Source of the DNA: Solirubrobacteraceae bacterium
GTDB lineage: Bacteria > Actinomycetota > Thermoleophilia > Solirubrobacterales > Solirubrobacteraceae
Assembly: GCA_050696955.1 (NCBI GenBank)
Contig: JBOGYT010000037.1
Coordinates: 1-44,287, forward strand
Reading direction: 5' to 3'
Length of the DNA: 44,287 nt
Below, one piece after another: positions 1 to 44,287 of the stretch; positions within the stretch are counted from its first letter, which is position 1, and every line of letters starts with the position of its first letter. The notes under the pieces were generated by a model. The model searched no databases. It had not been told where the DNA came from and worked only from the letters and a program-made list of their open reading frames with translations. The translations under genes were made by a program, and so were the position numbers.

Positions 1-720
<720 letters not shown>

Positions 721-884
721 CTAGTGCTTCTCCTCGTGACGTCGCGCGTGATCCGACGGGATGCCGGCGCCGCTGGGCAAGGACGCAGGGAGGGCGCAAT
801 GGCCAAGCCATTGCCCCGACTGAGGACGCCGCCCAGCGGTGATCGGCGTCCGTCGGATCACGTGGGATGTTGCGAGGCGAAGCA

Positions 885-1709
885 CTACTCACCGTCTTTC
901 GGCGTCAGCGTGATCGAGAGGTGGCTCGTGCGCTTGCGGATCTGCGTCGCGCGACCCATGGCGCGCGGGCGGAAGCGCTTCAGCGTCGGCCCCTCGTCGG
1001 CCTTGACCGCGTGGATGCGCAGCTCGTCGCCGACCAGTTCGTGATTGTGCTCGGCGTTGGCGACCGCCGATTCCAAGAGCTTCATCCAGTCGCGCGCGAC
1101 GTCGCGGTTGGCGTGGGCGAGGATCGCGCGCGCCTCCTCGACGGACTTGCCGCGGATGTGGTCGCAGACGAGCCGCGCCTTGCGCGCGGACGTGCGCACG
1201 TACTTCGCGTGCGCGCGGACCATCGGCGGCCCACTGTTCGCGTCGCGTGCGGCGCGTTTCGGCGCAGGCGCCGGCTCGGCCGGCTTGTCGTCGGCCTTCG
1301 CGCGGCGCGTGCGGCGCGGCTTGGGTGCCTCCTCGGCGGGCTGAGCCTCAACCTCCGGCTCGGCCTCGGCCTGCGGCTCGGGCGTGGCCTCGGGCTCGGC
1401 CTCGGGCGTGGCCTCGGGCGCGGCCTCGGGCATGTCCGCCACGGCCTCTGTGACGTCCTCGTCCTCGGCATCGGCGACGATCTCGGGCGCGTCGGCCTCG
1501 GCCGTGGCCTCGGGAGCGTCGGCCTTCGCGGCACGACGGCGGCGCGGCACCTTGGCCGCCTTTTCCTCGGCGCCCGCAGCCTTGGCGTCCGGCCTGGCCT
1601 TGCGACGCGTGCGCTTGGGCTTCTCCTCGCTCGCGTCCGTCGGCTCGCCCTCGACCTTCTCGGGGTCGCGATCGGACTTCGATCGCGGTTTGCGCGGCGA
1701 CGGGCTCAC
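885..1709 (-). CDS. rplV: 50S ribosomal protein L22 with a probable 162-aa low-complexity N-terminal extension (conserved core 885..1223)
   Basis: The C-terminal 112 aa ([31 protein letters not shown]...[15 protein letters not shown]) is canonical L22. The same frame is open upstream to a GTG at 1709 that overlaps the rpsS stop (GTGA). The extension keeps a strong G/C third-position bias and is rich in A/E/P/K. Confidence 0.75.
1381..1428 (-). repeat. Two tandem 24-nt units (23/24 identical) inside the L22 extension, encoding PEA/TPEAE-type repeats
   Basis: ggcgtggcctcgggctcggcctcg at 1381-1404 is followed by ggcgtggcctcgggcgcggcctcg at 1405-1428. Confidence 0.8.
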
Positions 1710-1981
1710 GAGCGGACCTTCCCCGAGCCGGCGTGGCCGCGGTACAGCCGCGTCGGCGCAAACTCGCCGAGCTTGTGTCCGACCATCGACTCCGAGACGA
1801 AAACCGGGACGTGCTTGCGCCCGTCGTGAACGGCGATCGTGTGGCCGACCATCTCCGGGAAGATCGTCGACGCGCGCGACCACGTCTTGACCATCTGCTT
1901 CGTGTTCGCCGTGTTCATGGCCTCGATACGCGCCATCAGGCGCTCCTCGACCCACGGGCCCTTCTTCGATGACCTACTCAA
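1706..1981 (-). CDS. rpsS: 30S ribosomal protein S19
   Basis: The 91-aa translation [16 protein letters not shown]...[16 protein letters not shown] is canonical S19. The gene overlaps the rplB stop. Confidence 0.97.
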
Positions 1982-2817
1982 CGCTTCTTACCTCGCTTAC
2001 GACCGCGGACGATGTAGCGGTCTGAGTCCTTGTTCTTCTTGCGCGTGCGGTAGCCCAGGGTAGGCACTCCCCACGGGGTCACCGGGTGACGGCCGGGCGT
2101 CGTGGAGCCCTCGCCGCCGCCGTGCGGGTGATCGACGGGGTTCATCGCCGTGCCGCGCGTCTGCGGGCGCACGCCCATGTGGCGCTTGCGTCCGGCCTTG
2201 CCGATCTTGACGTTCTGGTGGTCGGCGTTGCCGATCGTGCCGATCGTGCCGCGGCACTCGTCGCGCACGAGGCGCGTCTCACCCGAAGGCAGGCGCAGCG
2301 TCGCCATGCCGCCGTCGCGCGCCATGAGCTGGATGCCAGTGCCGGCGGAGCGGCCGAGCTGGCCGCCGCGGCCGGGCTGCAGCTCGACGTTGTGGATGAC
2401 CGTGCCGATCGGGATGCGGCGCAGCGGAAGGGCGTTGCCGACGGAGATGTCGGCTTCCTCGCCTGAGGCAACGGTCATGCCGACGTGCAGCCGGCCCGGC
2501 GCCAGGATGTAGGCCTTCTCGCCGTCGACGTAGTGCAGCAGCGCGATGTACGCCGAGCGGTTCGGGTCGTACTCGATCGCCGCGACCTTCGCCGGCACGC
2601 CGTCCTTGCGGCGCTTGAAGTCGATCTTGCGGTACAGGCGCTTGGCGCCGCCGCCGCGGTGGCGCGAGGTCTTGCGCCCCCGGGCGTTGCGCCCGCCGGA
2701 CTTCGTCAACCCCTCGACGAGCGTCTTCTCGGGCTCGTCTTTCGTGATCTCCGCGAAGTCCGGGTACGTCGAGAAGCGGCGGCCGGGACTCGTGGGCTTG
2801 GGCTTGCGAATGGCCAT
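1978..2817 (-). CDS. rplB: 50S ribosomal protein L2
   Basis: 279 aa, [15 protein letters not shown]...[10 protein letters not shown] motif, correct operon position. Confidence 0.98.
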
Positions 2818-2842
2818 CAGCGCGTCTCCTCGTGACGTCGCA

Positions 2843-3139
2843 TCATTCGAGCGCCTCCAGACCCTGGAAGATCGGGATCGAGTCGCCCTCGCGCACCTCG
2901 ACGATGGCCTTCTTCCACGAGCGCGTGCGCCCGCGGATCATGCCGCGCCGCTTGGGCTTTGACTTCACGCTGATCGTGTGGACGCCGATCACGCTGACGT
3001 CGAAGAGCGCCTCGACGGCCTGGCGGATCTGCGTCTTGTGCGCGTCGGGGTGAACCCGGAACGTGTACTTGTTCGCCGTCGCGAGCACGTAGGACTTCTC
3101 CGAGACGACGGGGCGGATGACGACCTGGCTGTGATCCAT
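2843..3139 (-). CDS. rplW: 50S ribosomal protein L23
   Basis: 98 aa, [11 protein letters not shown]...[17 protein letters not shown], typical L23. The start abuts the rplD stop. Confidence 0.95.
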
Positions 3140-3793
3140 TTACCCGTCGCCCTCCGGTGTGGCGTCGGCCGCGCCGTTCTCGCCCTTGGCACGCGCGGTC
3201 AGCGCATCGAGCGCCTCCTGCGTGCAGACGACGGAGCCCGCTCCGATGAGGTCGGCGATCCCGACCATCGAGACCGGCAGGACGCTCACGCGGTCGAGGT
3301 TGCGAAACGACAGCGACACGCGCTCCTGCTCGTCGGTGAGCACGACGAGCGTCGGGCCCGCGAGCTTCGCGGAGGCCAGCAGCTCGGCGGCCTGCTTCGT
3401 CGACGGGGTGCCGAAGGGCTTGGGATCGAGGATCGCGATCGAGCTGCGGCGGGCGTGGACGGTCAGCGCGCTGCGCAGCGCCGCGCGGCGCTCCTTGCGG
3501 TTGACCTTGAAGGTGTAGCGGCGCGGCGAGGGGCCGAAGATCGTGCCGCCGCCGGTCCAGATCGGGGAGCGGATCGAGCCGGCGCGGGCACGGCCGGTGC
3601 CCTTCTGGCGCCACGGCTTGGCGCCGCCGCCGCGGACGTTGCCGCGCGTCTTCGTCGCGTGCGTGCCCTGGCGGCGTGCGGCGAGCTCCGCGCGCACCGA
3701 CTCGTGCACGAGCGCCTCGTTGAACGGTGCGCCGAACGCGACGTCGTCGAGCTTGGCCTTCTTCGAGTCTCCGAGAATCGGTGCCTCAGGCAT
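3140..3793 (-). CDS. rplD: 50S ribosomal protein L4 (start trimmed to the ATG at 3793)
   Basis: The track ORF 3140..3886 overlaps rplC. The internal ATG at 3793 ([17 protein letters not shown]...) lies just after the rplC stop at 3786-3788. [15 protein letters not shown] motif present. Confidence 0.93.
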
Positions 3794-4403
3794 CCGTGCG
3801 GACCTCCACGTAGCCGTTGCGCGGACCGGGAACCGAGCCGCGCACGAGCATGAGGTTGTCGGCCGGATCGAGCCGCACGATCTCAAGGCCCTTCTGCGTC
3901 ACGCGCTTGTTGCCCATCTGGCCCGGACCGCGGATGCCCTTGAACACGCGCGAGGGCGTCGCCGACGCACCGATCGAGCCCGGCGCGCGGACGTTGTGCG
4001 AGCCGTGCGACTTCGGGCCGCTGGCGTAGTTGTGGCGCTTGATCGTGCCCTGAAAGCCCTTGCCCTTCGAGACGCCCGAGACCTTCACGGTCTGGCCGAC
4101 CTCGAACACCTCGACCGTGACGGAGTCGCCGATCTGCCACTCGCCGGCCTCGTCGCGGAACTCCTTGACGTGGCGCATGGGCGCCGCGCCGGCCTTCTTG
4201 AGGTGGCCGAGCTCGGGCTTGGAGAGGTGCTTCTCCTTCGAGGCCCCGAACGCGAGCTGGACGGCCTCGTAGCCGTCGCGGTCGAACGTGCGGATCCCGG
4301 TGACCGGACACGGCCCGGCCTCGAGCACGGTGACGCGCTCGACCTTGCCGTCCTCCATGAACAGCTGGGTCATCCCGAGCTTCTTGGCAAGGATCGCGGG
4401 CAT
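3786..4403 (-). CDS. rplC: 50S ribosomal protein L3
   Basis: 205 aa, [15 protein letters not shown]...[12 protein letters not shown]..., canonical L3. Confidence 0.97.
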
Positions 4404-4594
4404 TCAGATGTTCGCCGCCTGGCCCGCGTGCGTGCGGGGTCGTGCAGGATCGAGCCGGTCGGGCGACGTGGACGACGTCGATGCTGATTGCATCGACGAG
4501 GACACGGCGGCCGATTCGGCGAAGGTCATGCGCCACCAACAGCTTCGCTGTCGGTGCCGCCGTGCGTGCGTGGGTCGGGCGGCGGACATCTGGG
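4404..4594 (-). promoter_or_regulatory. Unusually long, highly structured rpsJ-rplC intercistronic spacer; a 15-bp long-range helix bridges the rpsJ stop region and the rplC initiation region
   Basis: Plus-strand CAGATGTTCGCCGCC (4405-4419) and GGCGGCGGACATCTG (4577-4591) are inverted repeats, 14/15 complementary. Internal hairpins read on the minus strand: CACCGACAGC-GAA-GCUGUUGGUG and GUCGAUGC-AAUCA-GCAUCGAC. The 3' arm ends 1 nt before the TGA-ATG junction at the rplC start. Confidence 0.55.
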
Positions 4595-4921
4595 CTAGGT
4601 CGCGAGGCGGATCTCGATATCCACGCCCGCCGGCAGGTGGTCGAGTCGCTGGAGCGAGTCGACGGTCTTCGGCGTCGGCTGGTGGATGTCGATCAGGCGC
4701 TTGTGCGTGCGGATCTCGAAGTGCTCGCGGGAGTCCTTGTCCTTGAACGGCGAGCGGATCACGCAGTAGACGTTCTTCTCCGTCGGCAGGGGAACGGGTC
4801 CCGAGACGCTCGCGCCGGTGCGCGTCGCCGTTTCGACGATCTCCTTGGCCGCCGTCTCGATGGCCGAGTGGTCATAGGCCTTGAGGCGGATGCGGATCTT
4901 GTTCTCTGTGGTGGTGGCCAT
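4595..4921 (-). CDS. rpsJ: 30S ribosomal protein S10
   Basis: 108 aa, [11 protein letters not shown]...[11 protein letters not shown], canonical S10. Confidence 0.97.
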
Positions 4922-4945
4922 GGTGGCTGGTGCGCGTGTCGGGCG

Positions 4946-4990
4946 TAAGAAGAGGCGGGTCCCGGGAATCCATCCCCGCCTACCCGCCTC
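4946..4990 (-). terminator. Hairpin plus interrupted U-run between tuf and rpsJ (partial terminator or attenuator)
   Basis: On the minus strand, GAGGCGGGU...ACCCGCCUC forms a 9-bp stem (plus 4952-4960 / 4982-4990) followed by UUCUU. Confidence 0.4.
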
Positions 4991-5019
4991 CTCGACGCTC
5001 CTCGAGTCTCAGGCGCTCC

Positions 5020-6204
<1,185 letters not shown>

Positions 6205-6449
6205 TGCGATTCGCTCCTCTGGGTCTGCGGTGAACTGGTTGAAACTATCGGATTGGCGGGGTTCGGGGCCTGTCAGCGAGGCCCCGGGCTGTGAGCAACA
6301 AAAACGGGCCCCTGGGGCCCGCGCGCACGTCCGCTTACTGCCGGTCCGTCGCGCTATGTGCTCAAGGTCCTCATCGTGAGACGTCTGCCGCCCTCAGGAT
6401 GCGCATGCGTGAGCGTGCTTCGCCCGGGAGCGGCGGCCGATGATAGCAA
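6205..6449 (-). promoter_or_regulatory. tuf promoter plus structured leader (copy A of a duplicated leader shared with fusA)
   Basis: On the minus strand there is an extended -10 TGCTATCAT (plus 6440-6448). The conserved core at 6292-6380 matches 16136-16228 at nearly every position. The core contains helix UGAGCA/UGCUCA, a GC hairpin and the hairpin CGGGCCCC-A-GGGGCCCG followed by UUUUUGU. Confidence 0.6.
6294..6321 (-). terminator. Intrinsic-terminator-like hairpin inside the tuf leader
   Basis: Minus-strand CGGGCCCCAGGGGCCCG followed by TTTTTGTTG (plus 6305-6321 stem, 6296-6304 A-run). Confidence 0.55.
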
Positions 6450-6991
6450 GCCGGATTGTGCCGTCCGCCCCGGGTGCCGGGCCGATCAGCCGTTCCGTGC
6501 AGCTCGTCGAGCTCGGCGAGGTCGACGAGGTCGCGCGGCCGGCCGGCGGCGCGCTTCATCGCCCGCAGGTGCGCGAGCGAGCACACCGGGCGCGAGCGCG
6601 TCGGACGAGATCCGCACGAGGATCCGCGCGGCACGAGCGCGTCGAACGGCGGCACGCCGGGCAGCCGGTTGAGCACCTGCACGTCCCCGTGAACGGGTGC
6701 GCAGCGCCTTACCGAGTCCCGAAGCTCACGGACCGCTGCCTCTCCCCGCTCGGTCAGATGAACGAGCGTCGCCCGCCGGTCGGATGGGTCCGGGTGCCGC
6801 TCCAGATACCCCTTCCCCTCGAGCTCGCGGATCAGATAGGTGATCGCCTGACGGCTCATCCCGGCACGCTCAGCGAGCGTCGTGACCCGCACTCCACCCT
6901 GCCAGCAGACGCCTGCTTTCCATGCGATCAGCAGTCTCCGAGCGGACCGCTCGGAGTGTTGCCACGCGCGAGAGCGAGCGTCGTGGGACAC
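6371..6991 (-). pseudogene. Chimeric ORF: MarR-type wHTH segment fused to the C-terminal remnant of a nucleotidyltransferase-like protein
   Basis: Residues ~35-95 read VTTLAERAGMSRQAITYLIRELEGKGYLERHPDPSDRRATLVHLTERGEAAV, a MarR wHTH, but the MarR C-terminal helices are missing. Residues ~100-165 read ...LNRLPGVPPFDALV...SLAHLRAMKRAAGRPRDLVDLAELDEL, which resembles nucleotidyltransferase/AbiEii-like C-termini. The 3' end overlaps the tuf leader. Confidence 0.45.
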
Positions 6992-7055
6992 GCGCGACGA
7001 GGGAGCACTCCATCAAGGTGTCGCACCGCACCTAGCGCGGTGCTACACTCGTCGG

Positions 7056-7313
7056 GTGCCCACGACCCGTCCCCGCTACACCGTGACCGATACCGGGCAG
7101 ACGGCCGAGCTGCTGGACCTGGCCCAGCAAGCATGGCCGGAGATCACCGATCGGCGCAAGCTCCTGCTGCGTCTCACGCAAGCCGGCGGCCGGGCCCTGC
7201 AGCGCGAACTCGCTGAGCAGACCACACGACGCGAACGCCAACGGGTCGGCCTCCAGCGAGCGGCGCAGCTCGTCGATATCGACGCGCTCACCGGCGACGG
7301 CGCGTGGCGCTGA
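7056..7313 (+). CDS. vapB: Type II antitoxin, VapB-like (probably leaderless, GTG start)
   Basis: An 85-aa ORF overlaps the downstream PIN gene by 10 nt. TGCTACACT (7041-7049) ends 6 nt before the GTG at 7056. Confidence 0.7.
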   Translation: MPTTRPRYTVTDTGQTAELLDLAQQAWPEITDRRKLLLRLTQAGGRALQRELAEQTTRRERQRVGLQRAAQLVDIDALTGDGAWR

Positions 7314-7672
7314 TCCTGCTCGACAAGTCCGCCTGGGTGCGAGGCGGCGCCGACCTCGTCGACTATGGCGAGCTGTGCATGTGCGCGATCACGAGGATGG
7401 AGATCCTCTACAGCGCACGCTCGGCCGACGACTTCACGACCTTGCAGCACGACCTGGACGCCTACCGCGATCTGCGCATCGATCACACGACCATCTCGGG
7501 CGCCGAAGCCGCGCAGCGTGAGCTGGCGGCGAGCGGGCAGCATCGCGCCGCACTGCCCGATCTGATCATCGGCGCATGCGCTCAACAGCACGGGGCAGAC
7601 GTCCTGCACGTCGACCGCCACTTCCACCTTCTCGCCGAGACGTTCGGCTTCCGCAGCATCCGGCTGCGGTAG
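7304..7672 (+). CDS. vapC: PIN-domain ribonuclease toxin VapC
   Basis: 122 aa with the acidic PIN residues in the expected order: LLDKS, TRMEILY, LPDLIIGACA, HVDRHF. Confidence 0.85.
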   Translation: MALILLDKSAWVRGGADLVDYGELCMCAITRMEILYSARSADDFTTLQHDLDAYRDLRIDHTTISGAEAAQRELAASGQHRAALPDLIIGACAQQHGADVLHVDRHFHLLAETFGFRSIRLR

Positions 7673-8239
7673 CGCAAGGCGGGAGGCTGCTCACTCGCGC
7701 GAATCGGAGCAGTTCGGAGGCGAGACTGTACCCATATCCCGCTTCGTCACCGTCCGGATAACGAGTCTCCCGCTGTCGCCTTGCGCGAGAACCAGCAGCG
7801 AAACCGGGCATCTGCGCGCAGCCAGCGCCGACCGGAGCTCGGCTATCGGGCGAGCGGATCGCCTTCATGTCGGCACCGGCGCGCGCCGAACTGCTTCATC
7901 GCGATGCCGCTGTTCTTAGCCCACCAGTAACGTCCATTGGCGGCGCCGTGAACGACGATTGTCCTCGAAGCCGGCGCGGTCGACGAGTGGGCAGTCCCGA
8001 TGGTGTACGACCGGGGTCGCGCGAGCCGAGTCCGTGATGACGATGCAACCGTGCGCCGCGCCTCGCCAGCAATCGAACGCGCGGACATCCAGAAGTTCAA
8101 CCAGCTCGGGAGCGGCGTTGATGCGAAAGCGGGAGTGGGGAGCCGTGCTGAGAGTCGCCGGTGCGGCGTCTGGGCTGCGAGCGATTGACGAACGCGTCGG
8201 GCGGCGGGAGTATCGGTCTAGGCAACAGAGGAGGCGACG

Positions 8240-8845
8240 ATGTCTTGGAGCGTGCGAGGTCGGTATTTCGAGAACTGCACCTGCGATGTCCCTTGTCCAT
8301 GCACCGCGTCGCTGTCGCTGGGAGCCGACTACGACCGCTGTCAGGTCGTGCTTGTCTTCCATGTTGACGCGGGCGACGTCGACGGCGTCGACGTGAGCGG
8401 GCTCACGGTGGCCGCGGTGGGTGACACGCCCAAGGTCATGACCGACGGCGACTGGCGCCTGGGCGTGCTGATCGACGCGGCCGCGACAGACGAGCAGGCA
8501 GACAAGCTCGGCGGCGTGTTCAGCGGGGCGCTGGGAGGCCCGATGGCGGCCCTCGCGCCGCTGATCGGCGAGAACCTCGGCGTCGAGCGCGTGGCTATGG
8601 AGTTCTCTTCCGAGGGCGGGCGGCACAGCGTGAGCCTGGGCGACAAGGGCAACGTCGAGGTCGAGGACGTGGTCCCCTTCGGCATCGAGACCGGCGAGCC
8701 GGCGCGCATCGTCGGAATCTTCCACCCGGTCGGAAGCGAGCTGACGATCAGCAAGGCCGGCGACTCGCAGATCAGCGCCTTCGGTCTGGAGCCCGTCCTG
8801 GCCGGCCAGTCCGGCTTCTCGACCACGTTCGCCTGGTCGGCCTGA
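8240..8845 (+). CDS. DUF1326 family protein (Cys-rich N-terminus)
   Basis: The N-terminus MSWSVRGRYFENCTCDVPCPCTAS is the hallmark of DUF1326. An SD GAGGAGG lies upstream. Confidence 0.8.
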   Translation: MSWSVRGRYFENCTCDVPCPCTASLSLGADYDRCQVVLVFHVDAGDVDGVDVSGLTVAAVGDTPKVMTDGDWRLGVLIDAAATDEQADKLGGVFSGALGGPMAALAPLIGENLGVERVAMEFSSEGGRHSVSLGDKGNVEVEDVVPFGIETGEPARIVGIFHPVGSELTISKAGDSQISAFGLEPVLAGQSGFSTTFAWSA

Positions 8846-8850
8846 CGGCG

Positions 8851-9702
8851 ATGACCGCGCTGCGGTCGCTGCCCGCCCGGCTCGAGAGCGGTCCGTACGC
8901 CGGCTGGCGGCTGGCGACCATCGGCGTGCTGCTGGTCCTCGCCGCCGCGGCGTGGGCGATCACGGGCGTGCGCATGGCCGGGATGGACGAGGGCCCCGGC
9001 ACCGATCTCGGGACACTCGGCTTCTACCTCACGAGCTGGGTCGTGATGATGGCGGCGATGATGTTCCCGTCAGTGGCCCCGCTCGTCGCCGTCTACGCCG
9101 GGCTGCAGCGCGGCCGCCGCGCGCGGGCGATGCCCGCGCCCGCCGCGGCGACGAGCTTCCTCGTCGCCGGCTATCTCCTGACATGGACGATCGCTGGTCT
9201 CGCCGCCTTCGGCCTGTTCGCGGCGGGCCGCACGCTCGTCGGTGATCAGCTGGCGTGGGACGCCGGCGGGCGCTGGGTGGCCGCAGCCGTGCTGCTTGCC
9301 GCCGCGGCCTACGAGTTCACGCCGCTGAAGCACGCCTGCCTGACGCGCTGCCGCGGCCCGCTGTCGTTCATCCTCGAGGCATGGCGCGACGGCCGGCTCG
9401 GCGCGCTGCGCATGGGGATCAAGCACGGAGCGTGGTGCGTCGGCTGCTGCTGGGCGCTGATGGCGGCACTATTCGCGCTCGGCGTGATGAGCATCGCGTG
9501 GATGGCGGTCGTGGCGCTGCTGATCGCGATCGAGAAGCTCTTGCCGTCGCGGATCGCCGCGACGCGCGCCGTCACCGCCGTGCTGGTCCTACTTGCCGTC
9601 GGCGTCGCGGCCGCGCCCGACCACATGCCCGCGTTCAGCGTGCCGCCGAGCGATGCCTCGGGTGCCGGGATGGGCCCCGGGATGTCGCCGATCGGACGCT
9701 AG
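8851..9702 (+). CDS. DUF2182 family predicted metal-binding integral membrane protein
   Basis: Multi-TM protein with VVMMAAMMFPS, KHACLTRCRGPLSF and HGAWCVGCCWALM motifs. Lies 5 nt after the DUF1326 gene. Confidence 0.8.
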   Translation: MTALRSLPARLESGPYAGWRLATIGVLLVLAAAAWAITGVRMAGMDEGPGTDLGTLGFYLTSWVVMMAAMMFPSVAPLVAVYAGLQRGRRARAMPAPAAATSFLVAGYLLTWTIAGLAAFGLFAAGRTLVGDQLAWDAGGRWVAAAVLLAAAAYEFTPLKHACLTRCRGPLSFILEAWRDGRLGALRMGIKHGAWCVGCCWALMAALFALGVMSIAWMAVVALLIAIEKLLPSRIAATRAVTAVLVLLAVGVAAAPDHMPAFSVPPSDASGAGMGPGMSPIGR

Positions 9703-9736
9703 CGCTCTGCGCGAGGCGCGAGAGCGACGCCCGATC

Positions 9737-10602
9737 CACGCGAGGCTGTCGCGCAAAGAGCGGGGTGTCGGAGTGCCGCTGCGGTTTCGGGCTACGCGGG
9801 AGGGCGAACCTCGGCGCTCGCTGGACTTGGTGTGCTCAGGCGGGTGCGGTGAAGTGTCGGTGGAGCTTGAGCAGATTGTGTGTGCTGGCCATGAGGCGCC
9901 ATTCGGTCCGTGCGGCTGATCTGCCGCGCCGGGCGAAGCGCGTGAATCCGCGGTTGTGCTTGGTGTTGCCGAAGATCGGTTCGATGAGCTGCGCGCGTTG
10001 CTTGTAGAGCGCCCTTCCGTGGTCGGTCGTCGGTCGCGATCGTTTCCTCGACGATCTCCTGCGCGATCTGCTGGTAGTCCAGCGTGCGGTCGGTTGGCGA
10101 TCGCCGCGACCTTCGTGCCGTCGATCGCGATCACGCCGACCGATGCAAGGCCAGCGTCCGCGCACAGCCCCAGCACCTCGCCGAAGAGATCCGCAAGCGC
10201 TGTCTCGTGACGCTCGATGAACCGCGCGACCGTCGCGTGATCGGGCTGCTGCTGGGCGGCGATCACACGGCACGCGACATCCTCGACACACGCCCGCTGC
10301 ATCCGCCGCGAGGAGCGCACGCCCCGCGACCAGCAATACAGCAACAGCGCCACCATCATCGACGGCTCGTATGCCGCGCGACCATGGCCATCATCACGGT
10401 AGGCGGCGTAGAACGCCGACAGATCGATCACCGCGACCGCGTCGAGAACGAACCACGCCAGATGGTCCTCGGGCAGCCACTCACGCACATCGGGCGGCAA
10501 CAGAAACGACTGCTCACGATCACACGCCAAGAAGTTGTGAGCCATACCCGAATCGTCCTAAACCGATCGGATAGCAGGCCGTTTACGCGACAGCCTCACG
10601 CG
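9737..10602 (-). mobile_element. Internally deleted IS1182/IS5-like insertion sequence bounded by imperfect 22-bp terminal inverted repeats
   Basis: CACGCGAGGCTGTCGCGCAAAG (9737-9758) matches the reverse complement of GTTTACGCGACAGCCTCACGCG (10581-10602) at 18/22 positions. These repeats enclose the transposase fragments. Confidence 0.7.
9836..10545 (-). pseudogene. IS1182-family transposase, N-terminal ~155 aa and C-terminal ~60 aa in different frames, central DDE region deleted
   Basis: The N-terminal fragment reads MAHNFLACDREQSFLLPPDVREWLPEDHLAWFV...IAIDGTKVAA (ORF 9589..10545). The C-terminal fragment reads RALYKQRAQLIEPIFGNTKHNRGFTRFARRG...NLLKLHRH (ORF 9836..10336). Confidence 0.75.
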
Positions 10603-10752
10603 AAAGGAGAAGCCCAGAGCTTCGGGACGAGTGTCCCGAGAACGCGTCAGCGACTCCTGCGTCGGCGAGGCTCCCCGTGTCTCATGTCGGCCTCATCGGG
10701 GCCCCGTAGCGTCGCCATTCGTCAAGACGGCTCGAACGACATGGAGGTATCA

Positions 10753-11526
10753 GTGAAGCTTGTCGCCCCCGCATCCCTCGCACTGCTCGCTACGGTGTCG
10801 CTGTTCGTCGGTTCTCAGCTGGTTGAAGGCGCCCCGGCTCGGTCCACTGCCCACTCGCGCGCGACCGTGCCGCTCAAGGACGCCAAGCTCAACATCGAGT
10901 ACAACGCGACGGACCACGACACCGGCTTTCAGGGGTTCGTCGACAGCGAGGGCTGGCGGCGGCTCGACATGCGCGGACCCGCCGGCAAAGTGCTGACGTT
11001 GAAGGGGCGGGGCGCGCTTGGCAAGCTGGGGCTGACCGAGCTTTTCTTTGAGACCGTCGAGCCGCAGACCGCGGACACGCCGATCAAAAGGATGCTCGCG
11101 AAGCTGCCCGCCGGGAACTACCGGATCGCCGGCCCGGCCCAGGAGAACGGCAAGCGCGCAGGCCGGACTGCGGGGACGGCGTGGCTCACGCATGACATCC
11201 CCGCGGGCCCGCGGCTCGTCTCGCCCGCGGAGGGCGCGACGGTGCCGACTCGTGGCGTCGTCGCCGACTGGGAGCCTGTGTCCAAGACGATCACCGGCAA
11301 GCCCGTAAGGATCATCGCGTACCAGCTCATCATCGAGAAGGACGTAAAGCCCCACCGTCACATGATCGGAAAGTTCGGCCTGAGCATGCACCTGCCACCC
11401 TCGGTCACCAGCATCGACGTGCCGGACGGGTTCCTCGAGCCCCGCAGCGCCTACAACTGGGAGGTCCTGGCGATCGAGCGCAGCGGCAACCAGACCCTCT
11501 CGTCCGGCTCGTTCAACACCGGATAG
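10753..11526 (+). CDS. Secreted hypothetical protein (signal peptide, no recognisable family)
   Basis: The GTG at 10753 follows GGAGG by 4 nt. The N-terminus VKLVAPASLALLATVSLFVGSQLVEGAPA is signal-like. Strong GC3 bias. The upstream part of track ORF 10084..11526 is antisense to the transposase. Confidence 0.6.
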   Translation: MKLVAPASLALLATVSLFVGSQLVEGAPARSTAHSRATVPLKDAKLNIEYNATDHDTGFQGFVDSEGWRRLDMRGPAGKVLTLKGRGALGKLGLTELFFETVEPQTADTPIKRMLAKLPAGNYRIAGPAQENGKRAGRTAGTAWLTHDIPAGPRLVSPAEGATVPTRGVVADWEPVSKTITGKPVRIIAYQLIIEKDVKPHRHMIGKFGLSMHLPPSVTSIDVPDGFLEPRSAYNWEVLAIERSGNQTLSSGSFNTG

Positions 11527-11708
11527 TGCCCTCGAGCACTGGGGGCGCTTCCGGGACGGCCCAGTCGCCGGTCGAACGTACCGCACAGCTACGCAATGCG
11601 CGAGGAGGAGCACTCGAGCGGTAGCGCTCGCACGCGGAGGGAGAAGCGGCTGGTGCAATGGCTCGCCGAGGACGCGTCCAGAGGTAGGGCGCGTGCAGCG
11701 TGCGAGCC

Positions 11709-11993
11709 CTATTGCAACGTCAGGTCCGCGTCTTCAAAGGCGCGTGAGCGCATTTCCGTCACGGCGTCGAGCAAACCGCTCGCTCGCAACGCTTCGCCGT
11801 GCTCAGGCTGTGACTGATAGTCGTCGCGCGCCTCAGAGGACTCCCAGAACGTGGCCACGACAACGCCGCTCTCCGTTGGCGCGACCATTCGGGCCAACAC
11901 GACCGGCGTCGGACGGCGAGCTTCAAGGTCCGCTGCCGCGGCGAGCAGCGCGTCGGTCGGACCGTCCATCTCCAGAATGACCAGCACACCCAT
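11709..11993 (-). CDS. Small hypothetical protein, possibly ABM/Dabb-like fold
   Basis: The ATG at 11993 is preceded by GAGGAGG. The 94-aa product starts MGVLVILEMDGPTDALLAAAADLEARRP... The rest of track ORF 11709..12488 looks non-coding. Confidence 0.5.
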   Translation of the reverse strand: MGVLVILEMDGPTDALLAAAADLEARRPTPVVLARMVAPTESGVVVATFWESSEARDDYQSQPEHGEALRASGLLDAVTEMRSRAFEDADLTLQ

Positions 11994-12296
11994 GTGAACC
12001 TCCTCGAGGGTCGACCAGTTGCGGCTGACCGTACCCGCGATGAGACAGCACGAGCAAACATCGGGCACGATCCCCCTGACACACGGATCTCGACGGCGGG
12101 CGGCGACGTCAAAGCTCGATCCGTGTCGCCGCGACGGCATCGCTGATTCGACACTCCGCGAAGTTGCTGCAGCGCCGTTCGAGCGCCCGTCGCGGACAGC
12201 AGCGCTACTCCCCCGGCTCGAAAATCCGTACGCGGCGCCGCGTGTGTAGCCGAAGCGTGGTCGCACGCTGTCGGCCGCGCGCCGCACGGTCGATGT

Positions 12297-12500
12297 GTGG
12301 CAAGGAAGTTTCGAGAGGTTCGGCGAGCCCTGTCGGACGCCTGCTGGACGAAGGTGCGGCAAGCTGGCTCGCACGAGACGTGGCGCAGCCAGGACGGCGC
12401 GAGATCGATCACGGTGGCCGGCTAGGAGTCCGATACCGTTCCCGTCGGGACCCTTGGCGCCATCCGCCGGGCGACAGGACTGGAGCATCTGCGAGGAAGG
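12297..12500 (+). pseudogene. hicA: hicA-like mRNA interferase toxin interrupted by an in-frame TAG (12423-12425)
   Basis: The frame starting at GTG 12297 reads VARKFREVRRALSDACWTKVRQAGSHETWRSQDGARSITVAG*ESDTVPVGTLGAIRRATGLEHL. It carries the GSH motif and the GTL..I...GL C-terminal motif of the HicA family. It is not listed as one ORF in the track because of the stop. Confidence 0.6.
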
Positions 12501-12706
12501 ATTATCTCGTCATCTACGAACGCGCTGAAGACGGTAGCTGGGGCGGGCACAGCCCCGACGTGGAGGGAGTGTTCGCGCTGGCGAAGACGCGCGAGGAGAC
12601 CGAGGTCCGTATGGCCGAGGCTCTGACAGCACACTTGGCGTACCTGCGCGATCAGGGGCAGCCCACGCCCGAGCCGCGCACCGATGCCGGTCGCGTCGCG
12701 GCCTGA
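12500..12706 (+). pseudogene. hicB: HicB-family antitoxin domain lacking a canonical start codon
   Basis: DYLVIYERAEDGSWGGHSPDVEGVFALAKTREETEVRMAEALTAHLAYLRDQGQPTPEP matches the HicB/UPF0150 N-domain. The position where Met is expected holds AAG, and there is no ATG/GTG/TTG nearby in frame. Confidence 0.5.
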
Positions 12707-13205
12707 TCTGACGTCGCCTTCCACGGAGCGAGTACGGCTCCGCCGACGCCGTACCCGCTGAACCTACACCGACGATCGCCGGGACTCGCTGTCCCTCCGC
12801 GCGAGAAGCGAGCGCGGTGACGATCGGCGCAAAACGCACCCGACCTCTGCTGGCGACGCGGCCTGCGGCGCTCGCTGGCACCTGGGCGTGTCCCGCATAG
12901 CCCGCCTCTACCGCGACATGTCACCGAACGAGGCTTGCGCGGGGCATTGGGTGGCACGGGGTCGTGGAGATCACGGTCGGCGCCCAGCTTCGTCACGTTG
13001 TGCGGTTCCGCTCGGCGCATGTCGGGGTTCGCCCTACGCGATGATCTGGGAGCTGAATGCGTGTTCCATGTCGAGAAGCGCTGACCGGCTCCGCTCATCA
13101 GATGAAGGGCCGCGAGCGGCGCGGCCCACAACACCAGGAGACCGCGATGCCGAGGTATCTGCTGCACGACGAGTACACGGCGCAGGAGCTGACCGGAGGC
13201 CGTTC

Positions 13206-13643
13206 ATGACCGTCCAGCGCCTGGAGCACATCGGCATCGTCGTCGACGACCTCGCGGCGGCGACCGCGTTCTTCGCCGCACTCGGGCTCGAATTGGAGGG
13301 CGAGGCGTCCGTCGAGGGCGGCTCGGTGGACCGCATCAACGGGCTCGAGGGCGTGCGCGCGGATATCGTGATCCTGCGGACCCCGGATGGCAACGGCAAG
13401 GTCGAGCTGGCCAAGTACCGCTCGCCCTCGTACGAAGGCGACGACGGGCCGGCGCCGGCCAACGCCCCGGGCATCCGCCACATCCTCTTCGTCGTCGACG
13501 ACATCGAGGCATCCCTGGCCGGCCTGCGAGCGCATGGCGGCGAGCTGGTCGGCGAGCTGGTGAACTACGAGAACAGCTACTGGCTCTGCTACGTGCGCGG
13601 CCCGGCCGGGATCATCGTCGAGCTGGCGGAGAAGATCAGCTGA
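13206..13643 (+). CDS. VOC family protein (glyoxalase/bleomycin-resistance/dioxygenase fold)
   Basis: The ATG at 13206 follows GGAGG. The product reads MTVQRLEHIGIVVDDLAAATAFFAALGLELEGE...IRHILFVVDDIEASLAGLRAHG. Confidence 0.85.
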   Translation: MTVQRLEHIGIVVDDLAAATAFFAALGLELEGEASVEGGSVDRINGLEGVRADIVILRTPDGNGKVELAKYRSPSYEGDDGPAPANAPGIRHILFVVDDIEASLAGLRAHGGELVGELVNYENSYWLCYVRGPAGIIVELAEKIS

Positions 13644-13990
13644 TGGGTGTCCCATTGTTCGGTCAGGAGCACGTCGCCCGATACCGCGAAACCGACGGCG
13701 AGAAGGCCACGACTGGCAGGGCGCGACGGTATTGCTGCTCACCACCACCGGGCGCAACTCGGGTGCCAAGCGGACCACGCCGCTGATCTACCAACGGCAC
13801 GAGACGACTACCTAGTGGTGGCCTGAAACGGCGGCGGCAATCCACCCGGCTGGTTCCTCTACCTTCAAGACGATCCGATCGTGGCCGTGCAGGTCAAGGC
13901 CGATCACCACAGCGACGTCGGCGCCGCTGCACGATCCGCTGAGGAGGGAGTTCGGGGCGGTCAGCCAGCCGGGATGCGTACGACGAGTAC
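13643..13990 (+). pseudogene. Deazaflavin (F420)-dependent nitroreductase family gene (DUF385/Ddn-like) with at least 2 frameshifts and an in-frame TGA
   Basis: Family-typical segments lie in three different frames: MGVPLFGQEHVARYRETDG, then EGHDWQGATVLLLTTTGRNSGAKRTTPLIYQRH, then DDYLVVA*NGGGNPPGWFLYLQDDPIVAVQVKADH (TGA at 13824-13826). Confidence 0.7.
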
Positions 13991-14011
13991 ACGTGATGCC
14001 CGTCGACGGAG

Positions 14012-16111
<2,100 letters not shown>

Positions 16112-16297
16112 GGCTTCTCTTGATCTCTATTCGGTCCCGAGCAACAAAAAACGGGCCCCTCGGGCCCGCGCGTACGTCCGGTGTCTTGCCGGTCCGACGC
16201 GCTATGTGCTCGAGGACTCCATCGTCAGGCGCAACTCCTGCTCCGGAGCGGGCGCTACCAAGCGCATCGGCCAGCGAAGCGGTGTTCGACTATAGCA
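16112..16297 (-). promoter_or_regulatory. fusA promoter plus structured leader (copy B of the leader shared with tuf)
   Basis: On the minus strand there is an extended -10 TGCTATAGT (plus 16289-16297). The conserved core at 16136-16228 contains helix CUCGAGCA/UGCUCGGG, a GC hairpin and CGGGCCC-GAG-GGGCCCG followed by UUUUUUGU. No minus-strand gene lies upstream, so the promoter must be here. Confidence 0.6.
16141..16168 (-). terminator. Intrinsic-terminator-like hairpin inside the fusA leader
   Basis: Minus-strand CGGGCCCGAGGGGCCCG followed by TTTTTTGTTG (plus 16152-16168 stem, 16145-16151 A-run). Confidence 0.55.
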
Positions 16298-16328
16298 AAG
16301 GGCCGGGCCTCTTCCGGCCCGATTTCCC

Positions 16329-16778
16329 ATGACCCACAAGGTGTTTGCGGGGGTCGCCGCACTGGGCGCAGCGCTGCTCGTGGCGGCGGAATTCAGCCCG
16401 GTCTACGAGGTCGTCGTCGGCTCGCTGGCGATCCCGCGCCGCGAGGTCGACGGCGCCGACAACCACTCGTACGCGCTGTTGATCGTCGCCGTCCTCGCGC
16501 TGCCGATGGCGCTCGGCGCGCTACGCGGCGCACGACCCGCAGCGCTCGCGCTCGTCGCGCTTGGAGGGACGGCGCTGTTCGTCGCGCTCGCGCTCGACCT
16601 GCCCGACGCCCGCGCGACCGGCCGGCTGCCTGAATCGGTCGCTTATGAGGACGCGCGGGCGCGAGCCTCCACGGGACTGTACGTCGAGCTTGCGGGCGGC
16701 GGGCTGCTCATCATCGCCGGCGCCGGCCTGCTGGCGCGCCCCTCTTCCACGCGCGCGAACCCGCAGCGCACGCCCTGA
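16329..16778 (+). CDS. Small integral membrane protein (about 4 TM), function unknown
   Basis: 149 aa with hydrophobic segments (AGVAALGAALLVAAEF, ALLIVAVLALPMALGAL, ALALVALGGTALFVALAL, GLLIIAGAGLL). Divergent from fusA. Confidence 0.6.
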   Translation: MTHKVFAGVAALGAALLVAAEFSPVYEVVVGSLAIPRREVDGADNHSYALLIVAVLALPMALGALRGARPAALALVALGGTALFVALALDLPDARATGRLPESVAYEDARARASTGLYVELAGGGLLIIAGAGLLARPSSTRANPQRTP

Positions 16779-17149
16779 GGCGACCTCGAGCCGGTCCCCC
16801 AGCGCCGCCCGCGGTCGCTGAGTACACCTGATTTCTGCGCTGCGGGCGCTCCACGCGCATCAGCCGGTACGACGCGCCCACGGCGCGTTGCAGCTTCCTG
16901 CAACGCCGGCTGCACGACCTCGCCATCCCCGCGTGCAGAAGGCCGCATGCAAGCGCTCCGAAACCGGAACGAGATCTTGTGGCTAGCCCCGATGAAAGAC
17001 ATCCGGCCCTCTGCGACCGTGCTCCTCGTTGAGGTCAGCTGTTTCGACTATGGGGCGCGAATGAGGGATCAAGGGGCCGGCGCACACGATGCCGCCACAA
17101 GTAGTGGCGCGCGCGGACGCAACCACGGAAGGAAGCGAGGGAGCGAGCG

Positions 17150-18418
17150 ATGAAGATTGGAATCGTCGGACTCGGCTACGTCGGGCTGCCGCTGGCGGTC
17201 GCGTTCGCCGAGGCAGGCCACGACATCGTCGGCGTGGACTCCGACAACCGGCGCGCGACCGCGATCGCCGCCGGCTCGAGCCACGTCGAGGACATCAGCG
17301 ACGCGCGGCTGCGCGCCGCGCTCGGCCGCATCGCGACCACGACGCGGATGGCGCGGCTGGCGCGGACCGACGCGATCATCGTCTGCGTCCCGACGCCGCT
17401 GACCGCCAACGGCGTGCCCGACCTCAGCGCGATGATGGACGCGATCACCGGTCTTGCCGGGATCGTCCAGGCCGGTCAGCTCGTCGTGCTCGAGTCGACG
17501 ACCTACCCGGGCACGACGCGCGAGCGCGTCGCCCCGATCCTCGAGGAGGCCGGCCTCGTCGCCGGCCGCGACTTCAACCTCGCGTTCTCGCCCGAGCGCG
17601 TTGACCCGGGCCGCACCGACTTCACGCTGCGGACGACGCCGAAGGTCGTGGGCGGGCTGACGGAGGCGTGCGGGGACCGTGCCGAGGCGCTGTATCGCGA
17701 GGTATGCGACACGATTGTGCGCGTCACGACCCCGGAGTCGGCCGAGCTCACGAAGCTCCTCGAGAACATCTTCCGCTCGGTCAACATCGCGCTCGTCAAC
17801 GAGCTGTGGATGCTCGCCGAGCGCATGGGCATCGACATCCACGAGGTCATCGATGCCGCCGACACGAAGCCGTACGGCTTCATGCGCTTCGACCCGGGGC
17901 CCGGGATGGGCGGCCACTGCCTGCCGGTCGACCCCTTCTACCTGACCTGGAAGGCGCGCGAGTACGGCCTGTCGACCGAGTTCATCGAGCTCGCGGGCAA
18001 GGTCAACCACCGGATGCCGGAGTTCTGCGTCGACAAGATCCAGAGCGCGCTCAACGATCTCGGCAAGCCGGTCCGCGGTGCGCGCGTGCTGATCCTCGGA
18101 GTCGCCTACAAGCCCGGCGTTGCGGACGTTCGCGAATCGCCCGCGCTGCGGATCATCGCCAAGCTCGCCGAGCAGGGGGCCGACGTCGTCTACCACGACC
18201 CGCACGTCGCCGAGCTGCGGGCGCAGGGGCTGCGCCACACGCCGCTGCAGGAGGCGCTTCAGAACTGCGACGTCGCCGTGATCGCGACCGCCCACCCCGG
18301 CGTGCCGCATCACGAGATCGCGGCGACCGTCCCGACCGTGGACCTGCGGGCCGCGCTGCGCAAGAGCCCCGCCCGCGCCGCCGATCCGCGGACGAGCCTC
18401 GAGGCGGTGGACGCATGA
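17150..18418 (+). CDS. Nucleotide-sugar 6-dehydrogenase (UDP-glucose/GDP-mannose dehydrogenase family; looks like the UDP-HexNAc dehydrogenase subgroup)
   Basis: MKIGIVGLGYVGLPLAVAFAEAGHDIVGVD Rossmann N-terminus, 422 aa. A purine-rich SD lies upstream. Confidence 0.88.
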   Translation: MKIGIVGLGYVGLPLAVAFAEAGHDIVGVDSDNRRATAIAAGSSHVEDISDARLRAALGRIATTTRMARLARTDAIIVCVPTPLTANGVPDLSAMMDAITGLAGIVQAGQLVVLESTTYPGTTRERVAPILEEAGLVAGRDFNLAFSPERVDPGRTDFTLRTTPKVVGGLTEACGDRAEALYREVCDTIVRVTTPESAELTKLLENIFRSVNIALVNELWMLAERMGIDIHEVIDAADTKPYGFMRFDPGPGMGGHCLPVDPFYLTWKAREYGLSTEFIELAGKVNHRMPEFCVDKIQSALNDLGKPVRGARVLILGVAYKPGVADVRESPALRIIAKLAEQGADVVYHDPHVAELRAQGLRHTPLQEALQNCDVAVIATAHPGVPHHEIAATVPTVDLRAALRKSPARAADPRTSLEAVDA

Positions 18419-19041
18419 AGCGCCTGCTCATCGTCGCCGACCACTCGCTCGTCGTGCACTCGATCCGCCTCGCGCTCCGCCAAACCGCCGGGTTCGAGGA
18501 CGTCGGGTTCATCGATGGCCGCTCCCCGGCGCGGGACGCGCTGATCGAGCACCGGCCCGACGTCGTCCTCGTCGACGACATGCAGGACCCCGACAACGCG
18601 CTGGCACGCCTGGGCGAGGCCGCCCAGCACGCGCCCGATTCCCAGCGCCTGCTGCTCACGCTGCGCATGGATGACGCCTGGCTGGGCGACGCGTTCGAGG
18701 CCGGCGCGGACGCCGTGCTGTCGAAGACCGTCCATCCGGTCAGCCTCGGGACCCTGCTGCGCGAGGTCGTGCGCGGAAACGTCGTGCACCGCTTCGAGAG
18801 CCGCCGCGTCGAGGCGGCGCCGGCGTGCCCGCTGACCGACCGCGAGCTCGAGATCCTGCGCCTCGCGGCCGACGGGCACACGAACGGCCAGATCGCGCGG
18901 TCGCTGTGGGTCACCGAGCAGACGGTGAAGTTCCACCTGTCGAACACGTACCGCAAGCTCGGAGTCTCGAACCGCACCGAGGCCAGCCGCTACGCCCACC
19001 GCAACCACCTGCTCGACGAGCGCCGGCTGTTGGCGTCCTGA
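18415..19041 (+). CDS. LuxR/NarL-family response regulator with an atypical receiver
   Basis: The ATG at 18415 overlaps the upstream stop (ATGA). The C-terminal HTH reads LTDRELEILRLAADGHTNGQIARSLWVTEQTVKFHLSNTYRKLGV. The receiver has ADH instead of the usual DD pair but keeps VLVDD, T and K positions. Confidence 0.8.
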   Translation: MKRLLIVADHSLVVHSIRLALRQTAGFEDVGFIDGRSPARDALIEHRPDVVLVDDMQDPDNALARLGEAAQHAPDSQRLLLTLRMDDAWLGDAFEAGADAVLSKTVHPVSLGTLLREVVRGNVVHRFESRRVEAAPACPLTDRELEILRLAADGHTNGQIARSLWVTEQTVKFHLSNTYRKLGVSNRTEASRYAHRNHLLDERRLLAS

Positions 19042-19042
19042 C

Positions 19043-20557
19043 ATGGCGAACGTCCCGATCCCCAGCCGCTTGCGGCCCGCCCCCGAGCCGGAGGAGGAGC
19101 GCCCCGCAGAGGGGTCGCCGGACCTCGTCCTGCAGTCCTTCCACGAGCCGCGCGACAAGGGCCTGCGGCGCGGACGCGCGCGCCTGCTCATGCTCGCCGA
19201 TCTCGTGTCGGTCGTGGTCGCGCTGGCCGTCACGTACGCGCTCGCTCAGCAGTACGCGCCGCCGGCGGTCATCGCGCCCGACGCGCTGACCATCGTGCTC
19301 GCCGTGCTCGGGCCGGTGGCGTGGATCGTGATCTTCGCCATCTACGGGCTCTACGAGCGCCAGAGCCGCTCGATCGCGCCGGGAACCTTCGACGAGATCG
19401 GCACGCTGTTCCACGCGCTCCTCGCCGGCGCGCTGCTGGGCCTGCTCGCCAGCCAGGTCACCAAGCGCTTCTTCGACATCACGTTCTTCACGCCGGTGGA
19501 GTCCGTGCTGATGCTCGGCACCACGCTCGCGATCCTGCCGCTCATGCGCGTCGGGCTGCGCGCACGGCTCATGCCGAGCGTCATGCGACCGCGGCGGGCG
19601 CTCATCGTCGGATCGGGCGCCGTCGAGCGCCAGCTCGAGCGCAAGCTCGCCGAGCACCCCGAATACGGGCTCGAGCTCGTCGGCTTCGTCGACGACGAGT
19701 CGACCGACGGGGAGCTGCTCGGCCACACGAGCGAGCTCAGCGCGATCATCGACGAGCACGAGATCGACTGGGTGATCCTCGCCTTCTCGAACGCGCCGTT
19801 CGAGACGACGCTCGACATCTTGCGCAACGTCCGCAGGCCGGACGTGCGGATCTCGATCGTTCCGCGGTACTTCGAGATGTTCGCCTCCAACGCGACGATC
19901 GAGGACCTCGGCGGCATGCCGCTCGTGAGCCTGCCGTCGCTCGAGCTGTCGCGCACCGTGCGCGTGGTCAAGCGCGCCGTCGATATCTCGGCGTCGGCCG
20001 TCGGGCTGCTCTTGCTGTCGCCGCTGCTGGCGCTCATCGCGCTCGCGATCAAGCTCGATTCGCGCGGCCCCGTCCTCTTCCGCCAGACCCGCCGCGGGCG
20101 CCACGGCAGCACCTTCCGGATCATGAAGTTCCGCACGATGGTCCGCGACGCGGAGGCTCAGCGCCCCCAGCTCGCCGCGCTCAACGACATGGGCGAGGGG
20201 CCGCTGTTCAAGCTGCACGAGGATCACCGCATCACGCGCGTCGGGCGCCTGCTGCGGCGCCTGAGCCTCGACGAGCTGCCCCAGCTCGTCAACGTCGTCA
20301 AGGGCGAGATGAGCCTCGTCGGGCCGCGGCCGTTCGTCGTCCACGAGGCCGAGCAGATCACGGGCTGGGCCGGCCGCCGCGTCGACCTCACGCCGGGCAT
20401 CACGGGGCTGTGGCAGATCAGCGGGCGCAACGACCTCTCGTTCGAGGAGATGGTCAAGCTCGACTACGTCTACGTGACGAACTGGTCGCTGTGGTGGGAC
20501 GTCAAGATCCTCTGCCGCACGCTGCCCGCCGTGTTCGCCGGAAAGGGGGCGTACTGA
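19043..20557 (+). CDS. Polyprenyl-phosphate glycosyl-1-phosphate transferase (WbaP/CpsE-type priming enzyme)
   Basis: Multi-TM N-terminus plus a Bac_transf C-domain: GPVLFRQTRRGRHGSTFRIMKFRTM...DELPQLVNVVKGEMSLVGPRP. Confidence 0.9.
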   Translation: MANVPIPSRLRPAPEPEEERPAEGSPDLVLQSFHEPRDKGLRRGRARLLMLADLVSVVVALAVTYALAQQYAPPAVIAPDALTIVLAVLGPVAWIVIFAIYGLYERQSRSIAPGTFDEIGTLFHALLAGALLGLLASQVTKRFFDITFFTPVESVLMLGTTLAILPLMRVGLRARLMPSVMRPRRALIVGSGAVERQLERKLAEHPEYGLELVGFVDDESTDGELLGHTSELSAIIDEHEIDWVILAFSNAPFETTLDILRNVRRPDVRISIVPRYFEMFASNATIEDLGGMPLVSLPSLELSRTVRVVKRAVDISASAVGLLLLSPLLALIALAIKLDSRGPVLFRQTRRGRHGSTFRIMKFRTMVRDAEAQRPQLAALNDMGEGPLFKLHEDHRITRVGRLLRRLSLDELPQLVNVVKGEMSLVGPRPFVVHEAEQITGWAGRRVDLTPGITGLWQISGRNDLSFEEMVKLDYVYVTNWSLWWDVKILCRTLPAVFAGKGAY

Positions 20558-21351
20558 TGGCCCTCTTCCTCGCTTGCGCCTATGACGAGGAGGCCAACGT
20601 CGGTCGCCTCATCGCCGACATCGAGTCGCGGCCGGAGCTGTGGCGCGACGGCGGCCGGCTCGTGCTCGTCGATGACGGCTCGCGCGATCGCACGGCGCAG
20701 ATCGCCGAGGCGCACACCGGCCCGTTGGCGGTCGAGGTGCTGCGGCTGGGTCACAACCAGGGTCCCGGCGCGGCGTTCGATCACGGCTTCCGGCACGTCC
20801 TCGCGCAGCCCGGCGGCGACGGGCTGATCGTGACGCTCGAGGCCGACACCACGAGCGACCTGGAGTCGCTGCCGGAGATGCTCGCCAAGGCCGCGCACGC
20901 CGACGTCGTGCTCGCATCGGTGCATGGCGGCGGCGCCATGGTCGGCGTGGGGCGTTTCCGGCAGGCGCTGTCGCACGCCGCCTCGTCGGTCGTTCGCGCC
21001 GGCGCCGGCATCGACGCGCACACGGTCTCGTCGTTCTTCCGCGTCTACCGCGCCGAGATCCTGCGCGCGGCCTATCGAGAGCACGGCGAGCACCTCATCC
21101 AGGAGCACGGATTTGCTTGCAAAGCGGAGATCCTGGCGAAGCTCACGGCGCTCGGAGCAGTCGTCGACGAGGTGCCGGTGACGCTCGACGGATCTTTGCG
21201 GCAGGGCGACAGCAAGCTGCGCATCCTGCCGACGATGGCGGGCTATGCGCGGATGCTCGCGCGTCAGCGTCGGAAGCGCCCCGCAGCGATGCGGGGCATG
21301 ACACTCGGCGACGGTGTCGCCGCACTACTCAGCGTATGGAGGCGACCATGA
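20557..21351 (+). CDS. GT2 glycosyltransferase, polyprenyl-phosphate sugar synthase-like (ArnC/GtrB/Ppm1-like)
   Basis: The ATG at 20557 overlaps the upstream stop. AYDEEANV...LVLVDDGSRDRT...GHNQGPGAAF are GT2 motifs. 264 aa, soluble. Confidence 0.75.
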   Translation: MALFLACAYDEEANVGRLIADIESRPELWRDGGRLVLVDDGSRDRTAQIAEAHTGPLAVEVLRLGHNQGPGAAFDHGFRHVLAQPGGDGLIVTLEADTTSDLESLPEMLAKAAHADVVLASVHGGGAMVGVGRFRQALSHAASSVVRAGAGIDAHTVSSFFRVYRAEILRAAYREHGEHLIQEHGFACKAEILAKLTALGAVVDEVPVTLDGSLRQGDSKLRILPTMAGYARMLARQRRKRPAAMRGMTLGDGVAALLSVWRRP

Positions 21352-22346
21352 AGGTAGGAATCACAGGCGCAGCGGGTTTCATCGGCTCGCACCTCTGCGA
21401 CAGGCTGCTCGACGACGGTCATGAGGTCGTCGGCGTGGATGACCTGTCGCGTGGCTCGCTCGTCAACCTGTCCGAGGCCTTCGGCCAGGACAACTTCGCG
21501 TTCCGCGAGATGGACTGCCGCAACGGTCGCCTGCTGCGCCACGTCTTCGGAGGCTGCGAGGGCATCGTCCACCTCGCCGCTGAGAAGATTCCGCGCTACG
21601 GCGGCGCGCTGAAGACCCTCGAGGCCAACGTCGCCGGCGCGAACGCGGCCTACGAGACCGCGTTGAAGCTCGATGCCCGGGTGGTCGTCGCCTCGACCTC
21701 GGACGTCTACGGCAACGCGACCCCGCCATTCGCCGAGGATGACCAGCTCACGCTCGGCCCGCCGACGACGCGCCGCTGGGCGTACGCGGTGTCCAAGCTC
21801 TACGACGAGCACGTCGCCCTCGCGCTCGCCGAGGAGAGCGGTCTGCGCGTCACGATCCTGCGCTTCTTCGGGTCCTATGGGCCGCGCAACCACCCGAGCT
21901 GGTGGGGCGGCCCGCAGGCGGCGTTCATGGAGCGCCTGCTCGACGGCGAGCTCATGGAGATCCACGGCGACGGGCGCCAGATCCGCACGTTCACGTACGT
22001 CTCGGATACCGTCGACGGCGTCGTGCGTGCGCTCCTGCACCCCGCGGCCGAGGGCGAGGTCATCAACGTGGGCGGCGACGAGCCGACGACGATCGTGCGC
22101 CTCGCGCATGAGGTCCAGGCCGCGCTCGACATGGCCGGCCCGCTGCGCGCGAACTTCGTGACCTACGAGAGCATCGGCGGGCGCTACCAGGACGTGCGCT
22201 GCCGCATTCCCGACACGCGCAAGAGCGCGGAGCTACTGGGATTCCAGGCCAGCGTCGGGCTCACCGAGGGCCTGCGCGCGACCGCCGAATGGCATCGCGA
22301 GCGCCGCGAGGAGCTCGCGGTCGTGGCGGACGCAGTCCCGGCCTGA
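21348..22346 (+). CDS. NAD-dependent epimerase/dehydratase (SDR; UDP-glucuronate decarboxylase/4-epimerase-like)
   Basis: MKVGITGAAGFIGSHLCDRLLDDGHEVVGVDDLS...YAVSKLYDE (YxxxK). ATGA overlap with the upstream gene. Confidence 0.88.
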   Translation: MKVGITGAAGFIGSHLCDRLLDDGHEVVGVDDLSRGSLVNLSEAFGQDNFAFREMDCRNGRLLRHVFGGCEGIVHLAAEKIPRYGGALKTLEANVAGANAAYETALKLDARVVVASTSDVYGNATPPFAEDDQLTLGPPTTRRWAYAVSKLYDEHVALALAEESGLRVTILRFFGSYGPRNHPSWWGGPQAAFMERLLDGELMEIHGDGRQIRTFTYVSDTVDGVVRALLHPAAEGEVINVGGDEPTTIVRLAHEVQAALDMAGPLRANFVTYESIGGRYQDVRCRIPDTRKSAELLGFQASVGLTEGLRATAEWHRERREELAVVADAVPA

Positions 22347-22383
22347 GCCGGGGTCTGCGGGGGCCACTGGAGGCGCGGACGCC

Positions 22384-24201
22384 GTGGCTCGATCGGTAGC
22401 AGCAGCAGCGGTGCCGCGATCACCGGCGGAGCGCCGGCGCCCCGCCGAGCTGGTGCGGGCATGGCTGACCTCGGAGCGGCTGGCGCTGTGCGCGCTGGTC
22501 GCGTGGTCGGTCCTTCTCGCCGTCGTCGGCTGGCGTGCATGGGGGCACCTCTCCGAGGACACCGGCTACGACCTGCTGGCGGCGGCGAACGTCGCCGACG
22601 GCCAGATGCCGTACGCGGACTTCTCGTACTACTACGGCCCGCTGGGCGTGCTGCTGCTCGGCGGCGTCTACTCCCTCGCCGGCGTGGGCGTCGACGCCGC
22701 GATCGCCTTCGGTCTCGTGATGGCGGGCACGATCGTCGTGCTCTCCTACCAGCTCGGGCGCGAGATCGCCGGCCCGGTCGCGGCCGTCCTCGTCGCCGCG
22801 CTCGCGGCGACGGCTGCCTTCTCGACGGGCAACATGAGCGCCGTCATGCCGCACACGACGACGGCGCCGCTCGCGATCATCTGCGCGCTGACCGGACTGC
22901 TGTGGCTCGCGCGCGGGCGCTGCGTGCTCGCCGGCGTCGCCGCCGGACTGCTCGCGCTCACGCGGCCGGAGTTCCTCGCCGCCTTCCTGGCGGCGATCGT
23001 GGCGTGGCTGCTCGTGCGCGCCGCCCAACCGGAGGTCGGCGTGCGCGGCGCGCTGCGCGAGGCGGCCCTCATCGCGGCACCCGCGCTCGCGATCCCGGCC
23101 GTCGTCTACGGAGCCTTCCTCACGCAGGTGTCGCCGAACGCGCTCCTGACCGAGAACCTCTTCCCCCTGCACCAGCTGCGGGCGGGCGGCGACGAGGTCG
23201 TTCGCAGCGCGATGCCGCTCACGGCGTCGAGCTTCGTCGAGCTCGCCGGACGCCTCGCGCTGTACGCGGCCGGCGCCGCCGCCGTGGTGGCACTTGCGAT
23301 CGGCATGAGCCGCGGCGGACGCTCGCGGCGCGCGGCGCTGTCGGCGTGCGCGCTGGCCGCGCTCGGCTTCCTCGCCGTCCTTGCCGTCAACCCCGAGGCT
23401 GTGCGCACCCAGCTGCAGCAGGCATGGGGATGGATTCCCGCCGGCGCGGCGATCGCCGCCGCCGCCCTCCTGTGGCGTGGCATGCGCGCGCGGGGCGCCG
23501 TGCCACCGGGCCTTCCGCTCGCGCTCGCCCTGGCCGCGTTCCTCGTCGTGATCGCGGCCACCCTCTACGACCAGTTCTTTCCGTACTCGACGCTCTACTT
23601 CGCGAACAAGGCGGCCTACGCGATGCCGTTCGCGGCGGCGTTCCTCGCCTGGCTGCACCTGCGCGTCCTGCCCACGTGGGGAGGCGCGCCCGCGCGCGCG
23701 ATCGGCATCGGCTGGCTGGCGCTGCTCACGCTCGCCGGCGGCGTGCTCGTGGCGCGCGACGCGCGCGAGGAGAGCGTGGTCGTTCGCGGCCCGGGCGGCG
23801 CGCTTGCCGACGGGCCCGGCAGCGGCCCGGCCCACCAGCAGGCGGTCGACTGGATCCTCAGGTCGACGCGAGCCGGTGAGCCGGTCCTCATCGTGCCCCA
23901 GCTGACGTGGATGCACATCGTCGCCGACCGGCCGTCGCCGCTCACGCAGCCCACGGCGCTGCCGGGCGGGCTGACCGCCGCGGCGGAGGCCGAGTCGGTT
24001 CGCCACATGGACGCGGTCAACCTCGCCGTTGTCGACACGCGGCCCTTCCCGCAGTTCGGGCACGGGTCGTTCGGCGAGACGTTCGATCTCGGGCTGGCCG
24101 CGCGGCTGAGGCGTGACTTCCGCCGCGTCGCGACGCTGCCCGACAGCGGCGCCGACGATCGGACGATCGAGATCTGGCGCCGCGCGAGGGCCGCCCAGTG
24201 A
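22384..24201 (+). CDS. Large polytopic membrane protein, GT-C fold (ArnT/PMT-like) lipid-carrier-dependent glycosyltransferase candidate; start uncertain
   Basis: About 12 TM. The first extracytoplasmic loop reads EDTGYDLLAAANVADGQMPYADFSYYYGPLG, as in GT39/GT83 enzymes. A C-terminal soluble domain of about 130 aa follows. Confidence 0.55.
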   Translation: MARSVAAAAVPRSPAERRRPAELVRAWLTSERLALCALVAWSVLLAVVGWRAWGHLSEDTGYDLLAAANVADGQMPYADFSYYYGPLGVLLLGGVYSLAGVGVDAAIAFGLVMAGTIVVLSYQLGREIAGPVAAVLVAALAATAAFSTGNMSAVMPHTTTAPLAIICALTGLLWLARGRCVLAGVAAGLLALTRPEFLAAFLAAIVAWLLVRAAQPEVGVRGALREAALIAAPALAIPAVVYGAFLTQVSPNALLTENLFPLHQLRAGGDEVVRSAMPLTASSFVELAGRLALYAAGAAAVVALAIGMSRGGRSRRAALSACALAALGFLAVLAVNPEAVRTQLQQAWGWIPAGAAIAAAALLWRGMRARGAVPPGLPLALALAAFLVVIAATLYDQFFPYSTLYFANKAAYAMPFAAAFLAWLHLRVLPTWGGAPARAIGIGWLALLTLAGGVLVARDAREESVVVRGPGGALADGPGSGPAHQQAVDWILRSTRAGEPVLIVPQLTWMHIVADRPSPLTQPTALPGGLTAAAEAESVRHMDAVNLAVVDTRPFPQFGHGSFGETFDLGLAARLRRDFRRVATLPDSGADDRTIEIWRRARAAQ

Positions 24202-25613
24202 CGCCGCGAGCGATGGCGGTCCGGCTCGGACTGGCCGAACCCGGCGAGCTCGTCGTCGATCGCCTCGATCTCGAGCACCATGGCCTCGAGATCGTGCGCC
24301 CGCTCGACACACCCGACGCCTTCGACGAGGCGACCGACGTCGGCAGCGGAGGGCTCGCGACCAAGCGCGGCGCGCTCGTGCTGTCGGCCGGCACGCTCGC
24401 CTCGGGCGTGCTGGCCTACGCGTTCAACGTCCTCGCCGCTCGCGCGCTCGGCCCCGAGGGCTACGGGCCGATCGCGGTCCTGTGGGCGGCCGTCTTCCTG
24501 CTGGCGGTCGTGCTGTTCCGGCCGCTCGAGCAGACGCTGTCGCGCGAGATCGCCGAGCGCAGCGCGCACGGCATCGACTCGCGGCCGGTCATCCGCTCCG
24601 TCGTCCGGCTCGGGATCGGCATCACGATCGGGATGACCCTCATCTGCGTGGCGTTGTCGGGGCCGATCACCGACGGGCTGTTCGACGGTCACGCGTCGCT
24701 GACGCTCGCGCTCGGCGCCGGCGTCATCGGTTACTGCCTGTCGTATCTCGTGCGCGGCGTGCTCGGGGGCGTGCGCTGGTTCGGCGGCTACGGCACGCTG
24801 CTCTTCGCGGACGGCGCGATCCGGCTTGCGGTCGCGCTCCCGCTCGTCTTCGTTGCCTCGATCGAGGTGGCAGCGCTCGCGATCGTCCTGGCCGCGGTCG
24901 GCGGCGCCCTCGCGCCGCTGCTGGCGCCCAAGCGGCGCCTGAGCACGCACCTCGTGCGGCCCGGCAGCGCGCCCTTCGAGTTGGGCCACGTGCTGCGGTT
25001 CGCCGGCCCCGTGACCGCCGTCGCGGTGTCCGAGCAGGTGCTCGTGTCGGGCGGACCGCTGCTGATCGTCCTCGCGGGCGGCGAGGGAGCGGTCGCCGCC
25101 GCCGGAGTCGTGTTCGCCGCGACGATGCTCGTGCGCGCGCCCGTGTTCCTCTTCCAGGGCGTGTCGGCCGCTCTGCTTCCAAGCCTCACGCGGCTCGACG
25201 CGCTGGGGCACACGGCGCGCTTCTGGCGCGCGGTGCTGCGCACCCTCTCCGTGCTGGCGCTGTTCTCCGGGTTGCTCGTCGCGGGCGCGCTCGCGGTCGG
25301 GCCCGAGGCCATGCACGCGCTGTACGGCAGCGGTTTCGAGGTCTCGCGGACAGACCTCACGGTGCTGACCGCCGGGATCGGCTGCTACCTGCTGGCGGCG
25401 ACGCTGTCTCAGGCCCTGCTTGCGCGCGCTAGGGCCACCGCGGCGGGCGCGATCTGGGTGAGCTCGGCGGTCGTCTTCGTCGCGGTGGAGCTCCTGGTCG
25501 GCGGCTCGGCACTGCACCGCGTCAGCGTCGCGTTCGCCGCCGCATCGCTGCTGATGACCGTGCTGTTCGTCGGCCTCGCACTGCGCGACCGGGGATCGGG
25601 CGAGCCGGCATGA
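24198..25613 (+). CDS. MOP-superfamily polysaccharide flippase (Wzx-like), copy 1
   Basis: 471 aa, about 12 TM, with the polysaccharide biosynthesis protein pattern. GTGA overlap with the upstream gene. Confidence 0.75.
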   Translation: MTPRAMAVRLGLAEPGELVVDRLDLEHHGLEIVRPLDTPDAFDEATDVGSGGLATKRGALVLSAGTLASGVLAYAFNVLAARALGPEGYGPIAVLWAAVFLLAVVLFRPLEQTLSREIAERSAHGIDSRPVIRSVVRLGIGITIGMTLICVALSGPITDGLFDGHASLTLALGAGVIGYCLSYLVRGVLGGVRWFGGYGTLLFADGAIRLAVALPLVFVASIEVAALAIVLAAVGGALAPLLAPKRRLSTHLVRPGSAPFELGHVLRFAGPVTAVAVSEQVLVSGGPLLIVLAGGEGAVAAAGVVFAATMLVRAPVFLFQGVSAALLPSLTRLDALGHTARFWRAVLRTLSVLALFSGLLVAGALAVGPEAMHALYGSGFEVSRTDLTVLTAGIGCYLLAATLSQALLARARATAAGAIWVSSAVVFVAVELLVGGSALHRVSVAFAAASLLMTVLFVGLALRDRGSGEPA

Positions 25614-26770
25614 GCGCAAGACTGGACGCACGGTTAGTGGTGCTCGAGGCCGACGGCGATAGCGTCGAGACGGTTGTGACTTCTGCCCGATCGACTCGGC
25701 ATCTCGTGGGCCTGCCATCGGCCGGCCGTCGGCTCGTGACGATCTTCGACCGGGACGCGGTGGCGCTGCGGGCGGCTCCGCTGCTTGCGGCGTTCCAGGA
25801 GCGTGGCGACGAGCTGCTCGTGCACGCCGAGACCACCAGCAACACGGCCGCGGGCGACCACTGGGTCGACACGGTCCAGCTGCAGCACGGCGAGGCGCAG
25901 ATCGGCGCCCTCCTGGACCGCGAGAAGCCTGACGCGGTGCTCGTGCTCGGCGACACCAACGACACGCTTGCGGGCGCGCGCGCCGCCGCCGAGCGCTTCC
26001 TGCCGCTGATCCACGTCGACGCGGGCCTGAGAACGCATCGCAGCGACCTGCCTGACGAGTGCAACCGCGTGCTCACCGACCACATGTCCGATCTGCTGCT
26101 GGCGCCGACGCGGACCGCCCACGAGAACCTGCTCGCAGAAGGCGTCAGCGGGCAGACGCACCTCGCGGGCGACGTCACCGCGGATGCGCTCGCCCACACG
26201 GCCGCGCGGCTACCCGACATCGCACCCGCCGACGAGTACGTGCTCGCGGCGATCCACGATGCCGACGCCGCCGACAACGACGCGCGCGCCGCAGCGCTCG
26301 TCACCTGTCTGCACGCGATTTCGGGAACGGTGCTGTTGTCCCTGCACTCGCGCGCGCGCGAGCGCTTCAGGGCGGCCGGGGTCGAGCTGCCGGCGAACGT
26401 CACGGCACTCGACGCCGCGCCGTACCGGCATGTGCTCGCGCTCGAGCGATCCGCCCGCGCGATCGTCACCGACGCCGCCGCGGTGCAGCGCGACGCGTAC
26501 CTGTGGGGCGTGCCGTGCGTGACCCTGCGCGACGAGACGGTCTGGGACGAGACGGTGCGAACCGGCTGGAACGTGCTCGTCGGCGTCGATCGCGGCGGGC
26601 TGCGGGCCGCATTGCGCCGCCCGACGCCCAGGGAGCGCCCGCCGATCTTCGGCGACGGGCACGCCGCCGAGCGGATCGCGGCGATCGTCGCGAACTTCGT
26701 CGCCGCCCCTCGCCCCCGCGCGGCCGACTCCCCCAGCCTGCACGCCGTGAACGAGATGAGCGGCCCATGA
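25610..26770 (+). CDS. wecB: UDP-N-acetylglucosamine 2-epimerase family (WecB-like, divergent N-terminus)
   Basis: PDAVLVLGDTNDTLAGARAAA...HVDAGLRT...LPDECNRVLTDHMSDLLLAPT...GDVTADAL are epimerase_2 motifs. Confidence 0.8.
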   Translation: MSARLDARLVVLEADGDSVETVVTSARSTRHLVGLPSAGRRLVTIFDRDAVALRAAPLLAAFQERGDELLVHAETTSNTAAGDHWVDTVQLQHGEAQIGALLDREKPDAVLVLGDTNDTLAGARAAAERFLPLIHVDAGLRTHRSDLPDECNRVLTDHMSDLLLAPTRTAHENLLAEGVSGQTHLAGDVTADALAHTAARLPDIAPADEYVLAAIHDADAADNDARAAALVTCLHAISGTVLLSLHSRARERFRAAGVELPANVTALDAAPYRHVLALERSARAIVTDAAAVQRDAYLWGVPCVTLRDETVWDETVRTGWNVLVGVDRGGLRAALRRPTPRERPPIFGDGHAAERIAAIVANFVAAPRPRAADSPSLHAVNEMSGP

Positions 26771-28176
26771 GCGCGCCGCGCGTCGGGATCATCGGTGGCG
26801 GAGTCCTCGGGACGGTGCTCGCGCTGCGCCTGCGCGAGGCCGGAGCCGAGGTGACGGTGCTCGAGCGCGCCGCGACCGTCGGCGGCCTCGCCGGGACGAT
26901 GGACTTCGGCGGCCACACCGTCGATCGCTTCTACCACGTGATCTTGCCGTCCGACGAGCGGATGGTGCAGCTCGCCCACGAAGTCGGGCTCGGCGATCAA
27001 CTGCGCTTCAATCCCGTCGGCGCCGGCTTCCTGGCCGGCGGTGAGCTGCACGACTTCAACGGCATCGGCGACTTCCTGCGCTTCGCACCGCTGCGCCCGT
27101 GGCAGCGCGCCCGGCTGGCCTGGTTCGTCGCCTACTGCCAGCTGCGCTCGGGCTACGACGGCCTCGAGGACGTGCCGCTCGAGCGCTGGCTGCGACGCCA
27201 CTGCGGCCGCGGCGTCGTCGAGCAAATGTGGAAGCCGCTGCTGAACACGCGCTTTGACTCCGACTGGAACGAGCTACCGGCGACGTATCTGTGGGCCCGC
27301 ACGCGCCGCATGTCGGGCGCGCGGACCGGCCGCGGACGCGGCGAGGAGATGGGCTGCATCATCGGCGGCCACCAGCGGCTGTTCGACGCGCTCGCGGCGA
27401 AGGCGCGCAAGCACGGCGTCAAGTTCGAGCTCGGCGCCGCCGTCGAGGGTCTCGCGCTCGCCGAAGACGGGCGCGTCGAGGGCGTGCGGGTGGCCGGCGA
27501 GACGGCTCGGTTCGACCTCGTCATCCCGACGCTCCAGCCGCCGGCCCTGCGCCACCTTCTGCCGCCGAAGCTCGATCACCTGCTCGCCGCCTATCCGCAG
27601 CGGTTCATGGGCGTCGTCTGCCTCGTCTTGAAGGTGCGCCGCTCGCTGACGCCCTACTACGCGGTAAACATCTGCGACCCGACACCGATCACGACCGTCG
27701 TCGAGACGTCGCACGTGCTTGGCACGGAGCACACCGACGGGCTGCGTCTCATCTACGTGCCGAAGTACTGCGACCCATCGGCTCCCGAGCAGGACGAGGA
27801 TCCGCAGTCGCTCTACGACCGTTTCACGGCGGCGCTCGCACGCGCCGTCCCATCCTTCTCGCATGACGACGTCGTCGAATGGACGGTGCAGCGCAGCCGT
27901 CTGGTCGAGCCAGTCCACGCGGTCGGCACCAAGCCGCGCGTGGCACCGGTGTGGCCGGGGGTCCCCGGGCTGGCGCTCGCGTCGGCGTCGCAGGTCTATC
28001 CACGTCTGCTCAACGGTGAGTCGGTCGTGGAGCTCGCCGAGACGGTCGCCGCTCAAGCGGTGCAGCGTCTCGGTCTGTCTTCGGGGGCACCGCCGCGTGC
28101 GGTGCCGGAGGTAGGAATCCACAGCGACGAGAGTCGCGTCCCGGAGGTCGTCCCATGTGCCGCCGCACCACCCTGA
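26767..28176 (+). CDS. NAD(P)/FAD-dependent oxidoreductase (amine-oxidase/PPO-like fold)
   Basis: MSAPRVGIIGGGVLGTVLALRLREAGAEVTVLERAATVGGLAG dinucleotide-binding motif. The ATG at 26767 overlaps the wecB stop. Confidence 0.8.
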   Translation: MSAPRVGIIGGGVLGTVLALRLREAGAEVTVLERAATVGGLAGTMDFGGHTVDRFYHVILPSDERMVQLAHEVGLGDQLRFNPVGAGFLAGGELHDFNGIGDFLRFAPLRPWQRARLAWFVAYCQLRSGYDGLEDVPLERWLRRHCGRGVVEQMWKPLLNTRFDSDWNELPATYLWARTRRMSGARTGRGRGEEMGCIIGGHQRLFDALAAKARKHGVKFELGAAVEGLALAEDGRVEGVRVAGETARFDLVIPTLQPPALRHLLPPKLDHLLAAYPQRFMGVVCLVLKVRRSLTPYYAVNICDPTPITTVVETSHVLGTEHTDGLRLIYVPKYCDPSAPEQDEDPQSLYDRFTAALARAVPSFSHDDVVEWTVQRSRLVEPVHAVGTKPRVAPVWPGVPGLALASASQVYPRLLNGESVVELAETVAAQAVQRLGLSSGAPPRAVPEVGIHSDESRVPEVVPCAAAPP

Positions 28177-31100
28177 TACACGTTCCGCGACGGATCAAGC
28201 TGACGCTCCTGGGTCTGGTGCTCGTCCTCGTGCCGGCGCTTCCCGTGCTGCCCGCGAGCGGTGCTCCCGCGGCGCCCGTGGGCGTCACGGCGATCGCGCT
28301 GAACGGCCAGGCCAACATCTCCTGGAAGGCGGTGTCCGGCGCCACGAGCTACCGCATCTTCCGCTCGTCCACCATCAGCGGGACCGCCACGCAGGTCGGC
28401 ACGTCCTCCACGACGACGTTCACGCACACCGGGCTCACGAACGGGACGGTCGGCTTCTACACCGTGCGGGCGGTCGACGTGCTCGGCCAGGGGCCGGCAT
28501 CCGCTGCCGCGCAGGTCACGCCCCTCGCCCAGACCTGCTCGACGGGCAACCAGGTGGTGGTCGAGAACTGCTTCGCCGGCACGACCGCGTGGAAGAGCAC
28601 CGGCGGCCCGCAGGTCCAGTCGGGCGGCATCGAGGGCTTTGCGGCGAAGACGTCGATCAACCGCGGCGAGTCCGTCGACCTCAAGGTCAACACCCAGGAC
28701 GCGAAGCCCTACCGGGTGGAGATCTATCGCACCGGCTGGTACGACGGCGACCAGGGCCGGCTGATCTCGGTCATCCCGGGGCTGGTCGGCGACCTGCAGA
28801 GCGCGTGCAACGTGCCGAGCGGCAACACGGGCCTGACCGACTGCTCGAACTGGACGGCCACCTCGACGCTGACCACGTCGGCCAGCTGGCCCAGCGGCGT
28901 CTACATCCTGCGCCTCGTGCGCACCGACAACGGCGCTGACAGCCACATCCTGCTGACGGTCCGCGACGACGCGCGCACGCCCGCGGTGAGCTACATCGTC
29001 CCCGTCGCGCACTATGCCGCCTACAACAACTACGGCGGCAGGTCGCTGTACGACTTCAACTCGAACGGCTCGACGACCGTGGCCGGCACCGCGCGCGCCG
29101 TCAAGGTCTCCCTCGACCGTCCCCAGAACCTCCTGTCGCGCGACTGGTACACGGACATCGACATCCAGAACGTGGGCTGGCTCGAGCGCGAGGGCTACGA
29201 CCTCAGCTACGCGACGAGCGTCGACCTCCAGGCCGGCATCCCGAACCTCAACAGCCGCGAGGCGATCGTGTCCGGCAGCCACGACGAGTACTGGTCCTCG
29301 CAGATGCGCACCGCGGTGACGAACGCCCGCAACGCCGGCACCGGCGTGCTGTTCCTCGGCGCCAACGGCGTGTACTGGAAGATCCGCTACGAGTCGAGCC
29401 CGGTCTCGTCGGACACGAACCGCGTGGTCGTCTGTTACAAGTCGACGCAGAGCGGCGGTCCCGATCCGCTCGGCCCCACCGGCACGTGGCGCGATCCGGC
29501 CGGCGCGAACCAGCCCGAGAACGCGCTCATGGGCGTGCAGTACATCGGCGACAACGACTTCGGCTACTCCCCGCTGCAGGTGTCGGCCGCCCAGGGCAAG
29601 CACCGCCTGTGGCGCTACACGCCGCTGGGGTCGCTGGCCGCCGGGACCACCGACTCCATCGGCCAGAACCTCGTCGGGTGGGAGTGGGATGCGCGCGCCG
29701 CCAACGGCGCCGAGCCCGCGGGCATCTCCACGGTGGCGAGCACGCCCGTGACCGGCAGCATCCTGCAGGATGCCGGACGCGTCTACGCCCCCGGGTCCGC
29801 GGTCCAGCACAGCACGTACTACAAGTACGGGGCGTCCGGCGGGGTCGTGTTCGCCTCCGGTACGAACCACTGGAGCCGCGGGCTGGGGATGAACGAGGAC
29901 AACGTCGGCGAGCCCAACACGATCATCATGCAGGCGACGGCCAACGCGCTGCAGGACATGGGCGCGCGGCCGACCACGCCGGACAACGTGACGCTCGACG
30001 GCACGGCGGCGCCGACGGTCAGCACGCGGGCACCGGTGCCCGGCGCCACGAACGTGGCGACCACGACCGCCGTCACCGCGACCTTCGATAGTCCCGTCGA
30101 TCCCTCCACGGTGACGAACGCGAGCTTCACGCTCACGCGTCCAGGCGGCACGACGGTGGCGGCGACCGTCAGCTACAGCGATACGACGAAGACCGCCACG
30201 CTGACGCCCACCGGCCAGCTCGACGGGACGACGACGTATACCGCGACGCTCACCACCGCCATCAAGAACTGGAACGGCCAGGCCCTGGCGGCAGCCTCCA
30301 CGTGGAACTTCACGACGCGCAGCGGCAGCCCGCCGACCGTCACCGGTCGCACACCGGCGCCGGGCGCGACCGCGATCTCCTTCAACGAGAAGCCGACCGT
30401 CACGTTCGACCGCGACATGGCCGCATCGACGATCACCAACACGAGCTTCACGCTGACGCCGAGCGGCGGGACCGCCGTCGCCGCGACGGTGGCCTACGAC
30501 GGCGCGACGCGGACGGCGACGCTGACGCCGAGCGCGCTGCTCAACGGCTCGACGACCTACACCGCCCGCGTGACCACCGCGGCGCAGGCGACCGACGGCG
30601 CCCCGCTCGCGAGCGACGTCACGTGGTCGTTCACGACGAAGGCGTCGCTCGGACCGTTCACGGTCACCGATCGCGCGCCCGCCCCGCTGTCGAGCGGCAT
30701 CTCGCCGTCGACCACGGTCCGCGCCGTGTTCTCGCGCAGCGCCGATCCCGCGACGCTCACGCCGTCGACGTTCACGCTGCAGAACTCGGGCGGCGCCTCG
30801 GTGAGCGCCACCGTCGCCTACAACGACGCGACGAAGACCGCGACGCTGACGCCGAGCGCCCCGCTCACGCTCATGACGTCCTACACGGCGACGCTGACGA
30901 CCGGCGTCACGGGCGTCGAGGACGGCCAGCCGCTGAGCTCGCCCGTGACGTGGACGTTCACGACGGCGACGAGCCCGCCGCCGCCACCGGCGGTGACGTC
31001 AACCAGCCCGCTGGCAAGCGCGACCGGCGTCGCGCTCAACAGCCAGATCCGGGCGACGTTCGATCGCTCGCTCGATCCCGCGACGGTCACGAGCGAGACC

Positions 31101-32936
31101 TTCACGGTCAGCGCGGGCGGCGGCCCGCCGGTCGTCGCATCGGTCTCCTACGACGACGCCACGCGCGTGGCGACGCTGACCCCGAGCGCGCCGCTGGGCG
31201 TGTCGACGACGTACACCGCGCGTGTAACGACGGCCGTCCGGTCGACCACCGGAGCGCCGCTGAGTTCGGACGTCGCGTGGTCGTTCACGACCGTCGACTG
31301 CCCGTGCTCGATCTTCCCGAGCACGCTCACGCCGGCGGGGACCGGCCTGACCACGCAGGACGGGCGCACCGGACCCGGCCCCTGGACGTACGAGCTCGGC
31401 GTGAAGTTCACGGTCGACTCCGCCGTTCAGCTGACCGCGCTGAAGTTCTATAAGGACGCCGCCGAGACGGGCACGCACATCGGCCGGCTGTGGACCACGG
31501 GAGGCACGCAGCTCGCGTCGGTCACGTACGCGAACGAGACGGCGTCGGGCTGGCAGAAGCAGAATCTCGCCTCGCCGGTCAACCTCAGCCCCGGCACCGT
31601 GTACATCGCGTCCGTCGGCGTCAACTCGCGCTGGGTCTGGACGCAGAGCGGCCTGGCGTCACCGGTCGTGTCGGGACCGCTGCGGACGGTCGCCGACGGC
31701 TTCAACGGCGTCTACGCGCCGAGCGCCGGCCAGCTGCCGACCAACAGCTGGTCGTCGAGCAACTACTTCGTCGACGTCTCGGTGAAGGGCGCCGGCACGG
31801 CCCTGCCGACGCCGCATGTCATCGGTCAGGTGCCGGCCTCGGGCTCGAGCGGCGCCGATCCGGCGGGCACGGTGCGCGCGACGTTCGACGTCGACATGGA
31901 CGCGTCGACGATCAACACGTCGACGTTCACGCTGACCACCGCGGGCGGCAGCGCCGTCGCGGCCTCGGTGAGCTACAACCAGAGCACCCGCACCGCGACG
32001 CTGACGCCGACGGCCAACCTGGCGGGCAACGCGACGTACACCGCGCGCGTGTCGACCGGCGCGAGGTCCGACGAAGGCGTGGCACTCGCCGCCGCGGTGA
32101 CGTGGAACTTCACCACGTCGTCCAACCCGCCGCCCACGGTCACGTCCACGACGCCGTCGGACGGCGCGACGCAGGTCAGCCGCTACGGCGCGATAGGTGC
32201 GACGTTCTCACAGGCGATGGACGCCGCGACGATCACCGGCTCGACGTTCACGCTGCAGCCGGCGGCGGGCGGCGCCAACGTGGCGGCCGCCGTGACGTAC
32301 AACTCGACCACGCGCACGGCGACGTTGCAGCCGACGAGCCCGCTTGCGGCGACCACGGGCTACACCGCGCGCCTGACCACGGGCGTCCGCAACTCCCAGG
32401 GCGTCGCCCTGGCGGCCACGAGCTGGGGCCTCACGACCTCGGCGTGTCCATGCCGGCTGTTCGCCGACACGCTGACTCCGGCCGCCACGGAGCTTGCCAC
32501 CCAGGACGGGCGCAGCGGCACCGGTCCGTGGTCCTACGAGCTGGGCGTCAAGATCAGCGTCACGCAGGCGGCCCAGCTCAGCGCGATCCGCTACTGGAAG
32601 AGCCCGAGCGAGTCCGGGACGCACACTGGGCGCCTGTGGACGGCGGCCGGCGCTCCGATCGCCACGACGACCTTCGGTACGCCGACCGCGTCGGGGTGGC
32701 AGGAGCAGGCCTTCGCGACACCGGTCGATCTCGTTGCGGGTCAGACCTACGTCGTGTCGGTCGGCTTCAACGCGTTCTTCTCGCTCACCGGCGCCGGGCT
32801 GGCCAGCGAGATCGCGAGCGGCCCGCTGCGCAGCGTGGCGGACGGCGCAAACGGCGTCTATGGCGCCGCCGCAGGGACGTTCCCGACGAGCAGCTGGAAC
32901 AACAGCAACTACTTCGTCGATCCAGTGGTGCGCTGA
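28155..32936 (+). CDS. 1593-aa secreted multidomain protein: signal peptide, FN3, N,N-dimethylformamidase-beta-like domain, 4 Ig-like (Big_5/SbsA-type) repeats, DUF4082, 2 Ig-like repeats, DUF4082
   Basis: Signal peptide RRIKLTLLGLVLVLVPALPVLPASGA. FN3 segment ISWKAVSGATSYRIFRS. Central domain with GYDLSYATSVDL, SGSHDEYWS, GWEWD, GTNHWS. Repeats of about 105 aa end in W(N/S/T)FTT. Two CPC...GPW(T/S)YELGVK...GTH(I/T)GRLWT...NSNYFVD modules. Confidence 0.9.
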   Translation: MCRRTTLIHVPRRIKLTLLGLVLVLVPALPVLPASGAPAAPVGVTAIALNGQANISWKAVSGATSYRIFRSSTISGTATQVGTSSTTTFTHTGLTNGTVGFYTVRAVDVLGQGPASAAAQVTPLAQTCSTGNQVVVENCFAGTTAWKSTGGPQVQSGGIEGFAAKTSINRGESVDLKVNTQDAKPYRVEIYRTGWYDGDQGRLISVIPGLVGDLQSACNVPSGNTGLTDCSNWTATSTLTTSASWPSGVYILRLVRTDNGADSHILLTVRDDARTPAVSYIVPVAHYAAYNNYGGRSLYDFNSNGSTTVAGTARAVKVSLDRPQNLLSRDWYTDIDIQNVGWLEREGYDLSYATSVDLQAGIPNLNSREAIVSGSHDEYWSSQMRTAVTNARNAGTGVLFLGANGVYWKIRYESSPVSSDTNRVVVCYKSTQSGGPDPLGPTGTWRDPAGANQPENALMGVQYIGDNDFGYSPLQVSAAQGKHRLWRYTPLGSLAAGTTDSIGQNLVGWEWDARAANGAEPAGISTVASTPVTGSILQDAGRVYAPGSAVQHSTYYKYGASGGVVFASGTNHWSRGLGMNEDNVGEPNTIIMQATANALQDMGARPTTPDNVTLDGTAAPTVSTRAPVPGATNVATTTAVTATFDSPVDPSTVTNASFTLTRPGGTTVAATVSYSDTTKTATLTPTGQLDGTTTYTATLTTAIKNWNGQALAAASTWNFTTRSGSPPTVTGRTPAPGATAISFNEKPTVTFDRDMAASTITNTSFTLTPSGGTAVAATVAYDGATRTATLTPSALLNGSTTYTARVTTAAQATDGAPLASDVTWSFTTKASLGPFTVTDRAPAPLSSGISPSTTVRAVFSRSADPATLTPSTFTLQNSGGASVSATVAYNDATKTATLTPSAPLTLMTSYTATLTTGVTGVEDGQPLSSPVTWTFTTATSPPPPPAVTSTSPLASATGVALNSQIRATFDRSLDPATVTSETFTVSAGGGPPVVASVSYDDATRVATLTPSAPLGVSTTYTARVTTAVRSTTGAPLSSDVAWSFTTVDCPCSIFPSTLTPAGTGLTTQDGRTGPGPWTYELGVKFTVDSAVQLTALKFYKDAAETGTHIGRLWTTGGTQLASVTYANETASGWQKQNLASPVNLSPGTVYIASVGVNSRWVWTQSGLASPVVSGPLRTVADGFNGVYAPSAGQLPTNSWSSSNYFVDVSVKGAGTALPTPHVIGQVPASGSSGADPAGTVRATFDVDMDASTINTSTFTLTTAGGSAVAASVSYNQSTRTATLTPTANLAGNATYTARVSTGARSDEGVALAAAVTWNFTTSSNPPPTVTSTTPSDGATQVSRYGAIGATFSQAMDAATITGSTFTLQPAAGGANVAAAVTYNSTTRTATLQPTSPLAATTGYTARLTTGVRNSQGVALAATSWGLTTSACPCRLFADTLTPAATELATQDGRSGTGPWSYELGVKISVTQAAQLSAIRYWKSPSESGTHTGRLWTAAGAPIATTTFGTPTASGWQEQAFATPVDLVAGQTYVVSVGFNAFFSLTGAGLASEIASGPLRSVADGANGVYGAAAGTFPTSSWNNSNYFVDPVVR
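30006..31292 (+). repeat. Four tandem Ig-like coding repeats of about 105 aa (two more at 31785-32438)
   Basis: Each repeat has the recurring pattern P(A/V)PGAT...F(D/S)..(M/V)D..T(I/V)T..(S/T)FTL......V.A(T/S)V(S/A)Y(D/N)..T.TATLTP...L...T.YTA.(L/V)TT......G..L....(T/A)W.FTT. Confidence 0.85.
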
Positions 32937-33004
32937 CGGCGCCGTCAACCTAGACTGAAGACCCGTGTCACGGGCGCTCGATTGCGCCTAACATCTCTCC
33001 ACGA

Positions 33005-33883
33005 ATGGACCTCCAAACCCACCTCGCTGTCATCTTGCGCTTCCGCTTGGTCATGCTTGGTGGCCTCGCGCTCGGGATCGTGCTCGCGATCCTCGCCTCC
33101 TATCAGGTCAACCTCGGCGCTGGCCCGATGCTGGCCGCTCGTGGCACGGAGGAGTGGACGAGCACGTCGCGGCTGCTGATCACCCAGCCCGGGTTTCCGG
33201 AAGGCCGCACGACGCTGCCCAACACACAGGGCCTGACCCCGACGAGCCCGCAGCAGCAGCAGCAGCGGGGTAACGGCGGCATCGAGTACGCAGACCCGAG
33301 CCGCTTCTCCGCCCTGGCCGCGCTCTACGCGGTGATCTCGTACTCCGACCAGGTGCGCAACCGCGTGCCGGAGAAGACCAAGCCCGGCCAGATCCAGGCG
33401 GTGCCGCTGGATCTCAACGGGTCCGGGCAGGCGTTCCTGCCGATCGTCGAGATCACGACGAAGGCCGAGACCGAAGACGCCGCCCGCACGCTCAACGTCC
33501 ACACCATCGACGCGTTGCGCGGACTGCTCGTCGAACAGCAGAGCCAGGCGAAGATCCCGGACACGTCGCGGGTGCGCGCGGAGACGCTGAACGCCCCGGA
33601 TCGGGCGGTGCTCACGTCCGGGCGCTCGCACGCGGCCTCGATCCTTGCCCTCATGCTCTCCTTCATCGCCTCGCTGGCCCTCGCTCACATCCTGGAAGCC
33701 ATTCGCCTGCGGCGGCGCGACGTGGCCCCCGCCGGGCCCATCGGGACCACCGGGCAACGCGCGACGGCCGAGCAGCTGGAGGCCGCCTACGCCAGCCGCG
33801 TTCACGATTGGGCGCCGGAGTCCGATCGGCTTCGCCAGCCACAGGAGAACCCCGTGAGCAGCGCACCGCCGCACGGTCGCTGA
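33005..33883 (+). CDS. wzz: Wzz-like polysaccharide co-polymerase / chain-length determinant (no kinase domain)
   Basis: It has an N-terminal TM (VMLGGLALGIVLAILASY), a periplasmic-type central region and a C-terminal TM (ILALMLSFIASLALAHIL). Confidence 0.65.
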   Translation: MDLQTHLAVILRFRLVMLGGLALGIVLAILASYQVNLGAGPMLAARGTEEWTSTSRLLITQPGFPEGRTTLPNTQGLTPTSPQQQQQRGNGGIEYADPSRFSALAALYAVISYSDQVRNRVPEKTKPGQIQAVPLDLNGSGQAFLPIVEITTKAETEDAARTLNVHTIDALRGLLVEQQSQAKIPDTSRVRAETLNAPDRAVLTSGRSHAASILALMLSFIASLALAHILEAIRLRRRDVAPAGPIGTTGQRATAEQLEAAYASRVHDWAPESDRLRQPQENPVSSAPPHGR

Positions 33884-33893
33884 GCGGCGACGC

Positions 33894-35231
33894 ATGAAAC
33901 GCGCCTTGCTGCTGGCCTATCACTGGCCGCCGATCGGAGGGCCGGGTGCCCTGCGGCCCGTGAAGCTCGCGCAACACCTCGAGGCCCGCGGCTACGAGCC
34001 CGTCGTGATCACGGGCCCTGGCGAAAGCTTCGGGCGCTGGAGCCCGCTCGACGACGCGCTCGCCCGCGAGGTCCCGCCCGGGACCGAGGTCCATCGTGTG
34101 GCCGTGCCAGAGCCTGCGCACAGCAACCGGCGGCGGCGACGGCTCGAGCAGCTGCTGTGCCGGCCGTCGCGCTGGGATCAGTGGTGGACGCAGAGCGCCG
34201 TAGAGCTCGGCCGCAAGGTCGCCGGCGACGCGGAGGTCATCTACGCGGGACTCGACCCGTACCAGACGGCGGAGCCCGGCTGCCTTCTCGCCGCGGCGCT
34301 CGGGTTGCCCTGGGTGGCGGATCTGCAGGACCCGTGGGCGCTCGACGAGATGCTCGTGTACCCGACGGGCGTGCACCGGCGGCTGGCGCGCGCGCGGATG
34401 CGCCGCCTGCTGTCCTCTGCCGACGCGGTCGTCATGAACACGCCCGAGGCGTCGAAGGCGCTCGTCCAGGCCTTCCCGGAGTTCGCCGGCAAGCGCGTCG
34501 CGTGCATCCCCAACGGCTACGACGAGGCGGACTTCGAAGGGCTCGAGCCGCGGCTCGAGCCGAGCGCCTTTCGCATCGTTCACACCGGCAGCATGCACAC
34601 GGAGTTCGGGCGCCGCCATCGCGAGCGCGGTGCGCTGAGGCGCCTGCTCGGAGGAACCGAGACCGAGGTCGACTTCCTCACGCGGTCGCATGTCTTCCTG
34701 CTGCAGGCGCTCGAGCGGATCGTCGCCGAGCAGCCCGCGCTCGCCGACCGGATCGAGCTGCACCTCGCGGGCGTACTGTCGGACGCCGATCGCGAGGTCG
34801 TCGACAACACCCCGATCCGCTCGCAGCTGCACGGGTTCCTCCCCCATGCCGACAACGTCGCGTTGATGCGCTCGGCCGATCTCCTCTTCTTGCCGATGCA
34901 CGACCTTGCCGCGGGGCGCCGGGCCCGCCTCGTGCCGTGCAAGAGCTACGAGTACCTCGCGTCCGGACGCCCGCTCCTGGCAGCGCTGCCCGAAGGCGAC
35001 GCGCGCGAGCTCGTGCAGCGCGCCGAGCACCAATGGGTGTGCGCGCCGGGCGACGTTGACGCGATGGTGCGGGCGATCCGCGACGAGATCCTCCCCGCGG
35101 CGCCGTGGCCATCGGTCATGAGCTCCCGCCGCGAGCTCATGGCCTCCTACGAGCACGCACAGCTCTCGTCACAGCTGGCGGACGTGTTCGACGACGTCGT
35201 CGGAGATCGGCCAACGCTGACGCTCGCATGA
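33894..35231 (+). CDS. GT4-family (GT-B) glycosyltransferase
   Basis: 445 aa, MKRALLLAYHWPPIGGPGALRPVKLAQHLEARGYEPVVI..., with a C-terminal E-x7-E-like region (KSYEYLASGRPLLA). Confidence 0.8.
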   Translation: MKRALLLAYHWPPIGGPGALRPVKLAQHLEARGYEPVVITGPGESFGRWSPLDDALAREVPPGTEVHRVAVPEPAHSNRRRRRLEQLLCRPSRWDQWWTQSAVELGRKVAGDAEVIYAGLDPYQTAEPGCLLAAALGLPWVADLQDPWALDEMLVYPTGVHRRLARARMRRLLSSADAVVMNTPEASKALVQAFPEFAGKRVACIPNGYDEADFEGLEPRLEPSAFRIVHTGSMHTEFGRRHRERGALRRLLGGTETEVDFLTRSHVFLLQALERIVAEQPALADRIELHLAGVLSDADREVVDNTPIRSQLHGFLPHADNVALMRSADLLFLPMHDLAAGRRARLVPCKSYEYLASGRPLLAALPEGDARELVQRAEHQWVCAPGDVDAMVRAIRDEILPAAPWPSVMSSRRELMASYEHAQLSSQLADVFDDVVGDRPTLTLA

Positions 35232-35845
35232 CGGGCGCGCGGCTCGCGGCCGGCGCAACCCTCGGCGCGTACCGGTTGTGGCGTCGCGCGCGCGACAAGG
35301 CGTTCTCGGTCGTGAGCTCGCGCGCGTTTGCGTCGTTCGGTGCGCGCAGCGTCATCGAGCTGCCGGTCCGACTGAGCGGCGAGCGCCGGATCGCGATCGG
35401 AGACGACGTCTTCGTCGGTGCCGGCTCGTGGCTGCAGGTCATCGGTCCGCCCGCCGACGAGGTCGCGCTGCGCGTCGGCGACGGTACGAGCATCTCCGGG
35501 CACTGCGTCCTGTCGGCTACGAGCTCGTTGACGATCGGCCGGCGCGTCCTGATCGCGCGCGGGGTGTACGTCGCCGACCACGGCCATGCCTATCGAGACA
35601 CGAACACCGCCGTGCTCGACCAGGGGCTCGATCCGGTCGCGCCGGTCGAGATCGGCGACGGCGCCTGGCTGGCCCAGAACGTCGTCGTCTGCCCCGGCGT
35701 CCGGGTCGGGCGCGGCGCCGTCGTCGGCGCCAGCGCCGTCGTCACCCGTGACGTCCCGGACTTCTGCGTCGCGGTCGGGGCTCCGGCGCGCGTCGTCCAC
35801 GAGTTCGCGCCGGCCCGGACCGACGACGTCGCGCCGGTGACCTGA
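35228..35845 (+). CDS. Hexapeptide-repeat (LbH) sugar O-acetyltransferase
   Basis: IGDDVFVGAGSWL...VGDGTSISGHCVL...IGRRVLIARGVYV...IGDGAWLAQNVVVCPGVRVGRGAVVGASAVV. ATGA overlap with the upstream gene. Confidence 0.85.
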   Translation: MTGARLAAGATLGAYRLWRRARDKAFSVVSSRAFASFGARSVIELPVRLSGERRIAIGDDVFVGAGSWLQVIGPPADEVALRVGDGTSISGHCVLSATSSLTIGRRVLIARGVYVADHGHAYRDTNTAVLDQGLDPVAPVEIGDGAWLAQNVVVCPGVRVGRGAVVGASAVVTRDVPDFCVAVGAPARVVHEFAPARTDDVAPVT

Positions 35846-35873
35846 GCCAGGCCGGCCGCCAGACGGGTACCGG

Positions 35874-37385
35874 TCAGGTGGACGCGTCGTCGGGCTCGTC
35901 GGCGAGGCGCAGCGCGACCGCCGACAAGCCGATCATCATGAAGGACAGGAACGTCACCTGGACGAACGAGTACGCGTCGTAGGTGAGCATCCCAACGGCG
36001 TACGCCGCGAGCGCGGCCGCGAGCGACGCGAGCAGCCAGCCGTGAGGACTGGAGTCGCGCCTTCCGCGGCGGGCGAGGCGCCGCACCGCGCGGATGTACA
36101 GCCACAGCAGCGCCAAGACGCCGACGATGCCCACCTCCAGCAGCAGACCGAGCCATTCGTTGTCGAGGATCCGTGCGTTGACCTTGACGTCGGACTCACT
36201 GGTCAGCCGCGTACCGAATCCCTGGCCCAGGAACGGGCTGTTCTTGAACTCCTCGAGGCTCGGAGCCAGGTCGGCGATGCGCCCGGCGCCCGAGCCGACG
36301 CCGACCGTGTTCCCCTGCTCGGCGACCGCCGCAGAGGGCGTCAACGTGGCTTTGAGCGTCCCCAGCGTCCCCGGCATAAGGAATTGGGCGGCCACGATCA
36401 GCGGGAGCAGGAGCGGCAGCATCTTGACCGTCTCGGCGCGCTTGATCCAGAAGAAGACGATCAGCTCGACGGCGAGCATCACGGCCGCGGTTCGCGAACC
36501 GGTGGCGAGCGAGCCGAGCGTCATGATGGCCGCCGCGCCGAGCCACACGCTGTTGCGGCGGCGCCGGAACAGGTAGATCGCCAGTGGCATCAGCAGCACG
36601 AGGGCGGCGCCGAGGGCGATCGGATGCTGTGCCGATGCATGCGCGCGCACGCGTCCACCGCGGTCGGGAGCCATGATTGCGGCGACCGGGTCGACCTCCA
36701 GCGCCGGCACGACGCGCTCGAGCTGGGTGAAGAGGTTGACCTCCGTGCGCCACTCGTACGTCGCGGCCACCCCCAGCACCGTGCCACCGATCACGAGCAG
36801 GACCACGATCGCGTCGATGTGGCGTCGCGTGCGAACCGCGGTCGCCGTGAAGTACATCACGAGCAGGAAGCTGGCGAAGAAGGTGGCGCCCTTGATGACC
36901 TCGGCCGTGACGCCGGCCGCGACGATCCGCTGGATGTTCAGCGCCAGCCCTCCGACCAGCGCGACCAGGAAGATCAGCACCGGCCGCTCCACGCCGATCC
37001 GTCGCCAGCGCGTCTTCGGGTCGGCCAGCAGCGCAAAGGCCCAGCAGCAGAGCACGAGCGCGATGAGAAGGCGGTAGGGCTCGAGCGCGAAGGGCAGCCC
37101 GCCGCCGAGCGTGTAGCGCCGGATCGGGAAGACCAGGATCACGACGATGACGTAGCCGAGCAGCGCCGGCCACGCGAGCAACGTGCGATGCCATGCCACC
37201 AGGGTCAACCCGATGGTGAGCGCGGCCAGGATCGGGTTCGCCTGCACGCGCGCGCCCGCCGCTGCGAGCACGAGGACGATCGCCACGCCGATGCCCCACC
37301 AGACGAGCCGCGCAGCTTGGCCGGGATCAATCCGGCTGGGCCGCCCAGCGCCGCCCGCGGGGAGAGCCACGCCGGTTCGCATCAC
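35874..37385 (-). CDS. O-antigen ligase/polymerase family membrane protein (Wzy_C domain; Wzy, WaaL-like or O-oligosaccharyltransferase)
   Basis: Has 10 or more TM segments, with GSLATGSRTAAVMLAVELIVFF in the Wzy_C region and a large loop. The likely real start is the ATG at 37382, 7 nt after TACGCT (leaderless). Confidence 0.75.
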   Translation of the reverse strand: MMRTGVALPAGGAGRPSRIDPGQAARLVWWGIGVAIVLVLAAAGARVQANPILAALTIGLTLVAWHRTLLAWPALLGYVIVVILVFPIRRYTLGGGLPFALEPYRLLIALVLCCWAFALLADPKTRWRRIGVERPVLIFLVALVGGLALNIQRIVAAGVTAEVIKGATFFASFLLVMYFTATAVRTRRHIDAIVVLLVIGGTVLGVAATYEWRTEVNLFTQLERVVPALEVDPVAAIMAPDRGGRVRAHASAQHPIALGAALVLLMPLAIYLFRRRRNSVWLGAAAIMTLGSLATGSRTAAVMLAVELIVFFWIKRAETVKMLPLLLPLIVAAQFLMPGTLGTLKATLTPSAAVAEQGNTVGVGSGAGRIADLAPSLEEFKNSPFLGQGFGTRLTSESDVKVNARILDNEWLGLLLEVGIVGVLALLWLYIRAVRRLARRGRRDSSPHGWLLASLAAALAAYAVGMLTYDAYSFVQVTFLSFMMIGLSAVALRLADEPDDAST

Positions 37386-37389
37386 GGAT

Positions 37390-37461
37390 AGCGTACGGCC
37401 CGGGCGGGCCGCGGCGCCTACCCGACCGGCCAGTCCAGGGGTCCCGGAGACGAGCTACTCT
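37390..37461. promoter_or_regulatory. Divergent promoter region with the 17-nt motif (copy 1) and two -10 hexamers placed for leaderless transcripts
   Basis: Minus strand: ACTGGCCGGTCGGGTAG (plus 37418-37434), N22, TACGCT (37390-37395), N7, ATG 37382. Plus strand: TACTCT (37456-37461), N7, ATG 37469. Confidence 0.5.
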
Positions 37462-37468
37462 CGCCTCG

Positions 37469-38974
37469 ATGACGGAATCTCCCGGCACGACGGACCTGCG
37501 CGCCCGCGTGCTGGGAGGAATGGCCTGGACCGGGGCGTCGCAGATCGTCGCGCAGCTCACCCGTCTGGTCGTGGCGCTGGTGGTCGCGCGGCTGCTCGGC
37601 CCCAGCGAGTTCGGGCTCGCCGCCCTGGCGCTCGTGTTCGCGAGCCTCGTGCTCGTGTTCTCCGACCTCGCGCTGGGCGCCGCGATCGTTCAGGCCAAGC
37701 ATCTCAGCGAGGACGATCGCTGCACGGCGTTCTGGATCGCCGTGTTCAGCGGTGTGCTGTTCACGATCGTCGGCGTGCTCATCTCGGGCCCGGTCGCCTC
37801 GCTCTACGGGCAGCCCCACATGCAGCCGCTGCTGGCGGTGCTGTCGCTGAGCTTCCTGCTGACGTCGCTCGGCTCGACGCAGCAGGCGCTGCTGCTGCGG
37901 GACATGAACTTCCGTCGCCTGGAGCTGCTCGTGATGGCCGGTTCGCTGGCGGGTGGCGCGGTCGCCGTGGCGCTCGCGGCCATGGGCACCGGGGCGTGGG
38001 CGATCATCGGTCAGCAGCTCGCGGTGGCGCTGGTGACGACCGCGCTGCTATGGCGCGCAACGAGGTGGCATCCGGCCATGAGGATGTCGCGCGCGAGCTT
38101 CCGCCACCTCGTGAACTTCAGCTCGCCGCTCGTCGGGCACCGGCTGCTGTACTACCTGCACCAGAACGCGGACAACTTCCTCATCGGTCGCGCCTTTGGT
38201 CCCGCGGCACTCGGAGCGTACGCGATCGCCTACAACGTCATGCTCGTTCCCGCGAGCCGGATCGGCGGGCCGATCCAGCGCGTGCTCGCGCCCGCCTTCG
38301 CGCGGATGCAGGACGAGCCGCAGCGCATCGCCATCGCCTGGGCGCGGGTCGGCCGCATCATCGCGACGGTCGCCGTCCCGGCGCTCGCCGGCATCGCGGT
38401 CGTGGCCCCCGACTTCGTCCGCGTCGTCCTGGGCGAGCGATGGGATGCGGCCATCCCGATCATCCAGGTCCTCGCCTGGGTCGGCATCCTGCAGGCGATC
38501 CAGACCGTCAACGTCGACATCCTCGTCGCCCGCGGCCGCACCGCGACGATGTTCCGCTACTCGCTGCTGTTCGTCGCCGCCCACCTCACGGCGTTCATCG
38601 TCGGGCTGCACTGGGGGGTCATCGGCGTCGCCGTCGCCTACGCGATCTCGAGCACGCTCGTCGAGCCCGTGCTCACCGTGCTCACCGCGCGCAACATCGG
38701 CGTATCACCGTTCGTCTTCGTGCGCGCCGTCGCCGGGGTCTTCCAGGCCGCGGCGGTCATGGCCATCGTCGTGCTGCTGGGCCGCTTCGCGCTCGTCGAG
38801 GCCGGGCTCCCCGCCGCGCCGCGGCTCGCGCTGCTCGTCATCCTCGGCCTGGCCGTGTACGTGCCGATGTGCCTGTGGCGCGCCCCCGAGATCCTCGAGG
38901 AGGCACGGTCGCTGCGCGGGCGCTTCGGGCGGCGCCGCGTGATCGTCCCTCCGACCGCCCCCGCCGGGACGTGA
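37469..38974 (+). CDS. MOP-superfamily polysaccharide flippase (Wzx-like), copy 2
   Basis: 501 aa. GASQIVAQLTRLVVALVVARLLGPSEFGLAALALVF is a typical Polysacc_synt N-terminus. About 12-14 TM. Confidence 0.8.
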   Translation: MTESPGTTDLRARVLGGMAWTGASQIVAQLTRLVVALVVARLLGPSEFGLAALALVFASLVLVFSDLALGAAIVQAKHLSEDDRCTAFWIAVFSGVLFTIVGVLISGPVASLYGQPHMQPLLAVLSLSFLLTSLGSTQQALLLRDMNFRRLELLVMAGSLAGGAVAVALAAMGTGAWAIIGQQLAVALVTTALLWRATRWHPAMRMSRASFRHLVNFSSPLVGHRLLYYLHQNADNFLIGRAFGPAALGAYAIAYNVMLVPASRIGGPIQRVLAPAFARMQDEPQRIAIAWARVGRIIATVAVPALAGIAVVAPDFVRVVLGERWDAAIPIIQVLAWVGILQAIQTVNVDILVARGRTATMFRYSLLFVAAHLTAFIVGLHWGVIGVAVAYAISSTLVEPVLTVLTARNIGVSPFVFVRAVAGVFQAAAVMAIVVLLGRFALVEAGLPAAPRLALLVILGLAVYVPMCLWRAPEILEEARSLRGRFGRRRVIVPPTAPAGT

Positions 38975-39924
38975 GCCCCCCGATCGACGTGGCGGTCGTC
39001 GTGGCGACGCGCGACCGCGCCGGACGCCTGGCCCAGCTGCTCGACGCGCTCGAGCGCCAGACGCTCGCGAGCGAGCGGATGGAGGTCGTCGTCGTCGACG
39101 ACGGCTCCTCGGACGGGACCGGCGAGCTGCTGGCGGAGCGTGCCGACGGTCCCCTGCCGCTGCGGTGGGTCAGTCAGCCGCAGTCGCGCGGCCCGGCCGC
39201 GGCACGCAACCGCGGCTGGCGGATGACGACCGCGCCGCTAATCGCGTTCACCGACGACGACTGCGTGCCGGCGGAGGGCTGGCTCGAGGCGCTGCTGACG
39301 CTCGCCGCCGCCCGTCCCCAGGCCGTCGTGCAGGGCTGCACGCTGCCCAACCCGGCGGAGCTCGAAGGCCTCGACGCGTTCGCAAAGACGCTGACGATCA
39401 CCGGTCCGAGCCCCCACTTCCAGACGTGCAACATCATCTACCCGCGCCCGATCCTCGAACAGCTGGATGGTTTCGACGAAGCGTTTCCGGCGCCGACCGG
39501 CGAGGACACGGACCTCGGCTGGCGGGCGCTCGAGGCAGGCGTGGTTCAGCTGTTCGCGCCCGACGCGCTCGTCTACCACGCGGTGCACTCGCGCCGGCCG
39601 CTGGCGGCGCTGAAGGGAGCATTGCTCGCGACCGAGGATCTGCAGGCCTACAAGCGAAACCCCGCGTTGCGCTCGATCCTGCCCCAGGGCGTGTTCTACG
39701 ACCGCGCTCATCCGCTCCTGCTGCAGGCGCTGTTCGGGGCGTGGCTGGCGACCCGACGCCCGGAGGCGGCGGCCTTCTGCCTGCCGTACCTGCTGAACCT
39801 ACGCTCGCGCTGCAAGGCATCGCGGGCGCCGCTGTCGTCGGCCGCGTACTTCGCGGCGTTCGATGCCCTGCAGATGGCCGCGACGGTGCGCGGAGCCGTC
39901 CGCTACCGGCTGCCGGTGATCTAG
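38971..39924 (+). CDS. GT2 glycosyltransferase
   Basis: The GTG at 38971 overlaps the upstream stop. VAVVVATRDRAGRLAQLLDALERQT...VVVVDDGSSDGT...AFTDDDCVP...GEDTDLGWR. Confidence 0.85.
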   Translation: MSPPIDVAVVVATRDRAGRLAQLLDALERQTLASERMEVVVVDDGSSDGTGELLAERADGPLPLRWVSQPQSRGPAAARNRGWRMTTAPLIAFTDDDCVPAEGWLEALLTLAAARPQAVVQGCTLPNPAELEGLDAFAKTLTITGPSPHFQTCNIIYPRPILEQLDGFDEAFPAPTGEDTDLGWRALEAGVVQLFAPDALVYHAVHSRRPLAALKGALLATEDLQAYKRNPALRSILPQGVFYDRAHPLLLQALFGAWLATRRPEAAAFCLPYLLNLRSRCKASRAPLSSAAYFAAFDALQMAATVRGAVRYRLPVI

Positions 39925-39976
39925 TGGGTCGACCATGAACGTTTCGCCCGAAACGCCGGGATGCAGGCCCCGGCGG

Positions 39977-40900
39977 TCACGATCGCGGCGCGCCCCGGCG
40001 CAGCGTCACGCGCAGCCGCTGGCGGTCGCGCAGCAGCCGCACGACGGCACGGTTGGCGTAGCGGGGCTCGCGCGCCAGTGCCGCCGCGGCGTACCCCCAG
40101 AGCATCGCCACCGCCGTCGGCTGCCGACGCGCTCGGTAGAACGCGCGCATCGCCAGGTAGCTCGGCCGGTAGCCCATGTACCACGATGCGCGACCGAGGG
40201 CGGCGCCCTGGTGCAGCGAGCTGTGCTCGCGGCCGCCCTCCGGCCGGTGATGACGGAACGGCAGGTCGACGAACGTCTCGGTGCGCATCCCGCGCACGTG
40301 CGCGAGCAGCTCGTCCAGGCCGTCCCAGCCCATCCGAGGCTCGAGGCCGAAGATGTCCTCGACGCATTCCCAGCGATATGCGCGCGAAGCGCCCCAGACG
40401 GTCGTGTCGGCCTTCGTACGCCGGACCCACTCGCCGCCCTCCGGCTCATGACACGTGCCGCTCGCGATCCCGAGCGCCGGATCGGCCGCGAACCGGGCCA
40501 TCAGCCGCTCGCAGTAGTCGGCGTCGAAGTCGACGTCGGCGTCGAGCTTCATGACGACGTCGACCGGCTCGTCCAGTGCCGTGATCCCGAGCCGGAAGCT
40601 GACCAGATCGCGACCCTCGCGACGGCCGGCCGCCACGCCGCGGCCCTCGTCGCTGCCGCGATCCACGGGCTTGATCCAGGCGTGCTTGCGAGCGAGATCG
40701 GCGAGCAGGTCCGCGGTCCGGTCGCGCGAGCCGTCGTCGACGATGATCCACGCACTCGGAAGCAGCGTCTGGCGCTCGAGTGCCGCCGCCAAGCGGGGCA
40801 GATTGCCCTCCTCGTCGCGCACAGGGGTGATGAGCGCGTAGGTCCGCGGGACGTTCGAGAGGGGCGTCGCGGCGGCGGACGATGCGCTGGCCATGGTCAC
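39977..40900 (-). CDS. GT2 glycosyltransferase
   Basis: ALITPVRDEEGNLPRLAAALERQTLLPSAWIIVDDGSRDRT...KLDADVDF. The start lies 3 nt after the upstream stop. Confidence 0.8.
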   Translation of the reverse strand: MTMASASSAAATPLSNVPRTYALITPVRDEEGNLPRLAAALERQTLLPSAWIIVDDGSRDRTADLLADLARKHAWIKPVDRGSDEGRGVAAGRREGRDLVSFRLGITALDEPVDVVMKLDADVDFDADYCERLMARFAADPALGIASGTCHEPEGGEWVRRTKADTTVWGASRAYRWECVEDIFGLEPRMGWDGLDELLAHVRGMRTETFVDLPFRHHRPEGGREHSSLHQGAALGRASWYMGYRPSYLAMRAFYRARRQPTAVAMLWGYAAAALAREPRYANRAVVRLLRDRQRLRVTLRRGAPRS

Positions 40901-40903
40901 CGT

Positions 40904-41920
40904 TCAGGCCGGCCGCGACCGGGTCGGACGATGGGACGTTCCGCTGACCAGCGCGGCGAGCGCGCGCAGGTGGCCGCGGCGTGCGGCGGGCCGCCCGACG
41001 TTCGCGAGCGCGTGCGTTGCGTGGCCGAGCGCCACGCCGATGGCTTCGACGAGCGCGGCGAGCACGCCCGAATGCTTGCGTGCGTAGAGCACGCGGCTGC
41101 GGGCATGGACGGCGAGCAGCTCGTCGCGCGAGCTGGAGACTCCGCCTTCATGACGGACGGTGGCGCGCGGTTCGTAGCGGATGTCCCAGCCGGCCGCGCG
41201 CACGCGCGCACACAGATCGGTGTCCTCGCAGTACAGAAAGAAGCGCTCGTCCATGGGGCCGATGGCGTCAAGCGCGGCGCGCCGCACGAGCAAGCATGCG
41301 CCCGACACCCACTCGGGAGAGCCTGCGACGCCGTAGGTCGCGGGATCGCGGATGAACTCGTCGGTCCACAGCGCGTTCGGCCAGACGCGGTGCAAGAAGA
41401 GCGCCTGGGCGAACGTCGACCGGCGACGCGGGAAGCGCGCCTGGCTCAGGGCAACCGCGCCGTCCTCCTCGACGATCCGCGGGGCGGCGATGGCAACGTC
41501 CGATTCCCGATCGAGCACGGCTACGAGCAGCTCGAGGTCGGAACCAGAGAGCTGGGCGTCGGGGTTCAGGAGCAGGACGTACGGGGCCAGGCCGCGGGCG
41601 ATGCCGATGTTGCATCCGGCGGAGAAGCCGCGGTTGTCGGCGGCGCGAACGACGTCGAGCCCGAGGTGCTCCACGACCTGCGCCGAGTCGTCAGGCGACG
41701 CGTTGTCCACGACGGTGACCTCGACGCCCTCGAGCGTGGTGAACGGAGCGATGCACTGCGCAAGCGTGCGCGCGCTGTTGTAGGCGACGACGACGACCTG
41801 GACACGCGGGTCGGTTCGTGGCACATCGACCGCGGCGAGAGCGTGCGGTGCGGCCTCGTCGACGGCGTGGCGATCGTCGTCAGCCGGGCCGCGATCGCCG
41901 ACCGAAGGGTCCATCCGCAT
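40904..41920 (-). CDS. GT2 glycosyltransferase (rhamnosyltransferase-like), probably leaderless
   Basis: VVVVAYNSARTLAQCI...VVDNASPDDS...DNRGFSAGCNIG...FFLYCEDTDLC. TAGGAT (41927-41932) lies 6 nt upstream of the ATG. Confidence 0.85.
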   Translation of the reverse strand: MRMDPSVGDRGPADDDRHAVDEAAPHALAAVDVPRTDPRVQVVVVAYNSARTLAQCIAPFTTLEGVEVTVVDNASPDDSAQVVEHLGLDVVRAADNRGFSAGCNIGIARGLAPYVLLLNPDAQLSGSDLELLVAVLDRESDVAIAAPRIVEEDGAVALSQARFPRRRSTFAQALFLHRVWPNALWTDEFIRDPATYGVAGSPEWVSGACLLVRRAALDAIGPMDERFFLYCEDTDLCARVRAAGWDIRYEPRATVRHEGGVSSSRDELLAVHARSRVLYARKHSGVLAALVEAIGVALGHATHALANVGRPAARRGHLRALAALVSGTSHRPTRSRPA

Positions 41921-41926
41921 GGCGAG

Positions 41927-41971
41927 ATCCTAGCCAGCGCCCGCCGCGGACGGCCTAACCGACCGGCCAGT
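41927..41971 (-). promoter_or_regulatory. Promoter with the 17-nt motif (copy 2)
   Basis: Minus strand: ACTGGCCGGTCGGTTAG (plus 41955-41971), N22, TAGGAT, N6, ATG 41920. Confidence 0.5.
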
Positions 41972-41983
41972 TGCGCACCGGCC

Positions 41984-43888
41984 TCACGCTACCTGCGCCC
42001 GGTCGTCGACTTCGGCGAACGCGCGATCGAGGTAACCGTCGAGCCAGAGCTCGAGCATGATGAGCGACAAAAGAAGCGGCGCGTGGCGGCTGTCGCCCGC
42101 GCGCCAGCCGCCGATCGCCTGATCGACCACGGCGCGGTCGATGATGCGGGTGTACGCCGGCTCGCCGCTTTGCAGGACATCGGTGACGGTCGCACCCCCG
42201 GACGCTCGCAACCACGGCCCCACCGCCTCGTTGAAGAAGCCGCGCTTGCGCTTGTGCAACACGAACTCCGGTACGAGCTCCTTCGCGGCGAGGCGGAGCA
42301 CATGCTTTCCCTGCAGGCGCCGCACCTTCGCCCCCGCCGGGATCCGTGCGCAGAGCTCGACGAACTTGTGATCGAGGAACGGCACGCGGACCTCGAGCGA
42401 GCACGCCATCGACGCCCGGTCGAAGTACGTGAGCATGTCGTCCACCAGCCCCAGCCGCGCATCGAGGTACAGCGCCGCCTCGAGCGGCGCCGCGCTCGGA
42501 ATCCGCCGGTGATGGCCGCTGACGACGGCGCGCGCGGCGTCGGCGTGCTCCGCGAGCGCGCCGGAGAACAACCCGGCACGCAGCTCCGGCTGCACGAGTC
42601 CGGCTGAGGCCAGCAGGCGGGACACCGGATCGCGAGCCTGCAGCGCGGTCGCCAGCCGCTGCGCCCGACCCGGCCCGCGCGCGAGCAGCGCGCCGGCGCC
42701 GACGGTCAGCCCCCGCGGGATCCGCTGCCAATACGCTGCCGCGGAGGCCACGCGATGTTTGCGGTATCCGCCAAACAGCTCGTCCGCGCCCTGGCCGCTG
42801 AGCGCGACCGTGACCATGCTGGAGGCCAGCTCGCAGAGCCCCAGGAAGCCGAGCGATGACAGGTCGGCGAGGGGCTCGTCGAGGTGCCAGACGAGCCGTG
42901 CCAGATCGTCGGCGTTGCTCGACAGCGCCACCTCGAGCTCGTGATGATCGGCGCCGCAGTGCTCCGCCACGCGGCGGGCGTCCGGCAGCTCGGAGTCCTC
43001 GCCGGTGAATCCGACCGCGAACGTCTTCACGGGCTGGCTCATGTGGCGCGCCATGAGCGCGACGATCAGGCTCGAGTCCAGCCCGCCGCTCAGCATGGCG
43101 CCGAGCGGGACGTCGCTCATGAGCCGCATCCGGACCGAGTCGTCGAGCGCGGCGAGCACGATCTCCGCCCACTCCTCCGGCCGACGGTGCTCGGGATCGG
43201 GATCAGGCGCGGGGTAGTCCCAGTAGCGCTCGGTCCACGCCTCGCCATTGTCGACGACCAGCCGCTCGCCGGGATTGAGCTTCTGTACGCCCGCCAGCGG
43301 GGTGAGCGGGCTCGGCACGAAACCGAGCGTGAGGTAGGCGGCGATCGCCTCGCTGTCGAGCTCGCGGTCGATCAGCCCGCTGGCGATGAGGCACTTCAGC
43401 TCCGAGCCGAAGACCACGATGTCCCCACGGCGCGCCCAGTACAGCGGCTTGATCCCCAGCCGGTCACGGATGAGCACCCCGCGCCTGCGCTCTGCGTCCC
43501 AGACGGCCAGCGCGAACATGCCGCGCAGATGCTCGGCGAGCGCGGGGCCGTGCTCCTCGTAGAGATGTGGGAGGACCTCGGTGTCGCAGCGGCTGCGCAG
43601 CACGTGACCGCCGGCTCTCAGCTCGTCCCGAAGCGCCCCGTGGTTGTAGATCTCGCCGTTCTGGGCGGCCCAGATCTGCCCGTGCTCGTTGGCAAACGGC
43701 TGGTGACCGCCGGCGACATCGATGATCGACAGGCGCCGCGCACCCAGCGAGCCACCCTCCACCGAGACGTAGCCGGCGTCGTCGGGGCCGCGGTAGGCGA
43801 TGAGGTCGGTCATCCGCCGTAGAACGCGCTCCGGCAGAGGAGGTGCCGGCTCACCGTCCAGGCGAAACGCACCCGCGATTCCGCACAT
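41984..43888 (-). CDS. asnB: Asparagine synthase (glutamine-hydrolysing) family amidotransferase
   Basis: The MCGIAGAF N-terminal nucleophile Cys2 is present. SGGLDSS PP-loop present. 634 aa. Confidence 0.92.
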   Translation of the reverse strand: MCGIAGAFRLDGEPAPPLPERVLRRMTDLIAYRGPDDAGYVSVEGGSLGARRLSIIDVAGGHQPFANEHGQIWAAQNGEIYNHGALRDELRAGGHVLRSRCDTEVLPHLYEEHGPALAEHLRGMFALAVWDAERRRGVLIRDRLGIKPLYWARRGDIVVFGSELKCLIASGLIDRELDSEAIAAYLTLGFVPSPLTPLAGVQKLNPGERLVVDNGEAWTERYWDYPAPDPDPEHRRPEEWAEIVLAALDDSVRMRLMSDVPLGAMLSGGLDSSLIVALMARHMSQPVKTFAVGFTGEDSELPDARRVAEHCGADHHELEVALSSNADDLARLVWHLDEPLADLSSLGFLGLCELASSMVTVALSGQGADELFGGYRKHRVASAAAYWQRIPRGLTVGAGALLARGPGRAQRLATALQARDPVSRLLASAGLVQPELRAGLFSGALAEHADAARAVVSGHHRRIPSAAPLEAALYLDARLGLVDDMLTYFDRASMACSLEVRVPFLDHKFVELCARIPAGAKVRRLQGKHVLRLAAKELVPEFVLHKRKRGFFNEAVGPWLRASGGATVTDVLQSGEPAYTRIIDRAVVDQAIGGWRAGDSRHAPLLLSLIMLELWLDGYLDRAFAEVDDRAQVA

Positions 43889-43891
43889 GAC

Positions 43892-43945
43892 CTATGCGTC
43901 GCCCAGGTGGGGACGGCGATTGGAGCGGTCTGCCGGCGAGCTCAT
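43892..43945 (-). CDS. Candidate leaderless 17-codon upstream ORF ending 3 nt before the asnB start
   Basis: ATG agc tcg ccg gca gac cgc tcc aat cgc cgt ccc cac ctg ggc gac gca TAG gtc ATG(asnB). The start lies 8 nt downstream of a TAnnnT hexamer. Confidence 0.25.
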   Translation of the reverse strand: MSSPADRSNRRPHLGDA

Positions 43946-43953
43946 GGGCCGGA

Positions 43954-43998
43954 ACGGTATTGGAGCCGTAGGCCCGGACGGCTACCCGTCCGTCCAGT
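43954..43998 (-). promoter_or_regulatory. Promoter with the 17-nt motif (copy 3)
   Basis: Minus strand: ACTGGACGGACGGGTAG (plus 43982-43998), N22, TACCGT (43954-43959), N8, ATG 43945. Confidence 0.45.
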
Positions 43999-44173
43999 CG
44001 TGAGCCCCCGCTGCGCGGCGCCGTGCGCGCACGCGTCGATCATCCGTCCACGATTACGCGCCCTATGCGTCCATTGGCATGTGACGTGCTCCCGCCGCCG
44101 GTGCAGCAGTCCGAATTGAGGAGTGGCTCCCGCCCCGGGGGTCGGCCCCCACTACTCGACCTCGGAGCCAGGG

Positions 44174-44287
44174 ATGCACTCGGAGATACTGACGGCACGG
44201 ACGGCATGCACCATCGACGAGCGGACGCGCGGGTGTGCGCGTCGGTCTATTCGCAATCGCGTTGTGGCGGCGGTGTCGCTGGCGTTG
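44174..44287 (+). CDS. Possible 5' end of an ORF running off the window (unknown product)
   Basis: The ATG at 44174 follows GGAGCCAGGG. Only 38 codons are visible (MHSEILTARTACTIDERTRGCARRSIRNRVVAAVSLAL), too few to classify. Confidence 0.25.
   Translation, partial: MHSEILTARTACTIDERTRGCARRSIRNRVVAAVSLAL

Follow-up and report, generated by a model that had tools for sequence, protein, structure and literature searches.

Between rpsJ and rplC: an apparent diverged copy of a dispersed Solirubrobacterales hairpin repeat, with an open frame that may relay ribosomes across it

The 191-nt gap between rpsJ and rplC in a Solirubrobacteraceae bacterium is, as read from alignment and predicted fold, a diverged member of a hairpin repeat family that is dispersed and strand-specific in the Solirubrobacterales. 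Hairpin, terminal helix and open reading frame are all still there; the loop motifs that mark the family are gone. The frame, 61 codons long, most likely hands ribosomes over from rpsJ to rplC and so restores translational coupling across the diverged repeat, a reading to which we give a probability of roughly 0.6, and from the comparison of spacers we infer that it is translated and drives initiation at rplC.

The rpsJ-rplC spacer and its predicted fold

The window, by which is meant the whole stretch of DNA analysed (44,287 nucleotides), carries on its minus strand, in this order, tuf, rpsJ, the 191-nt gap, rplC, rplD, rplW, rplB, rpsS, rplV and rpsC. The features needed to follow the spacer are these:

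6204-5020, minus strand: tuf
4921..4595, minus strand: rpsJ (S10), the upstream cistron, with its stop codon UAG at 4597-4595
4594..4404, minus strand: the rpsJ-rplC spacer, 191 nt, read here as copy 1 of the repeat, a diverged member of the 'long' subfamily with its core motifs lost
4592-4578, minus strand: 5' arm of the terminal helix P1, CAGAUGUCCGCCGCC, which starts 2 nt past the rpsJ stop and holds the AUG of the putative relay frame
4589..4404, minus strand: putative relay (bridging) ORF of 61 codons, whose AUG (4589-4587) begins 5 nt past the rpsJ UAG and whose UGA abuts the rplC AUG
4556-4547 with 4543-4534 (4534..4556), minus strand: inner hairpin CACCGACAGC-GAA-GCUGUUGGUG, 10 bp including one G.U
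4498-4490 with 4484-4476, minus strand: inner (central) hairpin CGUCGAUGC/GCAUCGACG
4419-4405, minus strand: 3' arm of the terminal helix P1, GGCGGCGAACAUCUG, which ends 1 nt before the rplC AUG and spans the last codons of the ORF and the UG of its UGA
4403..3786, minus strand: rplC (L3), the downstream cistron, without a Shine-Dalgarno sequence

The S10 protein of the window is 100% identical to the S10 on 15 public contigs, and a protein look-up found no record of its exact L3. By its L3 the window is assigned to the Solirubrobacterales. At the rpsJ-rplC junction the gap has a median of 6 nt across 168 Solirubrobacterales genome and metagenome loci, with six gaps of at least 60 nt, which bears out the remark in a first-pass annotation that the spacer is unusually long; its length is 191 nt, not the 190 nt given there. 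Complementarity between the spacer ends at 14 of 15 positions, noticed in the same annotation, also stands, with a single C.A mismatch, whilst the 5' arm that it placed 6 nt after the rpsJ stop lies 2 nt after it.

The whole gap (4404-4594) forms one long predicted hairpin. The minimum free energy of the 216-nt region is -104.7 kcal/mol, against a mean of -82.7 kcal/mol for shuffled sequences (z = -4.5; 0 of 200 shuffles as low), and the terminal helix, whose arms form the outermost segment of an imperfect inverted repeat of 33 nt (4405-4437 with 4560-4592), has ensemble pair probabilities of 0.95-1.0. Withholding the 3' arm from pairing is computed to cost 19 kcal/mol. The two strong inner hairpins described beforehand are both present in this fold, and the earlier view that the helix lies over an rplC initiation region without a canonical Shine-Dalgarno sequence agrees with the position of the 3' arm and with the absence of GGAGG upstream of the rplC AUG. 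The spacer-filling frame of 61 codons is likewise real, with its stop abutting the rplC start and a GC3 below that of its neighbours.

Searches of the spacer (4404-4594) found no direct-repeat array and no promoter or terminator consensus, and no second copy of the 32-nt 5' arm was found elsewhere in the window. Resemblances to a k-turn (C/D box), a SECIS element, boxA and an anti-Shine-Dalgarno mimic were weak or due to overlaps of stop and start codons.

The hairpin repeat family and the place of copy 1 in it

An interior motif, GCGTCCT...GCGTCCTTG, is common to the loci L128, L075 and L167 and recurs at other junctions of the loci searched, always on the operon strand. Profile and covariance-model searches of about 0.79 Mb recover 25 canonical copies of the element, all on the sense strand: 17 lie in tight gaps (rpsJ-rplC, rplW-rplB, rplB-rpsS, rpsS-rplV, rplV-rpsC, rpsK-rpsD, x-rnc and hxlR-xseA), six directly after the fusA stop, one (L175b) behind the last gene of its operon, between convergent genes, and one where a membrane-protein ORF ends. 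The site of the repeat is immediately behind a stop codon, in most cases between two cistrons of an operon. Family elements are found before rnc, xseA, dnaE, rpe and guaA and after xseB, the L173 copy being directly upstream of rnc, and a core-peptide profile run against 1.84 billion representative proteins matches 62 ORF clusters, which adjoin many unrelated genes such as rpe, guaA, an aldehyde dehydrogenase and a DtxR-type regulator. Plasmid and phage collections contain no match to the canonical element, and no description of the family was found in the literature searched.

The window itself holds one canonical copy:

721..884, minus strand: copy 2 of the repeat, canonical, in the rplV-rpsC gap, with its core at 769-840

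Model R1 matches this core with 67.5 bits (E 1.4e-15), and the copy has a minimum free energy of -103.7 (z = -7.0). The arms of its P1 lie at 885-873 and 736-724, so placed that the helix covers the rpsC Shine-Dalgarno sequence GAGGAG (734-729), and its relay frame runs from a GUG at 885 to a UAG at 721. Two other R1 matches were discounted: one in the window at 15481-15548 (E 0.018), antisense inside fusA, was treated as chance, and a minus-strand match in L148 (E 6e-4) was set aside as lying inside coding sequence. On orientation, it is worth noting that the sense-strand bias could follow the direction of replication, since operons of this kind are normally co-oriented with replication.

The anatomy of the family comprises a long terminal helix (P1), a 7-bp helix (P2), a large internal loop and an irregular apical hairpin (P3). 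The 5' strand of P1 begins at the upstream stop codon and holds an AUG or GUG; the strands of the internal loop, GCGUCCUC and UGCGUCCUUG, lying between P2 and the apical hairpin, are invariant; and stems of 15-33 bp close every copy. The structure (P2, two 2-bp steps and P3) was tested on 21 copies aligned by MAFFT from sequence alone: 84.6% of cells pair, compared with 28-47% in slid controls, both sides change in 14 of the 17 pairs, and covariation scores 0.42, where the slid controls reach 0.08-0.13; 0 of 500 shuffles attain the observed values. The sequence of P1 varies between subfamilies. Flanks outside P2 pair with their own partner at a mean of -38.4 kcal/mol, as opposed to -28.7 kcal/mol with non-cognate partners, and in copies with unique flanks the own partner ranks first against all others. 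In a test of folding as sense RNA versus DNA, the non-Watson-Crick cells divide into 9 G.U and 14 A.C, a split that does not single out the sense RNA.

Canonical copies evolve slowly. The six orthologous fusA-tuf copies are 0.856 identical, a figure near that for tuf overall (0.897) and above that for the adjacent spacer (0.406), four-fold sites of tuf standing at 0.615, from which it follows that the canonical element is constrained or homogenised, not drifting. A relay role does not account for this strong conservation of the canonical core.

Several copies are preceded by a duplicate of the 5' end of the downstream gene, 9-93 nt long and starting at the original start codon of that gene (rnc codons 1-30 in L173, rpsS codons 1-14 in L174, shorter remnants elsewhere), so that the old start codon is the start of the relay frame. 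The pattern resembles an insertion that duplicated a long stretch of target, which sets it apart from known bacterial MITEs. For some copies a uniform target-site duplication (TA, TAG or ATGA) would fit, for others it fails, and the comparison of filled with empty fusA-tuf sites makes no duplication visible.

The membership of copy 1 comes from alignment, placement and fold. Against L128, whose L3 is 80% identical to that of the window and whose 168-nt rpsJ-rplC gap has the same ends, global alignment gives z = 13.6 with 120 of 155 positions identical (77%), and against L064 it gives z = 8.8; L128 and L064 are themselves strong matches to R1, at 60.7 and 54 bits. Copy 1 goes undetected by R1, a model built without it, at E <= 10 with filters off, and nhmmer misses it as well. 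With L128, L064, L007 and L131 it makes up the 'long' subfamily of 170-190 nt, each member of which folds as one hairpin. Its position is that of the family (sense, between co-oriented genes, with a bridging ORF), as is its single long hairpin with a terminal helix from upstream stop to downstream start, and the loop motifs GCGUCCUC/UGCGUCCUUG are present in copy 2 and absent from copy 1.

The covariation that the first-pass annotation had suggested looking for in the long helix is there. An AGAUG.../...CAUCU clamp is common to the window, L128, L002, L007, L131 and subfamily 1, and beyond it the distal part of P1 is complementary but differs in sequence across the long subfamily, reading UCCGCCGCC / GGCGGCGA in the window, CUCACCUU / AAGGCGAG in L007, ACCGGUU / AACCGAU in L131 and ACCGUGAG / CUCACGGC in subfamily 1. 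Two further features of copy 1 tie it to the family:

4527..4529, minus strand: internal in-frame AUG within GCAUGACC, which corresponds to the conserved G-AUGA-C of the family on the inner 5' strand
4454..4520, minus strand: remnant of the family core, with P2 as GCCG (4520-4517) paired with CGGC (4457-4454) and the central hairpin at 4498-4476

The match of the internal AUG is taken from the alignment, with CCUGGAUGACG in L128 and CCGGAUGACC in L064, and P2 differs from its counterpart in L128 (GCUGG/CCAGC) by compensatory change. In the alignment, motif 1 has decayed to GUGUCCUC (4505-4498) and motif 2 is deleted; the former internal loop is now an ordinary helix, with CGUG paired with CACG, and the 10-bp hairpin (4534..4556) is an extra insert that stands opposite a gap in L128. 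Overall divergence between copy 1 and L128 is at about the level of four-fold sites (0.57-0.71). Given the lost core motifs, the extra hairpin and this near-four-fold divergence, copy 1 is to be read as a core-less, diverged derivative and not as a canonical member, and its failure to be found by R1, taken with the same divergence, means that it may be drifting.

The bridging frame and competing explanations

Coupling of closely spaced cistrons works through re-initiation, through the unfolding of structure at the downstream start, or through both, with an efficiency that drops fast with distance, and a short ORF can 'deliver' the ribosome (PMC12548453). For rplC, without a Shine-Dalgarno sequence, initiation would normally fall to ribosomes finishing rpsJ, 0-10 nt away; the insert would place 191 nt of stable structure between the two cistrons, and the embedded frame of 61 codons would re-link them. 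A ribosome ending at the rpsJ UAG would have opened the base of P1 and could restart at the AUG 5 nt on; translation of the relay frame would carry it through the hairpin, melting the hairpin on the way, to the UGA that abuts the rplC AUG, where it would stop and restart. To free ribosomes the terminal helix would shut the rplC start, and as that start would be closed to them, L3 synthesis would stay tied to S10 synthesis. Amongst the roles proposed for the spacer in the first-pass annotation, it is that of a translational coupling device which the comparative data support.

Those data concern the frame across many spacers. In tight gaps, almost all copies contain an ORF whose start coincides with the upstream stop or lies no more than 5 nt from it (TAGTG, ATGA, TGA-G-ATG, TAG-GTG), and the ORFs in tight gaps end on or a few nt from the downstream start (TGATG, ATGA, TAG-ATG, TGA-ATG). 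A stop-to-start ORF is present in 19 of the 21 S10-operon spacers of at least 60 nt. Shuffling whole spacers leads one to expect 1.76, and shuffling the interior between fixed ends 9.24; 0 of 200,000 simulations reach 19. Of 42 variants with the frame displaced by 1 or 2 nt, 37 no longer bridge. Where orthologues differ in length, the frame is preserved: L058 and L019 are longer by 30 nt, L002 is shorter by 147 nt, and members of the rplB-rpsS group show losses in steps. The 43-nt gap of L002 (L3 96% identical), 147 nt or 49 codons shorter than that of the window, consists of the first 33 nt and the last 8 nt of the window's spacer, and L003 has a gap of 13 nt, AGATGACCG followed by TCTG; both are internally deleted versions with the frame kept. 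At the fusA-tuf copies, where tuf has a Shine-Dalgarno sequence of its own some 100 nt downstream, the ORF is non-bridging. For the window spacer alone, with its ends fixed, the chance of an open frame is P ~0.44, and open frames are common at high G+C, so the case for a relay rests on the ensemble. One must also consider that many copies are orthologous, which brings the ensemble to about 8-12 independent events, at which the bridging-ORF signal remains clear.

A first alternative, which we judge unlikely but worth weighing, is a hairpin with a host function of the REP kind: a target of, or barrier to, RNase III or an exonuclease, or an attenuator sensitive to translation. The stem would form only when untranslated and would then trigger cleavage, decay or termination of ribosomal-protein mRNA, and the ORF would be important solely for the translation that prevents the stem from closing. 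Stems of 15-33 bp in every copy agree with such a function, as does the constraint on orthologous copies, and it would cover those copies where a relay is unneeded, namely after fusA, in L175b between its convergent genes, and in L173 upstream of rnc. It leaves unexplained, however, both the invariant loop motifs and the exact keeping of frame in tight gaps, and for termination the scan of the spacer finds no terminator-like site and no U-tract follows the hairpin, so that an intrinsic terminator was rejected. A hairpin function of this kind is in any case compatible with a relay of ribosomes, the two not being exclusive.

It is also rather improbable that copy 1 is a neutral relic, a decayed selfish repeat whose ORF is open by chance in G+C-rich DNA, with rplC initiated independently or by long-range scanning. 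The loss of the core from copy 1 would be expected of such a relic, and so would its divergence from L128 near the four-fold-site level; a shuffled interior with fixed ends stays open 44% of the time; and the element is missing from close relatives, with a gap of 7 nt in the nearest genome (L001, L3 97% identical) and gaps of 0-7 nt on contigs with an identical S10 protein. Drift alone nevertheless sits poorly with an rplC that has no Shine-Dalgarno sequence and an AUG at the foot of a helix of pair probability near 1, with the frame kept in the deleted derivatives L002 and L003, and with the 19 of 21 bridged spacers, which speak against chance.

A leader for a ribosomal protein (L4, L3 or S10) that mimics an rRNA site, or a ligand-sensing switch acting on rplC, has very little left in its favour, being already largely refuted by distribution. 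Three things had suggested it: the spacer lies inside the S10 operon, is strongly structured and offers its 5' arm a choice of mutually exclusive partners. The alternative local partner claimed for that arm, GGCGGC, does exist, and the pairing is predicted to form in partial transcripts; the switch built on it does not follow, the alternative pairing being not conserved, with no equivalent in L128. Rfam was searched with the window at the gathering threshold, with the region at E <= 10 and with canonical copies at E <= 1, and nothing relevant came back, a MIR918 match at E <= 10 being a reflection of the long inverted repeat. With no such match, and with the same element lying before rnc, xseA, dnaE, tuf, rpe and guaA and after xseB, the suggested L3/L4-type autoregulatory site is not upheld, and a conserved rpsJ-rplC regulatory RNA fails by the refutation test that the first-pass annotation itself had set, since the spacers of the closest relatives lack the element and measure 0-7 nt. 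The other outcome foreseen there, an ordinary small protein gene whose 61-aa product has its own function, is scarcely credible: the frame is open, with start and stop placed as in a coupled gene, but its peptide has no homologue among 5.8 billion proteins, no Pfam family and no record of the exact product, its composition (GC3 0.77, GC2 0.73) is unlike that of the neighbouring genes (GC3 0.92-0.95, GC2 0.39-0.53), the orthologous L128 peptide is identical at 21 of 53 positions where the nucleotides are 77% identical, and the core nucleotides are read in differing frames in different copies.

In the canonical copies, covariation, invariant loops and an evolution as slow as that of tuf make the core a concrete candidate for a new RNA-protein or RNA-ribosome interaction, or for a new mechanism of mobilisation. 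Beyond the hand-over of ribosomes through the relay frame, it is conceivable, if doubtful, that the family is an active RNA module and not tolerated junk. There are two such possibilities: 1) the pyrimidine-rich invariant loop might recruit the ribosome or a factor and promote termination and re-initiation, making the repeat a portable 'coupling cassette' to which the TURBS of caliciviruses would be a loose parallel; 2) the loop might be recognised by a mobilising machinery whose insertions fall at start codons and leave 9-93 nt of the 5' end of the target gene duplicated, a signature that suggests target-primed or template-switch copying.

More generally, long structured gaps in the ribosomal-protein operons of this abundant but little-studied soil clade are probably members of one repeat family, and not leaders, riboswitches or small genes. 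Across about 170 species they amount to a natural experiment, in which long inserts into the S10 operon come almost without exception with a relay frame, an argument that the genes depend on the hand-over of ribosomes and that selection repairs it.

Relation to known repeats and coupling systems

The nearest likeness is to the MIRUs, which, in the summary given by PMC12548453 (citing Supply 1997), appear to insert at start codons such that the ORF of the repeat couples to the gene. MIRUs, as described there, and the present family are both actinobacterial repeats that lie between operon cistrons in the direction of the genes, and in both a small ORF overlaps or abuts the flanking stop and start (ATGA, TGATG), so that coupling survives the insertion and the peptide itself is beside the point. 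MIRUs are 40-100-bp units, often in tandem arrays, and their description mentions no long hairpin or invariant loop motifs, whereas the family reported here is a single hairpin of 100-190 nt with a covarying architecture and two invariant motifs, found in the Solirubrobacterales. Copy 1 shares with MIRUs the intercistronic position and the abutting ORF; as a single unit of 191 nt, it does not share the tandem units of 40-100 bp.

The REP and BIME elements of enterobacteria are likewise dispersed, transcribed stem-loops that follow stop codons and lie between cistrons. Roles of REP elements include mRNA stability, attenuation and the translation of the upstream gene, and by analogy roles of this type are plausible here. 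REP elements are, however, palindromes of about 35 nt that occur in both orientations, are clustered and are tied to RAYT transposases, and are not known to have a relay ORF or a large conserved internal loop. ERIC, Correia/NEMIS and other MITE-like repeats resemble the family in their size (100-160 bp), in their pairing ends and in being co-transcribed with their neighbours, and the stems of Correia elements are substrates of RNase III. Repeats of that group end in conserved terminal inverted repeats, duplicate a short target (TA) and occur in both orientations; in the present family the terminal helix differs between copies by compensatory change (AGATG/CATCT alone is common to them, the rest differing), no uniform target duplication is seen, and 25 of 25 copies are in the sense orientation.

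Coupling mediated by structure, as in rpmI-rplT of E. coli and the coat-lysis/replicase arrangement of MS2, similarly has a long-range helix that hides the downstream start until the upstream gene is translated (PMC12548453); those helices are specific to their genes and are not repeated or mobile modules, and no intermediate relay ORF is known between the cistrons. The palindromic elements of Rickettsia (RPE) offer a further comparison as palindromic repeats tolerated in translated regions with the frame left open, and some copies of the present family do lie in, or are fused to, the ends of ORFs (L172); RPE are in-frame inserts inside protein-coding genes, whereas this family lies mostly between genes. 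As a kind, the element is already known, from the logic of MIRUs and from REP-like hairpins; what is new is the family, with its architecture and conserved core.

A canonical repeat copy between rplV and rpsC

The rplV-rpsC gap of the window holds a second copy of the dispersed intercistronic hairpin repeat, in canonical form:

721-884, minus strand: canonical repeat, copy 2, with its core (the inner part with invariant loop motifs) at 769-840
885-1955, minus strand: rplV ORF

On folding, the entire gap is a single hairpin (MFE -103.7, z -7.0), with the rpsC SD, GAGGAG, buried in its terminal helix, and it carries a relay ORF (the small frame leading from the upstream stop to the downstream start) of 54 codons, from GUG at 885 to UAG at 721. 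In the rplV product the L22 domain is confined to residues 248-350, N-terminal to which lies a long extension rich in Lys, Ala, Pro and Glu; L22 of L174, one of the loci compared with the window, is likewise long (219 aa).

Duplicated gene ends and nested palindromes

At several loci a duplicate of the downstream gene's 5' end sits before the repeat, beginning at that gene's original ATGA start:

L173, 394-597: repeat with 5'-end duplicate
L174, 10001-10165: repeat with 5'-end duplicate
L019 and L057, rplB-rpsS: repeats with 5'-end duplicate
P0009, P0011, P0012, P0017: repeats with 5'-end duplicate

For rnc, codons 1-30 are duplicated and ~91% identical to the genuine 5' end, and for rpsS codons 1-14 are duplicated ahead of the repeat; other copies retain shorter, in-frame remnants.

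In some copies the apical loop holds a second palindrome of ~30 nt, CTGGCCGATCGGCGATCCCGTCGATCGACGATCGG and variants, and the relay frame is kept in every one:

L019, ~3240-3275: nested palindrome
L058, ~4120-4160: nested palindrome
L066, ~4240-4290: nested palindrome
L067, ~4290-4330: nested palindrome

At L171, the repeat's 3' half stands alone between rplQ and truA (12452-12480). At 7309-7800 the same locus has an ORF with DUF4096 (IS5-type transposase N-terminal), flanked by adk and map.

Other hairpin spacers

Two rplW-rplB gaps hold further long hairpins lacking the core:

L007, 4064-4247: coreless long hairpin spacer
L131, 1745-1936: coreless long hairpin spacer

Both share the AGAUG/CAUCU clamp at the ends of the terminal helix, and an interior motif peculiar to them, GGAUCGCCACG...GGCCGUG...CACUGUCC, suggests a further subfamily.

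In Thermoleophilaceae-like genomes, some S10-operon gaps are occupied by a distinct conserved hairpin, which reads GCGGGGC...GCCCCGC in one form and CCGGGC...GCCCGG in the other and has GGAGG after it; bridging ORFs are present here too:

L078, 2436-2500: distinct hairpin with GGAGG
L079, 402-461: distinct hairpin with GGAGG
L064, rplB-rpsS gap (79 nt): distinct hairpin with GGAGG

Surroundings of tuf and fusA

Across ~25 loci (e.g. L043, L063), the fusA-tuf spacer carries a conserved box ahead of tuf, TTTAGATAGATTTCYCAGGTTCGCC...CAGGAGC...AAGTG, which may be tuf's own promoter, or its leader and SD. Within the window (region 6205-16111), fusA (14012-16111, minus strand) does not adjoin tuf, from which it is separated by ~8 kb. 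The sequence immediately upstream of tuf contains a gene of the MarR family (6371-6991) as well as a terminator-like hairpin (6322-6304). In L174, by contrast with the window, an MFS+MarR insert falls between rpsG and fusA.

Follow-up and report, generated by a model that had tools for sequence, protein, structure and literature searches.

In mycobacteria and other Actinomycetota, the transcription factor gene whiB7 is preceded by a leader that consists of a distal promoter, a translated upstream open reading frame (uORF), and a Rho-independent terminator. Efficient translation of the uORF leads to termination, whereas poor translation allows an antiterminator to form and the polymerase to read through (PMC10274678). 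In streptococci, the six-codon uORF msrDL controls the gene of the ABC-F translation factor MsrD via an intrinsic terminator, and MsrD limits its own expression in a negative feedback, in that it clears the ribosome (PMC10314930). Also in the trp, his, thr, and pheST attenuators, a short leader ORF is followed by a terminator before the structural genes, and there the regulatory codon runs are matched to the pathway and the alternative helices 1:2, 2:3, and 3:4 are defined. The leaders of E. coli S10 (L4/NusA) and of B. subtilis rplJL (L10(L12)4; PMC4538822) lack a uORF and have a ribosomal protein as their ligand, and they serve the autogenous control of a large ribosomal-protein operon by attenuation. 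Finally, the 'rpsL-leader' premature terminators are predicted attenuators of the str region that include one upstream of streptococcal fusA and for which binding of S7 has been proposed; paired rpsL/fusA structures in Pelagibacter are cited in the same source (Naville and Gautheret 2010, PMC2965389).

A leader that resembles each of these systems in some respects precedes fusA, the gene of elongation factor G (EF-G), in a stretch of 44,287 nucleotides from a Solirubrobacteraceae bacterium (GCA_050696955.1, contig JBOGYT010000037.1), which is called the window below. With the whiB7 leader it has the phylum and the promoter-uORF-terminator layout in common, but the two have no sequence similarity and are not homologous: the whiB7 uORF is much longer, variable, and Ala-rich, whereas that of the fusA leader has six codons with nearly invariant nucleotides; whiB7 has an antiterminator, and none is supported by covariation here; and what follows is not a transcription factor gene but genes of the translation machinery. 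Like msrDL, the fusA leader has a six-codon ORF and then an intrinsic terminator before a translation factor gene. The msrDL ORF, however, has a strong ribosome-binding site, encodes the peptide MYLIFM, ends with UAA, and needs a macrolide, whereas the fusA leader has no Shine-Dalgarno sequence, its peptide is unrelated, and no drug is implied; moreover, the ribosome stalled on msrDL overlaps the terminator directly, whereas here a 35-nt hairpin (P2) lies between stop codon and terminator. The short ORF recalls the trp-type attenuators, but nothing evident connects its Thr/Ser codons with EF-G, and an alternative helix is only a candidate. As in the S10 and rplJL leaders, the terminator hairpin comes right after another hairpin, but there is no sequence or Rfam match to them, and the first genes here are fusA and tuf, the gene of elongation factor EF-Tu. 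The 'rpsL-leader' elements, some of which lie directly before fusA, can also precede two genes of the same operon, but they belong to other phyla, have no conserved uORF, and have neither sequence nor structure in common with the fusA leader. The control region is previously undescribed, whereas uORF-attenuators as a type are already known elsewhere.

A fusA leader of the Solirubrobacterales and its tuf duplicate

The two copies of the element can be read directly on the minus strand of the window, one before fusA (14012..16111, minus strand; 699 aa, with the Pfam domains GTP_EFTU, EFG_III, EFG_IV, and EFG_C) and the other before tuf (5020..6204, minus strand; 394 aa, identified by Pfam matches and synteny in relatives), which is followed by rpsJ (4595-4921) and then the S10 operon. 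An exact-protein look-up of the EF-Tu and the EF-G of the window gave no match. A reading made from the sequence only had claimed that both genes are preceded by a conserved minus-strand element, and this is confirmed by the cores at 6293-6380 and 16139-16228, which are identical at 77 of 90 positions (86%), and by a common extended -10 box; the approximately 70 nt that separate this box from the core are 61% identical between the copies. The covariance model R1, built from 73 homologues that all come from other organisms, with both window copies left out, finds exactly these two sites when the window is searched with filters off, with 103.4 bits (E 6e-25) and 85.4 bits (E 2.7e-20), and the third-ranked match has an E value of only 0.27.

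Also the supposed novelty has held up. Rfam 15 gave no matches in the whole window at gathering thresholds, and a permissive search around both copies, with E values up to 10, gave only noise from snoRNA, miRNA, and sRNA models, with 9-18 bits against thresholds of 56-88, which rules out a known RNA family. In particular, no curated model of the ribosomal-protein autoregulatory leaders in Rfam 15 (S10/L4, rplJL/L10, rpsL/S7, Rfam r-leaders) matches. A dispersed repeat of the REP or MITE type is ruled out by a repeat finder, pattern scans, and covariance model searches.

More than 120 distinct leader variants were collected, nearly all of them directly 5' of fusA. The fusA copy was present in every sampled relative, and these are members of several families; in a genome scan, 28 of 28 Solirubrobacterales matches lay directly before fusA, and the placement was the same in 99 metagenome loci. 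The two complete chromosomes scanned had two pattern matches (OY970068.1, at fusA and tuf) and one (OY970159.1), and the covariance model gave one match per locus, except for two each in the window, L001, and L131. Among the loci and genomes searched, no element was found away from fusA or tuf; six Bradyrhizobium matches to the first pattern, all within a conserved coding region and differently spaced, are due to chance. The element is a fusA leader throughout the Solirubrobacterales, an order of soil bacteria. In most relatives fusA, tuf, and rpsJ are contiguous, and in L001, L002, and L004 the contiguous order fusA-tuf-rpsJ-rplC-rplD-... can be followed further, with the leader at the head of the operon.

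The copy before tuf is restricted to a narrow lineage, comprising the window, L001, L069, L077, L131, and probably L111, and it is absent in relatives such as L002 and L004, in which the fusA-tuf spacer has 92 nt. Since all relatives sampled have the fusA copy, the one before tuf must be the duplicate, with promoter and leader inserted into the fusA-tuf spacer in one lineage. The ancestral spacer now forms the 3' part of the tuf 5' UTR (6205..6292, minus strand); it is conserved in L001, L002, and L131 and contains a hairpin, a conserved CGAUAGUUUCAACCAGUUCACCG motif, and the Shine-Dalgarno sequence GAGGAG. In the window, about 7.5 kb with a transposase-like gene part fusA from the tuf copy, and the duplicate would have allowed tuf to stay expressed after this foreign DNA had split it from fusA. 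The idea of a leader that EF-Tu and EF-G genes generally have in common must therefore be given up in favour of a fusA leader with a lineage-restricted duplicate: the element is recovered before fusA in every relative sampled but before tuf only in that lineage, and the segmental duplication that had been considered as a cause of the similarity did produce the tuf copy, but not the ancient and conserved fusA copy.

Promoter, uORF, and hairpins of the leader

The extended -10 boxes TTGCTATAGT of the fusA leader (16289..16298, minus strand) and TTGCTATCAT of the tuf leader copy (6440..6449, minus strand), both read directly, are the sole matches to TTGCTATMRT in the window, with 0.01 expected by chance, and a TGCTATAGT or TGCTATCAT box sits 58-68 nt 5' of the uORF in 118 of 119 homologous leaders. 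The following 60-70 nt had been regarded as merely poorly conserved, but they contain a covarying hairpin, P0. In the fusA leader (16240..16280, minus strand), folds and RNAalifold give an outer stem GCUUCG/CGGAGC and an apical stem GCGC/GCGC; in the tuf leader copy (6388..6434, minus strand), P0 is found in predicted folds and is included in the RNAalifold alignment. Individual folds of diverse homologues result in the identical three-part hairpin, and RNAalifold with 50 diverse sequences predicts 7 pairs, with compensatory changes in 7 of 7. P0 begins within a few nt of the predicted 5' end.

The most conserved feature had been overlooked altogether. It is a uORF of six codons, ATG GAG TCC TCG AGC ACA TAG (MESSST) in the fusA leader (16202..16222, minus strand) and ATG AGG ACC TTG AGC ACA TAG (MRTLST) in the tuf leader copy (6354..6374, minus strand), which overlaps the 5' strand of P1 and abuts P2. 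Of 123 distinct variants, 122 have an ATG-N15-stop frame, which is closed by TAG in 116 cases and by TAA in 6, and the metagenome search pattern left this stretch unconstrained; outside the part that the pattern constrains, only 6 columns are invariant, including those of the ATG and of the TA of the stop codon. Synonymous changes do occur (ACA/ACG, AGC/AGT, GAG/GAA, GAT/GAC, CGT/CGC, TCG/TCA), and codon 2 is acidic in 115 of 122 variants, with all four Asp/Glu codons in use. In codons 3-6 the third positions are nearly invariant, and the conservation is therefore for the most part one of the RNA, for which a cause other than coding is conceivable. A Shine-Dalgarno sequence before the uORF is absent in every clade examined, and fusA itself has none in most clades; the predicted accessibility of the uORF AUG (0.47) is only average and hence uninformative. 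A second promoter or a leaderless start at the uORF was rejected, as there is no -10-like hexamer. We infer that the uORF is translated. In one natural variant, L082, the uORF and half of P2 are missing and the terminator is retained.

Of the helices that had been proposed for the core, P2 and P3 are real, and P2 covaries. P2 spans 16168..16202 (minus strand) in the fusA leader, where the G of the uORF stop codon takes part in its first base pair, and it is predicted at 6321..6354 (minus strand) in the tuf leader copy. All 102 distinct P2 segments fold into a single hairpin (mean -15.9 kcal/mol, z -2.0), the covariation score is 0.100 in comparison to 0.065 +/- 0.004 in shuffles (0 of 500 reach 0.100) and 0.011-0.040 in slid controls, and seven pairs have changed on both sides, while the apical and the internal loop vary freely among homologues. 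In a plain MAFFT alignment of 117 cores, apical P2 is misaligned and RNAalifold recovers only P3, which is why a gapless subset (A3) and a model-based alignment (A4) were used instead. A mimicry of the sarcin-ricin loop via GGACCGG was dismissed, since this P2 sequence is confined to the clade of the window.

The case is different for P1, a 5-bp helix whose 3' strand UGCUC (16139..16143 in the fusA leader and 6293..6297 in the tuf leader copy, both minus strand) pairs with GAGCA inside the uORF (16207-16211 and 6359-6363, respectively). The pairing is perfect in the clade of the window, and it covaries in a few sequences (GACCA/UGGUC, GGGCA/UGCCC), but 49 of 95 sequences have A.C at the centre of the helix, and the outer pair is unpaired in 51 of 73. 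P1 can thus be upheld as a clade-specific helix but not as a family-wide one, and the compensatory change that had been taken as evidence for it, U-A (6364/6292) in one copy and C-G (16212/16138) in the other, is indeed in the sequence but concerns this mostly unpaired position.

P3 resembles an intrinsic terminator, with GGGCCC-GAG-GGGCCC followed by G-U6-G-UU in the fusA leader (16143..16167, minus strand) and GGGCCC-CAG-GGGCCC followed by G-U5-G-UU in the tuf leader copy (6297..6320, minus strand). Both copies are hairpins of 8 pairs, 7 of them G-C, followed by T5-T6, and in the 40 kb covered by the terminator scan they are the sole strong canonical sites of this kind. P3 is kept in all homologues, an invariance that is in part imposed by the search patterns. 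The earlier view of a structured 5' leader that has a promoter of its own and contains an intrinsic-terminator-like hairpin is thus supported, and we infer that P3 terminates. A BoxA-like reading of the U-rich tract was discarded because the interruption of the U-run shifts between clades. The start codon follows P3 after 32 nt in the case of fusA and after 93 nt in the case of tuf. Across homologues fusA starts 25-45 nt downstream of the U-run, which leaves no room for a second promoter, and it is therefore proposed that fusA is expressed only via read-through.

Possible modes of control

It is established how the leader is built and where it is located, that it is conserved, that P0 and P2 covary, and that the uORF frame is constant. 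As to its function, the earlier suggestion of an attenuator or riboswitch has to be divided, as an attenuator is the best explanation and a metabolite riboswitch is unlikely. It may well be, and is tentatively proposed, that the leader is a cis-acting, translation-coupled transcription attenuator of the leader-peptide type for the EF-G/EF-Tu/S10 unit of Solirubrobacterales. Transcription would begin a few nt past the extended -10 box, and P0 would fold first. Next, the six-codon uORF without Shine-Dalgarno sequence would be exposed, with its stop codon touching the GC-rich P2, and directly thereafter, without any spacer, the canonical intrinsic terminator of P3 and U-run would emerge. The fraction of polymerases that terminate at P3 would then be set by the occupancy or progress of ribosomes on the uORF, and this could work in two directions.

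In the first direction, which follows the logic of whiB7, untranslated uORF RNA (CCUCGAGC) would pair with the 5' arm and loop of P3 (GCCCGAGG) as an antiterminator, and efficient translation of the uORF would remove this pairing and let the terminator form, so that less EF-G, EF-Tu, and ribosomal protein would be made when there is translational capacity to spare. In 62 of 103 variants, the uORF segment and this part of P3 are complementary at 7 of 8 positions. With the uORF masked by a ribosome footprint, P3 has a predicted probability of 0.96-0.99, up from 0.80, and the pairing would account for a terminator loop, GAG, that is unusually conserved. The variants compared give no covariation support for this antiterminator: position 1 of the P3 loop is not G in 12 variants, and the uORF partner compensates once; the METPST clade has uncompensated mismatches. 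For both copies in the window, the terminator fold is favoured over the antiterminator fold by 4-8 kcal/mol, and the predicted probability of P3 is 1.0 at equilibrium. Two other candidate antiterminators were rejected, GCGCCCGC of P0 against GCGGGC of P3 because GCGCCCGC belongs to the P0 stem, and CCUCGG of the P2 3' strand against CCGAGG of P3 because it is found in only some clades. In the second direction, similar to msrDL with its ribosome acting at the stop codon, a ribosome held before P2 or at the stop codon, for example by slow EF-G-dependent translocation or recycling, would hinder P3 and thus cause read-through. Masking of P2 by a ribosome at the stop codon gave no drop in predicted P3, and this direction would therefore need a steric effect.

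With an appreciable but clearly lower probability, the leader may be a protein-mediated attenuator or translational operator, in which a product of the operon binds P2/P3 or the single-stranded AUGGAGACCUCGAGCACAUAG and modulates termination at P3; L4, S10, S7 from the neighbouring rpsL-rpsG, or EF-G itself would be candidates, and the AUG...UAG frame would be incidental. It makes sense in this respect that the leader heads an operon running into rpsJ-rplC-rplD and more ribosomal protein genes, that its adjacent hairpins, the second being the terminator, resemble the HD-HE arrangement known from the E. coli S10 leader, and that nucleotide-level conservation reaches the third codon positions and the P3 loop. 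There are also precedents, with the attenuator before streptococcal fusA predicted and tied to S7 (PMC2965389) and with transcription attenuation by a ribosomal protein established for B. subtilis rplJL (PMC4538822). However, no Rfam ribosomal-protein leader family matches, the apical and internal loops of P2, being the usual recognition sites, vary freely, and the invariant ATG with an in-frame stop 15 nt on, which changes from TAG to TAA only, would be left unexplained. It is less probable still, and unlikely, that the leader is a constitutive 5' UTR structure with a leaky, unregulated terminator, in which P0 and the P1-P2-P3 junction mainly stabilise the highly expressed mRNA against 5'-end-dependent decay, or the source of a small RNA, with the terminated transcript of about 150 nt acting in trans. 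P0 is near the predicted 5' end like 5' stabiliser hairpins, the element has its own promoter and terminator as do sRNA genes, L082 keeps the terminator without the uORF, and equilibrium folding predicts P3 for both copies in the window; but a strong unregulated terminator before the gene of a protein that ranks among the most abundant is hard to rationalise when fusA has no other promoter in the 25-45 nt past the U-run, stability alone accounts neither for the ATG-N15-stop frame nor for the conserved P3 loop, and every copy found precedes fusA or tuf.

A riboswitch for GTP, ppGpp, another nucleotide, or some other small molecule, with P1-P2-P3 as aptamer, is very improbable. For the clade of the window one can draw a three-way junction, with CAUA and GU5-6GU as conserved joining strands, and the downstream genes encode GTPases, but P1 is centrally mismatched in about half of the family with mostly unpaired outer pairs, no Rfam riboswitch matches, and the P2 loops vary freely. 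The terminator hairpin would itself be an arm of the aptamer, and as the 3' strand of P1, and with it the closing helix, is transcribed only after the U-run, a ligand could not influence termination. The chance is negligible that the element is a repeat without function, or that it merely arose along with a recent segmental duplication or a mobile element. The lineage-restricted tuf duplicate and an ORF with a transposase domain in the DNA between both copies would fit, but for the fusA copy this is already contradicted, since all sampled members of several families have it and its helices covary. Moreover, there are only one or two copies per genome at a constant location, and the tuf-type copies form their own conserved group, in which the uORF frame is kept also in L001, L069, L077, and L131.

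Implications for the synthesis of the translation machinery

To our knowledge, the means by which bacteria adjust the synthesis of elongation factors and ribosomal proteins to demand have been worked out mainly in a few model organisms, and the E. coli regulators of translation-machinery synthesis have a narrow distribution. The translation-coupled attenuator proposed here would in its boldest form be a direct sensor of translational capacity, responding to free ribosomes and/or EF-G-dependent translocation or recycling, which is a rather speculative extension. If it were true, EF-G, EF-Tu, and the S10/spc ribosomal proteins would be subject to a homeostatic feedback at the level of transcription that replaces or supplements the protein-specific autogenous repressors known from E. 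coli, and with the mini-ORF as sensor, the translation machinery would control its own transcription via ribosome occupancy.

The locus is also a clean natural example of regulatory duplication, in which promoter and leader were copied to a place before tuf, after which an insertion of DNA could divide the operon. For the order as a whole, the EF-G/EF-Tu/S10 unit has a compact leader that combines an invariant mini-ORF with a canonical terminator, which is rare in a high-GC actinobacterial genome.

Two copies in the window and the family in relatives

The two similar minus-strand regions that the sequence-only reading had placed upstream of tuf (EF-Tu, 5020-6204, minus strand, followed by rpsJ) and fusA (EF-G, 14012-16111, minus strand) are present as described, with 77 of 90 positions identical between the cores at 6293-6380 and 16139-16228. 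The box TTGCTATMRT has two matches in the whole window, 6440-6449 and 16289-16298 (0.01 matches expected), and each copy ends in a hairpin of eight pairs, seven of them G-C, followed by T5-T6, which bears out the proposed intrinsic-terminator-like P3 hairpin and U-tract within the 5' UTR. In 40 kb of the window no other site is strong and canonical in this sense; the remaining terminator hits are weak and do not stand out from shuffled sequence. The covariance model R1, which was built from 73 homologues of other organisms only, recovered both sites in a search of the window with filters off (E 6e-25 and 2.7e-20), with no further match below E 0.27. A scan of Rfam 15, the suggested check for a known family, gave nothing at gathering thresholds and noise alone at permissive thresholds.

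By its EF-G homologues the window falls among Solirubrobacteraceae-like bacteria (order Solirubrobacterales, class Thermoleophilia). In relatives the gene order is rpsL-rpsG, two unrelated genes, and then fusA-tuf-rpsJ-rplC-rplD onward. The closest relative, locus L001 (EF-G 97% identical), has the element before fusA and a second one in a fusA-tuf spacer of 298 nt, whereas the loci L002 and L004 (EF-G about 90% identical) have it before fusA only, with a spacer of 92 nt. Species-representative genomes, scanned with an exact DNA pattern, gave 28 Solirubrobacterales loci (labelled Conexibacteraceae, Solirubrobacteraceae and Baekduia), all 28 directly before fusA; of two complete chromosomes, one carries a single match, the other a further match as well, at the tuf copy. 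A metagenome scan with the pattern restricted to the terminator yielded 99 loci, nearly all of them before fusA. R1 finds a single match per locus, except in the fetched loci L001 and L131 and in the window, each of which has a fusA copy and a copy before tuf. The tuf-type copies (window, L001, L069, L077, L131 and probably L111) have the P2 type of one sub-clade in common. We conclude that the ancestral leader is that of fusA and that promoter and leader were duplicated to the front of tuf in a limited lineage, so that the element is not a leader generally common to EF-Tu and EF-G genes. As all homologues were gathered by exact DNA patterns from conserved blocks, the family range drawn in this way is the Solirubrobacterales and may be wider. 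Six Bradyrhizobium-type matches to the first of these patterns (L011, L019, L021, L030, L031 and L035; Bradyrhizobium and related) fall in a conserved coding region with a gap of 28 nt instead of 21, and were rejected as chance.

Anatomy of the leader

The extended -10 box lies 58-68 nt before a six-codon uORF in 118 of 119 leaders. The stretch from this box to the core, earlier called poorly conserved, is indeed only 61% identical between the two copies, but it forms a covarying structure, the long 5' hairpin P0: individual folds concur, RNAalifold on 50 diverse sequences gave seven pairs, all seven with compensatory changes, and the loop retains CUCAY.

The uORF, in a stretch that the metagenome pattern left unconstrained, reads ATG-N15-stop in 122 of 123 distinct cores. 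METSST (49 variants) and MDTSST (18) are the commonest peptides, 116 variants end with TAG and six with TAA, and several changes among the variants are synonymous. Outside the pattern-fixed part, just six columns stay invariant throughout an alignment of 117 sequences: the three of the start codon (ATG), the first two of the stop codon (TA) and another A. Both window copies keep the frame (MESSST before fusA, MRTLST before tuf); no Shine-Dalgarno sequence precedes the uORF.

The G of the uORF stop codon is the first base of P2, whose 102 distinct versions all fold into the same three-segment hairpin (mean energy -15.9 kcal/mol, z -2.0). This common fold, together with a covariation score of 0.100 in the model-based alignment (shuffles, 0.065 +/- 0.004, with none of 500 as high; slid partners, 0.011-0.040), shows that the P2 stem proposed earlier is real. 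In that alignment 87.2% of cells pair and nine pairs have both partners changed, seven of these within P2; it leans towards the model, and a gapless alignment points in the same direction more weakly. One fusA leader variant, L082 11148-11258 (minus strand, JAABUN010000024.1), lacks about 47 nt, so that the uORF is gone and of P2 only the 3' half is left, followed by P3 and its U-run; this variant either reflects a faulty assembly or indicates that a terminator without a uORF is tolerated.

P3 and its U-run follow P2 without a spacer. The invariance of P3 is partly imposed by the search patterns, but its loop, which was free to vary, is still conserved (GAG in most). The fusA leader copy of L131 (4432-4543, minus strand) has an altered terminator base (GUGGGCCC...GGGCCCCAUUUUUUU) and was recovered by the covariance model alone after the pattern scan had missed it, hence P3 does vary outside the pattern-selected set. 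The P1 helix (GAGCA within the uORF, UGCUC just 3' of the U-run) stood the comparison in part: it is perfect in the window's clade and covaries in a few sequences (GACCA/UGGUC in four, GGGCA/UGCCC in three), but in 49 of 95 sequences A.C stands at the centre of the helix, and the outer pairs, one of which had been read as compensatory, are mostly unpaired. The fusA start lies 25-45 nt further downstream, without a Shine-Dalgarno sequence in most clades; this spacer (window 16112-16138, minus strand, and homologous spacers L005-L137) is C-rich or AU-rich. Unlike fusA, tuf has the Shine-Dalgarno sequence GAGGAG.

Neighbourhood of the tuf and fusA copies

Between fusA and the tuf promoter the window has about 7.5 kb (6371-13778) that are missing in relatives with adjacent fusA and tuf, and homology to L001 starts again right at the tuf -10 box. 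The segment contains an ORF with a DUF772 transposase domain (9589-10545, minus strand), genes of a PpoB2 copper chaperone (8851-9702, plus strand) and a glyoxalase (12888-13643, plus strand), and a MarR-like ORF of 206 aa with an HTH at residues 31-74 (6371-6991, minus strand); it looks like a mobile-element-associated insertion that split the operon. The MarR-like ORF runs through the tuf promoter and P0, and its TGA stop (6373-6371) overlaps the uORF ATG (6374-6372) as ATGA. Its long C-terminal tail may be an insertion-junction artefact or may couple the two reading frames. The tuf 5' UTR has a second conserved element in the ancestral fusA-tuf spacer (window 6205-6292, minus strand; L002 12100-12195; L131 1940-2060, minus strand): a GC hairpin that lacks a U-run, and 3' of it the conserved motif CGAUAGUUUCA(A/U)CCAGUUCA(C/U)CG and the strong GAGGAG.

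On the fusA side, a GC hairpin (GGGCCGGAAGAGGCCCGGCCC, 16300-16320, minus strand) adjoins the -10 box in the intergenic region shared with a divergent DUF7937-like gene (16329-16778, plus strand); in relatives its place is taken by another GC-rich, hairpin-like sequence. The nearby UDP-glucose/GDP-mannose dehydrogenase gene (17150-18418, plus strand) is inverted relative to L001 8162-9385, indicating a further local rearrangement. Farther away, an ORF of 1593 aa (28155-32936) contains five tandem repeats of about 321-330 nt (30106-32086, plus strand; 65-73% identical) that probably encode repeated protein domains.

Possible modes of control

EF-G is among the most abundant proteins. As fusA has no other promoter and lies behind the best terminator of the region, its expression needs read-through, and this calls for control. 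The most striking feature is the mini-ORF set tightly between P0 and P2. Ribosome-mediated attenuation is the known kind of system that combines a short leader ORF with an intrinsic terminator, and we tentatively take the element for a translation-coupled attenuator, at nearly even confidence; termination at P3, translation of the uORF and regulation are what we infer.

There is a slight preference for control as in the whiB7 leader, which is read through when untranslated and terminates when translated (PMC10274678). The uORF segment CCUCGAGC would pair with GCCCGAGG (5' arm and loop of P3), possibly helped by GAUGG with CCGUU; the first complementarity is 7/8 in 62 of 103 variants (duplex energy z -1.55). 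In ensemble folding the mean P3 probability rises from 0.80 in the free leader to 0.96-0.99 once a ribosome footprint covers the uORF; lack of translation could thus allow read-through, and translation could bring about termination. Such control would explain why the loop of the terminator is conserved and why the uORF is conserved down to its nucleotides. Alternatively, a ribosome delayed before the GC-rich P2 or at the stop codon may hinder P3, and as the delayed steps (translocation, recycling) require EF-G, this would make for homeostatic feedback, comparable to that of msrDL, the six-codon ORF that acts on the ABC-F factor MsrD (PMC10314930). A covariation test gave no support for the antiterminator pairing, in the window copies the terminator fold is favoured over the antiterminator fold by 4-8 kcal/mol, and masking of P2 does not lower predicted P3; against either direction speak the uORF without a Shine-Dalgarno sequence and the terminator kept without the uORF in L082. 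For these reasons the class is proposed with reserve, and both directions are candidates.

An attenuator controlled by a bound protein (candidates are L4, S10, S7 and EF-G) is unlikely but deserves some weight, as it would suit the operon context and the pair of adjacent hairpins and 'rpsL-leader' attenuators have been predicted, one of them before fusA in streptococci (PMC2965389), but the invariant start-stop frame would be left unexplained and the P2 loops vary freely. That the leader is a constitutive stabiliser or gives rise to an sRNA is more doubtful still: P0 and L082 fit, but an unregulated strong terminator before EF-G does not. The riboswitch considered in the sequence-only reading is very improbable, as P1 is limited to part of the family and cannot close before the U-run has been transcribed, and a non-functional repeat, excluded for the fusA copy, has a negligible probability.

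By working principle the closest known systems are the whiB7 uORF attenuator of the same phylum and the msrDL attenuator, in which the ORF likewise has six codons and the gene controlled is that of a translation factor; by genomic role they are the S10 leader of E. coli and the rplJL leader of B. subtilis. The element belongs to none of the curated RNA families and has no sequence in common with any, and literature searches brought up no account of such a fusA leader. We rate it as a uORF-plus-terminator leader over genes of elongation factors and ribosomal proteins, conserved throughout one order of the Actinomycetota, whose principle is known and which itself is undescribed in the literature found.

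What the first reader, a model, noticed from the sequence alone, without database searches (positions are those of the whole stretch)
16136..16297. Copy B of the shared leader: fusA is monocistronic behind its own promoter and attenuator-like element
In almost all bacteria fusA is preceded by rpsL-rpsG. Here the gene upstream of fusA is a divergent membrane-protein gene (16329, plus strand). The promoter must therefore lie in the 217-nt gap, exactly where the conserved TGCTATAGT and leader core sit. This independently supports the view that the repeated sequence is a promoter and leader rather than random duplicated DNA. Both copies also contain a conserved 6-codon mini-ORF frame. Copy B reads ATG GAG TCC TCG AGC ACA TAG and copy A reads ATG AGG ACC TTG AGC ACA TAG. 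The 3' half of each forms the 5' strand of P1.
Basis: partly seen in the sequence, partly recalled or inferred. Interest (0 to 1): 0.7.

Follow-up and report, generated by a model that had tools for sequence, protein, structure and literature searches.

The report
Leader-peptide attenuator in front of fusA
The 217 bases in front of the elongation factor G gene hold a promoter, a six-codon mini-gene and a transcription stop signal, a set found in front of this gene in every related soil actinobacterium examined, and it probably lets the cell tune production of its translation factors according to how well ribosomes are working.

Summary
Window 16112-16328 (minus strand) holds an extended -10 box (TGCTATAGT), a structured 5' segment, a 6-codon uORF (ATG GAG TCC TCG AGC ACA TAG, 16222-16202), a hairpin, and a GGGCCC-GAG-GGGCCC + T6 intrinsic terminator 35 nt before the fusA start.

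The window comes from a Solirubrobacterales genome. All 13 relatives found through EF-G alone carry the same parts in front of fusA. A leader-pattern scan of metagenomes gave 87 leader-type hits. 78 sit directly upstream of EF-G, and none was seen in front of any other gene.

The uORF shows coding constraints:
- It is always 6 sense codons long.
- The start is ATG or GTG.
- The stop is TAG, TAA or TGA, and never the permitted TGG.
- Codons 3 and 5 encode Thr/Ser through 9 different codons.
- Codon 6 is almost always a very rare A-ending codon.

Copy B is the ancestral element. Copy A (before tuf) is a recent duplicate found only in the window and its closest relative. No Rfam family matches either copy.

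Best reading: a ribosome-dependent transcription attenuator for fusA (ancestrally fusA-tuf-S10). Its polarity is unresolved, because folding tests give only weak and lineage-dependent antiterminator signals. It is a new variant of a known kind.

The parts
16289..16297 (-). Extended -10 promoter element TGCTATAGT (TG-n-TATAGT). The predicted transcription start is near 16283.
   Evidence: It is unique in the window with 0 expected by chance. A TGnTAnnnT box lies upstream of the uORF in 83 of 84 unique related leaders. The transcription start itself is inferred, not mapped.
16223..16283 (-). Structured 5' segment (P0) between the predicted start of transcription and the uORF. Its sequence varies between lineages but a fold is kept.
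   Evidence: Across relatives, the folding energy of this segment against dinucleotide shuffles gives a mean z of -1.6. The z is negative in 27 of 29 sequence groups, p = 4e-8.
16202..16222 (-). Six-codon uORF ATG GAG TCC TCG AGC ACA TAG (MESSST).
   Evidence: The sequence is. The length, start and stop are conserved in all EF-G-anchored relatives. Codon statistics over 84 unique leaders are.
16168..16202 (-). Hairpin P2. It starts at the G of the stop codon and ends directly against the terminator stem.
   Evidence: It is found by single-sequence folding (z = -2.7) and by RNAalifold. One compensatory pair, G-C to A-U, occurs in 3 of 8 sequences. It is specific to the window's sub-lineage and a related group.
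16146..16169 (-). Intrinsic terminator. The stem is GGGCCC/GGGCCC (16167-16162 and 16158-16153), extendable by 2 pairs. The loop is GAG and a T6 run follows (16151-16146).
   Evidence: The consensus scan finds it. The motif GGCCC-N3-6-GGGCC-NN-TTT occurs 13 times in 1.45 Mb of fetched loci plus the window, and every occurrence is in a leader.
16136..16146 (-). 3' strand of P1 (UGUUGCUCGGG). It pairs with uORF codons 3-6 (16205-16214) and can form only in read-through RNA.
   Evidence: Supported. A P1-like helix across the order has z = -0.63, negative in 22 of 30 groups, p = 7e-4.
14012..16111 (-). fusA (EF-G, 699 aa), the gene controlled by the leader.
   Evidence: Pfam finds GTP_EFTU, EFG_III, EFG_IV and EFG_C.
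16329..16778 (+). Divergent small membrane-protein gene that bounds the gap.
   Evidence: Its homologue sits in the same divergent position in relatives.
6300..6448 (-). Copy A, the recent duplicate of the leader in front of tuf. It has a -10 box TGCTATCAT (6448-6440), the uORF ATG AGG ACC TTG AGC ACA TAG (6374-6354), and a terminator GGGCCC-CAG-GGGCCC + T5 (6320-6300).
   Evidence: Among 28 loci that hold both the fusA end and the tuf start, it is present only in the window and L081.

Best explanation
The gap holds the fusA promoter and a roughly 170-nt leader that works as a ribosome-dependent transcription attenuator.

**Proposed sequence of events.**
- RNA polymerase starts about 7 nt after the extended -10 box.
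- It transcribes a structured 5' segment, then a 6-codon uORF, then a spacer of about 35 nt, then a strong intrinsic terminator.
- Whether polymerase stops at the terminator or reads into fusA depends on whether, and where, a ribosome sits on the uORF when the terminator is transcribed. Ancestrally the downstream unit was fusA-tuf-S10 operon.

**Ribosome parking.** The uORF ends in a very rare A-ending codon followed by UAG or UAA. I read this as a device that holds the ribosome at the 3' end of the uORF.

**Favoured polarity (inference, about 60:40).** A ribosome on the uORF keeps the uORF and spacer from pairing with the terminator region, so the terminator forms. A leader that is not translated in time folds differently and lets polymerase through. 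Low translational capacity would then raise synthesis of EF-G, and ancestrally of EF-Tu and ribosomal proteins.

**Shown versus inferred.** Shown: the conserved parts, their exclusive link to fusA, and the coding-type constraints on the uORF. Inferred: that the uORF is translated, that the hairpin terminates, and the polarity.
For: **Conservation anchored on EF-G alone.** All 13 independent relatives have the -10 box, a 6-codon uORF, a spacer and a GGCCC/GGGCC terminator with a T run in front of fusA. These are L001-5, L007, L008, L081, L082 and L204-207. Non-Solirubrobacterales loci have rpsG directly upstream instead.

**Link to fusA.** Of 87 leader-type hits in the metagenome scan, 78 are followed by the EF-G N-terminus. 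None was seen in front of any other gene.

**uORF constraints over 84 unique leaders.**
- Start: ATG 83, GTG 1.
- Stop: TAG 62, TAA 19, TGA 3. TGG never appears, although the search pattern allowed it, and 11 of 33 unrelated hits do have TGG.
- Codon 3 is Thr/Ser in 76 of 84, using ACN, AGC and TCN codons.
- Codon 5 is Thr/Ser in 67 of 84.
- Codon 6 ends in A in 74 of 84 (ACA, AGA, ATA, CGA, AAA).

**Background codon and stop use.** A-ending codons are 2.4% of codons in 11 window genes, and AGA and ATA occur 0 times in 4622 codons. TGA is 54% of ordinary stops in this lineage but 3.6% of uORF stops.

**Geometry and terminator.** The spacer from stop to terminator is tightly sized at 30-44 nt, with a mode of 33-37. 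The terminator motif occurs nowhere else in 1.45 Mb of loci.

**Folding.**
- In local context the terminator is out-competed more often than with shuffled upstream sequence: P(term) 0.58 against 0.79, in 19 of 30 groups, p = 0.006.
- With a ribosome footprint at the stop codon, P(term) rises to 0.89-0.93.

**Modularity.** The whole module was duplicated in front of tuf and kept its ORF and terminator.

**Shine-Dalgarno.** The lack of a Shine-Dalgarno sequence is not an objection. fusA itself mostly lacks one here, and about a third of the uORFs have one.
Against: - No experimental data exist. Translation of the uORF and termination at the hairpin are both inferred.
- The antiterminator signal is weak. 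It is not significant when the full-length leader is folded. It is also not significant in a test on nascent RNA ending at the terminator loop (0.70 against 0.67, p = 0.11).
- Complementarity tests against shuffled or mismatched partners are near null.
- The predicted effect of ribosome position differs between lineages. Groups 9, 15 and 22 respond to a ribosome at the stop codon. The window's group responds to a ribosome at the start.
- For the window's own full-length leader, the terminator is predicted to form in every state.
- Blocking upstream sequence raises P(term) almost by construction.
- The A before the stop could be a stop-context preference rather than a slow codon. Ordinary genes also show some enrichment, 14%.
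- The metagenome sample was selected with ATGGA...TRR, so conservation of codon 2 in that sample is biased.
Confidence: 0.55

Rival explanations
1. The parts are the same but the polarity is the classical one. A ribosome held at the rare codon 6, at the stop codon, or awaiting EF-G/RRF-dependent recycling masks the strand next to the stop. This frees an antiterminator, so slow decoding, translocation or recycling increases read-through. That would be direct negative feedback on EF-Tu and EF-G.
For: A rare last sense codon plus a stop readable by RF1 looks like a sensor placed where stalling should matter, as in trp-type and erm-type attenuators. P2 begins exactly at the stop codon in the window's group. 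In groups 14, 18 and 26 the free leader already favours the terminator. That is what this model expects.
Against: With a ribosome footprint at the stop codon or at codon 6, the predicted terminator probability almost never falls. Only 3 of 84 leaders are below 0.5. No strand freed by the ribosome shows above-chance complementarity to the terminator 5' strand.
Confidence: 0.22
2. A factor-dependent attenuator or ribosomal-protein leader. A protein binds the leader and drives termination, and the uORF is incidental. Candidates are L4 (as in the E. coli S10 leader), S7 (as proposed for rpsL leaders), or NusA (as proposed for the rimP leader).
For: Ancestrally the leader heads fusA-tuf-rpsJ-rplC-rplD. 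The terminator stem sequence GGGCCC/GGGCCC is kept far more strictly than a generic terminator needs. This recalls the conserved GGGC...GCCC stem of the rimP leader. Predicted attenuators upstream of rpsL, and of fusA in streptococci, have been reported (PMC2965389).
Against: Apart from the uORF and the terminator, no sequence block is conserved that could serve as a binding site. The spacer and 5' hairpin differ between lineages. No Rfam family matches, even at E-value 10. The pattern of synonymous and Ser/Thr codon exchange and the TAG/TAA/TGA exchange is not explained by a protein site.
Confidence: 0.1
3. A structured 5' UTR that acts after transcription. The three-way junction P1-P2-P3 would act on mRNA stability or fusA translation. 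The 'terminator' would be mainly a structural hairpin or a constitutive partial stop.
For: P1, P2 and P3 are predicted together. The single-sequence z is -2.55. RNAalifold recovers all three, with two compensatory pairs. A closing helix around the terminator hairpin is modestly enriched across the order. P1 can form only in read-through RNA.
Against: P1 and P2 are not positionally conserved outside close relatives. A GC stem followed directly by 5-8 U, kept in a 70% GC genome, is the signature of an intrinsic terminator. The junction model does not explain the coding constraints on the uORF.
Confidence: 0.1
4. An independent small transcript, either an sRNA or a hexapeptide gene with its own promoter and terminator, that merely lies next to fusA.
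For: Promoter, ORF and terminator form a complete unit of about 140 nt.
Against: It is always immediately upstream of, and co-oriented with, fusA, or tuf for the duplicate. The distance to the start codon is 21-137 nt, and no separate fusA promoter is evident in the 35 nt left in the window.
Confidence: 0.03

Closest known systems
Leader-peptide (ribosome-mediated) transcription attenuators of amino-acid operons (trp, his, thr, ilv, pheA; ilvBNC of Corynebacterium, PMC11857589)
   Same: A short translated ORF in the leader is followed by an intrinsic terminator. Ribosome position on the ORF is thought to choose between RNA folds. A special codon is placed inside the ORF.
   Different: The genes controlled are translation factors, not biosynthetic enzymes. 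The ORF has only 6 codons, with one rare A-ending codon at its end rather than a run of cognate codons. No clear four-segment 1:2 / 2:3 / 3:4 arrangement could be demonstrated.
uORF attenuators that sense translation stress or ribosome-targeting antibiotics (mycobacterial whiB7 uORF, PMC10274678; E. coli topAI uORF, PMC12121999; B. subtilis vmlR, PMC9226507)
   Same: A short uORF plus a terminator or Rho site upstream of a gene whose product helps cope with impaired translation. The signal is general ribosome slowing rather than a metabolite.
   Different: Those systems control regulators or resistance factors and have longer uORFs. This one controls core factors (EF-G, and ancestrally EF-Tu and the S10 operon). 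There is no sequence similarity, and the polarity here is unknown.
'rpsL-leader' predicted attenuators, including one upstream of fusA in streptococci (Naville and Gautheret 2010, PMC2965389), and the paired rpsL/fusA motifs of Pelagibacter cited there
   Same: A premature terminator in the 5' region of a str-operon gene, predicted from sequence. In Pelagibacter, two similar elements lie before two genes of the operon.
   Different: Those are proposed to be ribosomal-protein (S7) leaders, and no uORF is described for them. They differ in taxon and in sequence. Rfam models gave no hit here.
E. coli S10 operon leader (L4-mediated, NusA-dependent attenuation). This comparison is from my own knowledge.
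   Same: Regulated termination at a leader hairpin with a U run, upstream of an operon that contains rpsJ-rplC-rplD.
   Different: That system depends on a protein and has no leader peptide. It is restricted to gamma-proteobacteria and has no sequence relation to this leader.
rimP leader (PMC2965389)
   Same: A leader terminator whose stem sequence (GGGC...GCCC) is unusually conserved, upstream of translation and transcription factor genes.
   Different: It lies before a different operon (rimP-nusA-infB) and has no uORF. There was no Rfam hit to it here.

Membership tests
Ribosome-mediated (leader-peptide) transcription attenuator | A short ORF in the leader whose start, stop and frame are under selection | tested here: met
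   There are 6 sense codons in all 13 EF-G-anchored loci and all 84 unique leaders. The start is ATG or GTG. The stop is TAG, TAA or TGA, and never TGG. Codons 3 and 5 exchange Thr/Ser through 9 codons.
Ribosome-mediated (leader-peptide) transcription attenuator | An intrinsic terminator between the leader ORF and the structural gene | tested here: met
   A GC stem plus T run is found by the consensus scan in both copies. It is conserved in all relatives. The motif is absent elsewhere in 1.45 Mb. Termination activity itself was not tested.
Ribosome-mediated (leader-peptide) transcription attenuator | A mutually exclusive antiterminator fold whose formation depends on ribosome position | tested here: inconclusive
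   The local-context fold test is positive (0.58 against 0.79, p = 0.006). The full-length test, the nascent-RNA test and the complementarity tests are not significant. Behaviour differs between lineages.
Ribosome-mediated (leader-peptide) transcription attenuator | Regulatory codon(s) at which ribosome speed reports the signal | tested here: inconclusive
   Codon 6 is a rare A-ending codon in 88% of leaders, against 2.4% genome-wide. A stop-context preference for A is a possible alternative.
Ribosome-mediated (leader-peptide) transcription attenuator | The leader ORF is actually translated, and read-through responds to translation | not testable with these tools
   This needs ribosome profiling or toeprinting, Term-seq, and reporter mutants.
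Ribosomal-protein leader (S10/L4, rpsL/S7 type) | A conserved RNA site that mimics the protein's rRNA binding site | tested here: not met
   There is no Rfam hit at gathering score or at E-value up to 10. No block is conserved outside the uORF and terminator. Binding itself is not testable here.
Riboswitch | A conserved ligand-binding core with covarying helices upstream of the expression platform | tested here: not met
   The only invariant sequences are the uORF ends and the terminator. The 5' hairpin and spacer differ in sequence and length between lineages. There is no Rfam match.

The most novel reading that the evidence does not exclude
The leader is a sensor of global translational capacity wired directly to the genes for the elongation machinery. 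A hexapeptide uORF parks the ribosome on a near-unused A-ending codon and a stop readable by RF1. The timing of that ribosome relative to RNA polymerase sets how much EF-G is made, and ancestrally how much EF-Tu and S10-operon protein. This would be a transcriptional homeostat for elongation factors that replaces the lost rpsL-rpsG linkage. It proved portable enough to be copied in front of tuf.
Probability: 0.3. Interest if true: 0.75.

Novelty: new variant of a known kind. Interest (0 to 1): 0.6.

Why it matters
Feedback control of ribosomal proteins is well studied, but control of EF-G and EF-Tu synthesis is poorly understood outside E. coli. This lineage lost the usual rpsL-rpsG-fusA linkage. 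It carries, in front of fusA, a compact module whose most constrained part is a 6-codon ORF ending in a codon the genome otherwise almost never uses.

If the module is a translation-sensing attenuator, it would show one way a cell measures its own elongation or ribosome capacity and corrects it at the level of transcription. It would also be a small portable part of about 140 nt for translation-responsive gene control in high-GC bacteria. Finally, it shows that a within-genome repeat of a leader can flag a family-wide regulatory element.

Tried and rejected
- **Rfam.** Searches at gathering score over the whole window, and at E-value up to 10 over both copies, gave only chance-level hits to miRNA and snoRNA models.
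- **Sarcin-ricin-loop mimic.** I considered that the GGACCGG in P2 might mimic the sarcin-ricin loop. I dropped this because the segment is not conserved even in copy B of close relatives.
- **A universal antiterminator.**
  - Duplex tests of the post-stop segment or the uORF against the terminator, the 5' leader or the pre-uORF region, using shuffled or cross-lineage controls, were near null. Even the clearly structured 5' hairpin scored only z = -0.5 in the cross-lineage test, so these tests have little power at 70% GC.
  - Full-length folding gave no significant signal.
  - Nascent-transcript folding gave no significant signal.
- **The spacer as a conserved hairpin.** It is one only in the window's group and one neighbouring group. 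Family-wide it is, if anything, less structured than shuffles (mean z = +0.25).
- **P1 as a family-wide feature at fixed position.** It is not. The 5' partner is mostly in the spacer in other lineages.
- **The same element before other genes.** None was found in the loci. The 33 metagenome hits not linked to fusA are unrelated 3' ends of genes followed by terminators.
- **Literature searches.** The first two searches timed out. Later searches found no description of a fusA leader peptide.
- **Scans used up or not spent.** Named cultured Solirubrobacterales (Conexibacter, Solirubrobacter, Patulibacter) and sister orders were therefore not examined. I ran no further search on this.
Full report
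**What is in the window**

The window is 70% GC. fusA runs from 16111 down to 14012 on the minus strand and encodes a canonical 699-aa EF-G. The next gene upstream is divergent (16329-16778, plus strand, weak membrane-protein hit). This leaves a gap of 217 nt.

Read on the minus strand, the gap contains these parts in order:
- TGCTATAGT at 16297-16289, an extended -10 box. It is unique in the window, with none expected by chance.
- About 60 nt that fold into a stem-loop.
- The ORF ATG GAG TCC TCG AGC ACA TAG at 16222-16202.
- A hairpin that starts at the G of the stop codon (16202-16168).
- GGGCCC-GAG-GGGCCC followed by T6 (16167-16146). The consensus scan flags this as terminator-like.
- GTTGCTCGGG.
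- The fusA start, 35 nt after the T run.

A second copy lies before tuf (uORF 6374-6354, terminator 6320-6300). The one exception is that the -10 box of copy A reads TGCTATCAT.

**Where the window comes from, and what relatives look like**

A scan of one genome per species with EF-G places the window in Solirubrobacterales (class Thermoleophilia). The eight related loci have EF-G 70-80% identical to the window's. Seven of them include the fusA upstream region. All seven show the same layout in front of fusA: TGCTAT-type box, a GC-rich 5' hairpin, a 6-codon ORF, a spacer, and a GGCCC/GGGCC hairpin with a T run. Loci from other phyla and other actinobacterial orders have rpsG directly upstream instead.

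A protein search returned 120 EF-G clusters at 86-97% identity. I fetched six of them with their contigs, and all six have the module.

The family synteny is rpsL-rpsG, then a PG_binding_1 gene, then a divergent small membrane-protein gene, then the leader, then fusA-tuf-rpsJ-rplC-rplD and so on. The str operon was therefore split in this lineage, and fusA-tuf-S10 acquired its own promoter and leader. rpsL sits 33 nt behind another gene and has no such element.

**Which copy is the original**

Among 28 loci that hold both the fusA end and the tuf start, only two carry a second module before tuf. They are the window and its closest relative, L081 (EF-G 97% identical). Everywhere else the fusA-tuf spacer is 70-260 nt and has no module.

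In L081 the order is fusA-[copy A]-tuf. In the window, another 7.8 kb lies between the fusA stop and the copy A promoter. It carries a MarR-like ORF, a PIN gene, DUF1326, PpoB2 and a glyoxalase gene.

Copy B, the subject of this finding, is thus the ancestral element. Copy A is a recent duplicate. fusA is monocistronic only in this genome.

**Distribution**

I scanned metagenome contigs with ATGGA-N13-TRR-N25-55-GGCCC-N3-6-GGGCC-NN-TTT.
- 87 are leader-type hits. In 78 of these the EF-G N-terminus follows within about 140 nt. The other 9 mostly run off the contig end.
- 33 are unrelated, typically the end of a gene followed by a terminator.

The module was never seen in front of another gene. 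The terminator motif alone occurs 13 times in 1.45 Mb of fetched sequence, and every occurrence is in a leader.

**The uORF behaves like a coding sequence**

The figures below come from 84 unique leaders.
- Start: ATG 83, GTG 1.
- Length: always 6 sense codons. This holds in the 13 loci found through EF-G alone, where nothing about the uORF was imposed by the search.
- Stop: TAG 62, TAA 19, TGA 3.
  - The search pattern also allowed TGG. It never appears in a leader, yet it appears in 11 of the 33 unrelated hits.
  - The three TGA cases change three of the four bases of the usual A-TAG and still keep the stop in frame.
- Codon 3: Thr or Ser in 76 of 84, spread over ACC, ACG, ACT, ACA, AGC, TCC, TCG, TCA and TCT.
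- Codon 5: Thr or Ser in 67 of 84.
- In both codons 3 and 5, information content falls from the first to the third position.

The consensus peptide is M-E-(T/S)-x-(T/S)-x.

Two features are unusual:
- Codon 6 ends in A in 74 of 84 leaders (ACA 33, AGA 17, ATA 7, CGA 5, AAA 4). In 11 window genes only 2.4% of codons end in A, and AGA and ATA do not occur once in 4622 codons.
- TGA accounts for 54% of ordinary stops in this lineage but 3.6% of uORF stops.

I read both as devices that slow the ribosome at the 3' end of the uORF. The first would act through a scarce tRNA and the second through a stop codon that RF1 can read. A simpler alternative is a sequence-context preference: ordinary genes also end in an A-ending codon more often than expected, at 14%.

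About a third of the uORFs have a recognisable Shine-Dalgarno sequence, such as GGAGG 9-10 nt upstream. The rest do not. fusA itself mostly lacks one in this lineage, so its absence says little.

**Other conserved properties**
- A TGnTAnnnT box lies upstream in 83 of 84 leaders (TGCTATATT 26, TGCTATAGT 24, TGCTACCAT 16). It places the uORF about 46-86 nt from the predicted start of transcription.
- The 5' segment is more stably folded than dinucleotide shuffles. The mean z is -1.6, negative in 27 of 29 sequence groups, p = 4e-8. Its sequence is not conserved.
- The spacer from the stop codon to the terminator is 30-44 nt, mostly 33-37.

**RNA structure in the window's sub-lineage**

I aligned eight sequences: copies A and B of the window and of L081, plus L082, L204, L205 and L206.
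- P1 pairs uORF codons 4-6 with the segment just after the T run.
- P2 is the hairpin after the stop codon.
- P3 is the terminator hairpin.

Ninety percent of cells pair. Two pairs show compensatory change: C-G to U-A in P1, which is the copy B to copy A difference, and G-C to A-U in P2.

P1 needs sequence downstream of the T run, so it can exist only in read-through RNA. It cannot decide termination.

Across the order, P2 is not general. The spacer alone is no more structured than shuffles (z = +0.25). A closing helix around the terminator is only modestly enriched (z = -0.63, negative in 22 of 30 groups, p = 7e-4), and its 5' strand is usually in the spacer rather than in the uORF.

**Mechanism: what the folding tests do and do not show**

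I first folded RNA from 6 nt before the uORF to the T run.
- The terminator hairpin is out-competed (probability below 0.5) in 39% of real leaders, against 13% of leaders with dinucleotide-shuffled upstream sequence.
- Averaged per sequence group, the terminator probability is 0.58 against 0.79, lower in 19 of 30 groups, p = 0.006. The spacer contributes most in general, and the uORF contributes most in the window's group.
- A ribosome footprint at the stop codon restores the terminator to 0.89-0.93.

This favours the reading that a ribosome on the uORF lets the terminator form, and that an untranslated leader reads through.

The support is weak, for these reasons:
- With the full-length leader, the difference from shuffles disappears (0.66 against 0.73, p = 0.45).
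- A kinetic-type test asks whether the terminator 5' strand is already paired when only its loop has been made. It shows no family-wide signal (0.70 against 0.67, p = 0.11).
- In that same test the sensitive ribosome position differs between lineages. It is the stop codon in groups 9, 15 and 22, and the start in the window's group.
- For the window's own full-length leader, the terminator is predicted in every state.
- Blocking upstream sequence can hardly do anything but raise the terminator probability.

The opposite, classical polarity is that a stalled ribosome causes read-through. It fits the placement of the rare codon and would give direct feedback on EF-Tu and EF-G. It finds no support in the folds, since only 3 of 84 leaders lose the terminator with a ribosome at the stop.

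I therefore commit to a ribosome-dependent attenuator at about 0.55-0.65. I favour the polarity 'translated means terminated' at roughly 60:40. Under either polarity the physiological logic is the same: poor translation leads to more EF-G.

**Comparison with what is known**

No Rfam family matches. Searches of the literature for a fusA leader peptide or attenuator found none.

The closest published observation is the 'rpsL-leader' of Naville and Gautheret. It is a heterogeneous set of predicted premature terminators upstream of rpsL, and upstream of fusA in streptococci. The authors suggested these depend on S7, and they describe no uORF. The same paper notes an unusually conserved GGGC...GCCC stem in the rimP leader, which recalls the invariant GGGCCC stem seen here (PMC2965389).

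In mechanism, the nearest systems are:
- leader-peptide attenuators of amino-acid operons;
- uORF sensors of translation stress, namely whiB7 (PMC10274678), topAI (PMC12121999) and vmlR (PMC9226507).

The present element meets the sequence-level criteria for that class, a constrained uORF plus an intrinsic terminator. The alternative-fold criterion remains inconclusive. It differs from the known examples in three ways: the genes it controls, the extreme shortness of the ORF, and the single rare terminal codon. I rate it a new variant of a known kind.

**Limits**
- Everything rests on sequence.
- The large sample was selected with a pattern that fixes ATGGA and a TRR triplet. Statements about the start codon, codon 2 and ORF length therefore rest on the 13 EF-G-anchored loci.
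- Sequences are related. I corrected for this only by averaging within 30 similarity groups.
- Cultured Solirubrobacterales and sister orders were not examined, so the phylogenetic limits of the element are unknown.

Noticed in passing
window 6452-14011: About 7.8 kb of unrelated genes (MarR-like ORF, PIN, DUF1326, PpoB2 copper chaperone, glyoxalase) lie between the fusA stop and the copy A promoter. The closest relative L081 has fusA-[copy A]-tuf contiguous, so this is a recent insertion or rearrangement.
   Followed up: partly
window 6371-6991 (minus strand): The MarR-like ORF is 206 aa, with its domain at residues 31-74. It reads on through the copy A -10 box and 5' hairpin and stops inside the uORF region. 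It looks like a gene cut or fused at the insertion boundary. Transcription from it could enter copy A.
   Followed up: no
window about 6205-6255 (minus strand); L082 12140-12196; L204-L207 fusA-tuf gaps: A block of about 40 nt directly upstream of tuf (YCGATAGTTTCANCCAGTTCA...AGAGGAGCGAA) is conserved in relatives with and without copy A. It may be a tuf-proximal promoter (GATAGT) or a 5' UTR element. If so, tuf would not depend only on copy A.
   Followed up: no
window 16300-16320 (minus strand); also L008 and L204-L207 just upstream of the -10 box: A GC-rich hairpin followed by TTT lies immediately upstream of TGCTATAGT, where a -35 box would be. The scan flags it as terminator-like. It sits between the two divergent genes, 8 nt from the ATG of the membrane-protein gene.
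   Followed up: no
fusA start regions of 84 related leaders (window 16112-16135): fusA itself has little or no Shine-Dalgarno complementarity in this lineage. The mean duplex energy is -2.3 kcal/mol, and only 21% reach -4 or lower. tuf, by contrast, has a clear GGAG.
   Followed up: partly
156 ORFs in window, L001-4, L007, L081, L082: Ordinary genes end in an A-ending sense codon in 14% of cases, although A-ending codons are only 2.4% overall. This suggests a general preference for A before the stop codon in this lineage.
   Followed up: partly
window 17150-44287: In relatives, rpsL-rpsG and a PG_binding_1 gene lie upstream of fusA. The window instead has a polysaccharide biosynthesis cluster there: UDP-glucose dehydrogenase, sugar transferase, epimerases, Wzy-like ligase, flippases, glycosyltransferases and asparagine synthase. 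The UDP-glucose dehydrogenase is inverted relative to L081, and rpsL/rpsG are absent from the window.
   Followed up: partly
window 28155-32936 (plus strand): A 1593-aa protein has six Big_5 Ig-like repeats, a DMFA2_C domain, two DUF4082 domains and a CopC-like segment. Its repeats appear at the DNA level as copies 60-75% identical, spaced 321-330 nt apart.
   Followed up: no
window 722-778 and 831-887: An inverted repeat with 57-nt arms, 75% complementary and 52 nt apart, lies inside the ribosomal-protein gene region at the low end of the window.
   Followed up: no
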